The notes: generated from the sequence alone by a model not told the origin. A DNA stretch of 64,000 nucleotides from Alphaproteobacteria bacterium (GCA_964291675.2 OZ219866.1:1952001-2016000); one strand, 5' to 3'; shown: positions 1 to 64,000, counted from the first letter of the stretch. Made by a program: numbers and translations.

Positions 1-57
1 GAGATTTCTCCGCTTTCGCCGGCGGCGATTTAGCCGAAATGGCGATACGGGCGTTCC

Positions 58-780
58 CTACATCGTCTGGCCCATCGGGTTGACGACGACCAGCTCGGGG
101 CAGGCGTTGGGTGCGGCGCCGGTCGCCTGGACCACCGCGCGGGCGACGTCGGCGGGCTGGAGCGGCGGGTGGTTGCGCGAAGCGTAGGCGGCCAGCACCT
201 CGGGGTGGTCGACCTCGTCCAACAGGCCGGTCTCGACCAGGCCGGGCGCGATCTCGGTGACCTTGATGCCGTGCCCGGCAAGCTCCAGCCGGAGCCCGCG
301 CGAGATGCCGCGCAGCGCGTGCTTGGCCGCGGCGTAGGCGAGCGTGTAGCGGTAGACCCGGTCGCCCAAAATCGAGCCGAGATTGACGATCTGGCCGGTG
401 CCGCGCGCCGCCATGTCGCGCGCCACCAGCCGGGTCAGCACCAGCGGCGCATGCACGTTGATGCGCCACGACTTCTCCCAGTCCGCCGGGTCGCTTTCGA
501 GAAACGGCGCGTGCCGCACCCATCCGACGCTGTTGACCAGCACGTCGACCGGCCGGGCGGCGTCGGCGAGGGCGGCGGCGAAGGCCTCGTCGGCGAGGTC
601 GCCGGCCAGCGTCTCCACGGTCCCCGGCGCGTCGCGGCAATCCGCGGCGAGGGCGGCGAGCCGGTCGGCGTTGCGGCCCGTCGCGACGACCGCCTCGCTC
701 TCGGCCGCGAATGCCCGGGCGATGGCGCCGCCGATCCCGCCGCTCGCTCCGGTGACCAGGACGCGCTTCGCTTCCGCCAT
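58..780 (-). CDS. Short-chain dehydrogenase/reductase (SDR)
   Basis: TGASGGIG Rossmann motif, NLGS, YAAAK catalytic motif; 240 aa. Confidence 0.9.
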   Translation of the reverse strand: MAEAKRVLVTGASGGIGGAIARAFAAESEAVVATGRNADRLAALAADCRDAPGTVETLAGDLADEAFAAALADAARPVDVLVNSVGWVRHAPFLESDPADWEKSWRINVHAPLVLTRLVARDMAARGTGQIVNLGSILGDRVYRYTLAYAAAKHALRGISRGLRLELAGHGIKVTEIAPGLVETGLLDEVDHPEVLAAYASRNHPPLQPADVARAVVQATGAAPNACPELVVVNPMGQTM

Positions 781-798
781 GTGCCGACTCCCGATGGT

Positions 799-845
799 TC
801 CCTACATATTGTATGTCGAGCGACCGCATCGCCCATATATCGTTG
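799..845. promoter_or_regulatory. Tandem NrdR-box-like palindromes, the second overlapping a TTGACA -35 element
   Basis: tccCTACATATTGTat (799-814) and cgcCCATATATCGTtg (830-845), 31 bp apart, resemble acaCwAtATaTwGtgt; TTGACA at 843-848. Confidence 0.45.
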
Positions 846-913
846 ACAGGGGGTTCTCCGGCTGGCATACAGCACCCGCCAAGTGCAAGGACGCGGGTTC
901 GAAATGTCCTGAC

Positions 914-951
914 GGGAAGGCCCGGCGCGGCGACGCGACGGGCCTTTTCCC
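914..951. terminator. Probable (possibly bidirectional) intrinsic terminator
   Basis: gggaaggcccg...cgggccttttccc GC-rich hairpin with a T-run on the + strand. Confidence 0.55.
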
Positions 952-1192
952 TGCGCGGGAGACCGGATTTGCAGGAGTGCGGGGGCCCGAAAAGGGTGGA
1001 GACGCCAGGTGCCTGGACGCGGGGTCCTGCAACGCGCTCCGAGGAACGCTCCTGACGCCTCCCGAACCCGTCCGTTCCGGGGCTTCCCCGCCTCGCGCTC
1101 GGCTGACCCGAAGGCCCTCTTCGCACGCGACCGTTCCGCCTCAGCCCTTCCGGGCTCTCGTGGCCCTCGGACCCGAAGGCCCGTTTCCACAC
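914..1192 (-). ncRNA. Candidate structured non-coding RNA (~280 nt)
   Basis: No credible ORF; the minus strand has a TTGTCA-N17-CTACCG promoter-like element, repeated GGGCC-TTCG-GGTC tetraloop hairpins and a terminal hairpin. Confidence 0.35.
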
Positions 1193-1230
1193 CGATACGG
1201 TAGCCCCCCCTGGCTCCGCGTGACAAACGA

Positions 1231-1327
1231 AAAATCGCCCAAAAAATTTTTTTCTGGGGATTTTTCCGTGGATAAATGGTTGAATTAAAAAGAGTTTTGG
1301 ATAAGTCGGTGGATAACCGGTGGACAG
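1231..1327. promoter_or_regulatory. Cluster of DnaA-box-like 9-mers in an AT-rich tract
   Basis: cGTGGATAA 1267-1275, ttTGGATAA 1296-1304, gGTGGATAA 1308-1316, gGTGGAcAg 1319-1327, all co-oriented; adjacent A6T7 run. Confidence 0.6.
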
Positions 1328-1335
1328 TTGGCCGG

Positions 1336-2928
1336 TCAATCGTCGGCGAGGTCGCGGCGGCGTCCGGCGAGCTTTTCCCCGGTCTCGAAATAGCGCCCGG
1401 TCACCGCGAGCTCGGCCTCCCCGGCGTTCTCCGCCGTCCAGCCGTCGAGCGGGTAGCCGTGCCACGGCGCCCGCAACTCCAGCGGCGGCAGGCCGAGCGC
1501 CCGCCAGCGCGCGAGCGCCGCGGCCATGAAATCCTCGCGCGGCAGCGACACCGGCAGATAGGGGTGTTCGCGGCAGGCGTTGATCAGGATCGACGACGCC
1601 CCCGCGCCGTCGGGATAGGCGAACTGGCGCGCATCGTCCGAGGGCGCGATCGAGGGGTCGAGCCGGGGCACCTTGCCGCGGATCACCTCGGTGTCGCGGT
1701 GCGGCTGCATCGAGTAGGAGAGCGCCCACAGCACCGCGTCCATCGAATCGGGATCGACGTCCGAATCGACGGCGATGAAGATCTTGCCGAGCGAGGGGTC
1801 GAAGGCCGCCGCCGCGCGCAGCGCCTGCCAGGGCTGGCCGAGCTCCGGCCGGTCGAGCTGGATGACGAACAGCATGTTGCAGCTCGCCATCTCGTGGCAG
1901 GCGACCTTGCTCACCGAGGGGATGTTGCACGCCCCCCTGAGGTGGTTGAGATAGATCGCGTCGAACGCCGCCTTGCGGATCACCGTGCTCTCGCTCGGCG
2001 GGAACTCGCTGATGATCCCCTGGTAGACCGGGTTCGCACGGTGGGCGATCGCGGTGACCTCCAGCACCTTTTCCATCTTGCGCGGGCCGAGATAGCCCGA
2101 CGCCTCGCCGAACGGCGCCTCGGGCTCCAGGAAATCGGTGCGGATGCGCCCCTCGATGACGATCTCCGCCGCCGCGGGCACCCGGACGTCCACGGTCTCG
2201 GCCCGGACGGTCTCGATCGGGGCGCCGTTGAGCGCGCCGGCGATGCCGTACTCGTCGACCCCGTAGGGCACCTTGCTGGCGGCGGCGAACAGCAGCGTCG
2301 GCGGGCCGCCGATGAACACCGCCACCTCCAGGTGCCGGCCGAGGCGCCGCGCCTTCTCCCACTGGATCGCGAGATGCTGGGTCGACACGTCGGTTGCGCA
2401 GCCCACCCGGTCCGGCGCCTTGATCATGCCCCGGTAGATGCCGAGATTGTAGGCCCCGGTCTCGGGGTCGCGCGTCGCCCAGACGCCGGCGGTGATGAAC
2501 GGCGCCGGATCGAACCCCGGCGTCGAGATCAGATGCGGGAAGAGGTCCACCCCGTCGCCGAGCCCGGGCGCCCGGATCACAATCTCCTTGACCGGCGCCG
2601 CCTCGACCTCGACCGGGGGAAGGTGGTTGCCCTCGACGGCGGCCCATCTGGCGGCGATCCCGTCGGCGTCCGTCCCCAGCGCCGCGCCGTAGATCTCGCG
2701 CGAGCTGCCGAGCGTCCCCAGCACCACCGAGCCGGGATAGCGCCGCCCGCGCGGATCGGTCACGCTGCGGAACCAGAACGCCCTGCGCGCCGCCTCCGGC
2801 AGGCCGCGGAACTGGAGGCGGACCAGCGGCACCAGCTCGGTGTCCTTGCAGACCGGCTCGTCGACCGTGTGGAGCAGCCCGCGCTCCTCAAGAGCCGAGA
2901 TGTAGTCCCGGAGGTCCCTGTACGGCAT
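1336..2928 (-). CDS. UbiD-family (prFMN-dependent) decarboxylase
   Basis: MPYRDLRDYI start, NLGIYR, EIVIEG, EPEAPFGE, VDSDVDP motifs; start trimmed to the ATG after the GGAGG-like RBS region. Confidence 0.9.
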   Translation of the reverse strand: MPYRDLRDYISALEERGLLHTVDEPVCKDTELVPLVRLQFRGLPEAARRAFWFRSVTDPRGRRYPGSVVLGTLGSSREIYGAALGTDADGIAARWAAVEGNHLPPVEVEAAPVKEIVIRAPGLGDGVDLFPHLISTPGFDPAPFITAGVWATRDPETGAYNLGIYRGMIKAPDRVGCATDVSTQHLAIQWEKARRLGRHLEVAVFIGGPPTLLFAAASKVPYGVDEYGIAGALNGAPIETVRAETVDVRVPAAAEIVIEGRIRTDFLEPEAPFGEASGYLGPRKMEKVLEVTAIAHRANPVYQGIISEFPPSESTVIRKAAFDAIYLNHLRGACNIPSVSKVACHEMASCNMLFVIQLDRPELGQPWQALRAAAAFDPSLGKIFIAVDSDVDPDSMDAVLWALSYSMQPHRDTEVIRGKVPRLDPSIAPSDDARQFAYPDGAGASSILINACREHPYLPVSLPREDFMAAALARWRALGLPPLELRAPWHGYPLDGWTAENAGEAELAVTGRYFETGEKLAGRRRDLADD

Positions 2929-3054
2929 GGTTCCGCCCCGTTGCTGCCGGCGAGAATTGGATCGCCGCATTATGGTCCGATCCGCCGGCAAGCGGCAGGG
3001 CGGGGCGGTCTCTCGATACGGCCGTCCGCATCTCCCCCCGCCCGCTCCCTCCTT

Positions 3055-3300
3055 CGTCATGGCCGGACTCGATCCGGCCGCCCATGCGGCCCCTCCGCAC
3101 GCAGGACGGTCCGACGGGCGGGCGGCGGCGCCGATGGATGGGGGCTTATACCGAATACGTGACGGGCGGGACGCCAACGACACTTCTTCCGTCATGCCCG
3201 GACTTGATCCGGCCACCCACCGGCGCCGCCACGCCTCCGCACGGCCCGCCGTGCGCGCCGATAGGCCGCATGGGTGCCCGGATCAAGTCCGGGCATGACG
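3055..3300. repeat. Cluster of REP/RPE-like palindromic repeats
   Basis: cgtcatggccggactcgatccggccgccca (3055), cgtcatgcccggacttgatccggccaccca (3190) and an inverted copy tgggtgcccggatcaagtccgggcatgacg ending at 3300. Confidence 0.8.
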
Positions 3301-3418
3301 AGGGGGATGCATGACGGGGGAAAGAGCATGGGACGCGTGGGGTGCGGTTGCGCATGACGAGAGGGGAGACATCGACGAGGAAAAGGCGCGCCAGCGCCGT
3401 AGCGAAGGCCGCGCCGCG

Positions 3419-4285
3419 CTACCCGGCGCACTCCACCAGTCCGAGCATCGCCCGCCCCAGCGGCGTGTCCGGCCGCGCCATGTCCCCCATGATCGAGAAG
3501 TGGTCGTGCCCCTCGGCGGCGAGCAGGGCGACGTCGCAGCCCGCCGCCTCCAGCGCCGCCGCGTAATCCTCCGACTGGCGCCGGAACTCCGCCGACTCCT
3601 TCGCGCCCCAGGCGACCACCACGGGAAGCGGCGCCGCCGGGGGCGGGAGCAGGGCCGGCGAGTTGCGCGCCGCCGTGGCCTCGTCCATAGCGAGGCTCTC
3701 CCGGTGGCTGGTGATCCGCATCGGCGCGAGATCGAACAGCCCGCTCATCGGACACGCGCCCTTCACCAGGTCTTCGGGCACCCCGTACTCCGCGTGCCAG
3801 CCGGGCGCCAGCGCCATCCCGGTCAGATGCCCCCCCGCCGAGCTCCCCGCGACATGGATGCGGTCGGCGTCGATCCCGTAATCCGCCGCGTTCCGATGGA
3901 TCCAGGCGAGCGCGCCGCGCATGTCGGCGACGATTTCGTCCATCCCGCAGCCCGGCGCGAGCCGGTAGTTGATCGCCGCCCAGGCGATCCCCGCGCCGTT
4001 GTAGACCGGGGCCGGGAAGCGGCGGCCGATCTTGTCCCCGCCCACCCAGTAGCCGCCATGGATGTAGACCATGACCGGCGCCGGCCCCGGACCCTCCGCC
4101 GGGAACAGGTCGAGCCGCTGCAGCGGGTCGCGCCCGTAGGCGAGGTCGAGCCGGCCGCGCCCCGCGGCGGTCACCGCGTCGGATGCCTCGCGGTAGCCCT
4201 GCTGGATCGCGTCCACGTCGTCGACGCCGATGGTGGGGTCGTATTGCCTTTCCAGCTCTTCGGCGCTGTAGTGGGGACCGGCCAT
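3419..4285 (-). CDS. Alpha/beta hydrolase, arylformamidase-like
   Basis: HGGYW oxyanion motif, GSSAGGHL nucleophile elbow, GHDHF. Confidence 0.85.
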   Translation of the reverse strand: MAGPHYSAEELERQYDPTIGVDDVDAIQQGYREASDAVTAAGRGRLDLAYGRDPLQRLDLFPAEGPGPAPVMVYIHGGYWVGGDKIGRRFPAPVYNGAGIAWAAINYRLAPGCGMDEIVADMRGALAWIHRNAADYGIDADRIHVAGSSAGGHLTGMALAPGWHAEYGVPEDLVKGACPMSGLFDLAPMRITSHRESLAMDEATAARNSPALLPPPAAPLPVVVAWGAKESAEFRRQSEDYAAALEAAGCDVALLAAEGHDHFSIMGDMARPDTPLGRAMLGLVECAG

Positions 4286-4321
4286 CCGGCGATGCTATCC
4301 GAGCCTGGGAGGGAACGCCAA

Positions 4322-4903
4322 GTGTCCGCGGGTTTCGTCTACCGGCCGCATGTCGCGACCGCCGAAGGGGTGTTCACACCCGATATCGTGCTCGACCGCC
4401 TGGAGGTCGCCGCCGGCAACCGCCGTTTCCCGGTGTCGGTGGAGCGGCTCGTCTGCGGCGACGCGATCGAGGTGGTGGGCGAGGACACGCGGGCTCGCGG
4501 GGCGGTCGCGCTGATCGCCGCCAGCGGCGGCGCGCTGCTCGGCATCGGCTCCGATCACGTCGACGGCGCGCTGGCCCACGACCCCGGGCGGGCCACGCAG
4601 ATCTGCGCCAAGCCGCTGGCGCGCGGCGTCTGGCGCTTCGCCGAAGTAGCCGGCCACCTGGCGGAGATCGTGCTCAGGACCGAAGCGGTCGACGCCGCCG
4701 GGCGGTCGCGCGAGACCGAGACCGCGCTGTCGGCGATCGCCGCCCTGCCCGGGGACGGCGCGGTGCGGCGGGCGACGGCGATCCTCGCCCATCCGGGCGA
4801 CGATGCGGACGCGCTGCCCGGGCCGGCGAGGGTGACCGTCACCCTGGAAGACCGCCGCCTCGCCCGCCGCCTCGCCCACCGCTACGCGGTGCGCGTGCTC
4901 TAG
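4322..4903 (+). CDS. Divergent DUF2848-like protein
   Basis: GIGSDH, ICAKPLARGVWRFAEVAGH and C-terminal LEDRRLARRLAHRY resemble DUF2848; GTG start after GGAGGGA (ATG at 4292 is an alternative). Confidence 0.6.
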   Translation: MSAGFVYRPHVATAEGVFTPDIVLDRLEVAAGNRRFPVSVERLVCGDAIEVVGEDTRARGAVALIAASGGALLGIGSDHVDGALAHDPGRATQICAKPLARGVWRFAEVAGHLAEIVLRTEAVDAAGRSRETETALSAIAALPGDGAVRRATAILAHPGDDADALPGPARVTVTLEDRRLARRLAHRYAVRVL

Positions 4904-6528
4904 CCCGCCTCCGCCCGGGGCAAGGGAGGGCGGCCGCGGATCATGTCGGCGGCCTTCTCGGCCATCATCAGCACGCAGGCGTTGATGTTGCCCGAGACCA
5001 GATCGGGCATCGCCGAGGCGTCGACCACGCGCAGCCCTTCCGCGCCGCGGACGCGGAGCTCGGGATCGAGCACCGCGCCCTCGTCGATCCCCATCCGGCA
5101 GGTGCAGGACGGGTGGTGGGCGGTGATCGCGGTCGCGCGGATCCAGGCGTCGATCTCGGCATCGGTCCTGACCGCCGGGCCCGGCTCGGTCTCCGCCTTG
5201 TGGAAGCGAGCGAGGGCGGGCTGCGCGAACACCTCGCGGGCGGCCCTGACGCCCGCCCGCAGCGTGTCGAGATCCGCCCGGCGCGCGAGAAAGCCGGGCC
5301 GGATGCGGATCGGCGCCGCCGGGTCGGCGGCGCGCAGCCTGACCTCCCCCGTGCTCTCGGGGTGGAGAACCACCGGGCGCATGCCGTACTGGTCGGGCGG
5401 CGCCGGGCGGATGCCCGGCAGCCAGGGGCGCGCGTCGAGCCCGGCGCCGCGGGTGAGGAACTGGATGTCGGGCACGGCGAGCTCCGGCCGCGTCCTGACG
5501 AAGCCGTGCATGCCGTTGGGCAGCCATGTCGCCGGCCCGCTGCCGAAGGCCCAGGCGCGCGCCAGGTTGACCGCCAGCCGGTCGAGGCGGAGCTCGCCGC
5601 GGAAATGCCCGTTGCCGTTTCGCGCGTTCATCAGCTGGACCGCGAGATGGTCCTGCAGGTTGCGCCCGACTCCCGCGAGGTCGAGCGCGACCTCGATCCC
5701 CATCTCGCGCAGATGGCCGGCCGGGCCGATGCCGGACAGCATCAGGAGCTGGGGCGAGTTGAACGCCCCGCCCGACAGCAGAATTTCTCGCTCGGCATAG
5801 GCGATGCGTTGGCGCCCGCCCTGGAGCCAGGCGACGCCGCGCGCCCGCACCCCCTCGAGCGCCACGCGGGTGGCGAGCGCCCCGGTCCTGACGGTGAGGT
5901 TGGGGCGCCGCATCGCCGGCCTGAGCCAGGCCACCGCCGCCGAGCACCGCCGCCCGTCGCGGATCGTCCACTGGCTGCGGCCGAACCCTTCCTGGCGCTC
6001 GCCGTTATAGTCCGGGGTGACGCCGAACCCGGACTCCTCGCCGGCCTCCATCCAGGCGTCGAACAGCGGGTCGCGCGACTTCGAGCGCACCACGCCGAGC
6101 GGGCCTTCCGCGCCGCGCCAGCGGTCGCCGCCCTCCTCCCAGCTCTCGCAGCGCTTGAAATAGGGCAGCACGTCGGCATAGGACCAGCCGGCGCAGCCCT
6201 TCTGCGCCCAGCGGTCGTAGTCGCCCCGGTGGCCGCGCACATAGGCCATGACGTTGATCGAGGACGAGCCGCCGATCACCTTGCCGCGCAGCGCCTCCAT
6301 TTCGCGCCCGTCGAGCCCCGCCTCGGGCTCGCTGTCATAGCCCCAGTCGTGCAGGCGCTCGGCGTGCATCTTGCCGATGCCGATCGGGATGGAGATCAGC
6401 GGGTCGCGGTCGCTCGGCCCCGCCTCCAGCAGCAGCACCCTGACATCTTCGTCCTCGCTCAGCCGGCCGGCGAGCACGCAGCCCGCCGAGCCGGCGCCGA
6501 CGACGATGTAGTCGTAGCTTTCCGCCAT
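4900..6528 (-). CDS. GMC oxidoreductase (choline dehydrogenase-like)
   Basis: YDYIVVGAGSAG, GKVIGGSSSIN, NLQDH, LRVVDAS, SGNINA. Confidence 0.92.
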   Translation of the reverse strand: MAESYDYIVVGAGSAGCVLAGRLSEDEDVRVLLLEAGPSDRDPLISIPIGIGKMHAERLHDWGYDSEPEAGLDGREMEALRGKVIGGSSSINVMAYVRGHRGDYDRWAQKGCAGWSYADVLPYFKRCESWEEGGDRWRGAEGPLGVVRSKSRDPLFDAWMEAGEESGFGVTPDYNGERQEGFGRSQWTIRDGRRCSAAVAWLRPAMRRPNLTVRTGALATRVALEGVRARGVAWLQGGRQRIAYAEREILLSGGAFNSPQLLMLSGIGPAGHLREMGIEVALDLAGVGRNLQDHLAVQLMNARNGNGHFRGELRLDRLAVNLARAWAFGSGPATWLPNGMHGFVRTRPELAVPDIQFLTRGAGLDARPWLPGIRPAPPDQYGMRPVVLHPESTGEVRLRAADPAAPIRIRPGFLARRADLDTLRAGVRAAREVFAQPALARFHKAETEPGPAVRTDAEIDAWIRATAITAHHPSCTCRMGIDEGAVLDPELRVRGAEGLRVVDASAMPDLVSGNINACVLMMAEKAADMIRGRPPLPRAEAG

Positions 6529-6550
6529 GGCCCTTGTCCCGTTGCCTGCA

Positions 6551-6582
6551 CAAAGAAGGGCCGCCCCGTGGGACGGCCCTTC
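6551..6582 (-). terminator. Intrinsic terminator of the sORF/sRNA unit
   Basis: Minus strand GAAGGGCCGTCC-CACG-GGGCGGCCCTTC followed by TTTG. Confidence 0.7.
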
Positions 6583-6623
6583 CATTGTCTAACCGCGGCC
6601 GCGTGCTGGCCGCGAGCGTCGCG

Positions 6624-6695
6624 CTAGGCGACCCAGGACCCCCGAGAGGCGGAGACCCAGGCCACGCACGTCCGCGGTTGGCGACAATGAGACAC
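6624..6695 (-). CDS. Unannotated small ORF (23 aa, MSHCRQPRTCVAWVSASRGSWVA) or coding sRNA
   Basis: GTG start directly after GAAAGGAGGTGATCCA; own promoter-like TTGTCG-N17-CATAAC (6760-6732) and terminator. Confidence 0.55.
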   Translation of the reverse strand: MSHCRQPRTCVAWVSASRGSWVA

Positions 6696-6841
6696 TGGAT
6701 CACCTCCTTTCCGTTGTTGAAATGGCACCCTGTTATGCCGGTTTTCGCTTTCGCCGACAAGTAGACTTTTGCGCGAAGACTTGCCCCGGAGCGCGGGCGA
6801 AAGACATCGCGATCCGGCGCGGCACCGGCCATGCCCTGGCC

Positions 6842-7867
6842 CTACTCCGCCGCCGGGCGCGCCGCCTCGGCGAAATGGGGCATCACCTCGGCGGCGAAGA
6901 GGTCGAGCGAGCGCGCCGATTCCTCGAATGTCAGGTCGCCATAGGCGAAGCGCGACACGAAATAGGTGCAGCCGCTCTCGGCCTGCTGCGCCGCGATCTC
7001 GCCGCGCAGGGTCTCGGGCGAGCCGACGGCGATCACCCCGGTCCGGCGCGCCTCGTCGAAGCTGTCGGGATAGCGCACCGGGTTGGCGCCGAAGGCGCGC
7101 CACAGCCTGGAGAAGCTCGCGAACCAGGACTCGAAGGCCGGCCGGCCGCGCCTCTCCGCCTCGGCGTCGGTCTCGGCGACATAGGTCTGGCGGGTGATTC
7201 CCATCAGCGGCGGCGGCGCCGCGCCGTGGGTCTCCGCCCAGGTCTCGCGGAACGCGTCGATCAGCGGCCGGGCGGCCCCGGCCGGGGCGTTGATGACGAT
7301 GTTCGCCTTCATCCGCGCCGACCACTCGGCCGATTCCCGCGTGCCGGGCCCGTACCACAGCGGCGGGTGCGGCTTCTGGTAGGGGCCGAGCTCCATCGGG
7401 AAGCCGGTATAGCGGAAGCGCCTGCCCGCATGGTCGAGGGTGCGGTTGGCCAGCGCGGCCAGGATCACCTCCAGCGATTCCTCGTAGATCTCGCGCACCT
7501 CGGGGTGGGAGATGCCGAAATGGCCGAGCTCGAGGAACGAGATGCCGCGGCCGATGCCGAGCTGGAACCGGCCCCGCCCGAGATGGTCGAGCATGCAGAT
7601 CTCTTCCGCCAGCCGGACCGGGTCGTAGAGCGGCAGGATGTAGACCAGCGGGCCGAACAGCATGGTCCGGGTGCGCTGGGCGACGGCGGCGAGGAAGATG
7701 CCGGGCGCGGGCGCCATGCCGAGCGGCGTCGCATGGTGCTCCGCCACGTGGTAGCAGTGCAGCCCCGCCGCCTCGTAGCGCTCCACCAACCGGAGGCGGT
7801 CGTCGTAGAGTTCCGACAGCGGGATCTCACGCCCCCGGTCGACGTGGTCGAAGATGCCGAACTTCAT
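6842..7867 (-). CDS. LLM-class (luciferase-like) flavin-dependent oxidoreductase
   Basis: MKFGIF, AEHH, RLAEEICMLDHLGRGR, QKPHPPLW. Confidence 0.92.
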   Translation of the reverse strand: MKFGIFDHVDRGREIPLSELYDDRLRLVERYEAAGLHCYHVAEHHATPLGMAPAPGIFLAAVAQRTRTMLFGPLVYILPLYDPVRLAEEICMLDHLGRGRFQLGIGRGISFLELGHFGISHPEVREIYEESLEVILAALANRTLDHAGRRFRYTGFPMELGPYQKPHPPLWYGPGTRESAEWSARMKANIVINAPAGAARPLIDAFRETWAETHGAAPPPLMGITRQTYVAETDAEAERRGRPAFESWFASFSRLWRAFGANPVRYPDSFDEARRTGVIAVGSPETLRGEIAAQQAESGCTYFVSRFAYGDLTFEESARSLDLFAAEVMPHFAEAARPAAE

Positions 7868-7973
7868 GGGCGCGCCCCGCCCCCCTGTCCCCGGGCGAAG
7901 CCCGACATCGCCCGATCAGCCGGCGCAGCGTGCCCCCGCCGCCCGCGCCTGGCAACCGGCAGCGCCGCAGCGG

Positions 7974-10900
7974 TCAGTCTTCCCCGCGCCCCTCGACGAA
8001 CATCACCAGCGCGGGCAGCACGAACAGGGTGAAGGCGCCGGCCGCGATCAGCCCGCCCAGCATGCTGACGACGAACGGCACGAGGAAGAGCAGCTCGTCG
8101 CTCCGCTCATACAGCAGGGGTGAGAGCCCGAGCACGGTGGTGAGCGTGGTGAGGAACACCGCGCGGAAGCGGTCGCGGGTCGCCGCCGAGGCGGCGGCGA
8201 TCGCCGGCAGGGCGGCGTTCTCCCGCCTTATCCTGTTGTACCGGTCGAGCAGCACCAGCGCGTCGTTGACGATGACGCCGGCCACCCCGACCATGCCGAA
8301 CAGCGATATGGCGGTCAGATCCCAGCCCAGCGCCCAATGGCCGAACACCGCGCCGGCGAAGGAGATCGGCACCCCGATCACCGCCACCAGCGGCTTCCAG
8401 TAGCTGCGCAGGAAGGCCGCCATCAGGCCGTACATCAGGATCAGCACGATCGGGACCAGCACCCCCATGGTCTGGAGCAGGGCCTGTTCGTCCCGGGCGC
8501 CGGCATCGCGCGCCACCGAGAGGCCGGGATACTTGGCGAGCAGGCCCGGAAGGAAGCCTTCCGCGACCGCCCGCCTCGCCTGGATCGCGGTGATCCGGCC
8601 GAAGTCGACATGCGCGTTCACCAGGGCCGCGCGCTTTCCGTCGATGCGGGTGAGCGTCGAGAGCGCGCGCTGCTCCACGACGCGGGCGACGGTGGACAGC
8701 GGGATCTCGTGGCCGCCCGGCAGCGCGATGCGCTCGCTGGCGAGCTCGCGCAGGCTGCGCCGCCGTTCGACCGGATAGCGGACCACGACCGCGATCTCGT
8801 CCCGGCCGCGCTGGATCCGCTGCACCGCCAGCCCGTGGAAATTGGCCCGTAGCTGCTTGCCGATCATCGCCGGCGTCAGCCCCGCCGCCTCCCCCGCCGG
8901 GGTCAGGCGAATCTCGAAATGGCGCTTGCCTGGCGCCAGGCTGTCCGATTGCGCGTAGAGGCCCGGAACCGCGCGCAGATGGGAGCCGAGCTCCCGCGCG
9001 GCGCGCCGCAGGGTTTCGGGGTCGTCATGGAGCAGCGCGTAGGCGACGCCCGGCCTGAAGCGGATTCGCGTGGTCTGAATGGAGAGCTTCTCGAGCTGCG
9101 ATACGTCGCCGACGTTCTCGCGCCACAGGCGTCCGATGACTTCGGGAGATGCCTGGCGAAGCGGCCGCTTGTGGAGGTGAATTCGCACCGATGCGAGATG
9201 GCTCCGGTTGGCGTCGTCCTGGCCGGTGCGCGACCCCGCGGCCCCGCCCAGATTGCCGACGATCAGGCTTACCGATTCGATGGATTCCCCACCGAGCTGC
9301 TCGTTGATCGCGCGCGCCGCCCGCACGAAGCGCTGTCCGACGGCGACGCTCGACTCGAACGGCGCGCCGACCGGCAGTTCGAGATCGGCCTGGATGGTGT
9401 TGCCGAAATTGGCGGTGCTGTCGAGCACGATGACCCGGACGATTTCCGCCCGCAGCAGCCAGAGGGCGGCAAGCACGAACACGACGCCGAAGAGGAATGT
9501 CAGATAGATGTGGCGTACCGACCACGACACCACCGGCACGACGATGGCGTCGCGCAAGTCTTCGATCCAGCCGCGCACCCGGTCCTGGATGTCGCGCAGG
9601 GGCGAGAGGCTCCAGCGCCCCTCATAGGACAGATGCGACGGCAGAACGCAGAACGCCTCGACGAGGGAGACCAGGAGGACGAAGAACGCGACATAGGGAA
9701 ACACCTGCACGATCTGGTAGGCGCCGGTCGTCACGAACAGCAGCGGCACGAAGGCCAGCACCGTCGTCAGCACGCCCACCGTGATCGGCCCGACCACGGC
9801 TCTCGCCCCTGAAACCGCCGCATCCAGCGCGCTCTTCCCCCTTTCCCTCTCCGTGGCGATGCTCTCGCCGACCACCACGGCGTCGTCGACGACGATCCCG
9901 ATCAGCAGGAAGAAGGCGAACAGCGTCCCCATGTTCAGGGTCAGGTCGGAGATGCCGAAGAACATCAGCGAGCCGATGAAGGAGATCGGAATCCCGAGCG
10001 CAATCCAGAACGCCACACGAAGGTCGAACACCAGCACCAGGCAGACGAAGACCAGGATGGTGCCGATCACGGCGTTTTGCAGGATCCCGCCGAACCGGTC
10101 GAGAATCCCCTCCACCCTGTCGCTCCAGACTTCGACCTCGACGCCCGCCGGCGGCGTGTATGTCGCCAGCCAGTCCCTGATGGCGTTGGAGATCCCGAAG
10201 ACCGAGTGTTCCTCGCCGGCTTCGACCCGGACGAAAACCGCCGGCTTGCCGTCGACCTCGGACAGGATGTCCTCGTCGACGAACCCGTCGCGGATGCGCG
10301 CCACGTCGCCGAGCTTGACCACCGACCCGTCGGGCCGGGCGATCAGCGGGATGTTCTTGAATTCCTCGCCGCGCGTCCGCTTGCCCACGACGTGAAGCAC
10401 CACCCCGCCGGCGCCGGTGCGCAGCTCGCCGAAAGTGAGGTTGACCGAGGATCGCCGCACCTCGCGCGCCACCTGCGCGATGGAGAGCCCGTTGCGGCGC
10501 AGCTCCTCCTCGTTCATCTCGATCGAGATTTCGCGGTCGCGCGTGCCCCTGAGGCGGACCAGCGACACCGAGGGCAGCGCCAGGAGATCGTCGCGCAGGG
10601 ACTCCGCCGCCATCCGCAAGCCGTCCTCCGACAGCGTCGAGGAGGCGACCGAGATCGTCAGCACCTCGATGGTCAGCTTCTTGAGCCCGATCTTCGGAGG
10701 CTTGGCGCTGAGCGGCGGAAAACCCTCGATGCTGTCGATCGTGTTCTTGACGTCGGCCAGAACCGCGTCGGCGTCGGCGAAGGTCTCGAGCTCCAGCTCG
10801 ATGCGGGCCAGGCCTTCCGAGGCGACGCTCACCACCCGGTCGACGCCCTCCAGCCCGACGACGCTTTCCTCGATCCGGCGATTGATGTCTTCCTCGATCT

Positions 10901-11078
10901 CCCGCGGCGACGAGCCGGGCGAAGCCAGGGTGACGACGATCGTGCGGAAATCCAGGTCCGGAACCTGCCGGACATGGATGTTGAGCCCCGCCAGCACGCC
11001 GCCCAGGATCAGGAAGAGCATCAGCAGCTTGGCGGCGACGGGATTGCCGACGAAATATGCGATCAGTCCGTTCTTCAC
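7974..11078 (-). CDS. RND efflux permease (AcrB/AcrD/AcrF family)
   Basis: 1034 aa, GIVVDDAVVVGE (TM4), RFRAVFLTTLTT. Confidence 0.93.
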   Translation of the reverse strand: MKNGLIAYFVGNPVAAKLLMLFLILGGVLAGLNIHVRQVPDLDFRTIVVTLASPGSSPREIEEDINRRIEESVVGLEGVDRVVSVASEGLARIELELETFADADAVLADVKNTIDSIEGFPPLSAKPPKIGLKKLTIEVLTISVASSTLSEDGLRMAAESLRDDLLALPSVSLVRLRGTRDREISIEMNEEELRRNGLSIAQVAREVRRSSVNLTFGELRTGAGGVVLHVVGKRTRGEEFKNIPLIARPDGSVVKLGDVARIRDGFVDEDILSEVDGKPAVFVRVEAGEEHSVFGISNAIRDWLATYTPPAGVEVEVWSDRVEGILDRFGGILQNAVIGTILVFVCLVLVFDLRVAFWIALGIPISFIGSLMFFGISDLTLNMGTLFAFFLLIGIVVDDAVVVGESIATERERGKSALDAAVSGARAVVGPITVGVLTTVLAFVPLLFVTTGAYQIVQVFPYVAFFVLLVSLVEAFCVLPSHLSYEGRWSLSPLRDIQDRVRGWIEDLRDAIVVPVVSWSVRHIYLTFLFGVVFVLAALWLLRAEIVRVIVLDSTANFGNTIQADLELPVGAPFESSVAVGQRFVRAARAINEQLGGESIESVSLIVGNLGGAAGSRTGQDDANRSHLASVRIHLHKRPLRQASPEVIGRLWRENVGDVSQLEKLSIQTTRIRFRPGVAYALLHDDPETLRRAARELGSHLRAVPGLYAQSDSLAPGKRHFEIRLTPAGEAAGLTPAMIGKQLRANFHGLAVQRIQRGRDEIAVVVRYPVERRRSLRELASERIALPGGHEIPLSTVARVVEQRALSTLTRIDGKRAALVNAHVDFGRITAIQARRAVAEGFLPGLLAKYPGLSVARDAGARDEQALLQTMGVLVPIVLILMYGLMAAFLRSYWKPLVAVIGVPISFAGAVFGHWALGWDLTAISLFGMVGVAGVIVNDALVLLDRYNRIRRENAALPAIAAASAATRDRFRAVFLTTLTTVLGLSPLLYERSDELLFLVPFVVSMLGGLIAAGAFTLFVLPALVMFVEGRGED

Positions 11079-11135
11079 GACAGCCCCCGGCTATGGCGTG
11101 TGCTGGTTGTCCGCGGTCTCGATCCGGGGACCGGC

Positions 11136-12245
11136 CTATTGCTTCGGCGACGCTTGCGCGATGTCCACCTCGACCCCTTCGGCGGCGTCCGGCAGGCTGC
11201 CCACCACCACCCCGTCGCCCGCGTCGAACGCCTCGACGATCCAGCCCGCGGCGCTGCGCCCGAGAGTGCCGGGCTTCAGCGAGTCCAGGGCGCCGTCCCT
11301 GACCAGCCAGAGCCTGTCGCCTTCCCGGGCCGCGGATTCGGGGAGCACGTAGACATTGCCGCGCTCGGGCCCGGTCACCTCGACCCGCGCGAAGCTGCCC
11401 GGGAGGGGGAGGGTCTCAGGCGGCGTATCGTCCGCGAATTCGAGGAACAGCGTCGCCAGCCGCGTGCGCGGGGCGATCACCGCCGACACCCGGGCGACGC
11501 TGGCCCGGTAGCTGCCCATGGCGGTCCTCACCAGGGCGGAGCGGCCGATGGCGGGGGCGATCGCGGCGAGGTCGCCCTGCCCGATGGGCACGCGGACCTG
11601 CAACGCGCCCGTCCGGTAGACCACCCCCAGCCGGGATTCGCGTCCCACGTCGTCGGCCGGCCCCACCAGATCGCCGATTTCGAGATCCGAAGACACCACC
11701 CGGCTCGCAAAGGGCAGCGAGATCTCGGTCCGCGCCAGCCGCAGCTCCGCCAGCGCCAGCGCGGCCCGCGCCCCGCCCAGCCGGGCTTCAGCGAGCACGC
11801 CCTCCGCGGTGTCCGGTTTTTCGATCCGCAGGGCCGCCTCCGCTTCCGCGACGGCCATGTCCGCCGCCTTGACCTCGAGCTGGTATTCGGTCGGATCGAT
11901 CCTGACGAAGACCTCGTTCGCCGGGATCGAGCCGCCGTTGCTGAATTTGGGCGACACCCAGACCACCCGGCCGACCACCTCGGCGACCACCCTGGTCTTT
12001 CTCTCCAGGGTGACCGTTCCGGTCAGCGCCAGGGTGAGGGTGTGCGCGGTCGCCGCCGGCTTGACCACGCTCACCACCGGCTTGGCCTGGGCGGGACCGG
12101 CGATCGTGCCGCGGTCCACGCGGCTCGGGGCGCGGGCGAAGTAGAGCGCGACGACGATGGCGAGCACGATCAGCGCCAGCTGGGCGAAGCCGAACCATCG
12201 CGGCCTTTCGGAAGGGCTGGCGGGGCTCGTTGAATCCTGTGGCAT
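11136..12245 (-). CDS. RND periplasmic adaptor (MFP)
   Basis: N-terminal TM anchor, lipoyl/hairpin pattern (EVVGRV...LARTEISLPF), upstream of the permease. Confidence 0.88.
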   Translation of the reverse strand: MPQDSTSPASPSERPRWFGFAQLALIVLAIVVALYFARAPSRVDRGTIAGPAQAKPVVSVVKPAATAHTLTLALTGTVTLERKTRVVAEVVGRVVWVSPKFSNGGSIPANEVFVRIDPTEYQLEVKAADMAVAEAEAALRIEKPDTAEGVLAEARLGGARAALALAELRLARTEISLPFASRVVSSDLEIGDLVGPADDVGRESRLGVVYRTGALQVRVPIGQGDLAAIAPAIGRSALVRTAMGSYRASVARVSAVIAPRTRLATLFLEFADDTPPETLPLPGSFARVEVTGPERGNVYVLPESAAREGDRLWLVRDGALDSLKPGTLGRSAAGWIVEAFDAGDGVVVGSLPDAAEGVEVDIAQASPKQ

Positions 12246-12456
12246 CAGCTTTCCCGTCTTTGTGTTGCTGCGGCGGGACGCACGACCGGCTCGCCACGCG
12301 GCGACGGCAGAACCGGACCCCTAGACTGCCTCAAATACAACGAAATTCATACGTCTCTATTGTCTCCATGGGTCGAATATTACTGACGCAAAGAACCATG
12401 CACTGTATTCGACGGCGAATCCCACGCAGCACTTGTGGAGTCCGGTTCGACCGCCG

Positions 12457-15400
12457 TCATCCGGCCGCTTGGGCCGGGCCCGGCGCGCGCCGCCGGAAGA
12501 TGCGGCGGATGTCCTCGTCGATGGCCAGAAGCGCCGGGGTGAGGACCAGCACGATCAGGGTCGCGACCGCGAGCCCGAACACGATGGTGATCGCCATCGG
12601 GATCAGGAACTGGGCCTGGAGGCTGGTCTCGAACAGGAGCGGAACCAGACCGCCGATGGTGGTCAGCGAGGTCAGCAGCACCGGGCGCAGGCGTTCCCGG
12701 CATCCCAGGACGATGGCCTCGTGCAGCGGCGTCTCGTCGTCGATATGCAGGTCGACGGTGCGGACCAGGATGATGGAGTTGTTGACCAGGATCCCGGACA
12801 GGCCGAGCAGCCCGATCATGCTGAGTATCGTCACGTCGAAGCCGAGCGCCAGGTGGCCCAGCACGGTGCCGACGAAGCCGAACGGGATGATCGCCATGAC
12901 GATCAGCGGCCGGGTGAAATTGGCGAACACCCAGGCGAGCACGATGTAAATGGCGATCAGCCCGGTGATCGCGCCGGCGCCCATGTCGCGGGCCGACTCG
13001 GCCTGTTCCTCGGCCTTGCCCTTGAACCGGTAGCTGAGGCCGTAGCGCTGCGCGATGTCGGCGAGCCCGCCCTCGGCGATCGCCGGCAGCAGGGCGCCGA
13101 GGCTGGTGACCGTCTCGTCGATCTCCCCGGTGATCGCCACCTCGCGGGCACCGTCCTCGCGGCGGAGGCGCGAGAAGCCGCGCTCCTGGCTGAGCGTCAC
13201 GACCTCGCTCAGGGGGACCTCGGCGCCGTCCGGCGCGCGCAGGAACAGGTCGAGGAACGCCGCGCTGTCGGCGCTCGCGCGCGGGTAGCGGACCTTGATC
13301 GTCACCTCCTCGTCGCCGCGCGCGAAGCGCTGGGCGATCGCGCCCTGGAACGCGTTTCTTACTTGCAGCCCGGCGCTCTGGGTGGTGAAGCCGAGCGCCT
13401 GGCCGCGCGGCGTGACCTCCAGGATCAGCTCCTGCTTGCCGTAGGGAAGGTCGTCGTCGATCGTGCTGACGCCCGGGAAGCGACTGAGCAGGCGCTTGAC
13501 CTCGGTCGCCGCCGCCTTGAGGTCGTCGGCGGAGCCGCCGCGCAGGCGGATGTCGATTTCCCGCCCCGGCGGGCCGCCCGCGCGCGCGTTGAGGTTGACC
13601 TGTTCCACGTTCGGCAGCCGGCGGATCTCGCTGCGCCATGCCTCGATGAAGTCCTCCGTGCGCAGCTTGCGCTCGTCCGACGGGACCAGCTCCACGGTCA
13701 GCCCGCCATATTGATCGCCGACGATGCGCGAGAACTGCCGGCCGCCGCTGCGCCCGACGCTGCCGAAGCTCATGGCCACCAGGTCTTCGGTGTCGGCCCC
13801 GAACCGGGCCACCGCCCGGTCCACGGCGTCCGACAGCTCCTGGACCATCGCACCGGTGTCGCGGCGCGGCGTGCCGGGCGCCATCACCACGTTGCCGACC
13901 ACCACGTCCGCCTCCGGCGAGGGGAAGAAGTGGAACCCCACCCGGCCGCCAAGCATCAGCCCGGCGGACACCAGGAAGACCGCGATCGCCATCGCCGCCG
14001 TGGCGTAGCGCCAGCGCACGCAGAGCCGGATGATCCGCTGGAACGGGCCGGCGCGGAACCAGTCGAAGCCGGCGTCGAAGCGCCGCATCGCGAAGTTGCG
14101 CCTTCCCCCGTGCTTCTTGAGCGACTCCCGCAGATGGCCGGGCAGCACCAGGAAGCACTCGACCAGGCTGGCGAGTATGACCGCGACCACGACCAGCGGG
14201 ATGGCGCCCACGATCTGGCCGATGATGCCGCCCATGGCGACCAGCGGCAGGAACGCGGCGATCGTGGTCAGCGAGGCGGCCATCACCGGCGCCAGCATGC
14301 GCAGCGCGCCCGCCTCCGCCGCCTGACGCGGGCCGAGCCCGGCCTCGCGCCGCGCCGCCGCGTGCTCGCCGACGACGATGGTGTCGTCGACGATGAGCCC
14401 GAGCGTCATGATCAGCGCGAACAGGGTGACCATGTTGATGCTCTCGCCGAGCGCCAGCATGGTCGCCAGCGCCGCCATGAACGCGGTCGGGATGCCGGCC
14501 GCCACCCAGAACGCGGTGCGGCCGTTGAGAAACACCAGCAGCACCGCGAGCACGAGGACCAACCCCGAGGCGCCGTTGTTCAGCAGAACCTGGACCCGCT
14601 GCTCGATCAGCCCCGCCTGCTCGTCGTAGCGCTCGATCTTGAGCTGCGGCGGATAGTTGCCGCGCGCCTCGACGAGGAAGCGGTCGACGATCCCGCCGAC
14701 CTTGAGGGCGTCGGCGGTCGGCGAGCGCTGCACGTGCAGCTCGATCGCCGGCCGGCCGTCGCGCAGCCCGATGGGCGCCTTGTCGTCGAACGCCTCGGAG
14801 ACGTTCGCGATGTCGCGCAGATAGATCTTCTGCCCGTCGCCGAGCGACCGGATCTCGATGCTGCCGATATCGCCCGATGTGGTGTGCAGCCCGACGCTGC
14901 GAAGCTGCTTCTCCACCGAACCTTCCAGGCTGCCCGACGGTATGTCCCGGTTGGTGGCTTCGATGCGGGCGGCCACCGCCGCCGGCGTCAGGTCGAGCTG
15001 GCGCAGCACCCGCGGCTCGATCTCGACGCGGATCTCCTCGTCGCGCGCGCCGAAGAACGTCACCCGGTCGATGCCGGCGGCCAGCAGCTGGTCGCGCATC
15101 CGCTTGGCCTGGCGTTTCAGGACGGCCTCGGAATACGGACCCGACAGGACGAGGCGGACGATCGTGTCGTAACGGATGATGCGGCGGACCACCGGCCGCT
15201 CGCTGTCCTCCGGCAGGATGGTTATCTGCTGCAGCGCCGCCTCCGCCTCCGACACCGCCGACTGCATGTCGGTGCCGGCCTGGTACTCGACGACCACCCG
15301 CCCCACGCCCTCCGTCGCATAGGAGGTCACCTTCTCGACATGGTCCAGGAACCGGATCTCGGGCTCGATCGCCGCGACGATATTGGCTTCCACGTCGCCG

Positions 15401-15576
15401 GTGCTCGCGCCCGGCCAGACCACCCGGATCGAGACGATGTCGAGGCCGAAATCGGGAAAGAACTGGGTGTTCAGCTTGGACAGCGAGTAGATGCCGGCGA
15501 CGAAGATCAGGGCCATCAACAGATTGGCGGCGTTGCGGTGCCGCACGAACAGCCGGATCAGGTTCTTTCCGAACAT
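12457..15576 (-). CDS. RND efflux permease (AcrB/AcrD/AcrF family)
   Basis: 1039 aa, GLIVDDTIVVGE, RLRPVLLTSLTT. Confidence 0.93.
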   Translation of the reverse strand: MFGKNLIRLFVRHRNAANLLMALIFVAGIYSLSKLNTQFFPDFGLDIVSIRVVWPGASTGDVEANIVAAIEPEIRFLDHVEKVTSYATEGVGRVVVEYQAGTDMQSAVSEAEAALQQITILPEDSERPVVRRIIRYDTIVRLVLSGPYSEAVLKRQAKRMRDQLLAAGIDRVTFFGARDEEIRVEIEPRVLRQLDLTPAAVAARIEATNRDIPSGSLEGSVEKQLRSVGLHTTSGDIGSIEIRSLGDGQKIYLRDIANVSEAFDDKAPIGLRDGRPAIELHVQRSPTADALKVGGIVDRFLVEARGNYPPQLKIERYDEQAGLIEQRVQVLLNNGASGLVLVLAVLLVFLNGRTAFWVAAGIPTAFMAALATMLALGESINMVTLFALIMTLGLIVDDTIVVGEHAAARREAGLGPRQAAEAGALRMLAPVMAASLTTIAAFLPLVAMGGIIGQIVGAIPLVVVAVILASLVECFLVLPGHLRESLKKHGGRRNFAMRRFDAGFDWFRAGPFQRIIRLCVRWRYATAAMAIAVFLVSAGLMLGGRVGFHFFPSPEADVVVGNVVMAPGTPRRDTGAMVQELSDAVDRAVARFGADTEDLVAMSFGSVGRSGGRQFSRIVGDQYGGLTVELVPSDERKLRTEDFIEAWRSEIRRLPNVEQVNLNARAGGPPGREIDIRLRGGSADDLKAAATEVKRLLSRFPGVSTIDDDLPYGKQELILEVTPRGQALGFTTQSAGLQVRNAFQGAIAQRFARGDEEVTIKVRYPRASADSAAFLDLFLRAPDGAEVPLSEVVTLSQERGFSRLRREDGAREVAITGEIDETVTSLGALLPAIAEGGLADIAQRYGLSYRFKGKAEEQAESARDMGAGAITGLIAIYIVLAWVFANFTRPLIVMAIIPFGFVGTVLGHLALGFDVTILSMIGLLGLSGILVNNSIILVRTVDLHIDDETPLHEAIVLGCRERLRPVLLTSLTTIGGLVPLLFETSLQAQFLIPMAITIVFGLAVATLIVLVLTPALLAIDEDIRRIFRRRAPGPAQAAG

Positions 15577-15597
15577 CGGTCCCGCGCGCCCTTGCGC

Positions 15598-16839
15598 CTA
15601 GCGGAGCTCGACCCTGAGGCCGGGCGCGATCGCCACCGACTGGGTGGTCACCAGGCGGTCGCCTTCCGACAGCTCGCCGCGCAGCAGGACGTCGTTGCCG
15701 ACCCGGGCGACGATCTCCGCCCGGCGCTGCACCAGCCGGCCGTCCTCGATGCCGTAGACGACATTCCCCGGGTGGAGGACGGTCTCCGGAACCCGCGCGA
15801 CGCCGGCATAGGTCCGGTCGGGAATGCGAACCTCGACGAAGGCGCCCGGGCGCAGCGACGAGGCCGCCTCGCGGTCCTCGATCCCGGCGAACAGCTCCAC
15901 GCCGCCGCTCGCCGTGTCGATCTGCGCGCCGACCCGCGCGACCGCCGCCTCCAGGACGAGCTCGCGCTGTCCGACCCGCCAGATCACCCGCGCGGTCCGG
16001 CCGATCACGCCCCGGCCGGTGCCGGTAAGGCGTCCGTATTGCGCGTCCGAGATGTGGAAGCGCGCCTCCAGGCTGCCCGTGTCGATCAGCTGGCCCACGC
16101 TGTCGAGCACGCCGAGACGCTGGCCCACCTGCGCGGTGACGCTCTGGAACACCCCGTCGAACGGCGCGCGCAGGCGGGTGCGCCCGAGGTCGTAGCGCGC
16201 CCGCTGCACCGCCACGTCGAGGCGCTCGATGCCCGCCTTCTCCTGCGCCAGCCGCGCCGACTCGGCGTCGATCCCGTTCTGGCGCAGCGCGATCGCGCGT
16301 TGCTGGCGGCTCAGCTCCAGCCGCTTCTTGTCCAGCGCCTGGATGGAAATATTGCCCCTGGCGCTGAGCTGTTTGGCGCGCTTCAGGTCGCGCTCCAGCA
16401 CGGCGAGGATCTCCCGGTCGCTCTTGAGCGCCTTGGTCTCGGCGCTCCGTCTCGCCTCGCGCTCGACGATGCGCGCCCTCGACTCCGCCAGCCGGGCCTC
16501 GCTCTCCTTGAGCGCGGAGCGGTATTCGAACTCGTCGATGGCGAGGATCACCTCGCCGTGGCGGACCAGCCCGCCCTCCACCAGGTTGGGATGCAGCTCG
16601 ACCACCTGACCGGTCACCAGGGCGCGCAGCTGGATCTGGCGGGCCGCGAAGATCTTCCCGAAGAGCTGGATTTCCGGCTGCACGTCGGTCAGGCGCACCG
16701 GCACCGAGTCGACCGTCCACACCCGTTCCACGGGCGGCGAGGGAGCGACCTGCGGCCTGGTCCTGATCAGGTAGGACGCCGCGACCACGCCCGCGGCCAG
16801 CAGCGCGATCGGCACCACGACCAGAAACAGCTTTCTCAT
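15598..16839 (-). CDS. RND periplasmic adaptor (MFP)
   Basis: TM anchor, long coiled coil, TRLRAPFDG. Confidence 0.9.
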   Translation of the reverse strand: MRKLFLVVVPIALLAAGVVAASYLIRTRPQVAPSPPVERVWTVDSVPVRLTDVQPEIQLFGKIFAARQIQLRALVTGQVVELHPNLVEGGLVRHGEVILAIDEFEYRSALKESEARLAESRARIVEREARRSAETKALKSDREILAVLERDLKRAKQLSARGNISIQALDKKRLELSRQQRAIALRQNGIDAESARLAQEKAGIERLDVAVQRARYDLGRTRLRAPFDGVFQSVTAQVGQRLGVLDSVGQLIDTGSLEARFHISDAQYGRLTGTGRGVIGRTARVIWRVGQRELVLEAAVARVGAQIDTASGGVELFAGIEDREAASSLRPGAFVEVRIPDRTYAGVARVPETVLHPGNVVYGIEDGRLVQRRAEIVARVGNDVLLRGELSEGDRLVTTQSVAIAPGLRVELR

Positions 16840-16910
16840 GGATCGCCCTTAGCGTCCGGACGCCAAAACCCTAGAGCATGTGCGCTTTGGATGGAACCGA
16901 TGCGGCGCTG

Positions 16911-17020
16911 CGTCCCTCGATACGGCGCTTCGCGCCTACTCGGGATGAGGAGAATATTCTTGAGGCCTACCAACCTCTCCTCATCCTGAGTAGCCCCCGA
17001 AGGGGGCGTATCGAAGGACG
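16911..17020. repeat. REP-like palindromic element (family 2)
   Basis: cgtccctcgatacg...ctactcgggatgagg / cctcatcctgagtag...cgtatcgaaggacg inverted arms; second copy at 31181-31288. Confidence 0.85.
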
Positions 17021-17046
17021 GCCTCGGCCCCGCTCCCAACCGCCGG

Positions 17047-18210
17047 TCAGTACGACCTGGGCAGGCCGAGCGCGCGCTCGGCGATGTAGCTGAGCGCGAG
17101 GTGCTGGCTGACCGGGGCGAGAAGGAGCATGACGATCTCGCGCATCAGGCGCTCGACATGGAACTCGCGCGCATAGCCCATGCCGCCATGCGTCGCCACC
17201 GCCTGCTTGCAGGCCTCGAACCCCGCCTCGACGGCGAGGAACTTGGCCGCGTTGGCCTCGATGCCGCAGGGCTCGCCCCGGTCGTACAGCCAGGCCGCCT
17301 TCATGGTGGCGAGGTGGGCCGCCTCCAGCGCCGACCAGGAGGCGGCGAGCGGGTGCTGGATCCCCTGGTTGGCGCCGATCGGCCGGCCGAACACGACGCG
17401 CTCGCCGGCATAGCGCGCGGCCCTCGCGAGCGCGTCGCGGCCGATCCCGACGGCCTCGGCGGCGACCAGGATGCGCTCCGGGTTGAGGCTCTGGAGGATG
17501 TAGCGGAACCCCTCGCCCTCGGCGCCGATCAGATCGCCTTCCGGGACCCGCATGCCGTCGAAGCGGATCTCGTTGGAATCGACGGCCTTGCGGCCCATCT
17601 TGTCGATCTCGCGTATCTCCGCCGTCGCGCGGTCGAGATCGGCGAAGAACAGGCTGAGCCCGGCGGCGGGCGCCTCGTCGCGCCGCGGCGCGGTGCGCGC
17701 GAGCAGCATGATCTTGTCCGCCACCCGGGCGGTCGAGGTCCAGATCTTGCGCCCGCGCACGACATAGCCCGCGCCGTCGCGCTCGGCCTTCGTGGCGATC
17801 CTCGTGGTGTCGAGCCCGGCATCGGGCTCGGTGACCGCGAAGCACATTTTCGACCGCCCCTCGATCAGCGGCGGCAGCCAGCGGCGCTTCTGGGCCTCGC
17901 TGCCGTGGGCGACGATCGCGTGCGGACCGAAGACGTTCATGTGGATGCTGGAGGCCGCCGCCATGGCGCCGCCCGAGGCGGCGACGCGCGTCATCATGAG
18001 CGCCGCCTCGGTCACCCCGAGCCCGGCGCCGCCATGCGCCTCGGGCAGCGCGATGCCGAGCCAGCCGCCCGCCGCCATCGCGTCGTAGAAGGCGTGCGGG
18101 AACGCCCCGTCGCGGTCGCGTTCCAGCCAGTAGGCGTCGTCGAAGACAGCGACCGTGCGGCCGACGCCGTCGACGATCGCCCGCTGGTCGTCGCTCAGCC
18201 CGAAATTCAT
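17047..18210 (-). CDS. Acyl-CoA dehydrogenase
   Basis: FAVTEPDAGLD, GRKIWTS, ERVVFGRPIG, HGGMGY. Confidence 0.92.
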   Translation of the reverse strand: MNFGLSDDQRAIVDGVGRTVAVFDDAYWLERDRDGAFPHAFYDAMAAGGWLGIALPEAHGGAGLGVTEAALMMTRVAASGGAMAAASSIHMNVFGPHAIVAHGSEAQKRRWLPPLIEGRSKMCFAVTEPDAGLDTTRIATKAERDGAGYVVRGRKIWTSTARVADKIMLLARTAPRRDEAPAAGLSLFFADLDRATAEIREIDKMGRKAVDSNEIRFDGMRVPEGDLIGAEGEGFRYILQSLNPERILVAAEAVGIGRDALARAARYAGERVVFGRPIGANQGIQHPLAASWSALEAAHLATMKAAWLYDRGEPCGIEANAAKFLAVEAGFEACKQAVATHGGMGYAREFHVERLMREIVMLLLAPVSQHLALSYIAERALGLPRSY

Positions 18211-18328
18211 CCCCGGTATCCCGTCAGCGGCGCCGCCATCGTGCCCCGCCCCCGGTGCCGGGGGAAGGCCCGGCGGGGGTTTCGCCGCCCGGGCGGCGAA
18301 AATAGAGTGCCCTTGCGGGGGGCAGTCC

Positions 18329-19306
18329 ATGACCAAATGCATCCGATTCCACGAGACCGGCGGGCCCGAGGTGCTGCGCCTGGAAGACATCGACCTGGGC
18401 CCGCCCGGCCCCGGCGAGGTGCTGATCCGCCAGACCGCGATCGGGGTGAACTACCGCGACATCTACCGCCGGGAGGGAAGGCACGCGGTCGAGGGCTTCC
18501 CGGCCGCGCTCGGCGTCGAGGGGGCGGGAATCGTCGAGGCCCTGGGCGAGGGCGTCGACCGGCTCGCGGTCGGACAGCCGGTCGTCGCCCAGGGCGGCGG
18601 CGACGGCGCCTATGCCGAGGCGCGCATCGTTCCGGCATGGCGCTGCCTGGCGCTGCCCGGCGGGATCTCCGGGCGGACCGCCGCGGCGATGATGGTCAAG
18701 GGCATGACGGCGAGCTACCTGCTGCGCCGGACCTGCGAAGTCGGGGCGGGCGACACCGTGCTGGTGCACGCCGCCGCCGGCGGGGTCGGGCTGATCCTCT
18801 GCCAGTGGGCCAGGCATCTCGGCGCCCGGGTGATCGGCACCGTCGGCACCGACGCCAAGGCGGCGCTCGCCGCCGCCAATGGCTGCGACCATCCGATCGT
18901 CTACACCAGGGAGGACTTCGCCGCCCGGGTGCGCGAGATCACCGGCGGCGAGGGCGCAAGGGCGGTCTACGATTCGGTCGGCGCGGCGACCTTCGAGGGC
19001 TCGCTCGCGTGCCTTGCGACGCGCGGGGTGCTGGCGCAGTTCGGCGAGGCGTCCGGCGATCCCCCGCCGGTCGACCCGCGCCGGCTCGGACCGCTGGGAT
19101 CGGTGTTCCTCACCCATCCCAGCCTCGGCCACTACTCCCGCACCCGCGAGGAGTTTTTGGACCTCGCCGGCTCGCTGATCGACGTCGTCCAGTCGGGGGC
19201 GGTGAAGATCACGATCGGCCATGTCTACCCGCTCGAGGCCGCCGCGGAGGCGCATCGCGCCATGGCGGCCAGGGAGACTGCCGGCTCGGCGATCCTGGTG
19301 CCTTAG
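18329..19306 (+). CDS. qor: NADPH:quinone oxidoreductase (zeta-crystallin type)
   Basis: GGPEVL, AIGVNYRD, HAAAGGVG, YDSVG. Confidence 0.88.
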   Translation: MTKCIRFHETGGPEVLRLEDIDLGPPGPGEVLIRQTAIGVNYRDIYRREGRHAVEGFPAALGVEGAGIVEALGEGVDRLAVGQPVVAQGGGDGAYAEARIVPAWRCLALPGGISGRTAAAMMVKGMTASYLLRRTCEVGAGDTVLVHAAAGGVGLILCQWARHLGARVIGTVGTDAKAALAAANGCDHPIVYTREDFAARVREITGGEGARAVYDSVGAATFEGSLACLATRGVLAQFGEASGDPPPVDPRRLGPLGSVFLTHPSLGHYSRTREEFLDLAGSLIDVVQSGAVKITIGHVYPLEAAAEAHRAMAARETAGSAILVP

Positions 19307-19580
19307 CCCCGCCCGAAGGGTCGTGCGCAGGCCCCGGACTTAGATCGGGGCAGGCGCCCGCCCGCTACGTCGCGGGCCTTGACTGCACCCTCGCCGCAAC
19401 CCTTTCCGACCGCCTATACACCACACGGCACGTACCCACGGGGCGGAGAAGAGCCGACGAGAGGTGACGGACCGCGGCCTGACCGCCACTTGTCGCAACC
19501 GCTCCTACAACTGGACCGACCCCCGGTATCTTCCTAGTTTCAACGGGGCTCCCATGACCACACGCGACGGAGCGGCCACC

Positions 19581-19847
19581 ATGGAACCGCCACCCAAACA
19601 ACGCCTGCACCAACTGATCGACGAACTGCCTGACGAGCAGATTCAAGCAGCCGAACGCTACCTCCACACACTATGCCGTGACGTACACCCCGTCGTGCGC
19701 GCCATGCGCTCCGCACCGATCGACGACGAGCCCCTCACGGACGAAGACCGCGAAGCGATCCTGGAAGGCCGACGTGAAATCGCGGCCGGTCACGGCATCC
19801 CCAATGAGCGGATTCGCCGCAAGCTCGGACTATGGAATGGCGACTGA
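19581..19847 (+). CDS. Putative antitoxin
   Basis: KQRLHQLIDELPD...APIDDEPLTDEDREAI...; acidic, directly upstream of and overlapping a RelE-like gene; GGAG RBS. Confidence 0.75.
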   Translation: MEPPPKQRLHQLIDELPDEQIQAAERYLHTLCRDVHPVVRAMRSAPIDDEPLTDEDREAILEGRREIAAGHGIPNERIRRKLGLWNGD

Positions 19848-20086
19848 TCTGGACCTCGCGCGCGGAAAGAGACCTCGACGCCCTCGACCCCATCGCCGCG
19901 CGCCGCATCCAGCGCGTGCTTGAACGCTTCTCCGAAAGCGGCCACGCGGACCTCCGCCGCCTCAACAACATCACCCCTGAACAATGGCGCATCCGCGTCG
20001 GGCATTATCGCGTCATCCTCGAATTGCTGGAGGACAAAGAGCAAGCTCACATCATCCGCATCCGCCGGCGCGACGCGGCCTACTGA
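19832..20086 (+). CDS. RelE/ParE-family toxin
   Basis: 84 aa, basic, AERDLDAL...WRIRVGHYRVI...IRRRDAAY. Confidence 0.85.
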   Translation: MEWRLIWTSRAERDLDALDPIAARRIQRVLERFSESGHADLRRLNNITPEQWRIRVGHYRVILELLEDKEQAHIIRIRRRDAAY

Positions 20087-20235
20087 CCGCGCCCCGTCGC
20101 CTTGCTCGACAAGGCCATGGCGCCGCGCATTGCCACCCCCAAGCCCGACGCGATCTCCCAACCTCCATTCGCCTGCACGCCGCTTTTCCCTCAACTCCTC
20201 GCGACTTCCCACACCGACCGACCCCTTGGGCACGG

Positions 20236-21495
20236 CTAGCCCGCCATGTGTTCGGCGATCGGCCCCGGGGCGGTGAGTGCCGCCCGGACCAGCTCGGCCG
20301 CGACGACGGCGCCCAGGCGGAGCTCCGCCGCGCTCACCCGCCCGGCCGTGTCGGCCTCGGTCAGCAGGTAGCGCGCGCCGGCGTCCGGGTCGCCGAACCC
20401 GGCGATCAGGCGCAGCGCCGGGATGCCGCGCTCGGCGAAGTTGAAATGATCGGAGTTCCGCAGCAGCTCCTGCCACGTCGCGATGTCGAGCCCGCGCGCG
20501 GCCGCGACCGAGGCGACGAACGCATCCAGCGCAGCGAACCCGCTGGTGAGGCAGGTGAAGTCGGGGCTACCGCCGAGCGTGTCGAGATTGACGACGACGG
20601 CGATCGCGCGGCGCTCCGCCTCGCTGAGCGAGTCGACATAGAGCCTGGAGCCGAGCAGCCCGGTCTCCTCGGCGGTGAACAGGATCACCCGCAGCCCGCG
20701 CGGCGTCGCTGCGACATGGGGCGCGAAGCGGCGCAGGATCTCCAGCGCGGCGGCGACCCCGGTCGCGTTGTCGAGCGCGCTGTCGGCCAGGTCGTGGCCG
20801 TCGTAATGGGCCGACAGCACGACCCATTCCGGGGTCAGGCCGGGGATCTCGGCGATCAGGTTGCGGCCGACATCCGCCTCGCGCCGGTTGTCGACCGCGA
20901 GGCGGATCCGGGCGCCCGCGATCGCCTGCGCCGTCGCATGGTCGACGCCGACCGCGGGCATGTTGGGCCCGGTCTCCTGCCAGACGCCGCCGGTCACCAG
21001 CCCGGCCTCCGGCATCGGGTTGGCGACGACGAACCCCGCCGCGCCGGCCTCCAGCGCGTGGCCGAACTTGATCCGCCGGTGGATGGTGTCGCGCGAGAAC
21101 GGGTATTCGTGGCGCACCAGGGCGAAGTTGCCCCGCACCCGGTCGCCGAGGCGGCGGAAATCCTCCTCCGCGCCGCGGCCGAGATCGACCGCCTCGCCTT
21201 CGACGCCGGGTGTTTCGTCCGAGCCGACCAGCGGGTGGCAGCGGAGCTCCCGGACCGGTCCGGGAGAAATCCGGGCCAGGGCGTAGCCGAGATTGGTCCA
21301 GCGCGCATAGCCGAATTCATGCGCCGAGACGGCGGCGCCGGGGATTGCGGCCAGACGGGCCTCCAGCAGCCGCGCCGCCGCCTTCTCGCCGTCCGAGCCG
21401 ACGAGGCGCCCGCCGCAGGCGGTGAGCGCCGCGAAGTCCTCCACGATCGCGTCCGAGCGGCGGATTTCGTCGATGATCGTTTCGCGGAATTCCAT
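20236..21495 (-). CDS. M28-family peptidase with PA domain
   Basis: SAHYD, ALDNATG, FTAEETGLLGS, NLD, SDHFNF. Confidence 0.88.
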   Translation of the reverse strand: MEFRETIIDEIRRSDAIVEDFAALTACGGRLVGSDGEKAAARLLEARLAAIPGAAVSAHEFGYARWTNLGYALARISPGPVRELRCHPLVGSDETPGVEGEAVDLGRGAEEDFRRLGDRVRGNFALVRHEYPFSRDTIHRRIKFGHALEAGAAGFVVANPMPEAGLVTGGVWQETGPNMPAVGVDHATAQAIAGARIRLAVDNRREADVGRNLIAEIPGLTPEWVVLSAHYDGHDLADSALDNATGVAAALEILRRFAPHVAATPRGLRVILFTAEETGLLGSRLYVDSLSEAERRAIAVVVNLDTLGGSPDFTCLTSGFAALDAFVASVAAARGLDIATWQELLRNSDHFNFAERGIPALRLIAGFGDPDAGARYLLTEADTAGRVSAAELRLGAVVAAELVRAALTAPGPIAEHMAG

Positions 21496-21500
21496 CGAAC

Positions 21501-22517
21501 CTACCGCGGCACGCCGAGCTGGACCACGCGCTCGCCGGTGGTCACTGTGGGCAGGGTCGCGATGCGCACCACCGGGCCGCCGCGCCGGGCGACGATGTCC
21601 TCGACCGGCTCGTCGAACGGGTCGGTGATTGTGGCCACGTGCTGGCCCGGCGCGACCTCGTCGTTGAGCCCGACATGCAGCGTCAGCACGCCGGCCCGGC
21701 GCGCCCGGATCACGTCCATGGTGCGGATCACCAGATTGCGCCCGGACTGCTCGACCGCACCCTCCAGCATGCCCAGCTTGCGCAGCACGTTGGCGATGCC
21801 GCGCACCCCGAGCGCGACCTCTTCGCCGTCGATGCGCCCGCCCTCGCCGATCTCGACGCCGAAGGCCGGGATGCCGCGTTCGCCCATCACGACATGCGGG
21901 TTCCGGTCGCCGACATACATGCCCCTGTCGTTGGCGAGGATGTAGTCGGCGCCGAAGGCACGCGCCAGCGCCTCGGCCTCGCCCACCGCCGCGCCGCAGC
22001 GCGTCGGCGGCAGGAAGGCGAACGGCGCGTAGCGCCCGCCGGTGGTCGGCGTGTGCACGTCGATCATGAAATCCGCATGCCGCATCAGCCGCTCGTAGAT
22101 CCCGTGCGCCATCGCCGAGGCGGTGTTGCCGTCGGCGTCGCCCGGGAAGGCGGCCCAGGGGTCGGCCGGGTTCTGGTCCATCGGCGATTTCAGCATGTGG
22201 CCGACGAAGAAGCGGTGCTGGACCTGGAAGGCAAGCGGGTTCTGCACCGGCACCGCGATGACCGTGCCGCGCAGCTTCGCCGGGTCGAGCCCGCGCGCGG
22301 CACGGCCGACGATCTGCGTGCCGGCGATCTCGTCGCCGTGGAAGGCGGCGCCGAGGTAGAACACCGGGCCCGGCGCGGCGCCGCGGACGACCAACGCCCG
22401 GATCTCGACCCAGCTCCCGTCGGCGAGCTCGACGGTGCGGAACCGGGTGTGCGAAGTCGTGCCGCGTTCGAGCGCGAGCCCCTCGATCGCGAGGTCACGG
22501 TCGCCCGCGCCCGCCAT
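21501..22517 (-). CDS. Succinylglutamate desuccinylase/aspartoacylase (M14) family
   Basis: HGDE, IDVHT, VEIG; C-terminal lipoyl-like barrel. Confidence 0.88.
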   Translation of the reverse strand: MAGAGDRDLAIEGLALERGTTSHTRFRTVELADGSWVEIRALVVRGAAPGPVFYLGAAFHGDEIAGTQIVGRAARGLDPAKLRGTVIAVPVQNPLAFQVQHRFFVGHMLKSPMDQNPADPWAAFPGDADGNTASAMAHGIYERLMRHADFMIDVHTPTTGGRYAPFAFLPPTRCGAAVGEAEALARAFGADYILANDRGMYVGDRNPHVVMGERGIPAFGVEIGEGGRIDGEEVALGVRGIANVLRKLGMLEGAVEQSGRNLVIRTMDVIRARRAGVLTLHVGLNDEVAPGQHVATITDPFDEPVEDIVARRGGPVVRIATLPTVTTGERVVQLGVPR

Positions 22518-22518
22518 G

Positions 22519-23601
22519 TCAGCGCGCGAGCCGGTCGTGGGCGTCGGCGAACAGCCGGCGCATGCGGACGATGCCGAGATCCGACTGGGCCAGGAACTCG
22601 CCGTCGAGCGCGGCGCGGTTGCGCTGCGAGGCGAGCGCCGCCTCGTCCCCGTCGAGCACGTCGTACATCTTGCGGCGCAGCCGGAGGTGCCACAGCGTCC
22701 ACCAGATCCACCACTTCCAGCCGGTGATCCGGCGCTTGCGCACCATGTAGATCTGGGTCGCCCCGGCGTCGATCGGGGTGACGAAGACCAGCACCCGCAT
22801 CGCCCCGCCCGGCCCCGCCGACCAGGGATAGGGCACGTCGACCTCGCACCAGTTGGGGAAGTGATAGGTGCTGTAGTCGAAGCTCACCAGCTCCTGGCCC
22901 TCGCGCTTGACGAACAGCCCGTCGGGCCGGTCCTCGACCGCGATGACGTCCTGCAGCGCGCCATGCCCCATGGTGTAGGTGCCGGCGTGCAGGAACGGCG
23001 CGTGGATCGGGTCGACCAGGTTTTCGAGCACGCGGAACCAGCCGACGCCGTGCCATTCGTGCGGCACGATGAAGCCGCTCCAGTCCGGGCTTTCGAGCTC
23101 CGCCGGGTTGGGGCAGGCGCGCTCGGGCCCCCGCCCGTCGTCGTCGAACCAGGCGAACACCAGCCCGCCATGCTGCTCCACCGGGTAGGCCCGCACGCTC
23201 GCCTCCCGCGCGAGTTCGCAGGCGCCGCCCTCGGACGGGATCGCGACGCACTGGCCGGTGCCGTCATAGGCCCAGCCGTGGTAGCGGCAGCACAGCCGGT
23301 CCCCCACCACCGCGCCCAGCGACAGCCTGGCGCCGCGATGCGCGCAGCGGTCGGCGAACAGATGAAGCCCGCCTTGCGCGTCGCGCCACAATGCGAGGTC
23401 CTCGCCCATGCGGCGCAGCGCCAACGGGTTGGCGCCGTCCAGCGCGCTCGCCGGCGCCACCGCATACCAGTGGTTCCGGAGCCCGGACTCGAATTCCGCC
23501 TCGACCGCGCGCCAGCGCCCGCGCTCCGAATCCCGCCGGCGCTTCTCGCGGATGCGCTCGACATCTTCGGCCTCGACCGGTTGCGTCTCTGGTTGCGACA
23601 T
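22519..23601 (-). CDS. Rieske non-heme iron oxygenase alpha subunit (VanA/phthalate dioxygenase-like)
   Basis: CAHRG...CRYHGW Rieske motif; ENLVDPIHAPFLH iron-binding motif. Confidence 0.92.
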   Translation of the reverse strand: MSQPETQPVEAEDVERIREKRRRDSERGRWRAVEAEFESGLRNHWYAVAPASALDGANPLALRRMGEDLALWRDAQGGLHLFADRCAHRGARLSLGAVVGDRLCCRYHGWAYDGTGQCVAIPSEGGACELAREASVRAYPVEQHGGLVFAWFDDDGRGPERACPNPAELESPDWSGFIVPHEWHGVGWFRVLENLVDPIHAPFLHAGTYTMGHGALQDVIAVEDRPDGLFVKREGQELVSFDYSTYHFPNWCEVDVPYPWSAGPGGAMRVLVFVTPIDAGATQIYMVRKRRITGWKWWIWWTLWHLRLRRKMYDVLDGDEAALASQRNRAALDGEFLAQSDLGIVRMRRLFADAHDRLAR

Positions 23602-23737
23602 GGCGCGTCGATGGTGCCGCGTTTCGCCCCGGCGCACAACGCGGCTCGTCGCCGCCCACCCGCGTTGTGTACCGCCGGCGCAGAATGACTATAATCACGG
23701 CGGACAAGCATCCACACGACACGGGGAGGTACACAGC

Positions 23738-24802
23738 ATGATCCGTTTCCGGCATCTGACGGCCACCGTCGGGATGGCCGCGCTCGCCTTGGGTGTGGCG
23801 GCAGGCGCCGCGCAGGCCCAGAAATACGAGCTGAAGATGACGTCCTACGTCTCCGCCAAGGGCGGTTTCTGGACCAACTACCAGCAGAAGTTCATCGATG
23901 CCGTCGACCTGATGACCAACGGCGAAGTCAAGATCAAGGGCTTCAGCGTCGGCGTGATCGCCGGCGCCTTCGACGGGCTGAAGGCGGTGCAGAAGGGGAC
24001 GGCGGACATCTCCTACAACTACCCCGGCTACCAGGTGAACGACGACCCGGCGAACGGCATCTTCGGCGGCATGGTCGGCGGCATGCCGATGGAGCAGTTC
24101 ATGCACTGGTATGTCGGAGCCGACGGCACCAAGCTGCTGGAGGAGTTCCGCCACAAGGAGATGGGGCTCCACCCGGTGCTCTCCGGCATGGGGTCGACCG
24201 AGTTCCTGCTGCATTCGCACAAGCCGGTCAGGACCATCGCCGACTTCAAGGGCATGAAGATCCGCACCGCCGGGCCATGGGCGGAAATCCTCCCGTCTCT
24301 CGGGGCTTCGGCCACGGTGCTCCCCGGCGGCGAGATCTACACCGCGCTGGAGCGCCGGGTGATCGACGCCAACGAGTTCGTCACCCCGGCGACCAACATC
24401 AAGATGGGTTTCCACAAGGTCGCCAAGTACATCATCATGCCGGGGCTCCACAGCCCCTCGCACATGAACGAGGCCACCTTCAAGCTGGAGACCTGGAACA
24501 AGATGCCCAAGCGCATCCGGGACCAGATCAGTGCCGCGGGCCAGCTCTCGGCGTTCCAGACGGCCATGGCCATAGGCATCCAGGATCTCGATGCGGTGGA
24601 AAAGCTGATGGCCGGCAAGAACACCTGGATCACGCTCGACGCCGCGGCCCAGGCCAAGATCGAGGAGCTCGGCCGCGCCTGGTCGGCGGAGCAGGCCAAG
24701 AAGCGGAAGGCCAAGGGCAGCGACTGGATGGAGCGGGTCTCCAATTCCTATTGGGGCTTCTACGACCGCTACAAGAAGTTCGGCGTCTACCGGCATAACT
24801 AG
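23738..24802 (+). CDS. dctP: TRAP transporter substrate-binding protein
   Basis: Signal peptide, DFKGMKIR, LPGGEIYTALERRVIDA. Confidence 0.92.
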   Translation: MIRFRHLTATVGMAALALGVAAGAAQAQKYELKMTSYVSAKGGFWTNYQQKFIDAVDLMTNGEVKIKGFSVGVIAGAFDGLKAVQKGTADISYNYPGYQVNDDPANGIFGGMVGGMPMEQFMHWYVGADGTKLLEEFRHKEMGLHPVLSGMGSTEFLLHSHKPVRTIADFKGMKIRTAGPWAEILPSLGASATVLPGGEIYTALERRVIDANEFVTPATNIKMGFHKVAKYIIMPGLHSPSHMNEATFKLETWNKMPKRIRDQISAAGQLSAFQTAMAIGIQDLDAVEKLMAGKNTWITLDAAAQAKIEELGRAWSAEQAKKRKAKGSDWMERVSNSYWGFYDRYKKFGVYRHN

Positions 24803-24820
24803 GCCGACGGACGCGGCAAG

Positions 24821-24848
24821 CGCGCGGGGCGGGTCGCCGCCCCGCGCG
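24821..24848. terminator. Perfect hairpin between dctP and dctQ (mRNA stabiliser or attenuator)
   Basis: cgcgcggggcgg-gtcg-ccgccccgcgcg, 12-bp stem. Confidence 0.55.
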
Positions 24849-24868
24849 TCTTCCGTCGCGGGTTTCCC

Positions 24869-25405
24869 ATGACCTCGTTCGTGCGCGCGGTCGACCGCGT
24901 CAACGATCTCCTCGCCGCCATCGCGATGGCGTTCCTGTTCGTGATGATCGCCGACATGCTCTACGAGGTCATCTCGCGCCGCGTGTTCGGGGCGCCGACG
25001 CTGTGGGCCTATGACATCGCCTACATGATGAACGGCATCGGCTTCCTGTTCGCCGCCGGCTACACGCTGCGCCGCAACGGCCATATCCGCATCGACTTCC
25101 TGTCGACCCGGCTGCCGCGCAGGAACCAGGACCTGATCAACCTGTTCGTCTACCTGTTCCTGGTGTTCCCGGCGCTCGGCTGCCTGATCTGGGGCTCCTA
25201 TACCGGGTGGCTGGAGGCGTTTCTGACCGGAGAGATCGAGCCGGTCAGCCCGTGGAAGCCGCTGATCTGGCCGCTCTATGGCGGCATCCTGGTCGGCTTC
25301 GTCTCGCTGCTGTTCCAGGCCATCGCCGAATTCATCCGCCACTGGCGCGCCGTCCGGGGGCTCGACCCCTCGCCGCTCGAGCACGCCGACGATATCGCGG
25401 CGTAG
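24869..25405 (+). CDS. dctQ: TRAP small permease
   Basis: 4 TM, GHIRIDF motif. Confidence 0.9.
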   Translation: MTSFVRAVDRVNDLLAAIAMAFLFVMIADMLYEVISRRVFGAPTLWAYDIAYMMNGIGFLFAAGYTLRRNGHIRIDFLSTRLPRRNQDLINLFVYLFLVFPALGCLIWGSYTGWLEAFLTGEIEPVSPWKPLIWPLYGGILVGFVSLLFQAIAEFIRHWRAVRGLDPSPLEHADDIAA

Positions 25406-25409
25406 GCGC

Positions 25410-26729
25410 ATGGACATTTCGCTCGCCGTCTTCATGTTCCCGGCCCTGTTCGTCCTGGTGTTCCTCGGGATACCGGTGGCGTTCAGCCTGATCGCGACGG
25501 CATTCTTCTTCGGCATCTTCGCCTACGGGATGAACCTGCCGATCCAGTTTCACAGCCGGATGTACGACGTCACGTCGAACTTCATCCTGGCGGCGATCCC
25601 GCTGTTTGTGTTCATGGGCGCGATGCTGGAGCGCTCCGGCATCGCAGCCAAGCTGTTCGACGCGATCAAGGTCTGGTTCGGACCGTTCCGCGGCGGGCTC
25701 GCGATCACCACCATCGTCATGTGCGGCATCTTCGCGGCGTCTTCCGGCGTGGTCGGCGCGGTCGAGATCGTGGTCGGGCTGATGGCCGTGCCGGCGATGA
25801 TGTCGACCGGCTACCGCAAGGATCTCGCCGCCGGCACGGTGTGCGCCGGCGGCTCGCTCGGCACCACGATCCCGCCCTCGGTGGTGATCATCGTCTACGC
25901 CTCGATCGTCGAGATGTCGGTCGGCGATTTGTTCGCGGGGATCATGATCCCGGCCGGGGTCATGGTGGCGCTGTTCCTGCTCTACATCGTCGGGCGCTGC
26001 GCGATCCAGCGCGACGCCGGCCCCGGGCTCGACCCCGCCGAGATCGACGCCACCTTAGGCGAGAAGCTCTGGCTTCTGCTGACCGCGCTGGTCCCGGCGG
26101 CGCTCCTGATCCTCTGCGTATTGGGGAGCATCTTCGCCGGCATCGCGGCGCCGACCGAGGCGGCCGCGGTGGGGGCGACGGGCTCGGTGCTGCTCAGCAT
26201 CGCCTACAAGCAGTTTTCCTTCGACGTGCTCAAGGCGGCGCTGGCGCAGACCATCAAGATCACCTCGATGGTCATGCTGATAGTCGTCGGCGGCGTGCTG
26301 TTCGCCAGCATCTTCATCATCCATGGCGGCGACGAGCTGGTCGCCGAGATCATCGAGGGCCACCAGCTCGGCCAGCTCGAGATCATCCTCCTGTTCCTGC
26401 TGGTGGTCTTCATCCTCGGCTTCGTGCTCGACTGGATCTCGGTGCTGATCATTGTGCTGCCGATCTCCGACCCGATCGTGCGCGCCTCCGACATCGACCC
26501 GCTGTGGTTCGGGGTGATGGTCTGCATCGTGCTGCAGACCTCCTATCTCACCCCGCCGATGGCGCCCTCGATCTTCTACCTGCGATCGATCGCGCCGCGC
26601 GAGATAACCTATGGCGACATGTACAAGGGGGTGGCGCCGTTCGTGGCGGCGCAGCTGCTGACGCTGGCCATGGTGGCCTTTTACCCGGCCACGGCGACCT
26701 GGCTGCCCGAAGTGCTGTTCGGATTCTGA
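25410..26729 (+). CDS. dctM: TRAP large permease
   Basis: AIPLFVFMG, GSLGTTIPPS, TSYLTPP. Confidence 0.92.
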   Translation: MDISLAVFMFPALFVLVFLGIPVAFSLIATAFFFGIFAYGMNLPIQFHSRMYDVTSNFILAAIPLFVFMGAMLERSGIAAKLFDAIKVWFGPFRGGLAITTIVMCGIFAASSGVVGAVEIVVGLMAVPAMMSTGYRKDLAAGTVCAGGSLGTTIPPSVVIIVYASIVEMSVGDLFAGIMIPAGVMVALFLLYIVGRCAIQRDAGPGLDPAEIDATLGEKLWLLLTALVPAALLILCVLGSIFAGIAAPTEAAAVGATGSVLLSIAYKQFSFDVLKAALAQTIKITSMVMLIVVGGVLFASIFIIHGGDELVAEIIEGHQLGQLEIILLFLLVVFILGFVLDWISVLIIVLPISDPIVRASDIDPLWFGVMVCIVLQTSYLTPPMAPSIFYLRSIAPREITYGDMYKGVAPFVAAQLLTLAMVAFYPATATWLPEVLFGF

Positions 26730-26808
26730 TCGCGCTCGCCAAGCATTGGACAGAGCCCGCGGCCGGGTGCAGTCTTCCAGCCCGACAGGGGGAGGGAGGC
26801 AGCGAGCC

Positions 26809-28008
26809 ATGGATGCGCAACCGGACCGCTCGTTCGCGGGGCTGAGGCAAGCGGCGATCGACCTGCTGCCGGCGATCGAGGCCGATGCCGACGAGGCCGA
26901 GCGGCTCTACCACCAGACCGACCGGGTGGCCGACGCGATGCGGGCGACGGGGCTCTACTCCTTCCTGATCCCGAAAGAGGCGGGCGGGGCGGAGCTCCCC
27001 TTCGTCGAGGCGATGGAGATCGTCGAGCTGGTCTCCCGGGTCGAGGGCTCGGCCGGCTGGTGCCTGATGGTCAACGGCGTGATGGGCGCATCCGCCGGCC
27101 CGTTCCTGCCCGACGAGGGGGTGGAGATCGTCTATCCCGGCGGCCGCAACTCGACGATGGCCGGGCAGGGGGTGCCGCGCGGCTATGCGCGCGAGGCCGA
27201 TGGCGGCTACGTGATCTGGGGCAATTGGGGCTATGCCAGCGGCATCCAGCACGCCGACTGGGTGCATTCGGGCTGCTTCCTCACGGACGGCGGCGAGATG
27301 CGCATCGACGAGCACGGCCATCCCGACATCGTGCTGTGCCATCACCCGAAGGACACGATCGAGCTCACCGGCAACTGGGACGTGCACGGGCTGCGGGGCA
27401 CCGGCAGCTTCGACTACACGCTGAAGGAGGACGAGCTCTTCGTGCCGGCGGCGTGCTGCTACAAGTTCGACAACCCGACGCAGCGGCGCGGCGGGCCGCA
27501 ATACGGCGCCGGGCTGGTGGCCTCGACCACCTGGGGCCACACGAGCTGGGCGCTCGGCGTCGGCAGGCGCGCGCTCGACGAGATCGCGGCGCTGGCGCGC
27601 AGCCGCGTCGACGCCTTCGGCCGCATGCAGGACGGGGCGCGCTTCCAGCAGAGCTATGGCGAGGCCGAGGCGAAGTACCGCGCCGCCCGCGCCCTGGTCT
27701 ACCAGGCCTGGGAGGATCTGTCGGAGACCTTCGCCCGCAACCGCCAGGGCAGCCTCGAGCAGATCGCCCTGATCCGCCTTGCCATGCGCCATATCCACGA
27801 TGTGATCTCCGACCTCTCGACCTTCGCCCACCGCGCCTCGCGCGGGGTGTCGCTCAGGCGGAGCGACTTGCAGCGCTGCTACCGCGACATCCACTCGGGC
27901 ACCCAGCACATCCTGCTCGCCGACGAGATCGCCCAGGCCTGCGGCAAGGTGCTGATGGGCGCCGCCGGCGCGGACGCGCAGTGGAACGTGCTCGGTCTCG
28001 GCGAGTGA
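26809..28008 (+). CDS. Acyl-CoA-dehydrogenase-fold flavin-dependent monooxygenase (HsaA/group D-like)
   Basis: GSAGW, GNWGYASG, WDVHGLRGTGS, LQRCYRDIHSGTQH. Confidence 0.85.
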   Translation: MDAQPDRSFAGLRQAAIDLLPAIEADADEAERLYHQTDRVADAMRATGLYSFLIPKEAGGAELPFVEAMEIVELVSRVEGSAGWCLMVNGVMGASAGPFLPDEGVEIVYPGGRNSTMAGQGVPRGYAREADGGYVIWGNWGYASGIQHADWVHSGCFLTDGGEMRIDEHGHPDIVLCHHPKDTIELTGNWDVHGLRGTGSFDYTLKEDELFVPAACCYKFDNPTQRRGGPQYGAGLVASTTWGHTSWALGVGRRALDEIAALARSRVDAFGRMQDGARFQQSYGEAEAKYRAARALVYQAWEDLSETFARNRQGSLEQIALIRLAMRHIHDVISDLSTFAHRASRGVSLRRSDLQRCYRDIHSGTQHILLADEIAQACGKVLMGAAGADAQWNVLGLGE

Positions 28009-28550
28009 GCCGGCGCAACGAAATCGTCGGGCGTATCGTCGCCAAGGCGTGGTCGGACCCCGTCTTCGCCGACCGGCTGATCGCCGATGCGACGGCGATG
28101 CTGGGCTCGCTCGGCATCGCCTTGCCGGCCGGAAAGACCGTCGCCGCGGTCCAGAACACCGATACCGTCACCCACCTCGTGCTGCCGTCGCCGCGCTACA
28201 CCGAGCCAGCCTCCGCCTATGCCGACATCAAGGCGTTCGGCGAGACCTATCGCGATCCGCGCTACGCCCCGCTCGACTGGATCTCGCGCGACCCGGTGTT
28301 CATGGCGCGGTTCGAGGCCGATCCGGTGCCGATGCTGCGAAGCTGGGGGATCGCCGTGGCGGACGGCATGACGGTCTCCACGGTGCGCAACACGTCCACG
28401 CGGGTCTGGCTGGCCCTGCCCGTCCCGCCCGATGCCGGCGAGATGACCGACGACCTGCTCGACGAGATCGCCGCCGGGCGGTTGCCGCCGGCGATCCGCT
28501 ACGCCTCCATCGAGGGGACGTTGCGGCTCGACCGGTTCGCGCGGCGATGA
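28005..28550 (+). CDS. Protein with two tandem nitrile-hydratase-alpha/NHLP-leader-like domains
   Basis: IVAKAWSDPVFADRLIAD...VQNTDTVTHLVLP and SRDPVFMARFEADP...VRNTSTRVWLALP; GTGA overlap upstream and ATGA overlap downstream; no Cys. Confidence 0.75.
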   Translation: MSRRNEIVGRIVAKAWSDPVFADRLIADATAMLGSLGIALPAGKTVAAVQNTDTVTHLVLPSPRYTEPASAYADIKAFGETYRDPRYAPLDWISRDPVFMARFEADPVPMLRSWGIAVADGMTVSTVRNTSTRVWLALPVPPDAGEMTDDLLDEIAAGRLPPAIRYASIEGTLRLDRFARR

Positions 28551-29305
28551 CTGAACAGGCAATGGAAACCGTCGTCTACGGCTACGTCCACGGCGCATCG
28601 CTGCTCGCCGACATCGCCCGGCCCGAGGAGGCGGGCGGCAGGCTGCCCGTGGCGCTCTCGATCCATGGCGGGCGCTGGTATTTCGGGACGCGGCGCGACA
28701 CCGGCGCCATCGACGTCCGGCAATGGGCCGGGTTCGGGTTCTTCGCGATGAGCATCGACTACCGGCTGGTCACCTGCTCGCCGGCGCCGGCGGCCTATCA
28801 GGACGTGCTCTGCGCGATCCGCTGGGTCCACGCCAATGCCGACAGGTACGGCCTCGACCCGGAAAAAATCTTCCTCATCGGCATGTCGTCCGGCGGGCAT
28901 CTCGCCTCGCTCGCGGCGACGCTCGGCGAGGGACGCTTCCCGAAGACCGGCGGCTGGGACGACTACCCCGCGCGTTTCCGCGCCGCGGTCTCGGTGTCGG
29001 GCGCCTACGACATCGTGAGCCTCGACTGGGGCGCCGGCTGGGCGCCGCCCGGCGAGCCCTTTCCCGACGCGCGCGAATACGCATCCCCCATCCGCCATGT
29101 CGCGCCCGACAACGCGCCGCAGCTCATCCTCCATTCGGACGACGACCCGTCGATCCCGATCGAGCAGGTGCTGCGCATGGCCGATGCGCTGGAGGCGGCC
29201 GGCGCGTCCTACCGCTTGCGCCGCTACGCCGACCGCGGCCACATGTTCATCACCGACGAGGTGATCGCCGAGGCGCGCGCCTTCATCGCCGAGCACTCCG
29301 GCTGA
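28547..29305 (+). CDS. Alpha/beta hydrolase (HSL-like esterase)
   Basis: HGGRW, SIDYRL, GMSSGGHL, HSDDD, GH. Confidence 0.87.
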   Translation: MTEQAMETVVYGYVHGASLLADIARPEEAGGRLPVALSIHGGRWYFGTRRDTGAIDVRQWAGFGFFAMSIDYRLVTCSPAPAAYQDVLCAIRWVHANADRYGLDPEKIFLIGMSSGGHLASLAATLGEGRFPKTGGWDDYPARFRAAVSVSGAYDIVSLDWGAGWAPPGEPFPDAREYASPIRHVAPDNAPQLILHSDDDPSIPIEQVLRMADALEAAGASYRLRRYADRGHMFITDEVIAEARAFIAEHSG

Positions 29306-29310
29306 GCGCG

Positions 29311-29577
29311 AGCCCGCATTTCCCGCCAGGGTCATGGTCTGCGTCGCGCGCAGGCGTTCGATCCGCCAGGAGCGGGCCGAAAAGCGTAGCGGCACTACGG
29401 TTGAGGCCCGCGACGCCGCGGGCGGGCGCCTGCGCGCGACCCTTCGGGCGGCGCTGTCCGGCCGACAGGGTGCGTCGAGGCGCTTGCCCGATGTCCCCGC
29501 ATCGCGCCGCGCGCCTCTCCTGCCCTGTCGGCCGGACAGCGCCGCGCAGACCATGACCCTGGCGGGAAATGCGGGCT
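29311..29577. mobile_element. MITE (267 bp) with 33-bp perfect terminal inverted repeats
   Basis: agcccgcatttcccgccagggtcatggtctgcg ... cgcagaccatgaccctggcgggaaatgcgggct; internal IR ggcgctgtccggccgacaggg/ccctgtcggccggacagcgcc; no ORF. Confidence 0.8.
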
Positions 29578-29643
29578 AACCGCCGGTGGACAGCGCGCCG
29601 CCCGCCGATCACAGTGTGGCCGCACCCCCGACGCGGAGGATCC

Positions 29644-30045
29644 ATGCCCCAGACCATCCGCAAGTCCGTCATGGCGCTGGTCGCCGAGGCCGACGCCCAG
29701 GTCGACAAGCTGGAAGTCGCGGACGCGCTCGCGCTGCACGGAAAGGACGACGTGGTGTTCGTCGACCTCCGCGACATAAGGGAACTCGCGAAGACCGGCC
29801 GCATCGCCGGCGCGCGGCATGTCCCGCGCGGCATGCTCGAATTCTGGATCGACCCCGAGAGCCCCTATCACAAGCCGTTCTTCGCCGAGGACAGGACCTT
29901 CGTGTTCTACTGCGCCGGCGCCTGGCGGTCGGCGCTGGCGGCCAAGACGGCAGACGACATGGGGCTCGCCCCGGTCGCCCATCTGGCGGGCGGCATCCAG
30001 GCCTGGATCGACGCCGGCGGCCCCATCGACCCGCCGAAGAGCTGA
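29644..30045 (+). CDS. Rhodanese-like domain protein
   Basis: VDLRD, PRGMLEFWID, active loop CAGAWRS. Confidence 0.9.
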   Translation: MPQTIRKSVMALVAEADAQVDKLEVADALALHGKDDVVFVDLRDIRELAKTGRIAGARHVPRGMLEFWIDPESPYHKPFFAEDRTFVFYCAGAWRSALAAKTADDMGLAPVAHLAGGIQAWIDAGGPIDPPKS

Positions 30046-30053
30046 CGCGGTCC

Positions 30054-31130
30054 ATGGAATTCGGCATCTTCTCCAACGGCATCCGGCCGCATACCAGCGC
30101 CGCCCGGACCTATGACGAGGACATCCGCGAGATCGTGCTCGCCGACAGGCTCGGCTTCGGCGTCGCCTATATCAGCGAGCATCACGGCGAGCCGCCCTAT
30201 ATCGACCGCATCGACACCATCCCCGCGCCCGACCTGATGATGTGCAAGGCGGCCGGGCTCACCAGCCGCATCCGCATGGGCGCGGCGGTGAAGCTGATCC
30301 ACCTGCACCACCCGGTCGACGTGGCGATCCAGGCGGCGGTGACCGACCACCTGACCGGCGGGCGCTACATCTTCGGCTTCGGCTCCGGCTTCCCGCTGCC
30401 GCTGTTCTCGGAAGAGCGCGGGCTGAGCTTCGAGGACCGCCACGAGCGGCTCAACGAGGCCCTCGACTTCGTCCTGAGATGCTGGGCGGACGACGAGCCC
30501 TTCGACTGGGACGGCAGGCACTGGCGGGGGAGGGGCGTGGTCGCGCTGCCCAAGCCCTTCGCCGGAAGGCGCATGCCGATGGCGACGGCAACCGATTCGG
30601 AGGACATGCTCGGCATCGCCGGCGCGCGCGGCTACACGCTGATCTCGGCCTTTCTCGAATCGGCGGAGCGGCTGAAGCCGAAGGCCGACCTCTACGCGCA
30701 GGCGGCGCATGCGGCGGGTCTGAGCGACCCGCGGCGCAACATCGCCGCATCGCGCATCGTCTACATCGCCGACAGCGAGCGCCAGGCGATCGAGGATCTG
30801 CGCCCCGCCGTCACCCACGAGATCGGCTTCCAGGCCGAGCGCGGCTTCCTCAGGATGCTGGACAAGGTCTACGGCCTCCACGTTCCCAACAACGAGCACG
30901 GCATCGAGGCGCTGGTCGAGGCCGGGTTCTACTTCCTGGGCGACGCCGATTCGGTGGCCGAGAAGATCGCGCGGTTCCACGACGAGTCGGGCGGCTTCGG
31001 CACCTTCCTGATCGTCACCGGCAAGGACTGGGCGACCCGCGCGCATCGCGAGCGCTCGATGCGGCTGTTCATGGAGCGGGTCGCGCCCCAGCTCCGCCAC
31101 ATGGCGCCCGCCGAGCCCGCGCCGGCCTGA
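30054..31130 (+). CDS. LLM-class flavin-dependent oxidoreductase
   Basis: MEFGIF, ADRLGF, SEHH, DHLTGGR. Confidence 0.9.
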   Translation: MEFGIFSNGIRPHTSAARTYDEDIREIVLADRLGFGVAYISEHHGEPPYIDRIDTIPAPDLMMCKAAGLTSRIRMGAAVKLIHLHHPVDVAIQAAVTDHLTGGRYIFGFGSGFPLPLFSEERGLSFEDRHERLNEALDFVLRCWADDEPFDWDGRHWRGRGVVALPKPFAGRRMPMATATDSEDMLGIAGARGYTLISAFLESAERLKPKADLYAQAAHAAGLSDPRRNIAASRIVYIADSERQAIEDLRPAVTHEIGFQAERGFLRMLDKVYGLHVPNNEHGIEALVEAGFYFLGDADSVAEKIARFHDESGGFGTFLIVTGKDWATRAHRERSMRLFMERVAPQLRHMAPAEPAPA

Positions 31131-31144
31131 CGTTGGGCCAAGGC

Positions 31145-33577
31145 GTGTCCCGAAATGGTGCAGCGGCTGCCGCGGCGCCCCGTCCCTCGATACGGCCCTT
31201 CGGGCCTACTCGGGATGAGGGGAAGGACTTGGACCGCCCACCACCCGCCCTCATCCTGAGTAGCGGCGAAGCCGCGTATCGAAGGACGCGCCTGATCGGC
31301 GAATCGGTCCCGCGCAGGGAGGACCGGCGGCTGCTGACCGGCGGCGGCCGTTTCAGCGACGATATCAACGCCCCCGGCCAGGCCCATGCGGCGTTCCTGC
31401 GCTCGCCCCACGCCCATGCCGAAATCCGGCGGATCGATTGCGTCCAGGCCGCCTCCCTGCCCGGCGTGCTCGCGGTGCTGACGGGGCGGGACTACGCGGC
31501 GGACGGGCTCTTGCCGCTGCTCCAGCTCCACACCCCGGTCGATCACCTCGACCCCACCCGGCCCGGGCTGACGGAGGAGCAGCTTTCGCCGCTGCCCGGG
31601 CCGCCGCCGATCGCCGCCGGCCGGGTGCGCCATGTCGGCGAGATCGTGGCCGTCGCGGTGGCCGAGGCAAGCGATGCCGCGCTCGATGCGCTGGAGCGGA
31701 TCGCCGTCGACTACGAGCCCCTGCCGGCGGTGACCGACGCGCTCGCCGCCGCTGCGCCAGACGCGCCCCGGCTGTGGGATGGCGGCAATGTCTGCCTCCG
31801 CGCCGAGGCGGGCGACGCCCGGGCGTGCGAGACGGCATTCGCCGCGGCTCACCGCACGGTCCGGCTCGCGCTCCACAACCACCGGATCTATGGCTGCCCG
31901 ATGGAGCCCAAATCCGCGCTCGGCGAGTTCGATCCCGGGTCGGGGCGCTATACGCTGCACGCGCCGAGCCAGGGCGTGCACCGCTTCCAGCGCTCGATCG
32001 CCGCGGCCTTCGGCGTCGACCGGGAGCGCGTGCGCATCGTCTCCGGCGATGTCGGCGGCGGGTACGGCGTGCGCTCGGCCTGCGGCAACGAGTATCCGCT
32101 GCTGCTCTGGGCCGCCCGGCGCGCGGGCCGTCCGGTCAAGTGGACCGGGGGTCGCGCCGAGACCTTCCTCTCCGACTACCACGCGCGCGACATCCGCACC
32201 GAAGGCGCGCTGGCCCTCGACGCGGACGGCGGCATCGCCGGGCTCAGGATCGACTATCTCGGCAATCTCGGGGCGTATCCGATCTCGTTCGCGGTGCTCT
32301 CCAACCTGCTCAAGATGGCCGGGCCGCCTTACGACATTCCGGCGATGCACGTCACCGTGCAGGGCGCGTTCACCAACACCATCCCGGTCTCCGTCTATCG
32401 CGGTGCCGGGCGGCCCGAGGTGACGCAGATCGTCGAGCGCCTGATCGACCTCGCCGCCGACGAGGCGGGGATGGACGGGGCGGCGCTGCGCCGGCGCAAC
32501 CTGATCGCCGCTTCCGCGCTGCCCTACCGCTCGGGGCTCGGGCTCGACTACGACTCGGGCGCGTTCGGCGAGAATTTCGAGGCGGTGCTGCGCGAGATCG
32601 ACTGGGACGGTTTCCCGGCGCGGCGCGAAGCCGCTTCCGCGCGCGGCAGGCGGGCGGGGATCGGCGCCGTCGCCTATCTCGAATCGCCCGGCGCCGCGCC
32701 CTATGAGCGCACCGATGTCGCGGTCCTGCCCGACGGCAGGGTCGAGGCGGCGATCGGCACCCAGGCCTCGGGCCAGGGGCACGAGACCAGCTTCGCCCAG
32801 GTGGTCGCGGAGACGCTGGAAATTCCCCTTGAGAGCGTCGCGATCGCGTTCGGCGACACCGACCGGGCGGTCGACGGCTCGGGCTCCCACGCCGACCGGT
32901 CGATGCGGCTCGGCGGCACCATCCTCTGGCGCGCGGCGCGGCGGATCGTCGACGACGGGCGCGAGGCGGCGGCGCACGTCCTGGAGGCCGCCGCCGCCGA
33001 TATCGGCTATGCCGAAGGCCGGTTCACCGTGCTCGGCACCGACCGTTCGGTCGGGCTGTTCGAGCTCGCCGCCGAGGCGCCGCTCGCCGCCACCGAGGAG
33101 ATCGCCACCCGTCTGCACGCCCACCCCAACGGCGCGGCCGGCTGCGAGGTCGAGATCGACCCCGAGACCGGCGAGCTGTCGGTGATCCGCTACGCCACCG
33201 TCGACGATGTCGGACGCGTCATCAACCCCTTGATCGTCGAGGGCCAGGTGCATGGCGGCATCGCCCAGGGCATCGGCCAGGCGCTGTTCGAACGCATTGT
33301 CCACGACCCCGCCTCCGGGCAGCTGCTCACCGGCTCGTTCATGGATTACTGCCTGCCGCGCGCCGACGACCTGCCATCGTTCTCGGGAGCCGTCGACGGG
33401 CGACCGACGCAGAGCAACCCGCTCGGCGTCAAGGGGGCGGGCGAGACCGGAACCACCCCGGCGACGGCGGCGGTGCTGAGCGCCGCCACCGACGCGCTCC
33501 GCGAGTACGGCGTGGCGCATCTCGAAATGCCGCTGACGCCCGAGCGCATCTGGCGCGCGATCCGGGGAGCGGGCTGA
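31145..33577 (+). CDS. Xanthine dehydrogenase/CoxL-family molybdopterin-binding subunit
   Basis: IGESVPRREDRRLLTG, VGGGYG, YRGAGRPE, GQGHET, GVKGAGE; start uncertain (GTG 31145 or TTG 31229). Confidence 0.88.
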   Translation: MSRNGAAAAAAPRPSIRPFGPTRDEGKDLDRPPPALILSSGEAAYRRTRLIGESVPRREDRRLLTGGGRFSDDINAPGQAHAAFLRSPHAHAEIRRIDCVQAASLPGVLAVLTGRDYAADGLLPLLQLHTPVDHLDPTRPGLTEEQLSPLPGPPPIAAGRVRHVGEIVAVAVAEASDAALDALERIAVDYEPLPAVTDALAAAAPDAPRLWDGGNVCLRAEAGDARACETAFAAAHRTVRLALHNHRIYGCPMEPKSALGEFDPGSGRYTLHAPSQGVHRFQRSIAAAFGVDRERVRIVSGDVGGGYGVRSACGNEYPLLLWAARRAGRPVKWTGGRAETFLSDYHARDIRTEGALALDADGGIAGLRIDYLGNLGAYPISFAVLSNLLKMAGPPYDIPAMHVTVQGAFTNTIPVSVYRGAGRPEVTQIVERLIDLAADEAGMDGAALRRRNLIAASALPYRSGLGLDYDSGAFGENFEAVLREIDWDGFPARREAASARGRRAGIGAVAYLESPGAAPYERTDVAVLPDGRVEAAIGTQASGQGHETSFAQVVAETLEIPLESVAIAFGDTDRAVDGSGSHADRSMRLGGTILWRAARRIVDDGREAAAHVLEAAAADIGYAEGRFTVLGTDRSVGLFELAAEAPLAATEEIATRLHAHPNGAAGCEVEIDPETGELSVIRYATVDDVGRVINPLIVEGQVHGGIAQGIGQALFERIVHDPASGQLLTGSFMDYCLPRADDLPSFSGAVDGRPTQSNPLGVKGAGETGTTPATAAVLSAATDALREYGVAHLEMPLTPERIWRAIRGAG
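31181..31288. repeat. REP-like palindromic element (family 2), within the 5' end of the Mo-subunit ORF
   Basis: Arms near-identical to 16911-17020. Confidence 0.85.
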
Positions 33578-33583
33578 GCCTCC

Positions 33584-34564
33584 CTACTCCCCGATCTTGA
33601 ACAGCCGGACCGCGTTGGTGCGGCCGATCTTGATCCGGTCGGCCTCCGAGATCGTCACCTCGTCGAACCACTTCGCCCCGCCGTCGACGTTCTCGAACGG
33701 CCAGTCGACGGAGAACATGATCCGGTCGGAGCCGAGCTCCAGCATGGTGTCGACCAGGCTCTGGGTGCGGAAATTGCCGGAGGTGGTGATGTAGAAGTTC
33801 TCCTGCAGATAGTCGCCCAGCTTGCGCTTGGCCGGGTAGGCGGGGGGCGCGTTGGTCCAGCTATTGCGGTTGTCGCAGCGCCAGATGCTGAACGGCAGGC
33901 CCTCGCCCATATGGCCGAGCACGATCTGGATGCCGGGGTGCGCGTCGAACAGGCCGGACGCCATGAGCCGCAGCGCGTGGACGGCGGTCTCCTGGCCGAA
34001 CGCCCAGGTCGGCCCGAGCAGCCAGGGATGGCCCTCGTAGATCTGCGCCATGCTGGGCAGCGGGTTGCGCGGATGCAGGTAGAAGGGCGCGTCGAGAGCC
34101 TCGACGACGCTCCAGAAATCGCGGTATTGCGGCAGGTCGTAATAGACCGCGGTGTCGGGCTCGTCGACCTGGGAGAAGCCGTTCACGTTGGCGCCCACGA
34201 AGCCGAGCTCGGTCACGCAGCGCTCCAGCTCGCGCGCCGCGGCGTCGGGGTCCTGCATCGGCAGCGCGGCGAAGCCGAGGAACCGGTCGGGGCGCCTGGC
34301 GATTTCTTCCGCGAGCACGTCGTTCGCCTTCCTGGCGAGCGCGATGGCCTCGGCGCGGTCGTGGATGCCCTGAATCGCGGGTGCGTTGAGCGACAGGATC
34401 ATGATCTCGATTCCGTGCGCATCCATCTCCCGGACCCGCCGGTCGTGGATGTCGAGCAGCCGGCCGCTCAGCTCCTCCCAGGTATCCGGCGGCAGGTAGC
34501 CCGCCGAGTCGCTCAACGTATCCTGGATCGCGAAATGCTCCTCGAGCGCGATCTTCCCGTCCAT
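33584..34564 (-). CDS. Gamma-resorcylate (2,6-dihydroxybenzoate) decarboxylase-like amidohydrolase
   Basis: GKIALEEHFA, FYLHPRNP, WLLGPTWAF-QETAVHALRL, TTSGNFRT, DWPFE match the recalled rhizobial enzyme closely. Confidence 0.88.
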   Translation of the reverse strand: MDGKIALEEHFAIQDTLSDSAGYLPPDTWEELSGRLLDIHDRRVREMDAHGIEIMILSLNAPAIQGIHDRAEAIALARKANDVLAEEIARRPDRFLGFAALPMQDPDAAARELERCVTELGFVGANVNGFSQVDEPDTAVYYDLPQYRDFWSVVEALDAPFYLHPRNPLPSMAQIYEGHPWLLGPTWAFGQETAVHALRLMASGLFDAHPGIQIVLGHMGEGLPFSIWRCDNRNSWTNAPPAYPAKRKLGDYLQENFYITTSGNFRTQSLVDTMLELGSDRIMFSVDWPFENVDGGAKWFDEVTISEADRIKIGRTNAVRLFKIGE

Positions 34565-34695
34565 CCTTCTTCCCTCCGTGCCTGTGCCGCGGAATCGGGA
34601 CTATGCACGAATTGCCGGGTCGAAAGAACGCCGCGCGCTTGACCTCGGCGGGCGGGCGGCGGATCGTGCGGGGACGCCCTTCGAGGAGCAGGAAC

Positions 34696-35907
34696 TTGGC
34701 GACGCGACAGACCGTCTTCCAGCCCATCCCCGAGCGCGAGGAGATCAACGCCCGCATAGCGGCGATGCTGCCTCTGGTACGCGAGAACGCGCTCGCCGGC
34801 GAGCGCGGCCGCAAGGTCGCCGACGAGGTGATCGAGGCGTTCAAGGACACCGGCATCCACCTCGCCTTGCAGCCCCGGCGCTATGGCGGCTGGGAGCACG
34901 GCTACGAGACGGTGATCGACGTGAGCTCGGCGCTGGGAACCGCCTGCGCCTCAACCGCCTGGGTGTGCGGGCTCTACATGATCCACAACTGGGCGCTCAC
35001 CCTGTTCCCCGAAGAGTTCCAGGACGAGATCTGGAGCGAGACCCGGGCGGTCGCCATTTCGGGGTCCTACGCGCCGGCCGGAACCGCGACCGCGGTCGAT
35101 GGCGGGTTTCGCCTCTCCGGCCGGTTCAGGTTTTCCAGCGGCTGCCCGCATGCCGACTGGAACCTGTGCGGCGCGGCGCTCCCCACCGCTTCGGGCGACG
35201 GAACCGCGCCCGCCTTCGTGCTGATCCCCAAGAGCGACTATCGCATCGACTGGGAGAGCTGGGACAATGTCGGCCTCGCCGCGACCGGGAGCTACGACGT
35301 GCTGGTCGACGATGCGTTCGTGCCCGCGCGCCGCGTGCTCCCCTTCGCCGCGGCGATGACGGGGAACGCGCCCGGGCTGCCGGCCCACGACAATCCGATC
35401 TACCGCATTCCGATGCTGGCCTGTGTGCCCTACGCCCTGGCGATGCCCGGCGTCGGTGCCGCGCGCGGCGCCATCGACCTGTTCGTGGAGGAGAACCGCG
35501 CCCGCGAGACCCGCGGCGCCGTGGTCGCCGGCGGCAACAGGGTCTCGGACTACCAGACCGTCCAGAAGCGCGTCGGCGAGGCCGAGGCGCTGGTCGATTC
35601 CTGCCTGGTCGTCGCCTATCGCGACATCGCCGAGACCCAGGATGAGGTCGCGGCCAACGGCGCGGTGTCGCTGGAGACCCGCATGCGCAACCGGCGCAGC
35701 CAGTCCTTCATCACCCATCAGGCGGTGGCGGCGATCGACCTCATCCTCGCCGCCGCCGGCGGGCGGTCGATGCAGGCGAGCCACCCCATCCCGCGCGCCT
35801 GGCGGGACATCCACAGCGCGGCGGCGCATATCAGCCTCAACCACGACGCGGTGATGTCGATGATCGGCCAGTACCGCTTCGGTCTGGAGCCGCACGGCCA
35901 GTATTGA
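34696..35907 (+). CDS. Flavin-dependent hydroxylase, resorcinol 4-hydroxylase (GraA)-like
   Basis: ACAD fold, ACASTAW, TRGAVVAGGNR, C-terminal GLEPHGQY; TTG start after GAGGAG. Confidence 0.78.
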   Translation: MATRQTVFQPIPEREEINARIAAMLPLVRENALAGERGRKVADEVIEAFKDTGIHLALQPRRYGGWEHGYETVIDVSSALGTACASTAWVCGLYMIHNWALTLFPEEFQDEIWSETRAVAISGSYAPAGTATAVDGGFRLSGRFRFSSGCPHADWNLCGAALPTASGDGTAPAFVLIPKSDYRIDWESWDNVGLAATGSYDVLVDDAFVPARRVLPFAAAMTGNAPGLPAHDNPIYRIPMLACVPYALAMPGVGAARGAIDLFVEENRARETRGAVVAGGNRVSDYQTVQKRVGEAEALVDSCLVVAYRDIAETQDEVAANGAVSLETRMRNRRSQSFITHQAVAAIDLILAAAGGRSMQASHPIPRAWRDIHSAAAHISLNHDAVMSMIGQYRFGLEPHGQY

Positions 35908-35927
35908 CGCGCCGCCGGGCTTGCGCA

Positions 35928-36782
35928 CTAGGCGGGGCCGCGCCGCAGCAGCGCGATATAGATCAGCGCGGTGGCGAACATGATCAGGCTGTAGGTCGCC
36001 GCCGGCACGGTCGCCAGCCCGCCGCCGAACAGCAGCACCGCGACGGCGATGGCGAGCGTCCCGTTCTGCAGCCCGCATTCGATGGCGATCGCGGTGCGCT
36101 GGGCGGGGCCGGTGGCGAACAGCCGCGCCAGCCCCCAGGCGATGGCCATCATCGCGAGGTTGAGGACCAGGGTGACGAGGCCGGCCTCGGCGAAATAGGG
36201 GACGATGTTGGCCCGTTCCTGGACGATCGCGCCGGCCAGCACGAGCACGAACAGCACCGCGGACAGCTTGCGCGCCGCCGGCTCGGCGCGACGCGCGAAG
36301 CCCTCGGCGAAGCGGCGGACGAACAGGCCGATCAGCACCGGGACGGCGACGATCAGGAACACGCCGATGGCGGTTCCCGCGACCGAGATGTCCTTGCCCG
36401 CCTGTTCCCCGAGGAACCGGGCGTAGGAGAAGACCACGATGACCGGGATGGTGACCACGCTCAGCAGGCTGATCACCGCGGTCAGCGAGATCGACAGCGC
36501 CACGTCGCCGCGCGCGAATGCGGTCAGGATGTTCGAGGTCACCCCGCCCGGCGCGGCGGCGATGATCATCAGCCCGAGCGCCAGCTCCGGCGCCATCGGC
36601 CAGATGCTGGCGAGGGCGAAGGCGACCGCCGGGAGCACGACGATCTGGCAGGCCGCGCCGAGCGCGAAATCGCGCGGACGGCGCGCCACCCGGGCGAAGT
36701 CGTCGAAGGTGAGCCCGAGCCCGAGGGCCAGCATGATAAAGGCGAGCGCCAGCGGCAGCACGACATCGACCATGAACCCCAT
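35928..36782 (-). CDS. Bile acid:sodium symporter (BASS) family
   Basis: PGGVTSN, GDVALS, IECGLQN. Confidence 0.92.
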   Translation of the reverse strand: MGFMVDVVLPLALAFIMLALGLGLTFDDFARVARRPRDFALGAACQIVVLPAVAFALASIWPMAPELALGLMIIAAAPGGVTSNILTAFARGDVALSISLTAVISLLSVVTIPVIVVFSYARFLGEQAGKDISVAGTAIGVFLIVAVPVLIGLFVRRFAEGFARRAEPAARKLSAVLFVLVLAGAIVQERANIVPYFAEAGLVTLVLNLAMMAIAWGLARLFATGPAQRTAIAIECGLQNGTLAIAVAVLLFGGGLATVPAATYSLIMFATALIYIALLRRGPA

Positions 36783-36903
36783 GACATCCCTCCAGATGCG
36801 GCCGGCCTAGGCAAACCATTGCGCAGGGCTATATTGCATTGTGAAACGGCGCGGACGGCGGGGGAAGTGGGCCCGCCCGGCCGCCCGGCGAGGGAGCCAG
36901 AGA

Positions 36904-37821
36904 ATGACCCAGACGATGCAGTCCGGCCCGGCCGGCGCCGACGTGGTGGCGCCGCTCACCTTCATCGTGCCGCAGGACACCAAGCCGTCGTTCCACTCGA
37001 CGGCGCTCACCGGCGGCGTGCAGAAGCTGTTCTTCGAGACCGAGCCGGTCGCCGTCTCCATCGCCGACATGCGCCCGCTCGCCGGCGAACTGTCGATCGA
37101 CCGGGAGGGGTTCGAGCTGCATCGCCACGCGACGGCGGTTGCCGATCTCTACGACGACGAGGCGGTCGAGACCCGCTACTACAGGGAGATCGAGGCGTTG
37201 CTGAACGAGCGCTTCGGCGCCGAGAGGAGCGTGGTGTTCGACGCCACGAGGCGGGCGGACAGCGAGGCCGGCGCGCCCAACCCGGACGGGCTGCGCGGTC
37301 CCGCCGTCCGCGTCCATGTCGACTACACGGTGAAGAGCGGCCCGCAGCGTGTCGCCGACATACTGGGCGAGGACGAGGCGGCACGCCTCGCCGGGAGCGG
37401 GGCGCATATCGTCCAGGTCAATGTGTGGCGGCCGATATCGGGGCCGGTGCGGCGCTCGCCGCTGGCGGTCGCCGACGCGTCCTCCATCGCGCCTGCCGAG
37501 CTCCTCGCCACCGACCAGGTCTTCCCCGACCGGGTGGGCGAGATCTACATGCTCGCCCACGCGCCGACGCAGCGCTGGTACTACGCGCCGGAGATGACGC
37601 CGGACGAGGTGCTGCTGATCAAGGGCTGGGACAGCATCGACGACGGCCGCGCGCGCTTCACGCCGCACGGCGCGTTCCCGTTCGCCGAGACGCCGGACGC
37701 GCCGCCGCGCGAGAGCATCGAGGTGCGCGCGCTGGTGGTGATCGGGAACGCGGACGCCGCGCGGCTCGGCGGTGAGGTGGTGGGCGCGGCTGGGATTGAA
37801 CCAGCGACCTCTCGCGTGTGA
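36904..37821 (+). CDS. CmcJ/AsaB-like oxidoreductase (putative non-heme iron hydroxylase)
   Basis: GFEL, VHVDYT, VNVWRPI, PLAVAD, PHGAF, RESIEVR. Confidence 0.82.
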   Translation: MTQTMQSGPAGADVVAPLTFIVPQDTKPSFHSTALTGGVQKLFFETEPVAVSIADMRPLAGELSIDREGFELHRHATAVADLYDDEAVETRYYREIEALLNERFGAERSVVFDATRRADSEAGAPNPDGLRGPAVRVHVDYTVKSGPQRVADILGEDEAARLAGSGAHIVQVNVWRPISGPVRRSPLAVADASSIAPAELLATDQVFPDRVGEIYMLAHAPTQRWYYAPEMTPDEVLLIKGWDSIDDGRARFTPHGAFPFAETPDAPPRESIEVRALVVIGNADAARLGGEVVGAAGIEPATSRV

Positions 37822-37852
37822 GGCGAGCGCTCTCCCGCTGAGCTACGCGCCC
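37778..37852 (-). tRNA. tRNA-Val (CAC)
   Basis: GGGCGCGTAGCTCAGCGGGAGAGCG-CTCGC-CTCACAC-GCGAG-AGGTCGCTGGTTCAATCCCAGCCGCGCCCACCA. Confidence 0.96.
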
Positions 37853-37983
37853 GAAGACGGGCGGGTATAGGGCCGGCCGCTCCGCGGTGTCAAGAAACCG
37901 GCGCGATTCGGGGGTTGCGAGTCGCCCCTTCGCGGTCCAGTTTCCGCCCCCGGAAAGCCAGTTGAGCGAGCACAGGCCAATCC

Positions 37984-38823
37984 ATGATTCGACTCAGGCG
38001 TGTAATTCACGGGTTGCTGCTGGCGGCGGCCGTCGCGGCACCGGCGACCGCGAAGGAGTGTCCCGACCCGTCGGCCCGCAGGACCGTCCACCTGGTCTAC
38101 GCGGTCTATCTCGGCGGGATCAATGCGGTCGACCTCAATATCGACCTCGCGCTCGGCTGCGACGGCTACCGGCTCGACCTGTCCAGCAAGGTCGAGGGCC
38201 TGATGCGCTACATCCTGCCCTGGTCCCTCCGCGTCCGCTCCGAGGGCCGGGTGCGGGAGGCGGGGCTGGTGCCGGAACGGGCCCACACCGAGAGTACGTG
38301 GCGCGGCAAGCGGCGCTGGACCACGCTCGAATTCCCGGGCGGCCGTCCGGTGATCGTGAGCGCCCAGCCCAGGCGCAAGCCCCCCGACGTGCCGCCCGAA
38401 AAGATGCAGGGCGCCATCGACATCGCAACCGGCGTGCTCAGCGCCGCGCGCGCGGTAACCCGGCCCGGGTCCTGCGCGGTCAGGCTGCCGGTGTTCGACG
38501 GCCGCAGGCGCTTCGACGCCGTCTTCGAGGCGCTCGGCGAGGGCGAGCTGCCGCGCTCCAGGCTCTCCGCCTATTCCGGCAAGGCCGAGGTGTGCGATCT
38601 CAGCATCGAGAACCTGCTCGGTCGCCGGAAGAAGACCGACTATGCGGGGCTGGCGAGCGGCGAAAGGACGATGACGTTCTGGTTCGCGCCGCTGTTCGAC
38701 GGCATCCACCCGCTGCCGGTGCGGATCCAGCAGGACACCGACCTCGGCGGGGCGATCGGGCATCTGACCAGCGCCAGAATCGACGGCGAGGGCGGGCAGC
38801 CGGCCTACGCCTTGCCGCCTTGA
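37984..38823 (+). CDS. Exported DUF3108-like protein
   Basis: Signal peptide, YAVYLGG, PVFDGRRRFD, PLPVRI. Confidence 0.75.
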   Translation: MIRLRRVIHGLLLAAAVAAPATAKECPDPSARRTVHLVYAVYLGGINAVDLNIDLALGCDGYRLDLSSKVEGLMRYILPWSLRVRSEGRVREAGLVPERAHTESTWRGKRRWTTLEFPGGRPVIVSAQPRRKPPDVPPEKMQGAIDIATGVLSAARAVTRPGSCAVRLPVFDGRRRFDAVFEALGEGELPRSRLSAYSGKAEVCDLSIENLLGRRKKTDYAGLASGERTMTFWFAPLFDGIHPLPVRIQQDTDLGGAIGHLTSARIDGEGGQPAYALPP

Positions 38824-38938
38824 TCGCGCCGGATCTCCCAATCCGCCGGGAGGCGCGCGCGGCAAAGCCCGTGGCGTCCGCCCCGGCTTTGTGGCAGTTT
38901 TCCGCGCCAGTCGATCAACCTGCGCCGGTACCCGCCAT

Positions 38939-40297
38939 ATGAGTGACAGGAGAGCCGCTGCCCTGGTGCTGGCCGCCGGCAAGGGCACGCGCATGAAGTC
39001 GGCCCTGCCCAAGACGCTGCACGAGATCGGCGGCCGATCGATGATCGGCCATGTGCTCGACCGGCTGGCCGAGACCGGGGTCGACCGCGCGGCCGTGGTC
39101 GTCGGCACCGGCGCCGAGGCGGTGGCAAGCGCGGTGGCGCCGGTCCCGACCGTGGTGCAGGACCCGCCGCTGGGTACCGCCCATGCGGTGCTGGCGGCGC
39201 GGGATTTCCTCGCCGGCTTCGACGGCGACGTGCTGGTCCTGTTCGGCGACACGCCGCTGCTGCGGGCCGACACGGTCCGCCACATGCTCGAAATGCGCCG
39301 CTCGCCGGCCGACCCGGCCGTCGTCGTGCTCGGCTTCCGGCCGGACGACACGGCCGAGTACGGGCGGCTGGTCACCGACGGGGACGGCCGGCTGCTCGCC
39401 ATCGTCGAGCACCGCGACGCGGACGAGGAGACCCGCCGGATCGGCTTCTGCAACGCCGGCATCATGGCGGCCGACGGGCGCCACCTGCTGTCGCTGCTCG
39501 ACGAGGTGGGCAACGACAACGCCAAGGGCGAGTATTCCATCACCGATATCGTCGCCATCGCCCGGTCGCGCGGGCTCGCCTGCGCGGTCACCGAGGCGGC
39601 GGATGCGGACGAGGTGATGGGCGTCAACGCGCGGTCCGAGCTCGCCGTCGCCGAGCGCGTGCTCCAGCAGAGGCTGCGCGCGCGGGCGATGGCCGACGGC
39701 GCGACGCTGGTCGACCCGGACAGCGTCTGGTTCAGCCACGACACCAGGCTCGGCCGGGACGTGACGATCGGCCCGCAGGTGGTGTTCGGACCCGGTGTGA
39801 CGGTCGGCGACGGCGTGACGATCGCGGCGTTCTGCCATATCGAGGGGGCCGAGATCGCCGACGATGCGGCGGTCGGCCCGTTCGCCCGGCTGCGCCCGGG
39901 CGCCCGCATCGGGGGCCGGGCGAGGGTCGGCAATTTCGTCGAGATCAAGGCCTCGTCGCTCGGCGCCGGCGCCAAGGTGAACCATCTGAGCTATGTCGGC
40001 GACAGCCGGGTGGGCGAAGGAGCCAATATCGGCGCCGGCACCATCACCTGCAACTATGACGGGTTCGACAAGGCGGAGACCGAGATCGGGGCGGGCGCCT
40101 TCATCGGCTCCAACGCGGCCCTGGTCGCCCCGGTCACCGTCGGCGAGGGCGCCATCGTCGGCGCCGGCAGCACGATCGCCCGCGACGTGCCGCCCGGCGC
40201 GCTCGCCGTCGAGCGCGGCGCGCAGACGGTCAAGGCGGGCTGGGCCGAGGAGTTCCGCAGTCGCCGCCGGGCTTCCGGGCCGCGCTCGGGATCGTAG
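38939..40297 (+). CDS. glmU: Bifunctional UDP-GlcNAc pyrophosphorylase/GlcN-1-P acetyltransferase
   Basis: LAAGKGTRMKS, GPFARLRPG, GNFVEIK, TCNYDG. Confidence 0.97.
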   Translation: MSDRRAAALVLAAGKGTRMKSALPKTLHEIGGRSMIGHVLDRLAETGVDRAAVVVGTGAEAVASAVAPVPTVVQDPPLGTAHAVLAARDFLAGFDGDVLVLFGDTPLLRADTVRHMLEMRRSPADPAVVVLGFRPDDTAEYGRLVTDGDGRLLAIVEHRDADEETRRIGFCNAGIMAADGRHLLSLLDEVGNDNAKGEYSITDIVAIARSRGLACAVTEAADADEVMGVNARSELAVAERVLQQRLRARAMADGATLVDPDSVWFSHDTRLGRDVTIGPQVVFGPGVTVGDGVTIAAFCHIEGAEIADDAAVGPFARLRPGARIGGRARVGNFVEIKASSLGAGAKVNHLSYVGDSRVGEGANIGAGTITCNYDGFDKAETEIGAGAFIGSNAALVAPVTVGEGAIVGAGSTIARDVPPGALAVERGAQTVKAGWAEEFRSRRRASGPRSGS

Positions 40298-40308
40298 GGC
40301 CGGGGCCC

Positions 40309-42132
<1,824 letters not shown>

Positions 42133-42138
42133 CGCCGC

Positions 42139-42891
42139 TCAGATCGCCCGCTCGACCGGGACGCCGCGCACGTCCATCTCGTATTCCAGCCCCTCGACCG
42201 GCGGCCGCGCGTAGTGCCAGGTGAGCCCGGCCGGCGCCGCGCCGCGCGCGACGATCTCCTCGGCGAGGAACGGGTGCGGGTCGTGCACGGTGTAGAGCTG
42301 GGTCGCCGTCGAATCGCCCCACCCCGCGCCCAGCGCCCGCATCCGCGTCTCCATCTCGGCGAGGACGAAGCGCGCCTTTTCGCGCAGCGCTTCGGGCGAT
42401 GTCTCGCCGCGGCGCACGATGTGGTCGCGGTAGTTGGCCATCCCCTCGGGCACGTCGGCCCCGCCGGCCGCGACGAACCCGCCCGCGGCCCCGCCCGCCG
42501 CCTCCACGGTGTAGGCGAAGGCATGGAAGACGGGTTCGGGCGGCGGGTCGATCGCCGGACACACGTTGGAGCGCGCGACCGGGTTGTCGCCGTCCCGGAA
42601 GATGCCCCAGCGCTCCAGCGTCCCGACATAGACCCGGTTGAAGGCGGCGAAACCGTCCTCGGTGAACGGCGCGGGCGATCTCAGCTCGCAGGCGCAGAAC
42701 GCCGTCGGCGGCCGGCCGAGCGCGGCGAGATGGGCCTCGATCGCCGCGAAGCCGTCCTCCAGCGCAAGCGGGCGCCGGAACCCCGCGCGCTCGACGGCGA
42801 ATCCCGGCTCGGCCGCGACACCGCCGGAATACTGGAACACGCCGCGCATGTAGCGGTAGCCGCCCGCCTCGAAGATCGCCGTCTCCGTCAT
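42139..42891 (-). CDS. CnbZ-like (2-amino-5-chloromuconate deaminase family) protein
   Basis: GGYRY..VFQYSGGVAAEPGF, CELRSPAPF, NPVARSNVCP, RPPVEGLEYEMDVRG match recalled CnbZ. Confidence 0.75.
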   Translation of the reverse strand: MTETAIFEAGGYRYMRGVFQYSGGVAAEPGFAVERAGFRRPLALEDGFAAIEAHLAALGRPPTAFCACELRSPAPFTEDGFAAFNRVYVGTLERWGIFRDGDNPVARSNVCPAIDPPPEPVFHAFAYTVEAAGGAAGGFVAAGGADVPEGMANYRDHIVRRGETSPEALREKARFVLAEMETRMRALGAGWGDSTATQLYTVHDPHPFLAEEIVARGAAPAGLTWHYARPPVEGLEYEMDVRGVPVERAI

Positions 42892-43826
42892 CCGCCTCTC
42901 TCCCCTCTCGCCTCGGCCCGGGCGATATAGTAGGTGCTGCCGACGATGATGGCAGCCCCGAGCACCGTCCACGCCGAGGGGATCTCGGCGAACAGCAGGA
43001 AACCCAGGGCCGCGGCATAGATCAGGCGCAGATTCTCGGCCGGGCCGACGGCGTTGGCCTCGCCGATGGAGAACGCCCGGAAGTAGCAGAACATGCCCCC
43101 GGTGGTCAGCACGCCGATGGCGAGCAGCAGCAGCCATTCGATCCCGACCGGGGCATGCCCGGCCCACAGCGTCGGGCCGGCGAACACCGCCACCCCGCCG
43201 ATATGGTAGTAGAACAGCATCCGGGCGGTCGGCTCGGTCGCGGCCAGGATGCGGATCAGCACGTTGGCGACGGCGAACAGCAGCGCGGTGCCGACGGCGA
43301 TCAGCGCCACCGGGTCGATGCCCGCCGCGCCCGGGCGCATCATCACCAGGACGCCGAGGAAGCCCACGCCCGTCGCGACCCAGCGCCGGGCCCTCACCAG
43401 CTCCGACAGTACGATCACCGCCACCAGGGTGGTGAACAGCGGCTTGGAGAACATGAACGCCGTCGCGTCGGCGAGCGGCATGTGGATGATGGTGTAGAAC
43501 ACGCCGAGCTGGGCGAGGAAGGCGAGCCCCATGCGCAGCCCGTGCACCCCGATGCGCGCCGTCCTGAGCCCGCTCCACCCCAGCCGGACGAAGAGCGGGG
43601 TGAGCACGACCATCCCCGTCATGTAGCGATAGAAGGACAGCTCGTGCGGCGCGAACTTGGCGCCGAGCGCCTTGACCAGGACGTCCGAGCTGGTCAGCAG
43701 GAAGGCGCCGCCGGCGAGCAGCAGGATGCCGCGAAAATTGGCCGGCAGGGCGAGCCACAACCCGCCGAGCCGCGTCGCGGCGCCCGGAGCCGCCGCGGTC
43801 TTGCCAGCTTCGCGCGGCCGATCCAA
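42888..43826 (-). CDS. DMT/EamA-family transporter
   Basis: About 10 TM, PLADATA, GFLGVLVMMRPG; TTG start after GGAGAGG (ATG at 43859/43862 are alternatives). Confidence 0.88.
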   Translation of the reverse strand: MDRPREAGKTAAAPGAATRLGGLWLALPANFRGILLLAGGAFLLTSSDVLVKALGAKFAPHELSFYRYMTGMVVLTPLFVRLGWSGLRTARIGVHGLRMGLAFLAQLGVFYTIIHMPLADATAFMFSKPLFTTLVAVIVLSELVRARRWVATGVGFLGVLVMMRPGAAGIDPVALIAVGTALLFAVANVLIRILAATEPTARMLFYYHIGGVAVFAGPTLWAGHAPVGIEWLLLLAIGVLTTGGMFCYFRAFSIGEANAVGPAENLRLIYAAALGFLLFAEIPSAWTVLGAAIIVGSTYYIARAEARGERGG

Positions 43827-43967
43827 CGACGCCTCTCCATGCGACACAAGCGGCGCCATCATGGCGGGGCGCGGGCCTGGCGCCAATAGCCCGCCGGCGG
43901 TTGAGGCGCCGCGCGATCCGTGGCTTGATGGGCGCGGTCGAAGACGAAGGGTGCGGCGGAGAGGCGT

Positions 43968-46334
43968 TTGACGGAGCCGGTTCTCGAAGGCGGCGCGATC
44001 GGCAGTTCCGCGCCGCGCATCGCCGCCCGGCGGCTCGCGCATGGGCGCGGCCGCTATACCGACGACATCGTGCTGCCCCGGATGCTGCACGCGGCCTTCG
44101 TGCGCAGCGCGCACGCCCATGCGCGGATCGTCCGCATCGACGGCGCGGAGGCGGCCCGCCGGCAAGGCGTGTTCCGCGTGGTGACCGGCGCCGATCTCGC
44201 CGGCATCTGCCGGCCCATGCTGGCGATCGCGGCCCATCGGCCGGGCCACAAATCCGCGCCCCAGCCGCCGATGGCGCAGGGAACCGCGTACTGGCAGGGC
44301 CAGCCCGTCGCCGCGGTGGTGGCCGAGAGCCGCGCGGCGGCGGAGGACGCGGCCGAGCTGGTGGAAGTCGAATACGAGCCGCTCGATCCGGTGGCCGACC
44401 CGGCCGAGGCGCTCGCCCCCGGGAGTCCGGCGATCCATCCCGAGCTCGGCGACAATCTGGCGTTTGCGCACCGCATCGAGGTCGGCGATGTCGATGCCGC
44501 CTTCGGCTCGGCCGCCGCGGTGGAGGAACAGGATTTGGGCTTCGGCCGCCACACCGCGGTCACGCTGGAGCCTCGGGTGACCATCGCCGATTACCAACCC
44601 GCCGACGGCACCCTCGTCGTCCACCAGTCGCACCAGTCGCCCTATCAGATGCAGGAGGTCTATGCCGCCCTGCTCGGCATCGACGATCACCGGGTGCGGG
44701 TGATCTGCCCCGACGTGGGCGGCGGGTTCGGGCTCAAGATCAACGTCCATGACGACGAGATCGCGACGGCGGCGATCGCCCGGCTCCTGGGCCGGCCGGT
44801 CAAGTTCTGCGCCGACCGCCTGGAAGCCTTCGGTGCCGACGCGCATAGCCGCGATCACACGGTGCGCGGGCGCATCGCGGTGTCGGAGAGCGGCGAGATC
44901 CTCGCCATGGAGGTCGACGACCTGTCTGCGATCGGGGCGTATACCGCCTTCATCCGCTTCGGCATCGCCGAGGGCATGATGACGATCACCAATGCCGGCG
45001 CGCCCTATCGCGTGCCGGCCTATCGCGGCGCGATGCGGGCGGCCTATGTCAACAAGCCGATCGTCGGCATGTATCGCGGCGTCGGCGTGCCGATCGCCTG
45101 CGCCGTCACCGAGCAGCTCTGCGACCTGGCCGCGCGCGCGATCGGCATGGATCCGGTCGCCTTCCGCCGGATCAACTATCTCGATCCCGATACCCTGCCC
45201 GGCGCGTCCATAGGCGGCATCCAGCTCCCGCGCATCGAGTTTTCGCGCGCGCTCGACCGGCTGGTGGAGACGATGGGATATGACGCGCTTCGCGCCGAAC
45301 AGGCCGCGCTGCGCAAGAGCGGCATCCATCGCGGCATCGGGGTCGCGACCTTCATCGAGCCGACCGCCTACGGTCCCGGCTATTACGGCCCGTCCGAGGC
45401 GCCGGTCTCGACCCAGGAGGGGACCACCGTCAAGCTCGAACCGTCGGGCAGGGTCCGCTGCATCACCAGCGTCACCGACCAGGGGCAGGGCACGCTCACC
45501 GCGATCGCCCAGATCGTCGCCGACCAGCTCGGCGTCGGCATCGACGAGATCGACACGATCGCCGGCGACAGCGCGGTCACCCCGTTCGGCGGCGGCGCCT
45601 GGGCGTCGCGCGGCCTGGCGATGGGCGGCGAGGCCTCGCTCGAAGCCGCGCTCGCGCTGAAACGGAACGTTCTCGCCATCGCCGGGCCCATGCTGCAGGC
45701 CGATCCGGCGAGCCTCGACCTGAAGCGCGGCGCGGTGGTCGACCGCGACGGCGGCACGCCCCGGCTCTCGCTCGGCGAAGTCGCGCGCATCGGCCATTTC
45801 CGCCAGGACACCCTGCCCGCCGATCTCCAGCCGGAGCTCGCCGTCACCCGCCACCACGTGCCCAACCGGGCGCATTACTACGTCGCCTACGGCGCTCTCG
45901 GCTGCCATCTCGAACTCGATCCGGAGACCGGCTCGATCGAGCTGCTCGGGGTCTGGGTGGCCGACGAGTGCGGCCGCATCGTCAACCCGCTTCTGGTCGA
46001 CGAACAGCTGCGCGGCGGGGTCGTCCAGGGGCTCGGCGCGGCGTTCTTCGAGGAATGCGTCTATGACGGCGGCGGGCAGCTTCTCAACGGCACGCTTGCC
46101 GATTACCTCGTGCCGATGGCGACCGACATCCCCGACATCGCGACCGCCCATATCGACGGGCTGGAGGAGACCACCAGGCTCGGCGCCAAGGGCGTGGGCG
46201 AGGGGGGGACCATAGGCGCCACCGCCGCCGCCTGGCTCGCGGTCAACGATGCGCTGGCGCCCTTCGGGGAAACGGTCTCGGCGCAGCCCTTCACCCCGGA
46301 ACGCATCCTCGCGGCGATCGAGGGCCGGGGATGA
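43968..46334 (+). CDS. Xanthine dehydrogenase/CoxL-family molybdopterin subunit
   Basis: VGGGFGLK, YRGVG, QGQG, GAKGVGE. Confidence 0.92.
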   Translation: MTEPVLEGGAIGSSAPRIAARRLAHGRGRYTDDIVLPRMLHAAFVRSAHAHARIVRIDGAEAARRQGVFRVVTGADLAGICRPMLAIAAHRPGHKSAPQPPMAQGTAYWQGQPVAAVVAESRAAAEDAAELVEVEYEPLDPVADPAEALAPGSPAIHPELGDNLAFAHRIEVGDVDAAFGSAAAVEEQDLGFGRHTAVTLEPRVTIADYQPADGTLVVHQSHQSPYQMQEVYAALLGIDDHRVRVICPDVGGGFGLKINVHDDEIATAAIARLLGRPVKFCADRLEAFGADAHSRDHTVRGRIAVSESGEILAMEVDDLSAIGAYTAFIRFGIAEGMMTITNAGAPYRVPAYRGAMRAAYVNKPIVGMYRGVGVPIACAVTEQLCDLAARAIGMDPVAFRRINYLDPDTLPGASIGGIQLPRIEFSRALDRLVETMGYDALRAEQAALRKSGIHRGIGVATFIEPTAYGPGYYGPSEAPVSTQEGTTVKLEPSGRVRCITSVTDQGQGTLTAIAQIVADQLGVGIDEIDTIAGDSAVTPFGGGAWASRGLAMGGEASLEAALALKRNVLAIAGPMLQADPASLDLKRGAVVDRDGGTPRLSLGEVARIGHFRQDTLPADLQPELAVTRHHVPNRAHYYVAYGALGCHLELDPETGSIELLGVWVADECGRIVNPLLVDEQLRGGVVQGLGAAFFEECVYDGGGQLLNGTLADYLVPMATDIPDIATAHIDGLEETTRLGAKGVGEGGTIGATAAAWLAVNDALAPFGETVSAQPFTPERILAAIEGRG

Positions 46335-48676
46335 GCGAAGCCGCGATCGGGCGTTCCATCGCGCGCCCCAACGCGCGGCGCGCCGCCTCCGGCCGCGGCC
46401 GTCACGTCGCCGATCTCGCATTCAGGCGGCTGGTCGATGTCGCCTTCGTCCGCTGCCCCTACGCCCATGCCCGGATCGTGTCGATCGACACGGGGGAGGC
46501 GGCGGCGCAGCCGGGCGTGGCGGCGGTGCTCACGGGGGCGGAACTCGCCGAGCGCACCCGGCCGTGGCTGGGCACGATGAAGAACGCGCCTTCTCTCCTC
46601 TCCGTTCCGCAATACGGCATGGCGGTCGATTGCGCGCGCTGGCAGGGCGAGCCCGTCGCCGCGGTCGCCGCCGAGGGCCGGGCGCGCGCCGAGGACGCGG
46701 CCGAGCGCGTCGCCGTCGTCTGGGAAGAGCTTGAGCCGGTTGCCGACATCGAGACCGCCCTCGACGACGGAGCCCCGATCCTCCACCCCTCGCTCGGCAC
46801 CAACCGGCTGTATGACCGCGTTGTCGACACCGGGGACGCGGCAGCCGCCTTCGCCGCCGCGGATGTCGTCGTCGAAGGGCAGTTCCGCTTCGGCCGGCAT
46901 ACCGGCGTGCCGCTGGAGGCCCGGGCGATCGTCGCGGAGTACGACCCGGGCGACCGCAGGCTCACCTTGCACTATGGCGGGCAGGCGCCGCACATGACGC
47001 AGATCCTGTTCGCCCGTCATCTCGGGCTGGAGGAACGCCAAGTCCGGGTGATCGCCTACGACGTCGGGGGCGGGTACGGCATCAAGAGCCATCACTACGG
47101 CGACGAGTTCACCGCCGCCGCGCTGGCGATGCTGCTCGCCCGCCCGGTGCGGTACTGGGCGGACCGGCTGGAATCCTTCGTCTCCGACATCCACGCGCGG
47201 GACCACGCGGTCCGCGGCCGGCTCGCGGTGGAGAAGGACGGCCGGATCGCGGCGCTGGAGATCGACGACCTGGTCGGTGCCGGCGCCTATTCGTCCTACC
47301 CGCGCACCAGCTCGGTCGAGGCCAACCAGGTCCTCAATGTCTCCGGCGGACCCTACGCGATAGCCAACTACCGGGCGCGCACCCGGGTCGTGTTCCAGAA
47401 CAAGGTGCCGATCTCGCAATATCGCGGGGTCGGCCATCCGATCGCGATCCTGACCGTGGAGGCCCTGATCGACCGCGCCGCCGCCGCGCTCGGCACCGAC
47501 CCGGCGGAGCTGCGGCGGCGGAACTTCGTGCCCGACGACGGCTATCCGGTAAAGGCCCCGTCCGGCGTCGGGCTCGACGACCTGTCGCACCAGGCCTGTC
47601 TCGCAAAGCTGCTGGAGCTGATGGACTACGACGCGCTCCGCGCCGACCGGGACGAGAAGCGCAGCCGGGGCGCGCTCTGCGGCATCGGGCTCGCCTCGTT
47701 CATCAAGGGCACCAACCCGGGGCCGCAGATCTACGGACCCGCGGGCGTGCCCATCTCGGCGCAGGACGGGTGCACCGTCAGGCTCGAGCCGTCCGGCGCG
47801 GTGACCTGCCTCGCCGGCGTGACCGAGCAGGGCCAGGGCACCGAGACCGTCCTCGCCCAGGTGGTCGCCCAGTCGGTCGGCGTGCCCTTCGAGGCGGTCA
47901 CCGTGATCACCGGCGACACCGATGCGGTGCCCTATGGCGGCGGCACCTACGGCTCGCGCGGCGGCGGAATCGGCGGCGAGTCGGCGAGGCGCGCGGGCGA
48001 GGCGCTGCGCGGCGAGATCCTCGATCTCGCAGGCGCGCTGCTCCAGGCCGAGCCCGGATCGCTCGCCTTGCGCGACGGCGCCGTGGTCGAGCGCGCCGGC
48101 GGCGCCCCGCGCATGACCCTCGCCGAGCTGGGCGATCTCGCCTTCTTCCGCTGCGGCGAGCTGCCCGACGGGGTCTATCCCTCGCTCACCCAGACCCGCC
48201 GCTTCCGGGTGCCGGAATACGTGTTCACCAACGGCGCCCACGGGGCCCGGATCGAGGTCGATCCCGAGACCGGGGAGGTCCGCATTCTCGGCTACTGGGC
48301 GGTCGAGGACGGCGGGCGGCTGATCAACCCCCTGCTCGCGGAGGAGCAGCTTCGCGGCGCCATCGTCCAGGGGCTCGGCGACGCGCTCTACGAGCACAGC
48401 CTGTACGACCGCGACGGCCAGCTTCTCAACGGCACCATGGTCGACTACCTGGTGCCGATGGCGGCCGAGATGCCCGATATCGTGCTCGCCCATGTCGAGA
48501 CCCCGACCTCGGTCTCCGGCCTCGGCGCCAAGGGGGTGGGCGAGTCCGGCACCGCCGCCGCGCCCGGCACGGTGTTCAACGCGGTGAACGACGCGCTGGC
48601 GCCGCTCGGCGCCGCCGTGGAGGCGATACCGATCACGCCCGAATCGGTCCTCGCCGCGCTCGGCCGCGCCCGGTGA
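46331..48676 (+). CDS. Xanthine dehydrogenase/CoxL-family molybdopterin subunit (second in tandem)
   Basis: VGGGYGIK, YRGVGHP, QGQG, GAKGVGE; ATGA overlap. Confidence 0.92.
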   Translation: MSEAAIGRSIARPNARRAASGRGRHVADLAFRRLVDVAFVRCPYAHARIVSIDTGEAAAQPGVAAVLTGAELAERTRPWLGTMKNAPSLLSVPQYGMAVDCARWQGEPVAAVAAEGRARAEDAAERVAVVWEELEPVADIETALDDGAPILHPSLGTNRLYDRVVDTGDAAAAFAAADVVVEGQFRFGRHTGVPLEARAIVAEYDPGDRRLTLHYGGQAPHMTQILFARHLGLEERQVRVIAYDVGGGYGIKSHHYGDEFTAAALAMLLARPVRYWADRLESFVSDIHARDHAVRGRLAVEKDGRIAALEIDDLVGAGAYSSYPRTSSVEANQVLNVSGGPYAIANYRARTRVVFQNKVPISQYRGVGHPIAILTVEALIDRAAAALGTDPAELRRRNFVPDDGYPVKAPSGVGLDDLSHQACLAKLLELMDYDALRADRDEKRSRGALCGIGLASFIKGTNPGPQIYGPAGVPISAQDGCTVRLEPSGAVTCLAGVTEQGQGTETVLAQVVAQSVGVPFEAVTVITGDTDAVPYGGGTYGSRGGGIGGESARRAGEALRGEILDLAGALLQAEPGSLALRDGAVVERAGGAPRMTLAELGDLAFFRCGELPDGVYPSLTQTRRFRVPEYVFTNGAHGARIEVDPETGEVRILGYWAVEDGGRLINPLLAEEQLRGAIVQGLGDALYEHSLYDRDGQLLNGTMVDYLVPMAAEMPDIVLAHVETPTSVSGLGAKGVGESGTAAAPGTVFNAVNDALAPLGAAVEAIPITPESVLAALGRAR

Positions 48677-50232
48677 CCGATCCCCGCTGCGGCAATCTCG
48701 GCTATTTCAACCGCGCGGCGGCGGCGGCGCTGGGCGAGCGGATTGCGATCGTCGATCTGTCGCGCATGCCGGCAAGGGAAATCGCGCATGGCGAGCTTGA
48801 TTCGCGAATGGACCGCGTCGCCGCCGCGCTTCGCGCGCGCGGTCTCGCGCCGGGCGACCGCGTGCTGCTCGCCATGGCCAACCGGTTCGAGTTCGTCGAG
48901 GCGTTCTTCGGCGCGATGCGGGCGGGGCTGGTGCCGGTGCCGCTCAATATCAGGCTGGGCGCGGACACTATCCGCTTCGTGGTGGAAGACGCCGGCTGCA
49001 AGGCGGCCATCGCCTCCCCCGGCGCGCATGCCGAAATCGAGGCGGTCTGCGAGACCGCCGGGCTCGCGCCGCGCATCGCGACCGCGCCTTCCCCGGCCGG
49101 ATGGGAGGACTACGAGACCGCGCTCGCCGAGGCGGACGGGCGCGGCTTCGCCCCGCCGCCGGTCGCGCCCCGGCAGGTCGCCTTCCTGCCCTACACCTCG
49201 GGCTCCACCGGGCGTCCGAAGGGCGTGCTGCTCGCCCATGACGGCATGCTCTGGGCGATCCGCTCGTCGCAGCGCCACTGGCCCGCCGCGCCGGACGACC
49301 GGGCGCTGATCGCCGGTCCGCTCTACCACAAGAACGCGATGCGGGTGTCGGTGAAGCCCAAGCTGCATGTCGGGGCTTCGGTGGTCATCCTGCCGCGCTT
49401 CGAGCCGCGGGATTTTCTCCGGGCGCTCAGCGAGTACCGCTGCACCGAGGCCGGCGGCGTGCCCGCCATGTACCGCATGACGCTGGCCGAACGGGAGCTG
49501 ATCGAGAGCCTCGATTTCTCCGCGCTCCGGGTGCTGGAGATGGGCTCCGCGGTGGTCGGCGCCGAGCTGATCGCCGCCGTGGAGCGGGCCTTCGGGGCGA
49601 CGGTGATCGAGGCCTATGGATTGACCGAGGGCGGCGGGCCGCTGCGCGAGGCGGCCGACGGAAGACCCGCGCCGCGCGGCAGCTGCGGGCTTGCCGCCCC
49701 GGAGGTCGGCATCCGGCTGGTGGACGACACCGGTGCCGAGGGGGAGGAGGGCGAGCTCTGGGTCCGCTCGCCCGCCGTGCTCGCCGGCTACAACAACCGG
49801 CCCGATCTCGACGCCGAACGCATCCGCGACGGCTGGCTCCGCACCGGCGATTTGTTCCGCCGCGACGCCGAGGGTTTCTTCTACTTCCAGGGCCGGACCG
49901 ACGACCAGTTCTCCTGCGGCGGCGAGAACATCAACCCCAAGGAGGTCGAGCTCCTGCTGGTGCAGCATCCGGCGGTAATCGATGCCGCGGTCGCGCCGGT
50001 GCCGCACGCGCTCAAGGACCTGGCGCCCGCGGCGCTGGTCACGCTGCGCCCCGACCGGGACGCGGACGAGGCGGCGCTCAGGGCGTTCGCGCTGGAACGC
50101 GGCCCGGCCTACGCCCATCCGCGGCGCATCTTCGCGGTCGATGCGCTGCCGGTCGGCGGCACCGGCAAGATCGACCGCCGGGCGGTGCGCGAGCGCCTGC
50201 TCGCCCTGATCGCCGGAAACCCGGCGCCATGA
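48673..50232 (+). CDS. AMP-binding acyl-CoA synthetase
   Basis: YTSGSTGRPKG, YGLTE, WLRTGD, GTGKIDR; GTGA overlap. Confidence 0.92.
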   Translation: MTDPRCGNLGYFNRAAAAALGERIAIVDLSRMPAREIAHGELDSRMDRVAAALRARGLAPGDRVLLAMANRFEFVEAFFGAMRAGLVPVPLNIRLGADTIRFVVEDAGCKAAIASPGAHAEIEAVCETAGLAPRIATAPSPAGWEDYETALAEADGRGFAPPPVAPRQVAFLPYTSGSTGRPKGVLLAHDGMLWAIRSSQRHWPAAPDDRALIAGPLYHKNAMRVSVKPKLHVGASVVILPRFEPRDFLRALSEYRCTEAGGVPAMYRMTLAERELIESLDFSALRVLEMGSAVVGAELIAAVERAFGATVIEAYGLTEGGGPLREAADGRPAPRGSCGLAAPEVGIRLVDDTGAEGEEGELWVRSPAVLAGYNNRPDLDAERIRDGWLRTGDLFRRDAEGFFYFQGRTDDQFSCGGENINPKEVELLLVQHPAVIDAAVAPVPHALKDLAPAALVTLRPDRDADEAALRAFALERGPAYAHPRRIFAVDALPVGGTGKIDRRAVRERLLALIAGNPAP

Positions 50233-51206
50233 CGGTCCTGGTCACCGGCGCGGCGGGGTTCATCGGCTACCACGTGAGCGCCTTCCTGCTCGAGCGCGGG
50301 GAGACCGTGGTCGGGCTGGACGCGGTCACCGATTACTACGATGTCGGGCTGAAGGAAGCCCGCATCGCCCGGCTCGATCGCCATGACCGGTTCAGCCTGC
50401 TCAGATGCGATCTCGCGGACCGGGACGCGGCGTTCGCCGCGCTCGGCGCGGTGGCGGGCATCGACCGGGCGGTACATCTCGCCGCGCAGGCCGGCGTGCG
50501 CCATTCGCGCGAGCGCCCGTTCGCCTATGTCGAGGCGAACCTCGTCGGCCACGCGACGGTGCTCGAATTCTGCCGCCATCTGCCCGGGCTCAGGCATCTC
50601 GTCTATGCCAGCTCGAGCTCGGTCTATGGCGGCAATGCCAAGCTGCCCTTCGCCGTCGGGGACCGGACCGATTCGCCGATCTCGCTCTACGCCGCCACCA
50701 AGCGGGCGAACGAGCATATGAGCCACTGCTACAGCCATCTCTACGGCATCCCGCAGACCGGACTCCGCTTCTTCACCGTCTACGGGCCGTGGGGCCGCCC
50801 CGACATGGCGCTCTACCAATTCACCCGGGCGATCCTCGAAGGCCGCCCCATCGAGGCGTTCAACGACGGCAACATGAAGCGCGACTTCACCTATATCGAC
50901 GACATCGTCCCGGGCGTCGCCGCCGCGCTCGACACCCCGCCGGACGCGGCGGCGGGCGTGCCGCACCGGCTCTACAATCTCGGCAACGACCGCCCCGAGC
51001 CCCTGATGCGCCTGATCGCGGTGCTGGAGGAGAGTCTCGGCCGCAAGGCGGAGATCGAGTTCCGCCCCCTGCAGCCGGGCGACGTCGCGGCGACCTGGGC
51101 CGACATCTCGGCGACCCGCCGCGACCTCGGCTTCGCGCCGGTCACGCCGATCGACGCCGGCGTCCCGCGCTTCGTCGAGTGGTACAGGCGCTACCACGGC
51201 GTCTGA
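50229..51206 (+). CDS. UDP-glucuronate 4-epimerase-like extended SDR
   Basis: TGAAGFIG, HLAAQAGVR, YAATK, RFFTVYGPWGRPDMA. Confidence 0.92.
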   Translation: MTVLVTGAAGFIGYHVSAFLLERGETVVGLDAVTDYYDVGLKEARIARLDRHDRFSLLRCDLADRDAAFAALGAVAGIDRAVHLAAQAGVRHSRERPFAYVEANLVGHATVLEFCRHLPGLRHLVYASSSSVYGGNAKLPFAVGDRTDSPISLYAATKRANEHMSHCYSHLYGIPQTGLRFFTVYGPWGRPDMALYQFTRAILEGRPIEAFNDGNMKRDFTYIDDIVPGVAAALDTPPDAAAGVPHRLYNLGNDRPEPLMRLIAVLEESLGRKAEIEFRPLQPGDVAATWADISATRRDLGFAPVTPIDAGVPRFVEWYRRYHGV

Positions 51207-51224
51207 GCGCGCCGCCGCGGAACC

Positions 51225-51301
51225 TGGCGCGCCCGGCAGGATTCGAACCTGCGACCCCGGGATTAGGAATCCCGTGCTCTATCCTGCTGAGCTACGGGCG
51301 C
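51225..51301 (-). tRNA. tRNA-Arg (CCT)
   Basis: GCGCCCGTAGCTCAGCAGGATAGAGCA-CGGGA-TTCCTAA-TCCCG-GGGTCGCAGGTTCGAATCCTGCCGGGCGCGCCA. Confidence 0.96.
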
Positions 51302-51337
51302 GTCGGGCGAGCTATAGCAGAACCCCGGCCCCGCCAT

Positions 51338-53434
51338 CTACTGGTGGTGGTGCAGCACCTCCGAGTAGGTCGGGAACGGCCACGCGCGGCCGTCCACCAG
51401 GAGCTCCAGCCGGTCCGCCACGTCGCGCGCGGATTGCATGCACGGTTTCAGGGCCTCGTGCGCGTATGACGCGGCCCCTCCCGGATCGTCGTGCGGGAAG
51501 GCGTCGTACGCATCGGCGAGTCTTTCGGTTTCCGAAAGCAGCTCTTCGACGAGCGCGCGCTTCTTGTCGAACATCGGCGACTGGAACCCGGAGTCGCGGT
51601 CGGCGCGGGTGTCCTCGATGGCGACAGGGAGGATCTGGGTCCTGAGGATGCGCAGCAGCGCGCGCGCCTCGATGTGGAGCTCGGTGGCGTAGGCCTCCTG
51701 CAGGACGTTCTGACGCGCCACGAGCTCGTGCTCGTTGAGGATGCCGAGCTCGCCCATCAGCTTGACGTTCTTCTCCGCCGTCAGGGCCTCGTAGGCCTCC
51801 GGGCTGCTCCTGAGGTGGATCAGGCCGTGCTTCTCGGCGTGCTCGTAAAGAGCGTCGGAGTAGCCGTCGCCGCTGAACAGGGCGCCCTGGTTTTCCTGAA
51901 TGGTCTCGCGGATCACCTGATCGACGGGCTTGCCGGCGTCGACCTCGTCGCACATGTGCTTCAGGCTGTCCGCGATCGCCGCGTTCACCATGGTCAGCGG
52001 GAACGCGATATGCTGGTTGCCGCCCACGGCGCGGAACTCGAACCGGTTGCCGCACCACGGGAACGGCGCGGTGCGGTTGCGGTCCTCCAGATTGGCCCGC
52101 ACGTCGGCGACCGGGGCCACGATCTCGATCTCCTTGCGCTCGTTTCCGTAGCCCGCGAAGTCGCCGCCCTCGGCGACCGCCTTCACATGGGCTTCCAGGC
52201 GCTCGCCCAGATGCAGGGTGATGATCGCCGGCGGCGCCTCCTGGGCGCCGAGCCGGTGGTCGTTGCCGGCCGTCGACACGCCGCAGCGCAGCAGGTCGCC
52301 GTGCCGGTTGACCCCGCGCAGCAGGGCCGCGACGAAGGCGATGAAGCGCCGGTTCTCTTCCGCGGTCTCCCCCGGCACGAACAGGTTGGCGCCGGTGTCG
52401 GTGTTGAGCCCCCAGTTGTTGTGCTTGCCGGTGCCGTTGATGCCGGCGAAGGGCTTCTCGTGAAACAGGATGGTGAAGCCGTGGTCGAAGGCGAGGTCGC
52501 GAAGCACGTCCATGGCGAGCACGTTGGTATCCGCCGCGAGGTTGGCGAGGCCGAAGACCGGCGATATCTCGTGCTGCGCGGGGGCGACCTCGTTGTGGGT
52601 GCAATGGATCGAGATTCCGAGCTCCCACATCTTGTCGCGCGCCTCCGCCACGTAGCGGTTCACCCTGGGCGACAGCTTGGAGAAATAGTTGCCGTCCATC
52701 TCCTGGCCGCGCAGCGGCGCCGCGCCCAGCAGCGTGCGCCCCGCGGCCACCAGGTCGGGCCGCGCCAGGTACTTCTCCCGGTCGATCAGGAAGAACTCCT
52801 GCTCCCAGCCCACATTGCACACGACCTCCCTGGTCGAGCTGTCCCCGAGCAGCGAGAGCAGCCGCACGCTTTGCTCGTTGACCGCCATGTCGGCCCGCAA
52901 GAGCGGGGTCTTCTGGTCGAGGGCCTCGCCGTTCCAGGTCACGAAGGCGGACGGGATGTAAAGCGTCTGCCGGTAGACGAAGGGCGGCGATCCGGTGTCC
53001 CAGCCGATATAGGCCGCCGCCCGATGGGTCTCGCGCAGCCCGCCATTGGGGAAGGAGGAGCCGTCGGTCTCGGTCTGGAACAGCTCCGAGCCCGTCAGGT
53101 TGATGATCAGGCGATCGGTGGCGAAATCCACCCCGACGAAGGTTTCCAGCTTCTCGCCGTGGATCGCGCCCCGCATCGGCGAGAACCAGTGCGAATAGCC
53201 GATGCAGCCCTTCGACTGCGCCCATTCGCGAATCGACTTGGCCAGCGCGTTCGCGAAATCCCGATCCATCGGCACGCCCGTCGCGCGGCACTGGGCGAGC
53301 GCGTAGTAGACGTCCGGATCGACCAGCTTCTTCAGTATCGAGTCGTCCAGCACATTGCTGTTGATCATCGCCAGGGCCGGCGGGAGGGCTACCTCCTGGG
53401 TCGGTGCCTCGTGCGTGGAGTGCGTGATTGCCAT
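51338..53434 (-). CDS. glnN: Glutamine synthetase type III
   Basis: 698 aa, ETDGSSFPNGGLRETH, GWEQEFFL, HNEVAPAQHE, HEKPFAGINGTGKHNNW, HRLGAQEAPP, DRNRTAPF, NRFEFRAVG. Confidence 0.93.
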   Translation of the reverse strand: MAITHSTHEAPTQEVALPPALAMINSNVLDDSILKKLVDPDVYYALAQCRATGVPMDRDFANALAKSIREWAQSKGCIGYSHWFSPMRGAIHGEKLETFVGVDFATDRLIINLTGSELFQTETDGSSFPNGGLRETHRAAAYIGWDTGSPPFVYRQTLYIPSAFVTWNGEALDQKTPLLRADMAVNEQSVRLLSLLGDSSTREVVCNVGWEQEFFLIDREKYLARPDLVAAGRTLLGAAPLRGQEMDGNYFSKLSPRVNRYVAEARDKMWELGISIHCTHNEVAPAQHEISPVFGLANLAADTNVLAMDVLRDLAFDHGFTILFHEKPFAGINGTGKHNNWGLNTDTGANLFVPGETAEENRRFIAFVAALLRGVNRHGDLLRCGVSTAGNDHRLGAQEAPPAIITLHLGERLEAHVKAVAEGGDFAGYGNERKEIEIVAPVADVRANLEDRNRTAPFPWCGNRFEFRAVGGNQHIAFPLTMVNAAIADSLKHMCDEVDAGKPVDQVIRETIQENQGALFSGDGYSDALYEHAEKHGLIHLRSSPEAYEALTAEKNVKLMGELGILNEHELVARQNVLQEAYATELHIEARALLRILRTQILPVAIEDTRADRDSGFQSPMFDKKRALVEELLSETERLADAYDAFPHDDPGGAASYAHEALKPCMQSARDVADRLELLVDGRAWPFPTYSEVLHHHQ

Positions 53435-53681
53435 GACGGTCCTTCCGCGAGAGCCATTACCGGGAAGGGAAAGCTAATGCATGCGTGCGAGGTTCACCAA
53501 GAAAATCCGCGACCCGGAGCGGCGAAAACAAGATTGCAATTTATTTGACCTGTTCGGCGAAAATGGAAAACTATTGAGTACATGTGCGGCTCAGAATTCC
53601 GGCGCAAACGCCGCTGCGCGGGCTTGAAACAGGCGATCGCAACCCTGGGCTGTCTTTTTGGGAAGGTCTATAGAACACGCC

Positions 53682-54107
53682 GTGCTCCATTTTTCACTGA
53701 TCAATGACTTGCGAGAACTTGGCGTTGCCGCGGCGAAAGTCGACGCGTTCTGCGCCGAGCACGGCGTGTCGCGGGATATCGCATTCGCCGTCAACGTGTC
53801 GGTCGACGAGCTGCTGACCAACACCATCAGCTACGGTTTCGACGACGGCGAATCGCACCGAATCGAAATGACCGTCCGCATCGAGGACGACGTGCTGGTG
53901 ATCGAGCTGGTGGATGACGCCACGCCCTACGATCCGACCCGTGCGCCGCATCCCGACATCGACGCGCCGATCGAGCGGCGCCCCATAGGTGGGCTCGGCG
54001 TCCACTTCGTCCGCGAATTGATGGACGGCTTCAGCTATCGCCGCAGCGAGGGGCGCAATATCGTGACCCTGACCAAGCGGACGGGAGACCGTCCGGCGGA
54101 GGGGTAG
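53682..54107 (+). CDS. RsbW/SpoIIAB-like anti-sigma factor Ser kinase (HATPase_c_2)
   Basis: DELLTNTISYG, YDP, ERRPIGGLGVHFV, RNIVTLTK; start uncertain (TTG 53658 is an alternative). Confidence 0.9.
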   Translation: MLHFSLINDLRELGVAAAKVDAFCAEHGVSRDIAFAVNVSVDELLTNTISYGFDDGESHRIEMTVRIEDDVLVIELVDDATPYDPTRAPHPDIDAPIERRPIGGLGVHFVRELMDGFSYRRSEGRNIVTLTKRTGDRPAEG

Positions 54108-54115
54108 CCCGGCGC

Positions 54116-56680
54116 TCACACCTTGCCGTTGTAGCGCAACACGAGACAGGTGATGTCGTCCGACTGCTCGGCGTCGCCCACGAACTCGCCGACGGCCAGG
54201 GTGACGTTGCCGATCACCGTATCCACCGGCGCTCCCGGACCGATCGAAAGCGCGTTCTCGAGACGACTCTCGTCGAAGGTTTCGCCCTGAATGTTCATCG
54301 CCTCGGAAATGCCGTCGGTATAGAGAAACAGCGTATCGCCGACGCCGAGCGTCACCCGGTTCTCGTCGTATTCCAGCTCCGGCAAGACGCCGACGGCCAC
54401 GCCGCCGGTCAAGGGCAGTGTCTCGATGGCGCCGGTGTTTCGGATCAGGAAGGGCGCGTTGTGACCGGCATTCGCGTAGCTGAGGGTCCCCGTCTGCGGG
54501 TCCAGGATGCCGTAGAACAAGGTCACGAACAGGTCGTGCGGGTTCTCGGAGGAGATCCGGTCGTTGACCACGCGCATGCAGGCGCCGGCCTGGCCGATCT
54601 CCTGGGCGCTGGCGCGCATGACCGTCCGCGTGATCGCCATGAAGAACGCCGCAGCCACGCCCTTGCCGGAGACATCGGCGATCACCAGGCCGAGCCGGCC
54701 GTCCGGCAGGCTGAAATAGTCGTAGAAATCGCCAGCCATCTCGCGCGCCGGCGTCATCACCGCATCGCCCGAATAGGCGGTATCGGGCGGCAGGGTCTTG
54801 GGCAGGATCGCGTGTTGCAGGGAATGCGCGACCGCGAGCTCGTCTTCCATGCGCCGGTTGGCCTCGTCGAGGAGGGCATTCTTGTTCGCGAGGTCGAGCG
54901 TGCGCTCGGCGACCAGGGCCTCCAAATGCTCCCGCCGGGCCTGAACCTCGCGCGCCATCGTCTGGAAGGTGTGGATCAGCCGCCCCAGCTCGTCGCGCCG
55001 CTCGCGGTAGGGGTCGAGCGAATCGGGCTTGAAACTGCCCTGGTCCATTTCTCCCGCCGCCTGGGTCAGCGCGGTGACCGGCCGCGTGATGCGCCGAGCC
55101 GACATGACCGCGGTAACCGCGCCGATCAGAAACGCCGCCAGCGTGATCGCGAGTCCGAAATCGATATAGTCGCCCAGCAATTCGTCGAGATGGTCGCGCG
55201 GCATGTGGATCACCGCGACACCCGTGGCGACGCCGCCGCGATCCAGGATCGGCGCGGCGACGTGGAGCGCCCTGTCGCTGAGGAAGGATTCCGCGGTCCC
55301 CTGGACGGCCCGGCCCGCAAGCGACTTGTCGGCGGAACCGAAAACCGGTTGCTCCGCGCTGCGCAAGGCGCCGGCGGCGACGGCGGCGGTGACCTTGAGG
55401 GCTTCGTCGACGACCCAGATCGCTCTTATGCCCGGCTGGGCGGCCAGCGAGTCGAGCGCCGCGGCGAGGCCGATCGTATCGCGCAGGCCCGTCGTCTTGT
55501 CGGCAAGGCTGCCGACCAGGACCGACCTGCCGTGGCGCGAGCGAACCCCGATATAGCGCAGCGGCACCTCCAGACCGTCCCTGGGTACGGATCGGAACGA
55601 CACCGAGAAGCGCTTCCCCGAGATCAGGGTCTGGAGGACCGGGCTGTCCACATCCCGAAGCGACATGTCGACGCCGGAACGGCCGAGTCCCTCGATCGCG
55701 CGCACCGCCGGCGTTCCCGTGTCGTCGAGCACCCAGATATCGTCGACCGCGCTGTTCGCCGCGATTTCCGCCAGTTCGATCGCGAGCGCCCGATCGTCGT
55801 CCCTCAGAACATCCGCAAGATGGGCCACCGCTATGGCCTGCGCCTCGTTCTCGGCGACGATGACGCGGTCGATCTGGTCCGCGATCACGCCGACCCGGTT
55901 GGCCTCGCTGGCGATCAGCCCGGCCACCATCCTGGCCTGGTTCTCGGCCTGCTCGATCAGCGTGTTGCGCGCCAGCAATCCCAGCGCCACCGCCACGCTG
56001 AGAATGGCGATGCCCACCGATGCGGAGACGATCAGGATCAGATGCCGGGACAGGCTGATGCTGGCATCGCGGCGACGCACGTGGGCGAACCGCATGACCA
56101 GGGCGACGACGCCGGCAAAGGCGAGGAACCAGGCCATCGCATAGAGGTAGATCCAGAAAGAGAGCTGCGGCTGGCCGAGCGCGGCGATCACCGTGTCGAC
56201 CCGGAAGACCATTTCCGGGACACCGATAACCGAGGCGGTGGCCGAAGCCATCACGATGATCAGGAAGTAGTTGGTCCACGACGGCAGGAACAGGAGCGCC
56301 TCGGTGGTCTGGCCGCGCCTGAGATGCCGCAACGCGGCGAGCGCGTTGTCCGAGACGAACCCCGCGACCGCGATCGAAAGCGCGAGCGAGGCCTTGATCC
56401 ACACCGGCACGATGACCGTCGTGCCGAACAACACGAAACTCCCCGGGACCATATAGGCGAGGTAGAACAGCATGACGAAGGTCGGCGCGCTGGCGGCGAG
56501 CATCGTCAGCGCGCCGGCGCCCTGGCTCACGCGGCGCAGGCGGCCGCCGCGCAGTGCCGCCAGAGCCCCCCCGAGCACCGTGCCGATCGCCATCGCGACC
56601 AGCGAGACCAGCATGTTCCAGCCGAAACCGACCGCCAGATAGGGCGTCCAGGTAATCAGGACGTCGATGACATTGGGCAT
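54116..56680 (-). CDS. Fusion: amino-acid ABC permease + periplasmic sensor + HAMP + SpoIIE/PP2C phosphatase
   Basis: N-terminal HisM/GlnP-like permease (PYLAVGFGWNMLVS, ASVIGVPE); HAMP (RRITRPV...DELGRL); PP2C (AGDFYD, IADVSGKG, NAGHN, YTDG, QSDDIT) in one open frame of 854 aa. Confidence 0.88.
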   Translation of the reverse strand: MPNVIDVLITWTPYLAVGFGWNMLVSLVAMAIGTVLGGALAALRGGRLRRVSQGAGALTMLAASAPTFVMLFYLAYMVPGSFVLFGTTVIVPVWIKASLALSIAVAGFVSDNALAALRHLRRGQTTEALLFLPSWTNYFLIIVMASATASVIGVPEMVFRVDTVIAALGQPQLSFWIYLYAMAWFLAFAGVVALVMRFAHVRRRDASISLSRHLILIVSASVGIAILSVAVALGLLARNTLIEQAENQARMVAGLIASEANRVGVIADQIDRVIVAENEAQAIAVAHLADVLRDDDRALAIELAEIAANSAVDDIWVLDDTGTPAVRAIEGLGRSGVDMSLRDVDSPVLQTLISGKRFSVSFRSVPRDGLEVPLRYIGVRSRHGRSVLVGSLADKTTGLRDTIGLAAALDSLAAQPGIRAIWVVDEALKVTAAVAAGALRSAEQPVFGSADKSLAGRAVQGTAESFLSDRALHVAAPILDRGGVATGVAVIHMPRDHLDELLGDYIDFGLAITLAAFLIGAVTAVMSARRITRPVTALTQAAGEMDQGSFKPDSLDPYRERRDELGRLIHTFQTMAREVQARREHLEALVAERTLDLANKNALLDEANRRMEDELAVAHSLQHAILPKTLPPDTAYSGDAVMTPAREMAGDFYDYFSLPDGRLGLVIADVSGKGVAAAFFMAITRTVMRASAQEIGQAGACMRVVNDRISSENPHDLFVTLFYGILDPQTGTLSYANAGHNAPFLIRNTGAIETLPLTGGVAVGVLPELEYDENRVTLGVGDTLFLYTDGISEAMNIQGETFDESRLENALSIGPGAPVDTVIGNVTLAVGEFVGDAEQSDDITCLVLRYNGKV

Positions 56681-56682
56681 CG

Positions 56683-58311
56683 CTAGGCCCCGTGCGCCCT
56701 GCGTTCCCAGCTGCGGAGCGCCCACACCGTGGCGAAGACCAGCAGGAAGTAGCACAGCAGCAGCAGGTTCATCATCACGGCGTCATTGCCCTTTTCGGCG
56801 ATGATCGCCGTGCTCGCGTGTACCAGCTCCGGCAAGGCGAGCGTGCTCGCCATCCCGGTGGCCTTGACGATATTGACGGAATTGCCGGCCACGGCGGCCT
56901 GGCACAGCTCCAGCGCGCGGCGGAATTCGCGCCAGGTGAACCCCAGCTTGCCGCCGGGCTCGGCCGCCACGTCCGCGGCCAGGGAGAACGACACCGCGTT
57001 GCTGGCCGCGGCATAGAGCGACAGCACCGCGGCGGCGAGCGAGAACGCATCCAGCGTGAAGCCGTAGGCGAACAGGATGCCGCCGATCCCGAAGAAGAAG
57101 ACGTAGAGCTGAAGCAGCGGGGGCGTCATCCGCAGCACCGCGCAGAACGCTTGCAGCAGCGGCGCCACGACAACCGTCCGGCGATGCAGGACCCAGCCGA
57201 ACAGGGCGCCGAGGACGACGCTGCCCAGCACGGTCGCGACCGAGAGCGCGACGGTCAGGAACAGGCCATGCAGGAACACGCTCCGGTCGAGCGGGTCGTA
57301 GACCGGGCTGACATCGAGCCCCGTCGCCTCCTTGAACGCCATGGATATCCCCGAAATTCCGCCCAACTCCTCGCTGGTGATCAGCGCGCGCTCCCGGCAC
57401 TCCAAAGGCCAGTTGCCGGTCTCGTCGCGGCGGCATCGGAGTTCGCCCGATTCGTCGGTTTCCTTCCAGGTCTCGTGCGCCCGCCGCAGATAGGGCGAGG
57501 GGGGCAGGCTCCACGTCTTCTCCAGCGCCTGGAAAAACCCCTCGCGATGCCACGCGGCCACGGTGTCGCCGAACAGGCGGTCGAGTCGTCCTCCGGCCTC
57601 CTCCTTTGCGATGGCGATCGCCCAGGGCGCGACGAATCGCGTCGGCAGGGCCACGGTGTAACCGTCCCACTCCCCGCTCGCCAGGGCGCTGAGCAAGTTG
57701 ACCTCGTCGTACAGCCAGCCCACGCAGTGTCCGTTGCGCAAGGCGAGCGCGGCTTCCCGGGTGGAGTTGAGGGAAATCGTCTCGACCAGGAGGCGTTGCG
57801 CGGCCAGGCGGTTCCAGATCGAGCCCTGCACGCTGCACAGCGTCCGGCCGCGGAGGCCTTCCCAGGTCGAGATCCCCGAGTCTTCGCGCATCAGCACGTT
57901 GGCGCCGTCGCCGTAATACTGGGGCTCGATCATGTGCACCAGCCGGCGGCGGCTGCGGTTGTCGCCCAGCGTGGCGATAACGACGTCGATCTCGCCGCGC
58001 GCGAGCTTCTGCAGACGGTTGGCGCTGGTCACCGGTGTCAGCCGCAGCGCAACACCGATCGCGTCCGCCAGGCCGCGCGCGACATCGACGTCGTAGCCCA
58101 CCAGCCTGCCGGAATCGTTGCGCACGCCGAAGGGATGGTAGTCCGCCTTGACGCCGGCGATCAGGTGGCCCCGAGCCCGGATCTCGTCCAGCCGATCCGC
58201 CGTTGCCGGCGCCGCGACCGACAGCCAGGCGGCGCTCAGGACGACCAGTCGGGCGAGACGGAAGAACCGCCGGGGCGCGACATTCACAAACGAAAGACCG
58301 GCAGGTCTCAC
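56683..58311 (-). CDS. Fusion: family-3 amino-acid SBP + ABC permease
   Basis: DRLDEIRARG, GYDVD, VTSANRL; C-terminal permease with RMTPPLLQL, NIVKATGMAS, PEL. Confidence 0.88.
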   Translation of the reverse strand: MRPAGLSFVNVAPRRFFRLARLVVLSAAWLSVAAPATADRLDEIRARGHLIAGVKADYHPFGVRNDSGRLVGYDVDVARGLADAIGVALRLTPVTSANRLQKLARGEIDVVIATLGDNRSRRRLVHMIEPQYYGDGANVLMREDSGISTWEGLRGRTLCSVQGSIWNRLAAQRLLVETISLNSTREAALALRNGHCVGWLYDEVNLLSALASGEWDGYTVALPTRFVAPWAIAIAKEEAGGRLDRLFGDTVAAWHREGFFQALEKTWSLPPSPYLRRAHETWKETDESGELRCRRDETGNWPLECRERALITSEELGGISGISMAFKEATGLDVSPVYDPLDRSVFLHGLFLTVALSVATVLGSVVLGALFGWVLHRRTVVVAPLLQAFCAVLRMTPPLLQLYVFFFGIGGILFAYGFTLDAFSLAAAVLSLYAAASNAVSFSLAADVAAEPGGKLGFTWREFRRALELCQAAVAGNSVNIVKATGMASTLALPELVHASTAIIAEKGNDAVMMNLLLLCYFLLVFATVWALRSWERRAHGA

Positions 58312-59066
58312 GGCCGGGCCACGATCAGGAAACCGTAGCCGACCGCCACCGGGGCGAGCGCGCAGGCCAGATCGTCGAGCCAGCCCAGCAGCGGGTTGCC
58401 GACCACCGCGGTCTCCGGCAGCAGGCTTTCCGGCTCGACGCTCTCGATTCGGAAGCCGGCGGACGACAATTCATCGCGTGCCTCGGCGGGCGAGAACAGG
58501 TGATAGAACATCTCGATACTACCAGCCTCCGAACGGCGCGCGTACAAAACATCGCCGGGCTCCAGATCGCCGTCCCGCACCATCGGGGCCGCGGCGCGCT
58601 GCTCCGCGTGGAACCGGCGTCGCGCATTGGGCAGGCTGAGCACCAGAACGCCGTCCGGCTTGAGGATTTCCCGAATCGCGGCGAGCAGAGCCGCGCGCTC
58701 CTTCCGCCCCGCCACATGGGCGAGGACGCCGAATGCGAGCAGTGCGAGGTCGAACCCGCGTGGAAACGACTGGGCGAGAGCCGTCGCGTCGGCGTTGCGC
58801 ACCGAGAGGCGTCCGCCGCCGACGAAAGTCGCCAGACGCTCCGACAGCATGTGGCAGGCGGTCGGGCAGACGTCGTAGGCCATGCCCGTTGCGCTTGTGT
58901 GTTGCAAGAGGGGCAGGGTGTAGCGCCCCGTCCCGGCGCCGAAATCGACGAAGCGGCCCTCCGCCGGCATCAGGCGCAGCACCCTCCGCAGCGTGCGCCG
59001 ATTCGGGGCGGGATAGCGGCGGTCGTAGAGCCCCGACGCCAGATACTCATCGTAGCTGTGGGACAT
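58308..59066 (-). CDS. Class I SAM-dependent methyltransferase
   Basis: VDFGAGTGRY, LKPDG; GTGA overlap with the SBP-permease gene; start uncertain. Confidence 0.82.
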   Translation of the reverse strand: MSHSYDEYLASGLYDRRYPAPNRRTLRRVLRLMPAEGRFVDFGAGTGRYTLPLLQHTSATGMAYDVCPTACHMLSERLATFVGGGRLSVRNADATALAQSFPRGFDLALLAFGVLAHVAGRKERAALLAAIREILKPDGVLVLSLPNARRRFHAEQRAAAPMVRDGDLEPGDVLYARRSEAGSIEMFYHLFSPAEARDELSSAGFRIESVEPESLLPETAVVGNPLLGWLDDLACALAPVAVGYGFLIVARP

Positions 59067-59434
59067 ATCCGGCGTGGTTGCCTGGGGCTCGGCCACACCG
59101 GCGGCCACGCAATCCTTGATGCCGCTGGGTGAAATGTTGGCGTCTCCACTGGCCCCATCGAGATGCGGATGCATCTCGTCGAGATTGAAAATGCGGGCTG
59201 CGCCGCCCGATAGCGGTGAGCGGCGCTCAAATTCTCCCGATCGCCGATAAATTCTGCCCGGGTTCGAGATTGTCGATGCCTCCATTGTTGACAATTTTGG
59301 CCTCCGGTTCAAATAGTAAGTCCAGACGGCTCGACAATCGAAAACCGGCTGCGACCGTTTGTCGCAGAGGCGGTCGGTCCGGGCCGCGCCATGGGCCGAA
59401 TCCCCGACCGGCCGATCGAGAGGAGCAAGGCAAG

Positions 59435-60340
59435 GTGAAGCTGCGACGAGCGGGCCGGTTGAGCTTCCCGAGGGCGGCGGTCGCGCTGACCGGTGCGGTG
59501 CTGGCGACGGTCAGCTTCGCGGCGACGGCGGCGGAGAGCGTCCTGACCCGAATCGCCGAGGACGGAATGCTCCGCGCCGGCACCCGGGCCAGCGCCGCGC
59601 CCTTCGCCCAGAAATTGCCGACGGGAGAATTTCGGGGATTCTCCGTCGATCTTCTGCAGGATATCCGGGCTGCGGTGCAGCGCGAGGTGGGCCGCCCGGT
59701 GCGCATCGAGCTTCATGAAGTCACGCCGAGCGACCGTCTGCAGCGGGTCGCCCGGGGCGAGCTCGATATCGTCTGCGGCATCACCACGCCGACCTGGGAC
59801 AGGGAGGCGACCGTCGATTTCTCGCTACCGTTCTTCCGCGACGGTACCCGGGTGATGGTATACCGGCGCGGCGCCGGAGAGACCGTCGATGTCGCCAAGC
59901 TCAATATCGGCGTCGTCAAGGGCACCACGACCGTCGACGTTCTCAAGAACAACCTCCCGGGGACGCGGCTCAGCGAATTCCCCAACATGGCCGCGGCGAT
60001 GAGCGGGTTCGAGAAGGGCGAGGTCGACGGGGTCGCCAATGTCGGCGTCGTGCTGCTCGGTCTCGCCGAGCGCAGCGAGCCGCGGCGCAGCGTCGTGCTG
60101 CTGCCGAGGACCCGATCCCTGGCGACCGAGAGCCTCGCCTGCGTGCTGCCGCAGAACGACAGCCGCTGGCGGGATCTGGTCAACCGAACCCTGATCCGCA
60201 TGTTCGGCGACGTGCGGCAGTTCAGGGGACGCTACGAGGAAATCTACAATCGCTGGTTCGGGCGGGACGGCGCGCTGTTCTACCCGCTCGATCGCGCGAC
60301 CCGCGACTATCTCGCCGACGTGTCCATCTGGGCCAAGTAG
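59435..60340 (+). CDS. Amino-acid ABC substrate-binding protein (GltI-like, family 3)
   Basis: Signal peptide, GTRASAAPF, GFSVD, DIVCGITTPT, DFSLPFF, GTTT; GTG start after AGGAG. Confidence 0.88.
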   Translation: MKLRRAGRLSFPRAAVALTGAVLATVSFAATAAESVLTRIAEDGMLRAGTRASAAPFAQKLPTGEFRGFSVDLLQDIRAAVQREVGRPVRIELHEVTPSDRLQRVARGELDIVCGITTPTWDREATVDFSLPFFRDGTRVMVYRRGAGETVDVAKLNIGVVKGTTTVDVLKNNLPGTRLSEFPNMAAAMSGFEKGEVDGVANVGVVLLGLAERSEPRRSVVLLPRTRSLATESLACVLPQNDSRWRDLVNRTLIRMFGDVRQFRGRYEEIYNRWFGRDGALFYPLDRATRDYLADVSIWAK

Positions 60341-60539
60341 TCGCCGGATCGTCGGCGCACCCGCGGCGCGTCCCGACCGGCTCCGACGGCGCGGCGAACC
60401 CATCGAGGTTGATTGCCGCCCGGTTCGCGGCCTATAAGAATGTCATTCCCTGAATCGTAGTTTCTGTTGGCGTGACTCCCGAGAACGGCTGGATGGCTGC
60501 ACCGCGAGCGCCAATGCGAACCGGAGGGCATGCAATATC

Positions 60540-62027
60540 ATGTCGCACATCGCGAATTCGATCGGATTGACGGCTACCGAACGCAGGGCCGGGCGTGGGT
60601 CGACCCCGTCAGGCGCCGCGCGGTTCGATGCGGGACACCGCGACGGCGCTCGGGACACCGGCGTCTCGCCGGGATGGCGGCGCGCCGCCCCGCTCGGGCT
60701 CGCCGTCGCCGCCCTGCTTCTGCTCCCGGCGGACGCGCATGCGGCGGTGGCCGACGAGACGCAATTCGTCCTGAACAGCTTCTCGTTCCTGATCTGGGGC
60801 GCGCTGGTGATGTGGATGTGCGCCGGTTTCACCATGCTCGAATCGGGCTCGGTGCGGACCAAGAACGCCTCGGTCATCTGCCTCAAGAATATCGGCCTCT
60901 ACTCGATCGCCGGGCTGATGTTCTACCTCGTCGGCTACAACATCATGTATGTCGGGGTCCCCGAAGGCGGCTGGTTCGGCACGCTGACGCTGTTCTACGG
61001 CACCACCGGCGAAGAAAAGGCGCTGCTCGGCGGCGGCGGCGACGCGGCCAAGGCGGGCGCCGCGGTGGTCAAGAACGGCTATTCGACGATGTCCGACTGG
61101 TTCTTCCAGATGGTGTTCGTCGCCACCACCGCCTCGATCGTCTCCGGCACGCTGGCCGAGCGGGTGAAGCTCTGGTCCTTCCTGCTGTTCATCACCGTGC
61201 TCACGGCGATCATCTACCCGGTCATCGGGTCATGGACCTGGGGCGGCGGCTGGCTGTCGGCGATGGGCTTCCAGGACTTCGCCGGTTCGACGATCGTCCA
61301 CTCCACCGGCGGCTGGGCGGCGCTTGCCGGGGCGCTGGTGGTCGGCGCGCGGAAGAACAAGTTCCGCGCCGACGGCAGCGTGAAGGTCACCCCGCCATCC
61401 AACGTGCCCGCAGTGACGCTCGGCGTGTTCATCCTCTGGCTCGGCTGGTTCGGGTTCAACGGCGGCTCGCAGCTCGCGCTCGGCGGCGCCGCCGACGCGG
61501 TGGCGATCAGCAACATTCTCGCCAACACCAATCTCGCCGCGGCCGCGGGGGTGATCGCCGCGATGGCGCTGTCGCGTCCGGTTCTCGGGCGCGTCGATCT
61601 TCTCGCCAGCCTGAACGGCGCGATCGGCGGCCTGGTGGCGATCACCGCGGGGCCCGACATCGTCCAGCACTACTGGGCGGTGATAATCGGCGCGGTCGGC
61701 GGCTGCATCGTGGTCCTCGGGATCAAGCTGCTCGACCGGCTCAAGATCGACGACGTGGTCGCGGCGGTTCCGGCGCATCTGTTCGCCGGCGTGTGGGGCA
61801 CGCTCGCGGTGTGCATCGCCGCGGGCGGCGATATCGTTGCGCAGATCACCGGCATCCTGGCCATCGGGGCGTTCGTGTTTGCCGCCTCGTGGGTGGTATG
61901 GTGGGCGATCGATTCGACCATCGGCGCGCGCGTCACGCCGATAACGGAAGAGCTGGGGCAGGATGTCGCGGAGCTGGGCATCGAGGCCTATCCGGAATTC
62001 GTCGTCGTCCCCGACATGGACGACTGA
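60540..62027 (+). CDS. amtB: Ammonium transporter (Amt)
   Basis: FFQMVF, DFAGSTIVH, LWLGWFGFNGGS, KIDD, PAHL; start uncertain. Confidence 0.93.
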   Translation: MSHIANSIGLTATERRAGRGSTPSGAARFDAGHRDGARDTGVSPGWRRAAPLGLAVAALLLLPADAHAAVADETQFVLNSFSFLIWGALVMWMCAGFTMLESGSVRTKNASVICLKNIGLYSIAGLMFYLVGYNIMYVGVPEGGWFGTLTLFYGTTGEEKALLGGGGDAAKAGAAVVKNGYSTMSDWFFQMVFVATTASIVSGTLAERVKLWSFLLFITVLTAIIYPVIGSWTWGGGWLSAMGFQDFAGSTIVHSTGGWAALAGALVVGARKNKFRADGSVKVTPPSNVPAVTLGVFILWLGWFGFNGGSQLALGGAADAVAISNILANTNLAAAAGVIAAMALSRPVLGRVDLLASLNGAIGGLVAITAGPDIVQHYWAVIIGAVGGCIVVLGIKLLDRLKIDDVVAAVPAHLFAGVWGTLAVCIAAGGDIVAQITGILAIGAFVFAASWVVWWAIDSTIGARVTPITEELGQDVAELGIEAYPEFVVVPDMDD

Positions 62028-62128
62028 GGAATGGCTTGCCTGCCCGAGCGGCCCGCATTCGAGTACAATGGGGCGCCGCACCGGCCGAAGGCGTGCGTTC
62101 ATAGAAGCAGCCGCAGGACACGAAGACG

Positions 62129-62467
62129 ATGGATTTGACGACTGAACGAAGCGAAAACGTCGTGTGCGTGGACGTGAAGGGGCGAATCGACGGGTCCACC
62201 GCCGTCGCCTTCGAGGAGTCTGTGCGCAACGCGCTCGAGGAATCCGACCGCGCCATGATCATGGATTTCCGGGAGCTCGCCTATATCAGCAGCGCCGGGC
62301 TCCGGGTGATCCTGCTGACGGCGAAGTCGCTGCAGAGCCAGGACGCGAAGCTGGTGCTGTGCTCGCTTTCCGATCAGATTCGCGAAGTGTTCAAGATCAG
62401 CGGCTTCGACAAGCTTCTGCCGATTCACGAGACCAGGGAGGAGGCGCGCGAGTCGCTCGGCGCCTGA
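62129..62467 (+). CDS. STAS-domain anti-sigma-factor antagonist (RsbV/SpoIIAA-like)
   Basis: KGRID, YISSAGLR phosphoacceptor motif, EVFKISGF. Confidence 0.93.
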   Translation: MDLTTERSENVVCVDVKGRIDGSTAVAFEESVRNALEESDRAMIMDFRELAYISSAGLRVILLTAKSLQSQDAKLVLCSLSDQIREVFKISGFDKLLPIHETREEARESLGA

Positions 62468-62554
62468 GCCGCGCGCGCGTCCGACCGGCGGCTGCCCGAG
62501 CCGCGCCCCGCCCGGCCCGCCGGGCGCATCCCCCGTTGTCGGGAGGCACCGTAG

Positions 62555-63259
62555 ATGGACGGACGGAAGGTTGCGATCGTTACCGCCGGCGGCAGGGGGA
62601 TGGGGGAAGCGATCGCCCGGGCCCTCGCCGGGCGGGACCACGCGCTGGTCCTGATGTCGCCCGGCGGGTCGGCCGAGGCGCTGGCCGAAGAGCTTGGCGC
62701 GATCGGCGTGAACGGCTCGGTCACCCGGGCGGAGGACCTCGAAGCGGCGGTCGCGGCGGCGATGGATGCGCATGGCCGGGTCGACGCGGTGGCCAACAAT
62801 GCCGGCTTCCCGCCCAAGGGGGAGCTGCTCGACATCCCCGACGAGGACTGGCGCGACGGCCTCGACATGGTGCTGCTGAACGTCATCCGCATGGCGCGCC
62901 TGGTGACGCCGATCATGGTCGCGCAGGGCGGCGGCGCGATCGTCAACATATCCACCTACGCCGCCGTCGAGCCCAGCCCGGCCTATCCGGTCTCGGCCAC
63001 GTTCCGGGCCGGGCTCTCCGCCTTCACCAAGCTGTATGCGGACCGCTACGCCGCCGACGGCATCCGCATGAACAACATCCTGCCCGGCTTCATCGACACC
63101 CATGGGGTCGATGAAGGGGTGGCCGCGGGAATTCCCGCGCGGCGCTACGGAACCCCGGAAGAGGTGGGCGAGACGGCGGCCTTCCTGCTGTCGGACGGCG
63201 CCGGCTACATCACCGGCCAGAACCTCCGCATCGACGGCGGGCTCACCCGCTCGGTTTAG
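62555..63259 (+). CDS. SDR oxidoreductase
   Basis: TAGGRGMG, NNAG, YITGQNLRIDGG. Confidence 0.9.
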   Translation: MDGRKVAIVTAGGRGMGEAIARALAGRDHALVLMSPGGSAEALAEELGAIGVNGSVTRAEDLEAAVAAAMDAHGRVDAVANNAGFPPKGELLDIPDEDWRDGLDMVLLNVIRMARLVTPIMVAQGGGAIVNISTYAAVEPSPAYPVSATFRAGLSAFTKLYADRYAADGIRMNNILPGFIDTHGVDEGVAAGIPARRYGTPEEVGETAAFLLSDGAGYITGQNLRIDGGLTRSV

Positions 63260-63269
63260 CGCCGCCCTC

Positions 63270-64000
63270 TCAGGGGTGCAGCGAGATGCAGATCGCCTCC
63301 TCGCCCGGGATCTCCCCGCCGAGCATCCGGATCGCGCGCTCGGCGTCCTCCAGCTTCATCTCGTGGGTGTGCATCGGCGCCAGTCTTTCCAGGTTGCGGG
63401 CGAGCAGGTCGATGCCGGCGCGGTACATGTCGGCGCCCTGGGTGAACACCGCCTTCAGCGTGATCTCCTTGTAGACCATGCGGTCGGTATCGAGCGTCGC
63501 CACGCTGTTGCCGCCCTTGACCCCGGCGACGACGATGGTCCCGCCCGCGCGCACGACCTCGACGGCGTGACCGATGACCGCGGTGTCCGCCGGCACCACG
63601 TCGACCGCGATGTCGACGCCCCGCCCGCCGGTGATCTCCATGACCCGGGCGACGGTGTCCTCCTCGTCGGCGACGATGGTGTGGGTGGCGCCGAAGGCGC
63701 GCGCGAGGTCCAGCTTGAAGGCGTCGCGCGCGAGCCCGGTGACGACGATCTCGGCAACCCCGGCGGCCTTGAGCGCGATCACCGAGGCGAGCCCGCGCTG
63801 CCCGCACCCCATCACCAGCACGGTGTCGGAGAAGCTCGCCCCGGGCACCGCGACCGCCCAGCGGATGCCGGCGGCGAGCGCCTGGTACATCGTCGCCATC
63901 TCGTCGGGCACAAGGTCGGGCAGCTTGTGCATCAGGGTGCGCTCGTGCAGGTGGATGTACTCGCCGTAGCCGCCCCACAGCCCGTGACCGATCGTGGTCG
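63270..64000 (-). CDS. Zinc-binding (MDR) alcohol dehydrogenase, 5' end outside the window
   Basis: LWGGYGEY, VMGCGQRG, GGRGVD; frame open to the window edge. Confidence 0.85.
   Translation of the reverse strand, partial: TTIGHGLWGGYGEYIHLHERTLMHKLPDLVPDEMATMYQALAAGIRWAVAVPGASFSDTVLVMGCGQRGLASVIALKAAGVAEIVVTGLARDAFKLDLARAFGATHTIVADEEDTVARVMEITGGRGVDIAVDVVPADTAVIGHAVEVVRAGGTIVVAGVKGGNSVATLDTDRMVYKEITLKAVFTQGADMYRAGIDLLARNLERLAPMHTHEMKLEDAERAIRMLGGEIPGEEAICISLHP

Follow-up and report, generated by a model that had tools for sequence, protein, structure and literature searches.

The genes described here raise the question of whether an ABC importer that has lost its ATPase can act as the input of a partner-switching cascade. 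The window, that is, the whole 64,000-nucleotide stretch that was analyzed (C2:1952001-2016000), was initially annotated as carrying an operon of a methyltransferase, a fusion of a periplasmic binding protein (SBP) to a permease, and a permease-sensor-HAMP-SpoIIE fusion. The operon was described as converging on an RsbW-like kinase gene and diverging from genes for an SBP, Amt and a STAS protein. Pfam searches recovered all of these genes, in the operon and on either side of it, and the features of the region are as follows (positions of the whole stretch).

51338..53434, minus: type III glutamine synthetase, a context gene (Pfam GSIII_N, 1.9e-46)
53658..54107, plus: RsbW-like serine kinase, an anti-sigma-type HATPase_c_2 protein (149-aa ORF; Pfam HATPase_c_2, PF13581, 1.2e-24)
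54116..56680, minus: permease::sensor-PP2C fusion protein, 854 aa (Pfam, NCBIfam, homologue lengths)
54131..54706, minus: SpoIIE/PP2C phosphatase domain (Pfam SpoIIE, PF07228, 6.7e-49)
54941..55099, minus: HAMP domain (Pfam HAMP, 1.2e-9; residues 553-605 of the 879-aa ORF)
55103-55159 and 55985-56041, minus: TM helices of the sensor on either side of its periplasmic domain (TM scan)
55160..55984, minus: periplasmic domain of the sensor, probably Cache/PDC-like (TM scan)
56042..56095, minus: joint between TMD2 and sensor (stop and new start at the same place in split relatives)
56051..56680, minus: TMD2, five-TM domain derived from a polar-amino-acid ABC permease (NCBIfam, alignment, trees, TM scan)
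56276..56320, minus: remnant of the EAA coupling loop of TMD2, RRGQTTEALLFLPSW (alignment; about 20 residues absent relative to canonical permeases)
56683..58311, minus: SBP1::TMD1 fusion, 542 aa (Pfam, NCBIfam, alignment)
56686-57309, minus: TMD1, loop-less permease domain (NCBIfam, alignment)
56890..56967, minus: EAA-loop region of TMD1, replaced, AAEPGGKLGFTWREFRRALELCQAAV (alignment; without EAA, without LP motif, about 9 residues shorter)
57511-58164, minus: SBP_bac_3 domain of SBP1::TMD1 (Pfam, 2.6e-21)
58308..59066, minus: module-specific class I SAM methyltransferase, 252 aa, the operon's first gene (Pfam; conserved start and motifs)
59435..60340, plus: SBP2, free periplasmic SBP_bac_3 protein, divergent (Pfam, 6.2e-21; ORF opens at 59216)
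60540..62027, plus: Amt, ammonium transporter (Pfam, 3.1e-93)
62129..62467, plus: STAS anti-sigma-antagonist-type protein, 112 aa (Pfam STAS, 3.2e-22)

The methyltransferase, SBP1::TMD1 and the 854-aa fusion are encoded by three translationally coupled minus-strand genes: the SBP1::TMD1 start overlaps the methyltransferase stop (GTGA), and its own stop lies 2 nt ahead of the next ATG. The kinase and phosphatase genes converge with a gap of 8 nt. The start of the fusion protein (ORF 54116-56755, minus, 879 aa) was set at ATG 56680 by homologues of 853-855 aa and that of the methyltransferase (ORF 58308-59312, minus) at 59066 by conserved N-termini, while the start of SBP2 (ORF 59216-60340) most likely lies near 59435, judging from a signal-peptide-like N-terminus. 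SBP1::TMD1 consists of a signal peptide, SBP_bac_3, a cysteine-rich linker and the loop-less permease domain. The 854-aa protein runs from the loop-less TMD2 through a TM helix, a periplasmic Cache-like domain of about 275 aa, a second TM helix, HAMP and a further helix to SpoIIE/PP2C. The TM scan of this protein gave five TM helices plus one, 275 periplasmic residues and one more TM helix before HAMP, a topology that would fit a membrane sensor.

The identification of both membrane domains as permeases, made in the initial annotation, is secured by alignment and trees, but not by Pfam: BPD_transp_1 (PF00528) gave no match at E<=10 for either protein. Precomputed Pfam assignments never list it for the homologues, which carry at most HAMP and/or SpoIIE or SBP_bac_3, a few of them no domain; domain-architecture searches thus return just 'HAMP + SpoIIE' or just 'SBP_bac_3'. 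Recognition by NCBIfam is weak (cystine ABC permease, 3.1e-6 for TMD2; 3e-8 for the other domain), and the two domains score 20.4 and 35.7 bits with TIGR01726, whose cut-off is 42.2. The trees of TMD1 and TMD2 both put the clade within SBP(::)TMD-TMD-ATPase importers, and the nearest canonical relatives, at 30-35% identity, are operons of this type. Canonical and ATPase-keeping relatives carry 'GQWExAExL...ILPQ' in TMD2 and 'EAAEALG...LPLA' in TMD1. In the clade, the alignment reveals 2+18 residues absent at the EAA loop of TMD2, with no EAA, and about 9 residues absent from TMD1, with the EAA and LP motifs gone. Groups A and C, both loop-less, are joined in a single clade (support 99/100; SH-aLRT 100 in a second tree), suggesting a single origin of the loop loss for both groups. 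The stem branches of this clade are long (1.23 and 1.09), which indicates a change of function after the loops were lost. The loop-less family is also large, accounting for 115 of the best 150 representative clusters, and dN/dS over 45 pairs is 0.18 for TMD2 versus 0.13 for PP2C; TMD2 is therefore not a relic.

We propose, with a probability of roughly 0.6, that the module is a transporter-derived, ATPase-less co-receptor feeding the genome's only SpoIIE-type phosphatase. What defines an ABC importer is that its membrane domains are coupled to an ATPase, and with the ATPase and the cytoplasmic coupling loops lost the complex cannot be driven by ATP. The receptor would descend from a polar-amino-acid (PAAT) type I ABC importer, and TMD1, tethered to its binding protein, would pair with the sensor-fused TMD2 as an importer-like heterodimer. 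In the membrane, the tethered SBP, and probably the free one too, may dock on the complex, which the gene fusion hard-wires to the TM-Cache-like-TM-HAMP-PP2C phosphatase. A periplasmic ligand (most likely a polar amino acid) would, on binding, change the TMD and sensor helices; HAMP would relay this change to the PP2C domain, which would set the phosphorylation state of the STAS protein(s) against the RsbW-like kinase, with the methyltransferase as a putative dedicated cytoplasmic accessory. We infer that the ligand is an amino acid and that the control of phosphatase activity lies with the loaded SBP and not with the Cache-like domain of the sensor, and likewise the direction in which the receptor complex exerts control. 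The original suggestion that an importer without an ATPase was repurposed as a partner-switching input is upheld by the lost EAA loops, the lack of a spare ATPase, the constancy of the gene set and independent fusions.

The synteny comparison proposed with the annotation returned the arrangement SBP2 | MTase-SBP::TMD-TMD-sensorPP2C, including SBP2, in 16/16 related loci. An RsbW-like kinase gene lies downstream in 12 of these; Amt adjoins SBP2 in nine, and the type III glutamine synthetase adjoins RsbW in seven of the 16. At locus L102, Amt is encoded downstream of the phosphatase. The output end is more variable. TMD2 is fused to an RsbW-like kinase instead of the PP2C sensor in G224, P0226 and P0238, and to a dCache-HAMP-cyclase in P0304. 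In the sister clade a loop-less permease is paired or fused with a Cache-HAMP adenylate cyclase, which is encoded upstream in 4/5 group C loci. These fusions of the same permease to PP2C sensor, RsbW kinase and cyclase sensor are independent.

The presence of a periplasmic domain within the sensor itself suggests another site for the signal. The Atlas clusters closest to it (0.91-0.94) are annotated with sCache_3_3, dCache_1 and dCache_3, which we treat only as a lead, and Pfam sCache_3_2 matches weakly (E 1.7); the domain is probably Cache/PDC-like. It could be the real ligand site, with the SBP/TMD part in a different role: the loop-less TMD pair and the SBPs would only anchor, localize, stabilize or hold the sensor in a complex and pass no ligand information. 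The split form of the sensor, TM-periplasmic-TM-HAMP-PP2C of 641-689 aa, is a complete and ordinary sensor architecture, and besides the Cache families found among the Atlas neighbours the cyclase partner of the sister clade carries Pfam dCache_1, all of which agrees with this alternative. We nevertheless regard it as unlikely, given that the binding proteins are conserved. The SBP domain of SBP1 is intact, with many invariant columns over residues 53-305 (50 sequences), and the second, free SBP occurs at every related locus; two conserved binding proteins are more than a mere anchor needs. The fusion of TMD2 to a cytoplasmic kinase devoid of a Cache domain also argues against it. The nearest solved chains of the SBP_bac_3 domains, tethered and free, are amino-acid binding proteins, and those of SBP2 bind Gln, Arg, Glu or Asp.

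A receptor derived from an importer might still transport. Acting as a facilitator or an ion-coupled carrier, the TMD pair could move the substrate that the SBP delivers, with the methyltransferase modifying the imported compound and the phosphatase merely monitoring flux as in trigger transporters. Purifying selection on the membrane domains would be expected of such a carrier, and the Amt and type III glutamine synthetase neighbours suggest nitrogen metabolism. The history of the module bears on this point. In more distant relatives, at 38-42% identity, genes for the same phosphatase, kinase, STAS protein and methyltransferase accompany a module that retains its ATPase and whose EAA loops are intact; loops and a module ATPase are found in each of G315, G178 and G163, and the same four genes accompany them in G315 and G178. 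The signalling link thus predates the loss of the motor, and association with the switch alone does not mean that transport was lost. That the methyltransferase was linked to the module already when the ATPase was present fits an enzyme acting on a transported compound. However, transport by a type I ABC importer TMD pair deprived of its ATPase is not known to us, the long stems that follow the loss in both trees indicate a change of function, and the fusion partners are signalling domains, not enzymes, making transport independent of ATP rather unlikely. As for the reservation in the annotation that a cognate ATPase might co-occur, it holds for these relatives but not for the present clade, where none was found, and the core reading is not defeated.

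The window was reported to lack an ABC ATPase gene, and we found no ABC_tran match within C2:1952001-2016000; the genome has 103 such matches, of which those at C2:1916774 and C2:2033647 come closest. The genome encodes five PAAT ATPases, which are 47-55% identical among themselves (next best ATPase <=41%). A working importer could borrow one of these from another polar-amino-acid system, as ATPase sharing occurs in other ABC families. All five adjoin their own canonical permease pairs, so that no spare PAAT ATPase is present; the assembly is 93.7% complete with 6.7% contamination, and the absence rests partly on closed relatives. Two closed genomes (G210 and G048) hold one PAAT ATPase each and a 99%-complete genome (G224) holds two, all beside canonical pairs, and in none of the three does an ATPase lie beside the module. 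Borrowing is thus very unlikely: the EAA loop, kept by all canonical and ATPase-bearing relatives, is missing from both TMDs, and in the two closed genomes the single PAAT ATPase adjoins its own canonical permease pair.

The integrity of the fusion joint was also in question, and read mapping over 56000-56200 had been suggested. Public contigs span the joint without a difference (X1 record 3, 55232-56483; X2 record 10, 54664-56483); they come from two public runs of two studies, and the source sample may be one of these. The only RNA run yielded nothing longer than short pieces, with three differences each, and may hold DNA. The TMD2::PP2C-sensor frame is open in 12/16 related loci from different species and split in 4/16, with a GTGA overlap between the permease and sensor genes in the split locus L014. 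Fused homologues form 22 clusters of 853-855 aa (69-91% identity), and split sensors of the TM-periplasmic-TM-HAMP-PP2C type form about 62 clusters of 641-689 aa. The suspicion that the fusion is an assembly error, with homologues always split near 56095, does not withstand these data. An artefact or decaying relic (mis-assembly, lone stop-codon loss or pseudogene), as might be suspected from the separate permease and phosphatase genes in four loci and the shorter clusters, is refuted by the open frame in the other 12, the full-length clusters, the identical contigs and the dN/dS of 0.18.

At the output end, the PP2C motifs GDFYD, DVSGKG, TDG and DDIT, whose aspartates presumably bind metal, are nearly invariant (66 sequences). 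The best NCBIfam match of the fusion is SiaA, which covers residues 535-875 at 1.3e-30 and stays far short of the cut-off. The kinase matches NCBIfam RsbW at 4.7e-9, below the cut-off, as are its matches to the RsbW equivalog models, and the STAS protein matches TIGR00377 above the cut-off (9.1e-26) and carries an ISSAG serine, which we take to be the usual phosphorylation position. The fusion protein is the sole SpoIIE match in the genome, which also holds two small RsbW-like kinases and four STAS proteins, and the whole partner-switching network would depend on it. No sigma factor gene was found among the 17 neighbouring window genes scanned, and across the genome neither a sigma factor nor another target was found next to an RsbW or STAS gene.

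PAAT type I ABC importers include HisQMP2/HisJ, Art(QN)2 and GlnPQ, the last with binding domains fused to the permease. The module resembles them in its two homologous five-TM domains, its SBP_bac_3 proteins and the N-terminal fusion of an SBP to one permease. It differs in the missing ATPase, the deleted or replaced EAA loops, the failure to reach BPD_transp_1, the fusion of one permease to a signalling protein and the dedicated methyltransferase. Membrane-bound PP2C sensors such as SiaA of Pseudomonas and RsbU of Chlamydia operate in RsbU/RsbV/RsbW-type partner switching, and the module shares with them the TM-periplasmic-TM-HAMP-PP2C phosphatase, the RsbW-like kinase and the STAS protein. 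Here, in contrast, an ABC-importer relic provides the input, the vicinity holds no sigma factor gene and the STAS gene lies behind amt. In LuxP-LuxQ, TorT-TorS, ChvE-VirA and MBP-Tar the SBP docks directly on the periplasmic domain of the sensor; we propose that here too a periplasmic binding protein reports its ligand to a membrane sensor, although the module retains importer-type membrane domains in the complex. Among transporter-linked sensors are UhpC-UhpB and the yeast proteins Ssy1 and Snf3. Others reported are CbrA and CrbS, in which a histidine kinase carries an SLC5 domain, BceAB-BceS and DctA-DcuS (PMC7096432, PMC5715377, PMC3023708, PMC5703999). In these systems, a transporter or its homologue acts as or with the sensing part, on one polypeptide in CbrA and CrbS. 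The transporter part of the module is, unlike theirs, an ABC importer TMD pair minus its energizing subunit: BceAB keeps its ATPase and the SLC5 domain of CbrA is a secondary carrier. The module's output is a PP2C phosphatase and not a histidine kinase.

We found no description of this architecture in print. A clade that dropped the ATPase and coupling loops, stays under selection and became fused to signalling enzymes would illustrate clearly, in bacteria, how a primary transporter becomes a receptor. The stages are represented by living forms: the full importer; an importer with ATPase and phosphatase, kinase, STAS and methyltransferase genes; the motorless module; and the fused receptor. 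With the intermediate stages alive in relatives, the transition is directly testable. More tentatively, loop-less, ATPase-less ABC-importer pairs with a tethered SBP and a dedicated methyltransferase might make up a widespread undescribed receptor class, in which one input feeds PP2C, RsbW-type kinase or adenylate cyclase outputs and the methyltransferase sets the gain like CheR or RsbM. In this organism all STAS proteins would take their phosphatase input from this module alone, which would couple ammonium uptake and nitrogen assimilation to the amino acids supplied from outside; we consider this extended proposal possible but doubtful.

The methyltransferase has the motif I DFGAGTGRY and only generic Pfam matches (Methyltransf_23/12/25/11/31), with no CheR methyltransferase domain in Pfam and best solved-structure matches at E of about 0.002. 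In a report on the RsbK-RsbM-RsbY system of Bacillus cereus, an orphan methyltransferase encoded with a sensor methylates that sensor and tunes partner switching via PP2C (PMC4574943). The module likewise encodes a methyltransferase with the sensor upstream of a partner switch; RsbK differs as a hybrid histidine kinase without a transporter part (PMC4574943). By analogy, we would guess that the target of the methyltransferase is a cytoplasmic portion of the receptor, just as RsbK is that of RsbM. The methyltransferase family occurs in 8/401 Alphaproteobacteria genomes, and seven of the eight are all the seven sampled genomes with a module of the clade or of its ATPase-bearing relatives. In G224, the methyltransferase is encoded on a contig apart from the module.

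Pfam scanning recovered every gene named in the initial annotation, in a part of the window where G+C is about 0.62-0.73 (48-64 kb). The layout is as follows:

51338-53434, minus strand, type III glutamine synthetase (GSIII), on the opposite side of the module
53658-54107, plus strand, RsbW-like HATPase_c_2 kinase
54116-56755, minus strand, long ORF with HAMP and SpoIIE (PP2C) domains, the fusion protein
56683-58311, minus strand, SBP_bac_3 protein whose C-terminal half is hydrophobic
58308-59312, minus strand, ORF of a class I methyltransferase
59216-60340, plus strand, ORF of a second SBP_bac_3 protein
60540-62027, plus strand, Amt
62129-62467, plus strand, STAS protein

Homologues of 853-855 aa set the start of the fusion protein at the ATG at 56680 (854 aa), and the conserved N-terminus MSxSYDxY sets that of the methyltransferase at 59066 (252 aa). 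Translational coupling links the three minus-strand module genes: a GTGA overlap joins the methyltransferase stop to the SBP::TMD start, and only 2 nt separate the SBP::TMD stop from the fusion-protein ATG that follows. An Rfam scan of 53000-63500 returned nothing at E<=0.1 and no riboswitch in the divergent intergenic region. Close homologues carry the names Defluviicoccus or Rhodospirillales MAG.

The locus had been read as an ABC transporter without ATPase, repurposed as the receptor of a partner-switching cascade. Our analysis supports that reading, since there is no motor ATPase, the coupling loops are gone and the core genes (second SBP, methyltransferase, SBP::TMD and TMD-sensor-PP2C) are kept in all 16 full-length related loci. 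We give a transporter-derived co-receptor working without an ATPase a probability of roughly 0.6. In the searchable literature, which included few subscription journals and no supplements, we found no description of a permease-PP2C fusion or of an ATPase-less ABC importer acting as a sensor.

The two membrane domains, TMD1 of the SBP protein and TMD2 of the fusion protein, are not matched by BPD_transp_1 (Pfam) even at E<=10. The NCBIfam cystine ABC permease model matched both weakly (residues 26-151 of the fusion protein, 3.1e-6; residues 346-529 of the SBP protein, 3e-8), and TIGR01726 stayed under its cut-off of 42.2 bits, with scores of 20.4 and 35.7. Aligned with canonical permeases from their own genome and from relatives, the domains are clearly homologous over five TM segments. 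In the fusion protein these five are followed by a sixth TM segment, a periplasmic stretch of about 275 residues, a seventh TM segment and HAMP.

Contigs from two runs span the TMD2-sensor joint unchanged, so the fusion is not an assembly error. Nor are homologues always split there: the frame is open in 12/16 related loci and interrupted in four (L012, L013, L014 and L016), always just past the last permease helix. In the protein database, 22 clusters have the fused length of 853-855 aa, and about 62 clusters of 641-689 aa do not have the permease part. Taken over 45 pairs among 10 fused genes, the median dN/dS was 0.18 in TMD2, 0.19 in the periplasmic part, 0.11 in the HAMP-helix and 0.13 in PP2C; the permease part of the fusion protein is maintained, not decaying. 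The periplasmic part appears Cache-like by Atlas features (0.91-0.94), which we take as a lead only. A Cache domain could thus be the true sensor, with the transporter relic as its scaffold, and the shorter proteins without a permease part would suit this explanation. The binding-protein genes kept in every full-length locus suit it less well, and we consider it improbable, though the strongest of the alternatives.

In canonical importers the ATPase docks on a cytoplasmic EAA loop. Where the TMD2 of canonical relatives reads 'GQWExAExLAF..(18)..ILPQ' in the alignment, that of the window reads 'RRGQ--TTEAL' and continues directly with 'LFLPSW'; in TMD1 a shorter 'AAEPGGKLGFTWREFRRALELCQAAV' stands in place of 'EAAEALGY...LPLA'. 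Transport that goes on independently of ATP would be compatible with a maintained permease part. The fusion of that part to a phosphatase sensor fits more readily with the co-receptor, and we rate continued transport as unlikely, slightly below the Cache explanation.

The earlier claim that the window holds no ABC ATPase held: none of the 103 ABC_tran matches of the genome falls within it. The genome has five canonical permease pairs above the TIGR01726 cut-off, each adjoining an ATPase. The five polar-amino-acid (PAAT) ATPases are mutually 47-55% identical, the next best ATPase reaches at most 41%, and no sixth, orphan one was found among the genome's ABC ATPases. Because this genome is only 93.7% complete, we repeated the count in module-bearing relatives. 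We counted a single such ATPase in each of the closed genomes G210 and G048 and two in G224 (99% complete), every one beside a canonical pair and none adjoining the module. An ATPase borrowed from another system, for which the genome offers five PAAT ATPases, would have to do without the docking loops and is very improbable.

Several ATPase genes near related modules were considered and rejected. The best window-genome matches of the 360-380-aa ATPases at L012/L013 and L102 are ABC ATPases outside the five PAAT ones, and the L102 enzyme adjoins its own BPD_transp_1 permeases. The ABC ATPase at L101/L016 looks like LptB by its motifs and has a counterpart of 74% identity elsewhere in the window's genome, and L105 has peptidase-C39 exporters. 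None of these is part of the module.

With the SBP::TMD protein as query we searched 401 alphaproteobacterial genomes and took 20 loci, all annotated by tblastn; neighbours were Pfam-scanned at 10 loci (114 ORFs). Canonical relatives (30-35% identity) are arranged SBP(::)TMD-TMD-ATPase with loops intact. Three genomes (G315, G178 and G163; 38-42% identity) keep the loops and reach BPD_transp_1, and in each of them the module includes an ATPase that bears Walker A, signature and Walker B motifs. In G315 and G178 an operon STAS-sensorPP2C-methyltransferase-ATPase-RsbW adjoins the SBP-SBP::TMD-TMD genes. G163 has the order methyltransferase-SBP::TMD-TMD-ATPase-Ser/Thr kinase (L106, 1-7500), a 952-aa Hanks-type Ser/Thr protein kinase replacing the PP2C/RsbW/STAS set. 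The window's own clade (at least 50% identity; the window, L001-L016, G048 and G224) has neither loops nor ATPase, and the same is true of a cyclase-linked clade of five genomes (25-29% identity), with a small methyltransferase upstream in 5/5 loci and a dCache adenylate cyclase further upstream in 4/5.

Trees of TMD1 (careful search) and TMD2 (quick search) were built with the loop columns kept and gaps as missing data. The two loop-less clades form one clade on a long stem (99/100 for TMD1; SH-aLRT 100 for TMD2), nested in a clade with the three ATPase-keeping genomes (98/95 and 97, respectively), and all lie inside the canonical importers. The simplest history is that an importer was linked to the switch and methyltransferase first, and that ATPase and loops were lost once afterwards. 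L012 and L013 are near-identical loci from MAGs labelled Anaerolineae and Alphaproteobacteria, probably reflecting a misplaced contig in one bin.

A loop-less TMD2 profile searched against 1.84 billion representatives gave 2385 matches at E<=0.001, 74 of them at E<=1e-30. Among the best 150 of the 2385, 115 were loop-less, 14 had the loop, 20 did not cover the site and one was ambiguous. Loop-less members are fused to a PP2C sensor (P0010), RsbW-type kinases (P0226, P0238) or a dCache-HAMP-cyclase (P0304). C-terminal fusions to NMT1_3 (TAXI-like) binding-protein-like domains (P0247, P0249, P0254, P0277, P0328) and to SBP_bac_3 (P0233) are further architectures of the family. In G224 one open frame (384 aa; L103:10906-12057) joins TMD2 to an RsbW-like HATPase_c_2 kinase, with the sensor-PP2C gene directly behind it; the module methyltransferase of this genome is on a different contig, some 2 kb away from a STAS gene.

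The methyltransferase profile was found in 8/401 genomes: four of the window's clade, the three ATPase-keeping ones and, as an exception, G056. There a more distant homologue has no TMD pair beside it, and the genes lined up with it (L122:3915-9424) encode a PrpD/MmgE protein, an orphan SBP_bac_3 and a HAMP-MCP chemoreceptor. In the module's enzyme the SAM motif is intact and many residues are invariant; no close solved relative was found (best E about 0.002). The methyltransferase of the cyclase-linked clade aligns with this enzyme over the SAM-binding core only (hhalign probability 70%, 82 columns). Complex prediction with TMD1+TMD2 scored 0.00, which speaks neither for nor against binding. 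In Bacillus cereus, RsbM methylates the sensor RsbK upstream of a partner switch (PMC4574943); this pair serves as a precedent for the methyltransferase rather than a family assignment.

Besides two small RsbW-like kinases and four STAS proteins, the window's genome encodes a single SpoIIE match, the fusion protein. The remaining STAS genes have an MMPL transporter or a GPP34-domain gene as neighbour, or make up the C-terminal half of a 270-aa protein, and no sigma factor adjoins them. STAS is within the locus in 10/16 related loci, Amt is next to the module in 9/16 and GSIII in 7/16. A nitrogen or amino-acid signal is plausible from this Amt and GSIII adjacency and from the likeness of the SBPs to Gln/Arg/Glu/Asp binders.

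An MMPL-family membrane protein gene followed by a 148-aa STAS gene (L125:1650-4533; G000:C2, ~1164.6-1167.5 kb) is another transporter-adjoining STAS arrangement, like amt-STAS in the window. A GPP34 (Golgi phosphoprotein 3-like) gene lies between sensor-PP2C and amt in G048 (L102:13914-14579) and directly upstream of another STAS gene in the window's genome (L126:2995-3912; G000:C2, ~1198.5-1199.4 kb); its product is possibly a further switch component.

RNA run X20 was rejected as transcription evidence: it gave only short pieces from a relative, with 3 differences each, and may include DNA. In three metagenome runs the summed contig depth over 60728-61618, the middle of amt, exceeded that of its neighbours 100-fold, and variant letters were numerous; we rejected it as a copy-number signal and attribute it to conserved amt sequence of other organisms. 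Small shares in sponge metagenome runs say nothing firm on habitat. The window also has three genes for large subunits of molybdenum hydroxylases of the xanthine dehydrogenase family (30242-33577, 43968-46334 and 46331-48676), two of them adjacent. A DUF3108 gene adjoins the module in G315 and G178 (L104:11269-12117; L105:7872-8672), and that of the window (37984-38823) lies about 16 kb from it.
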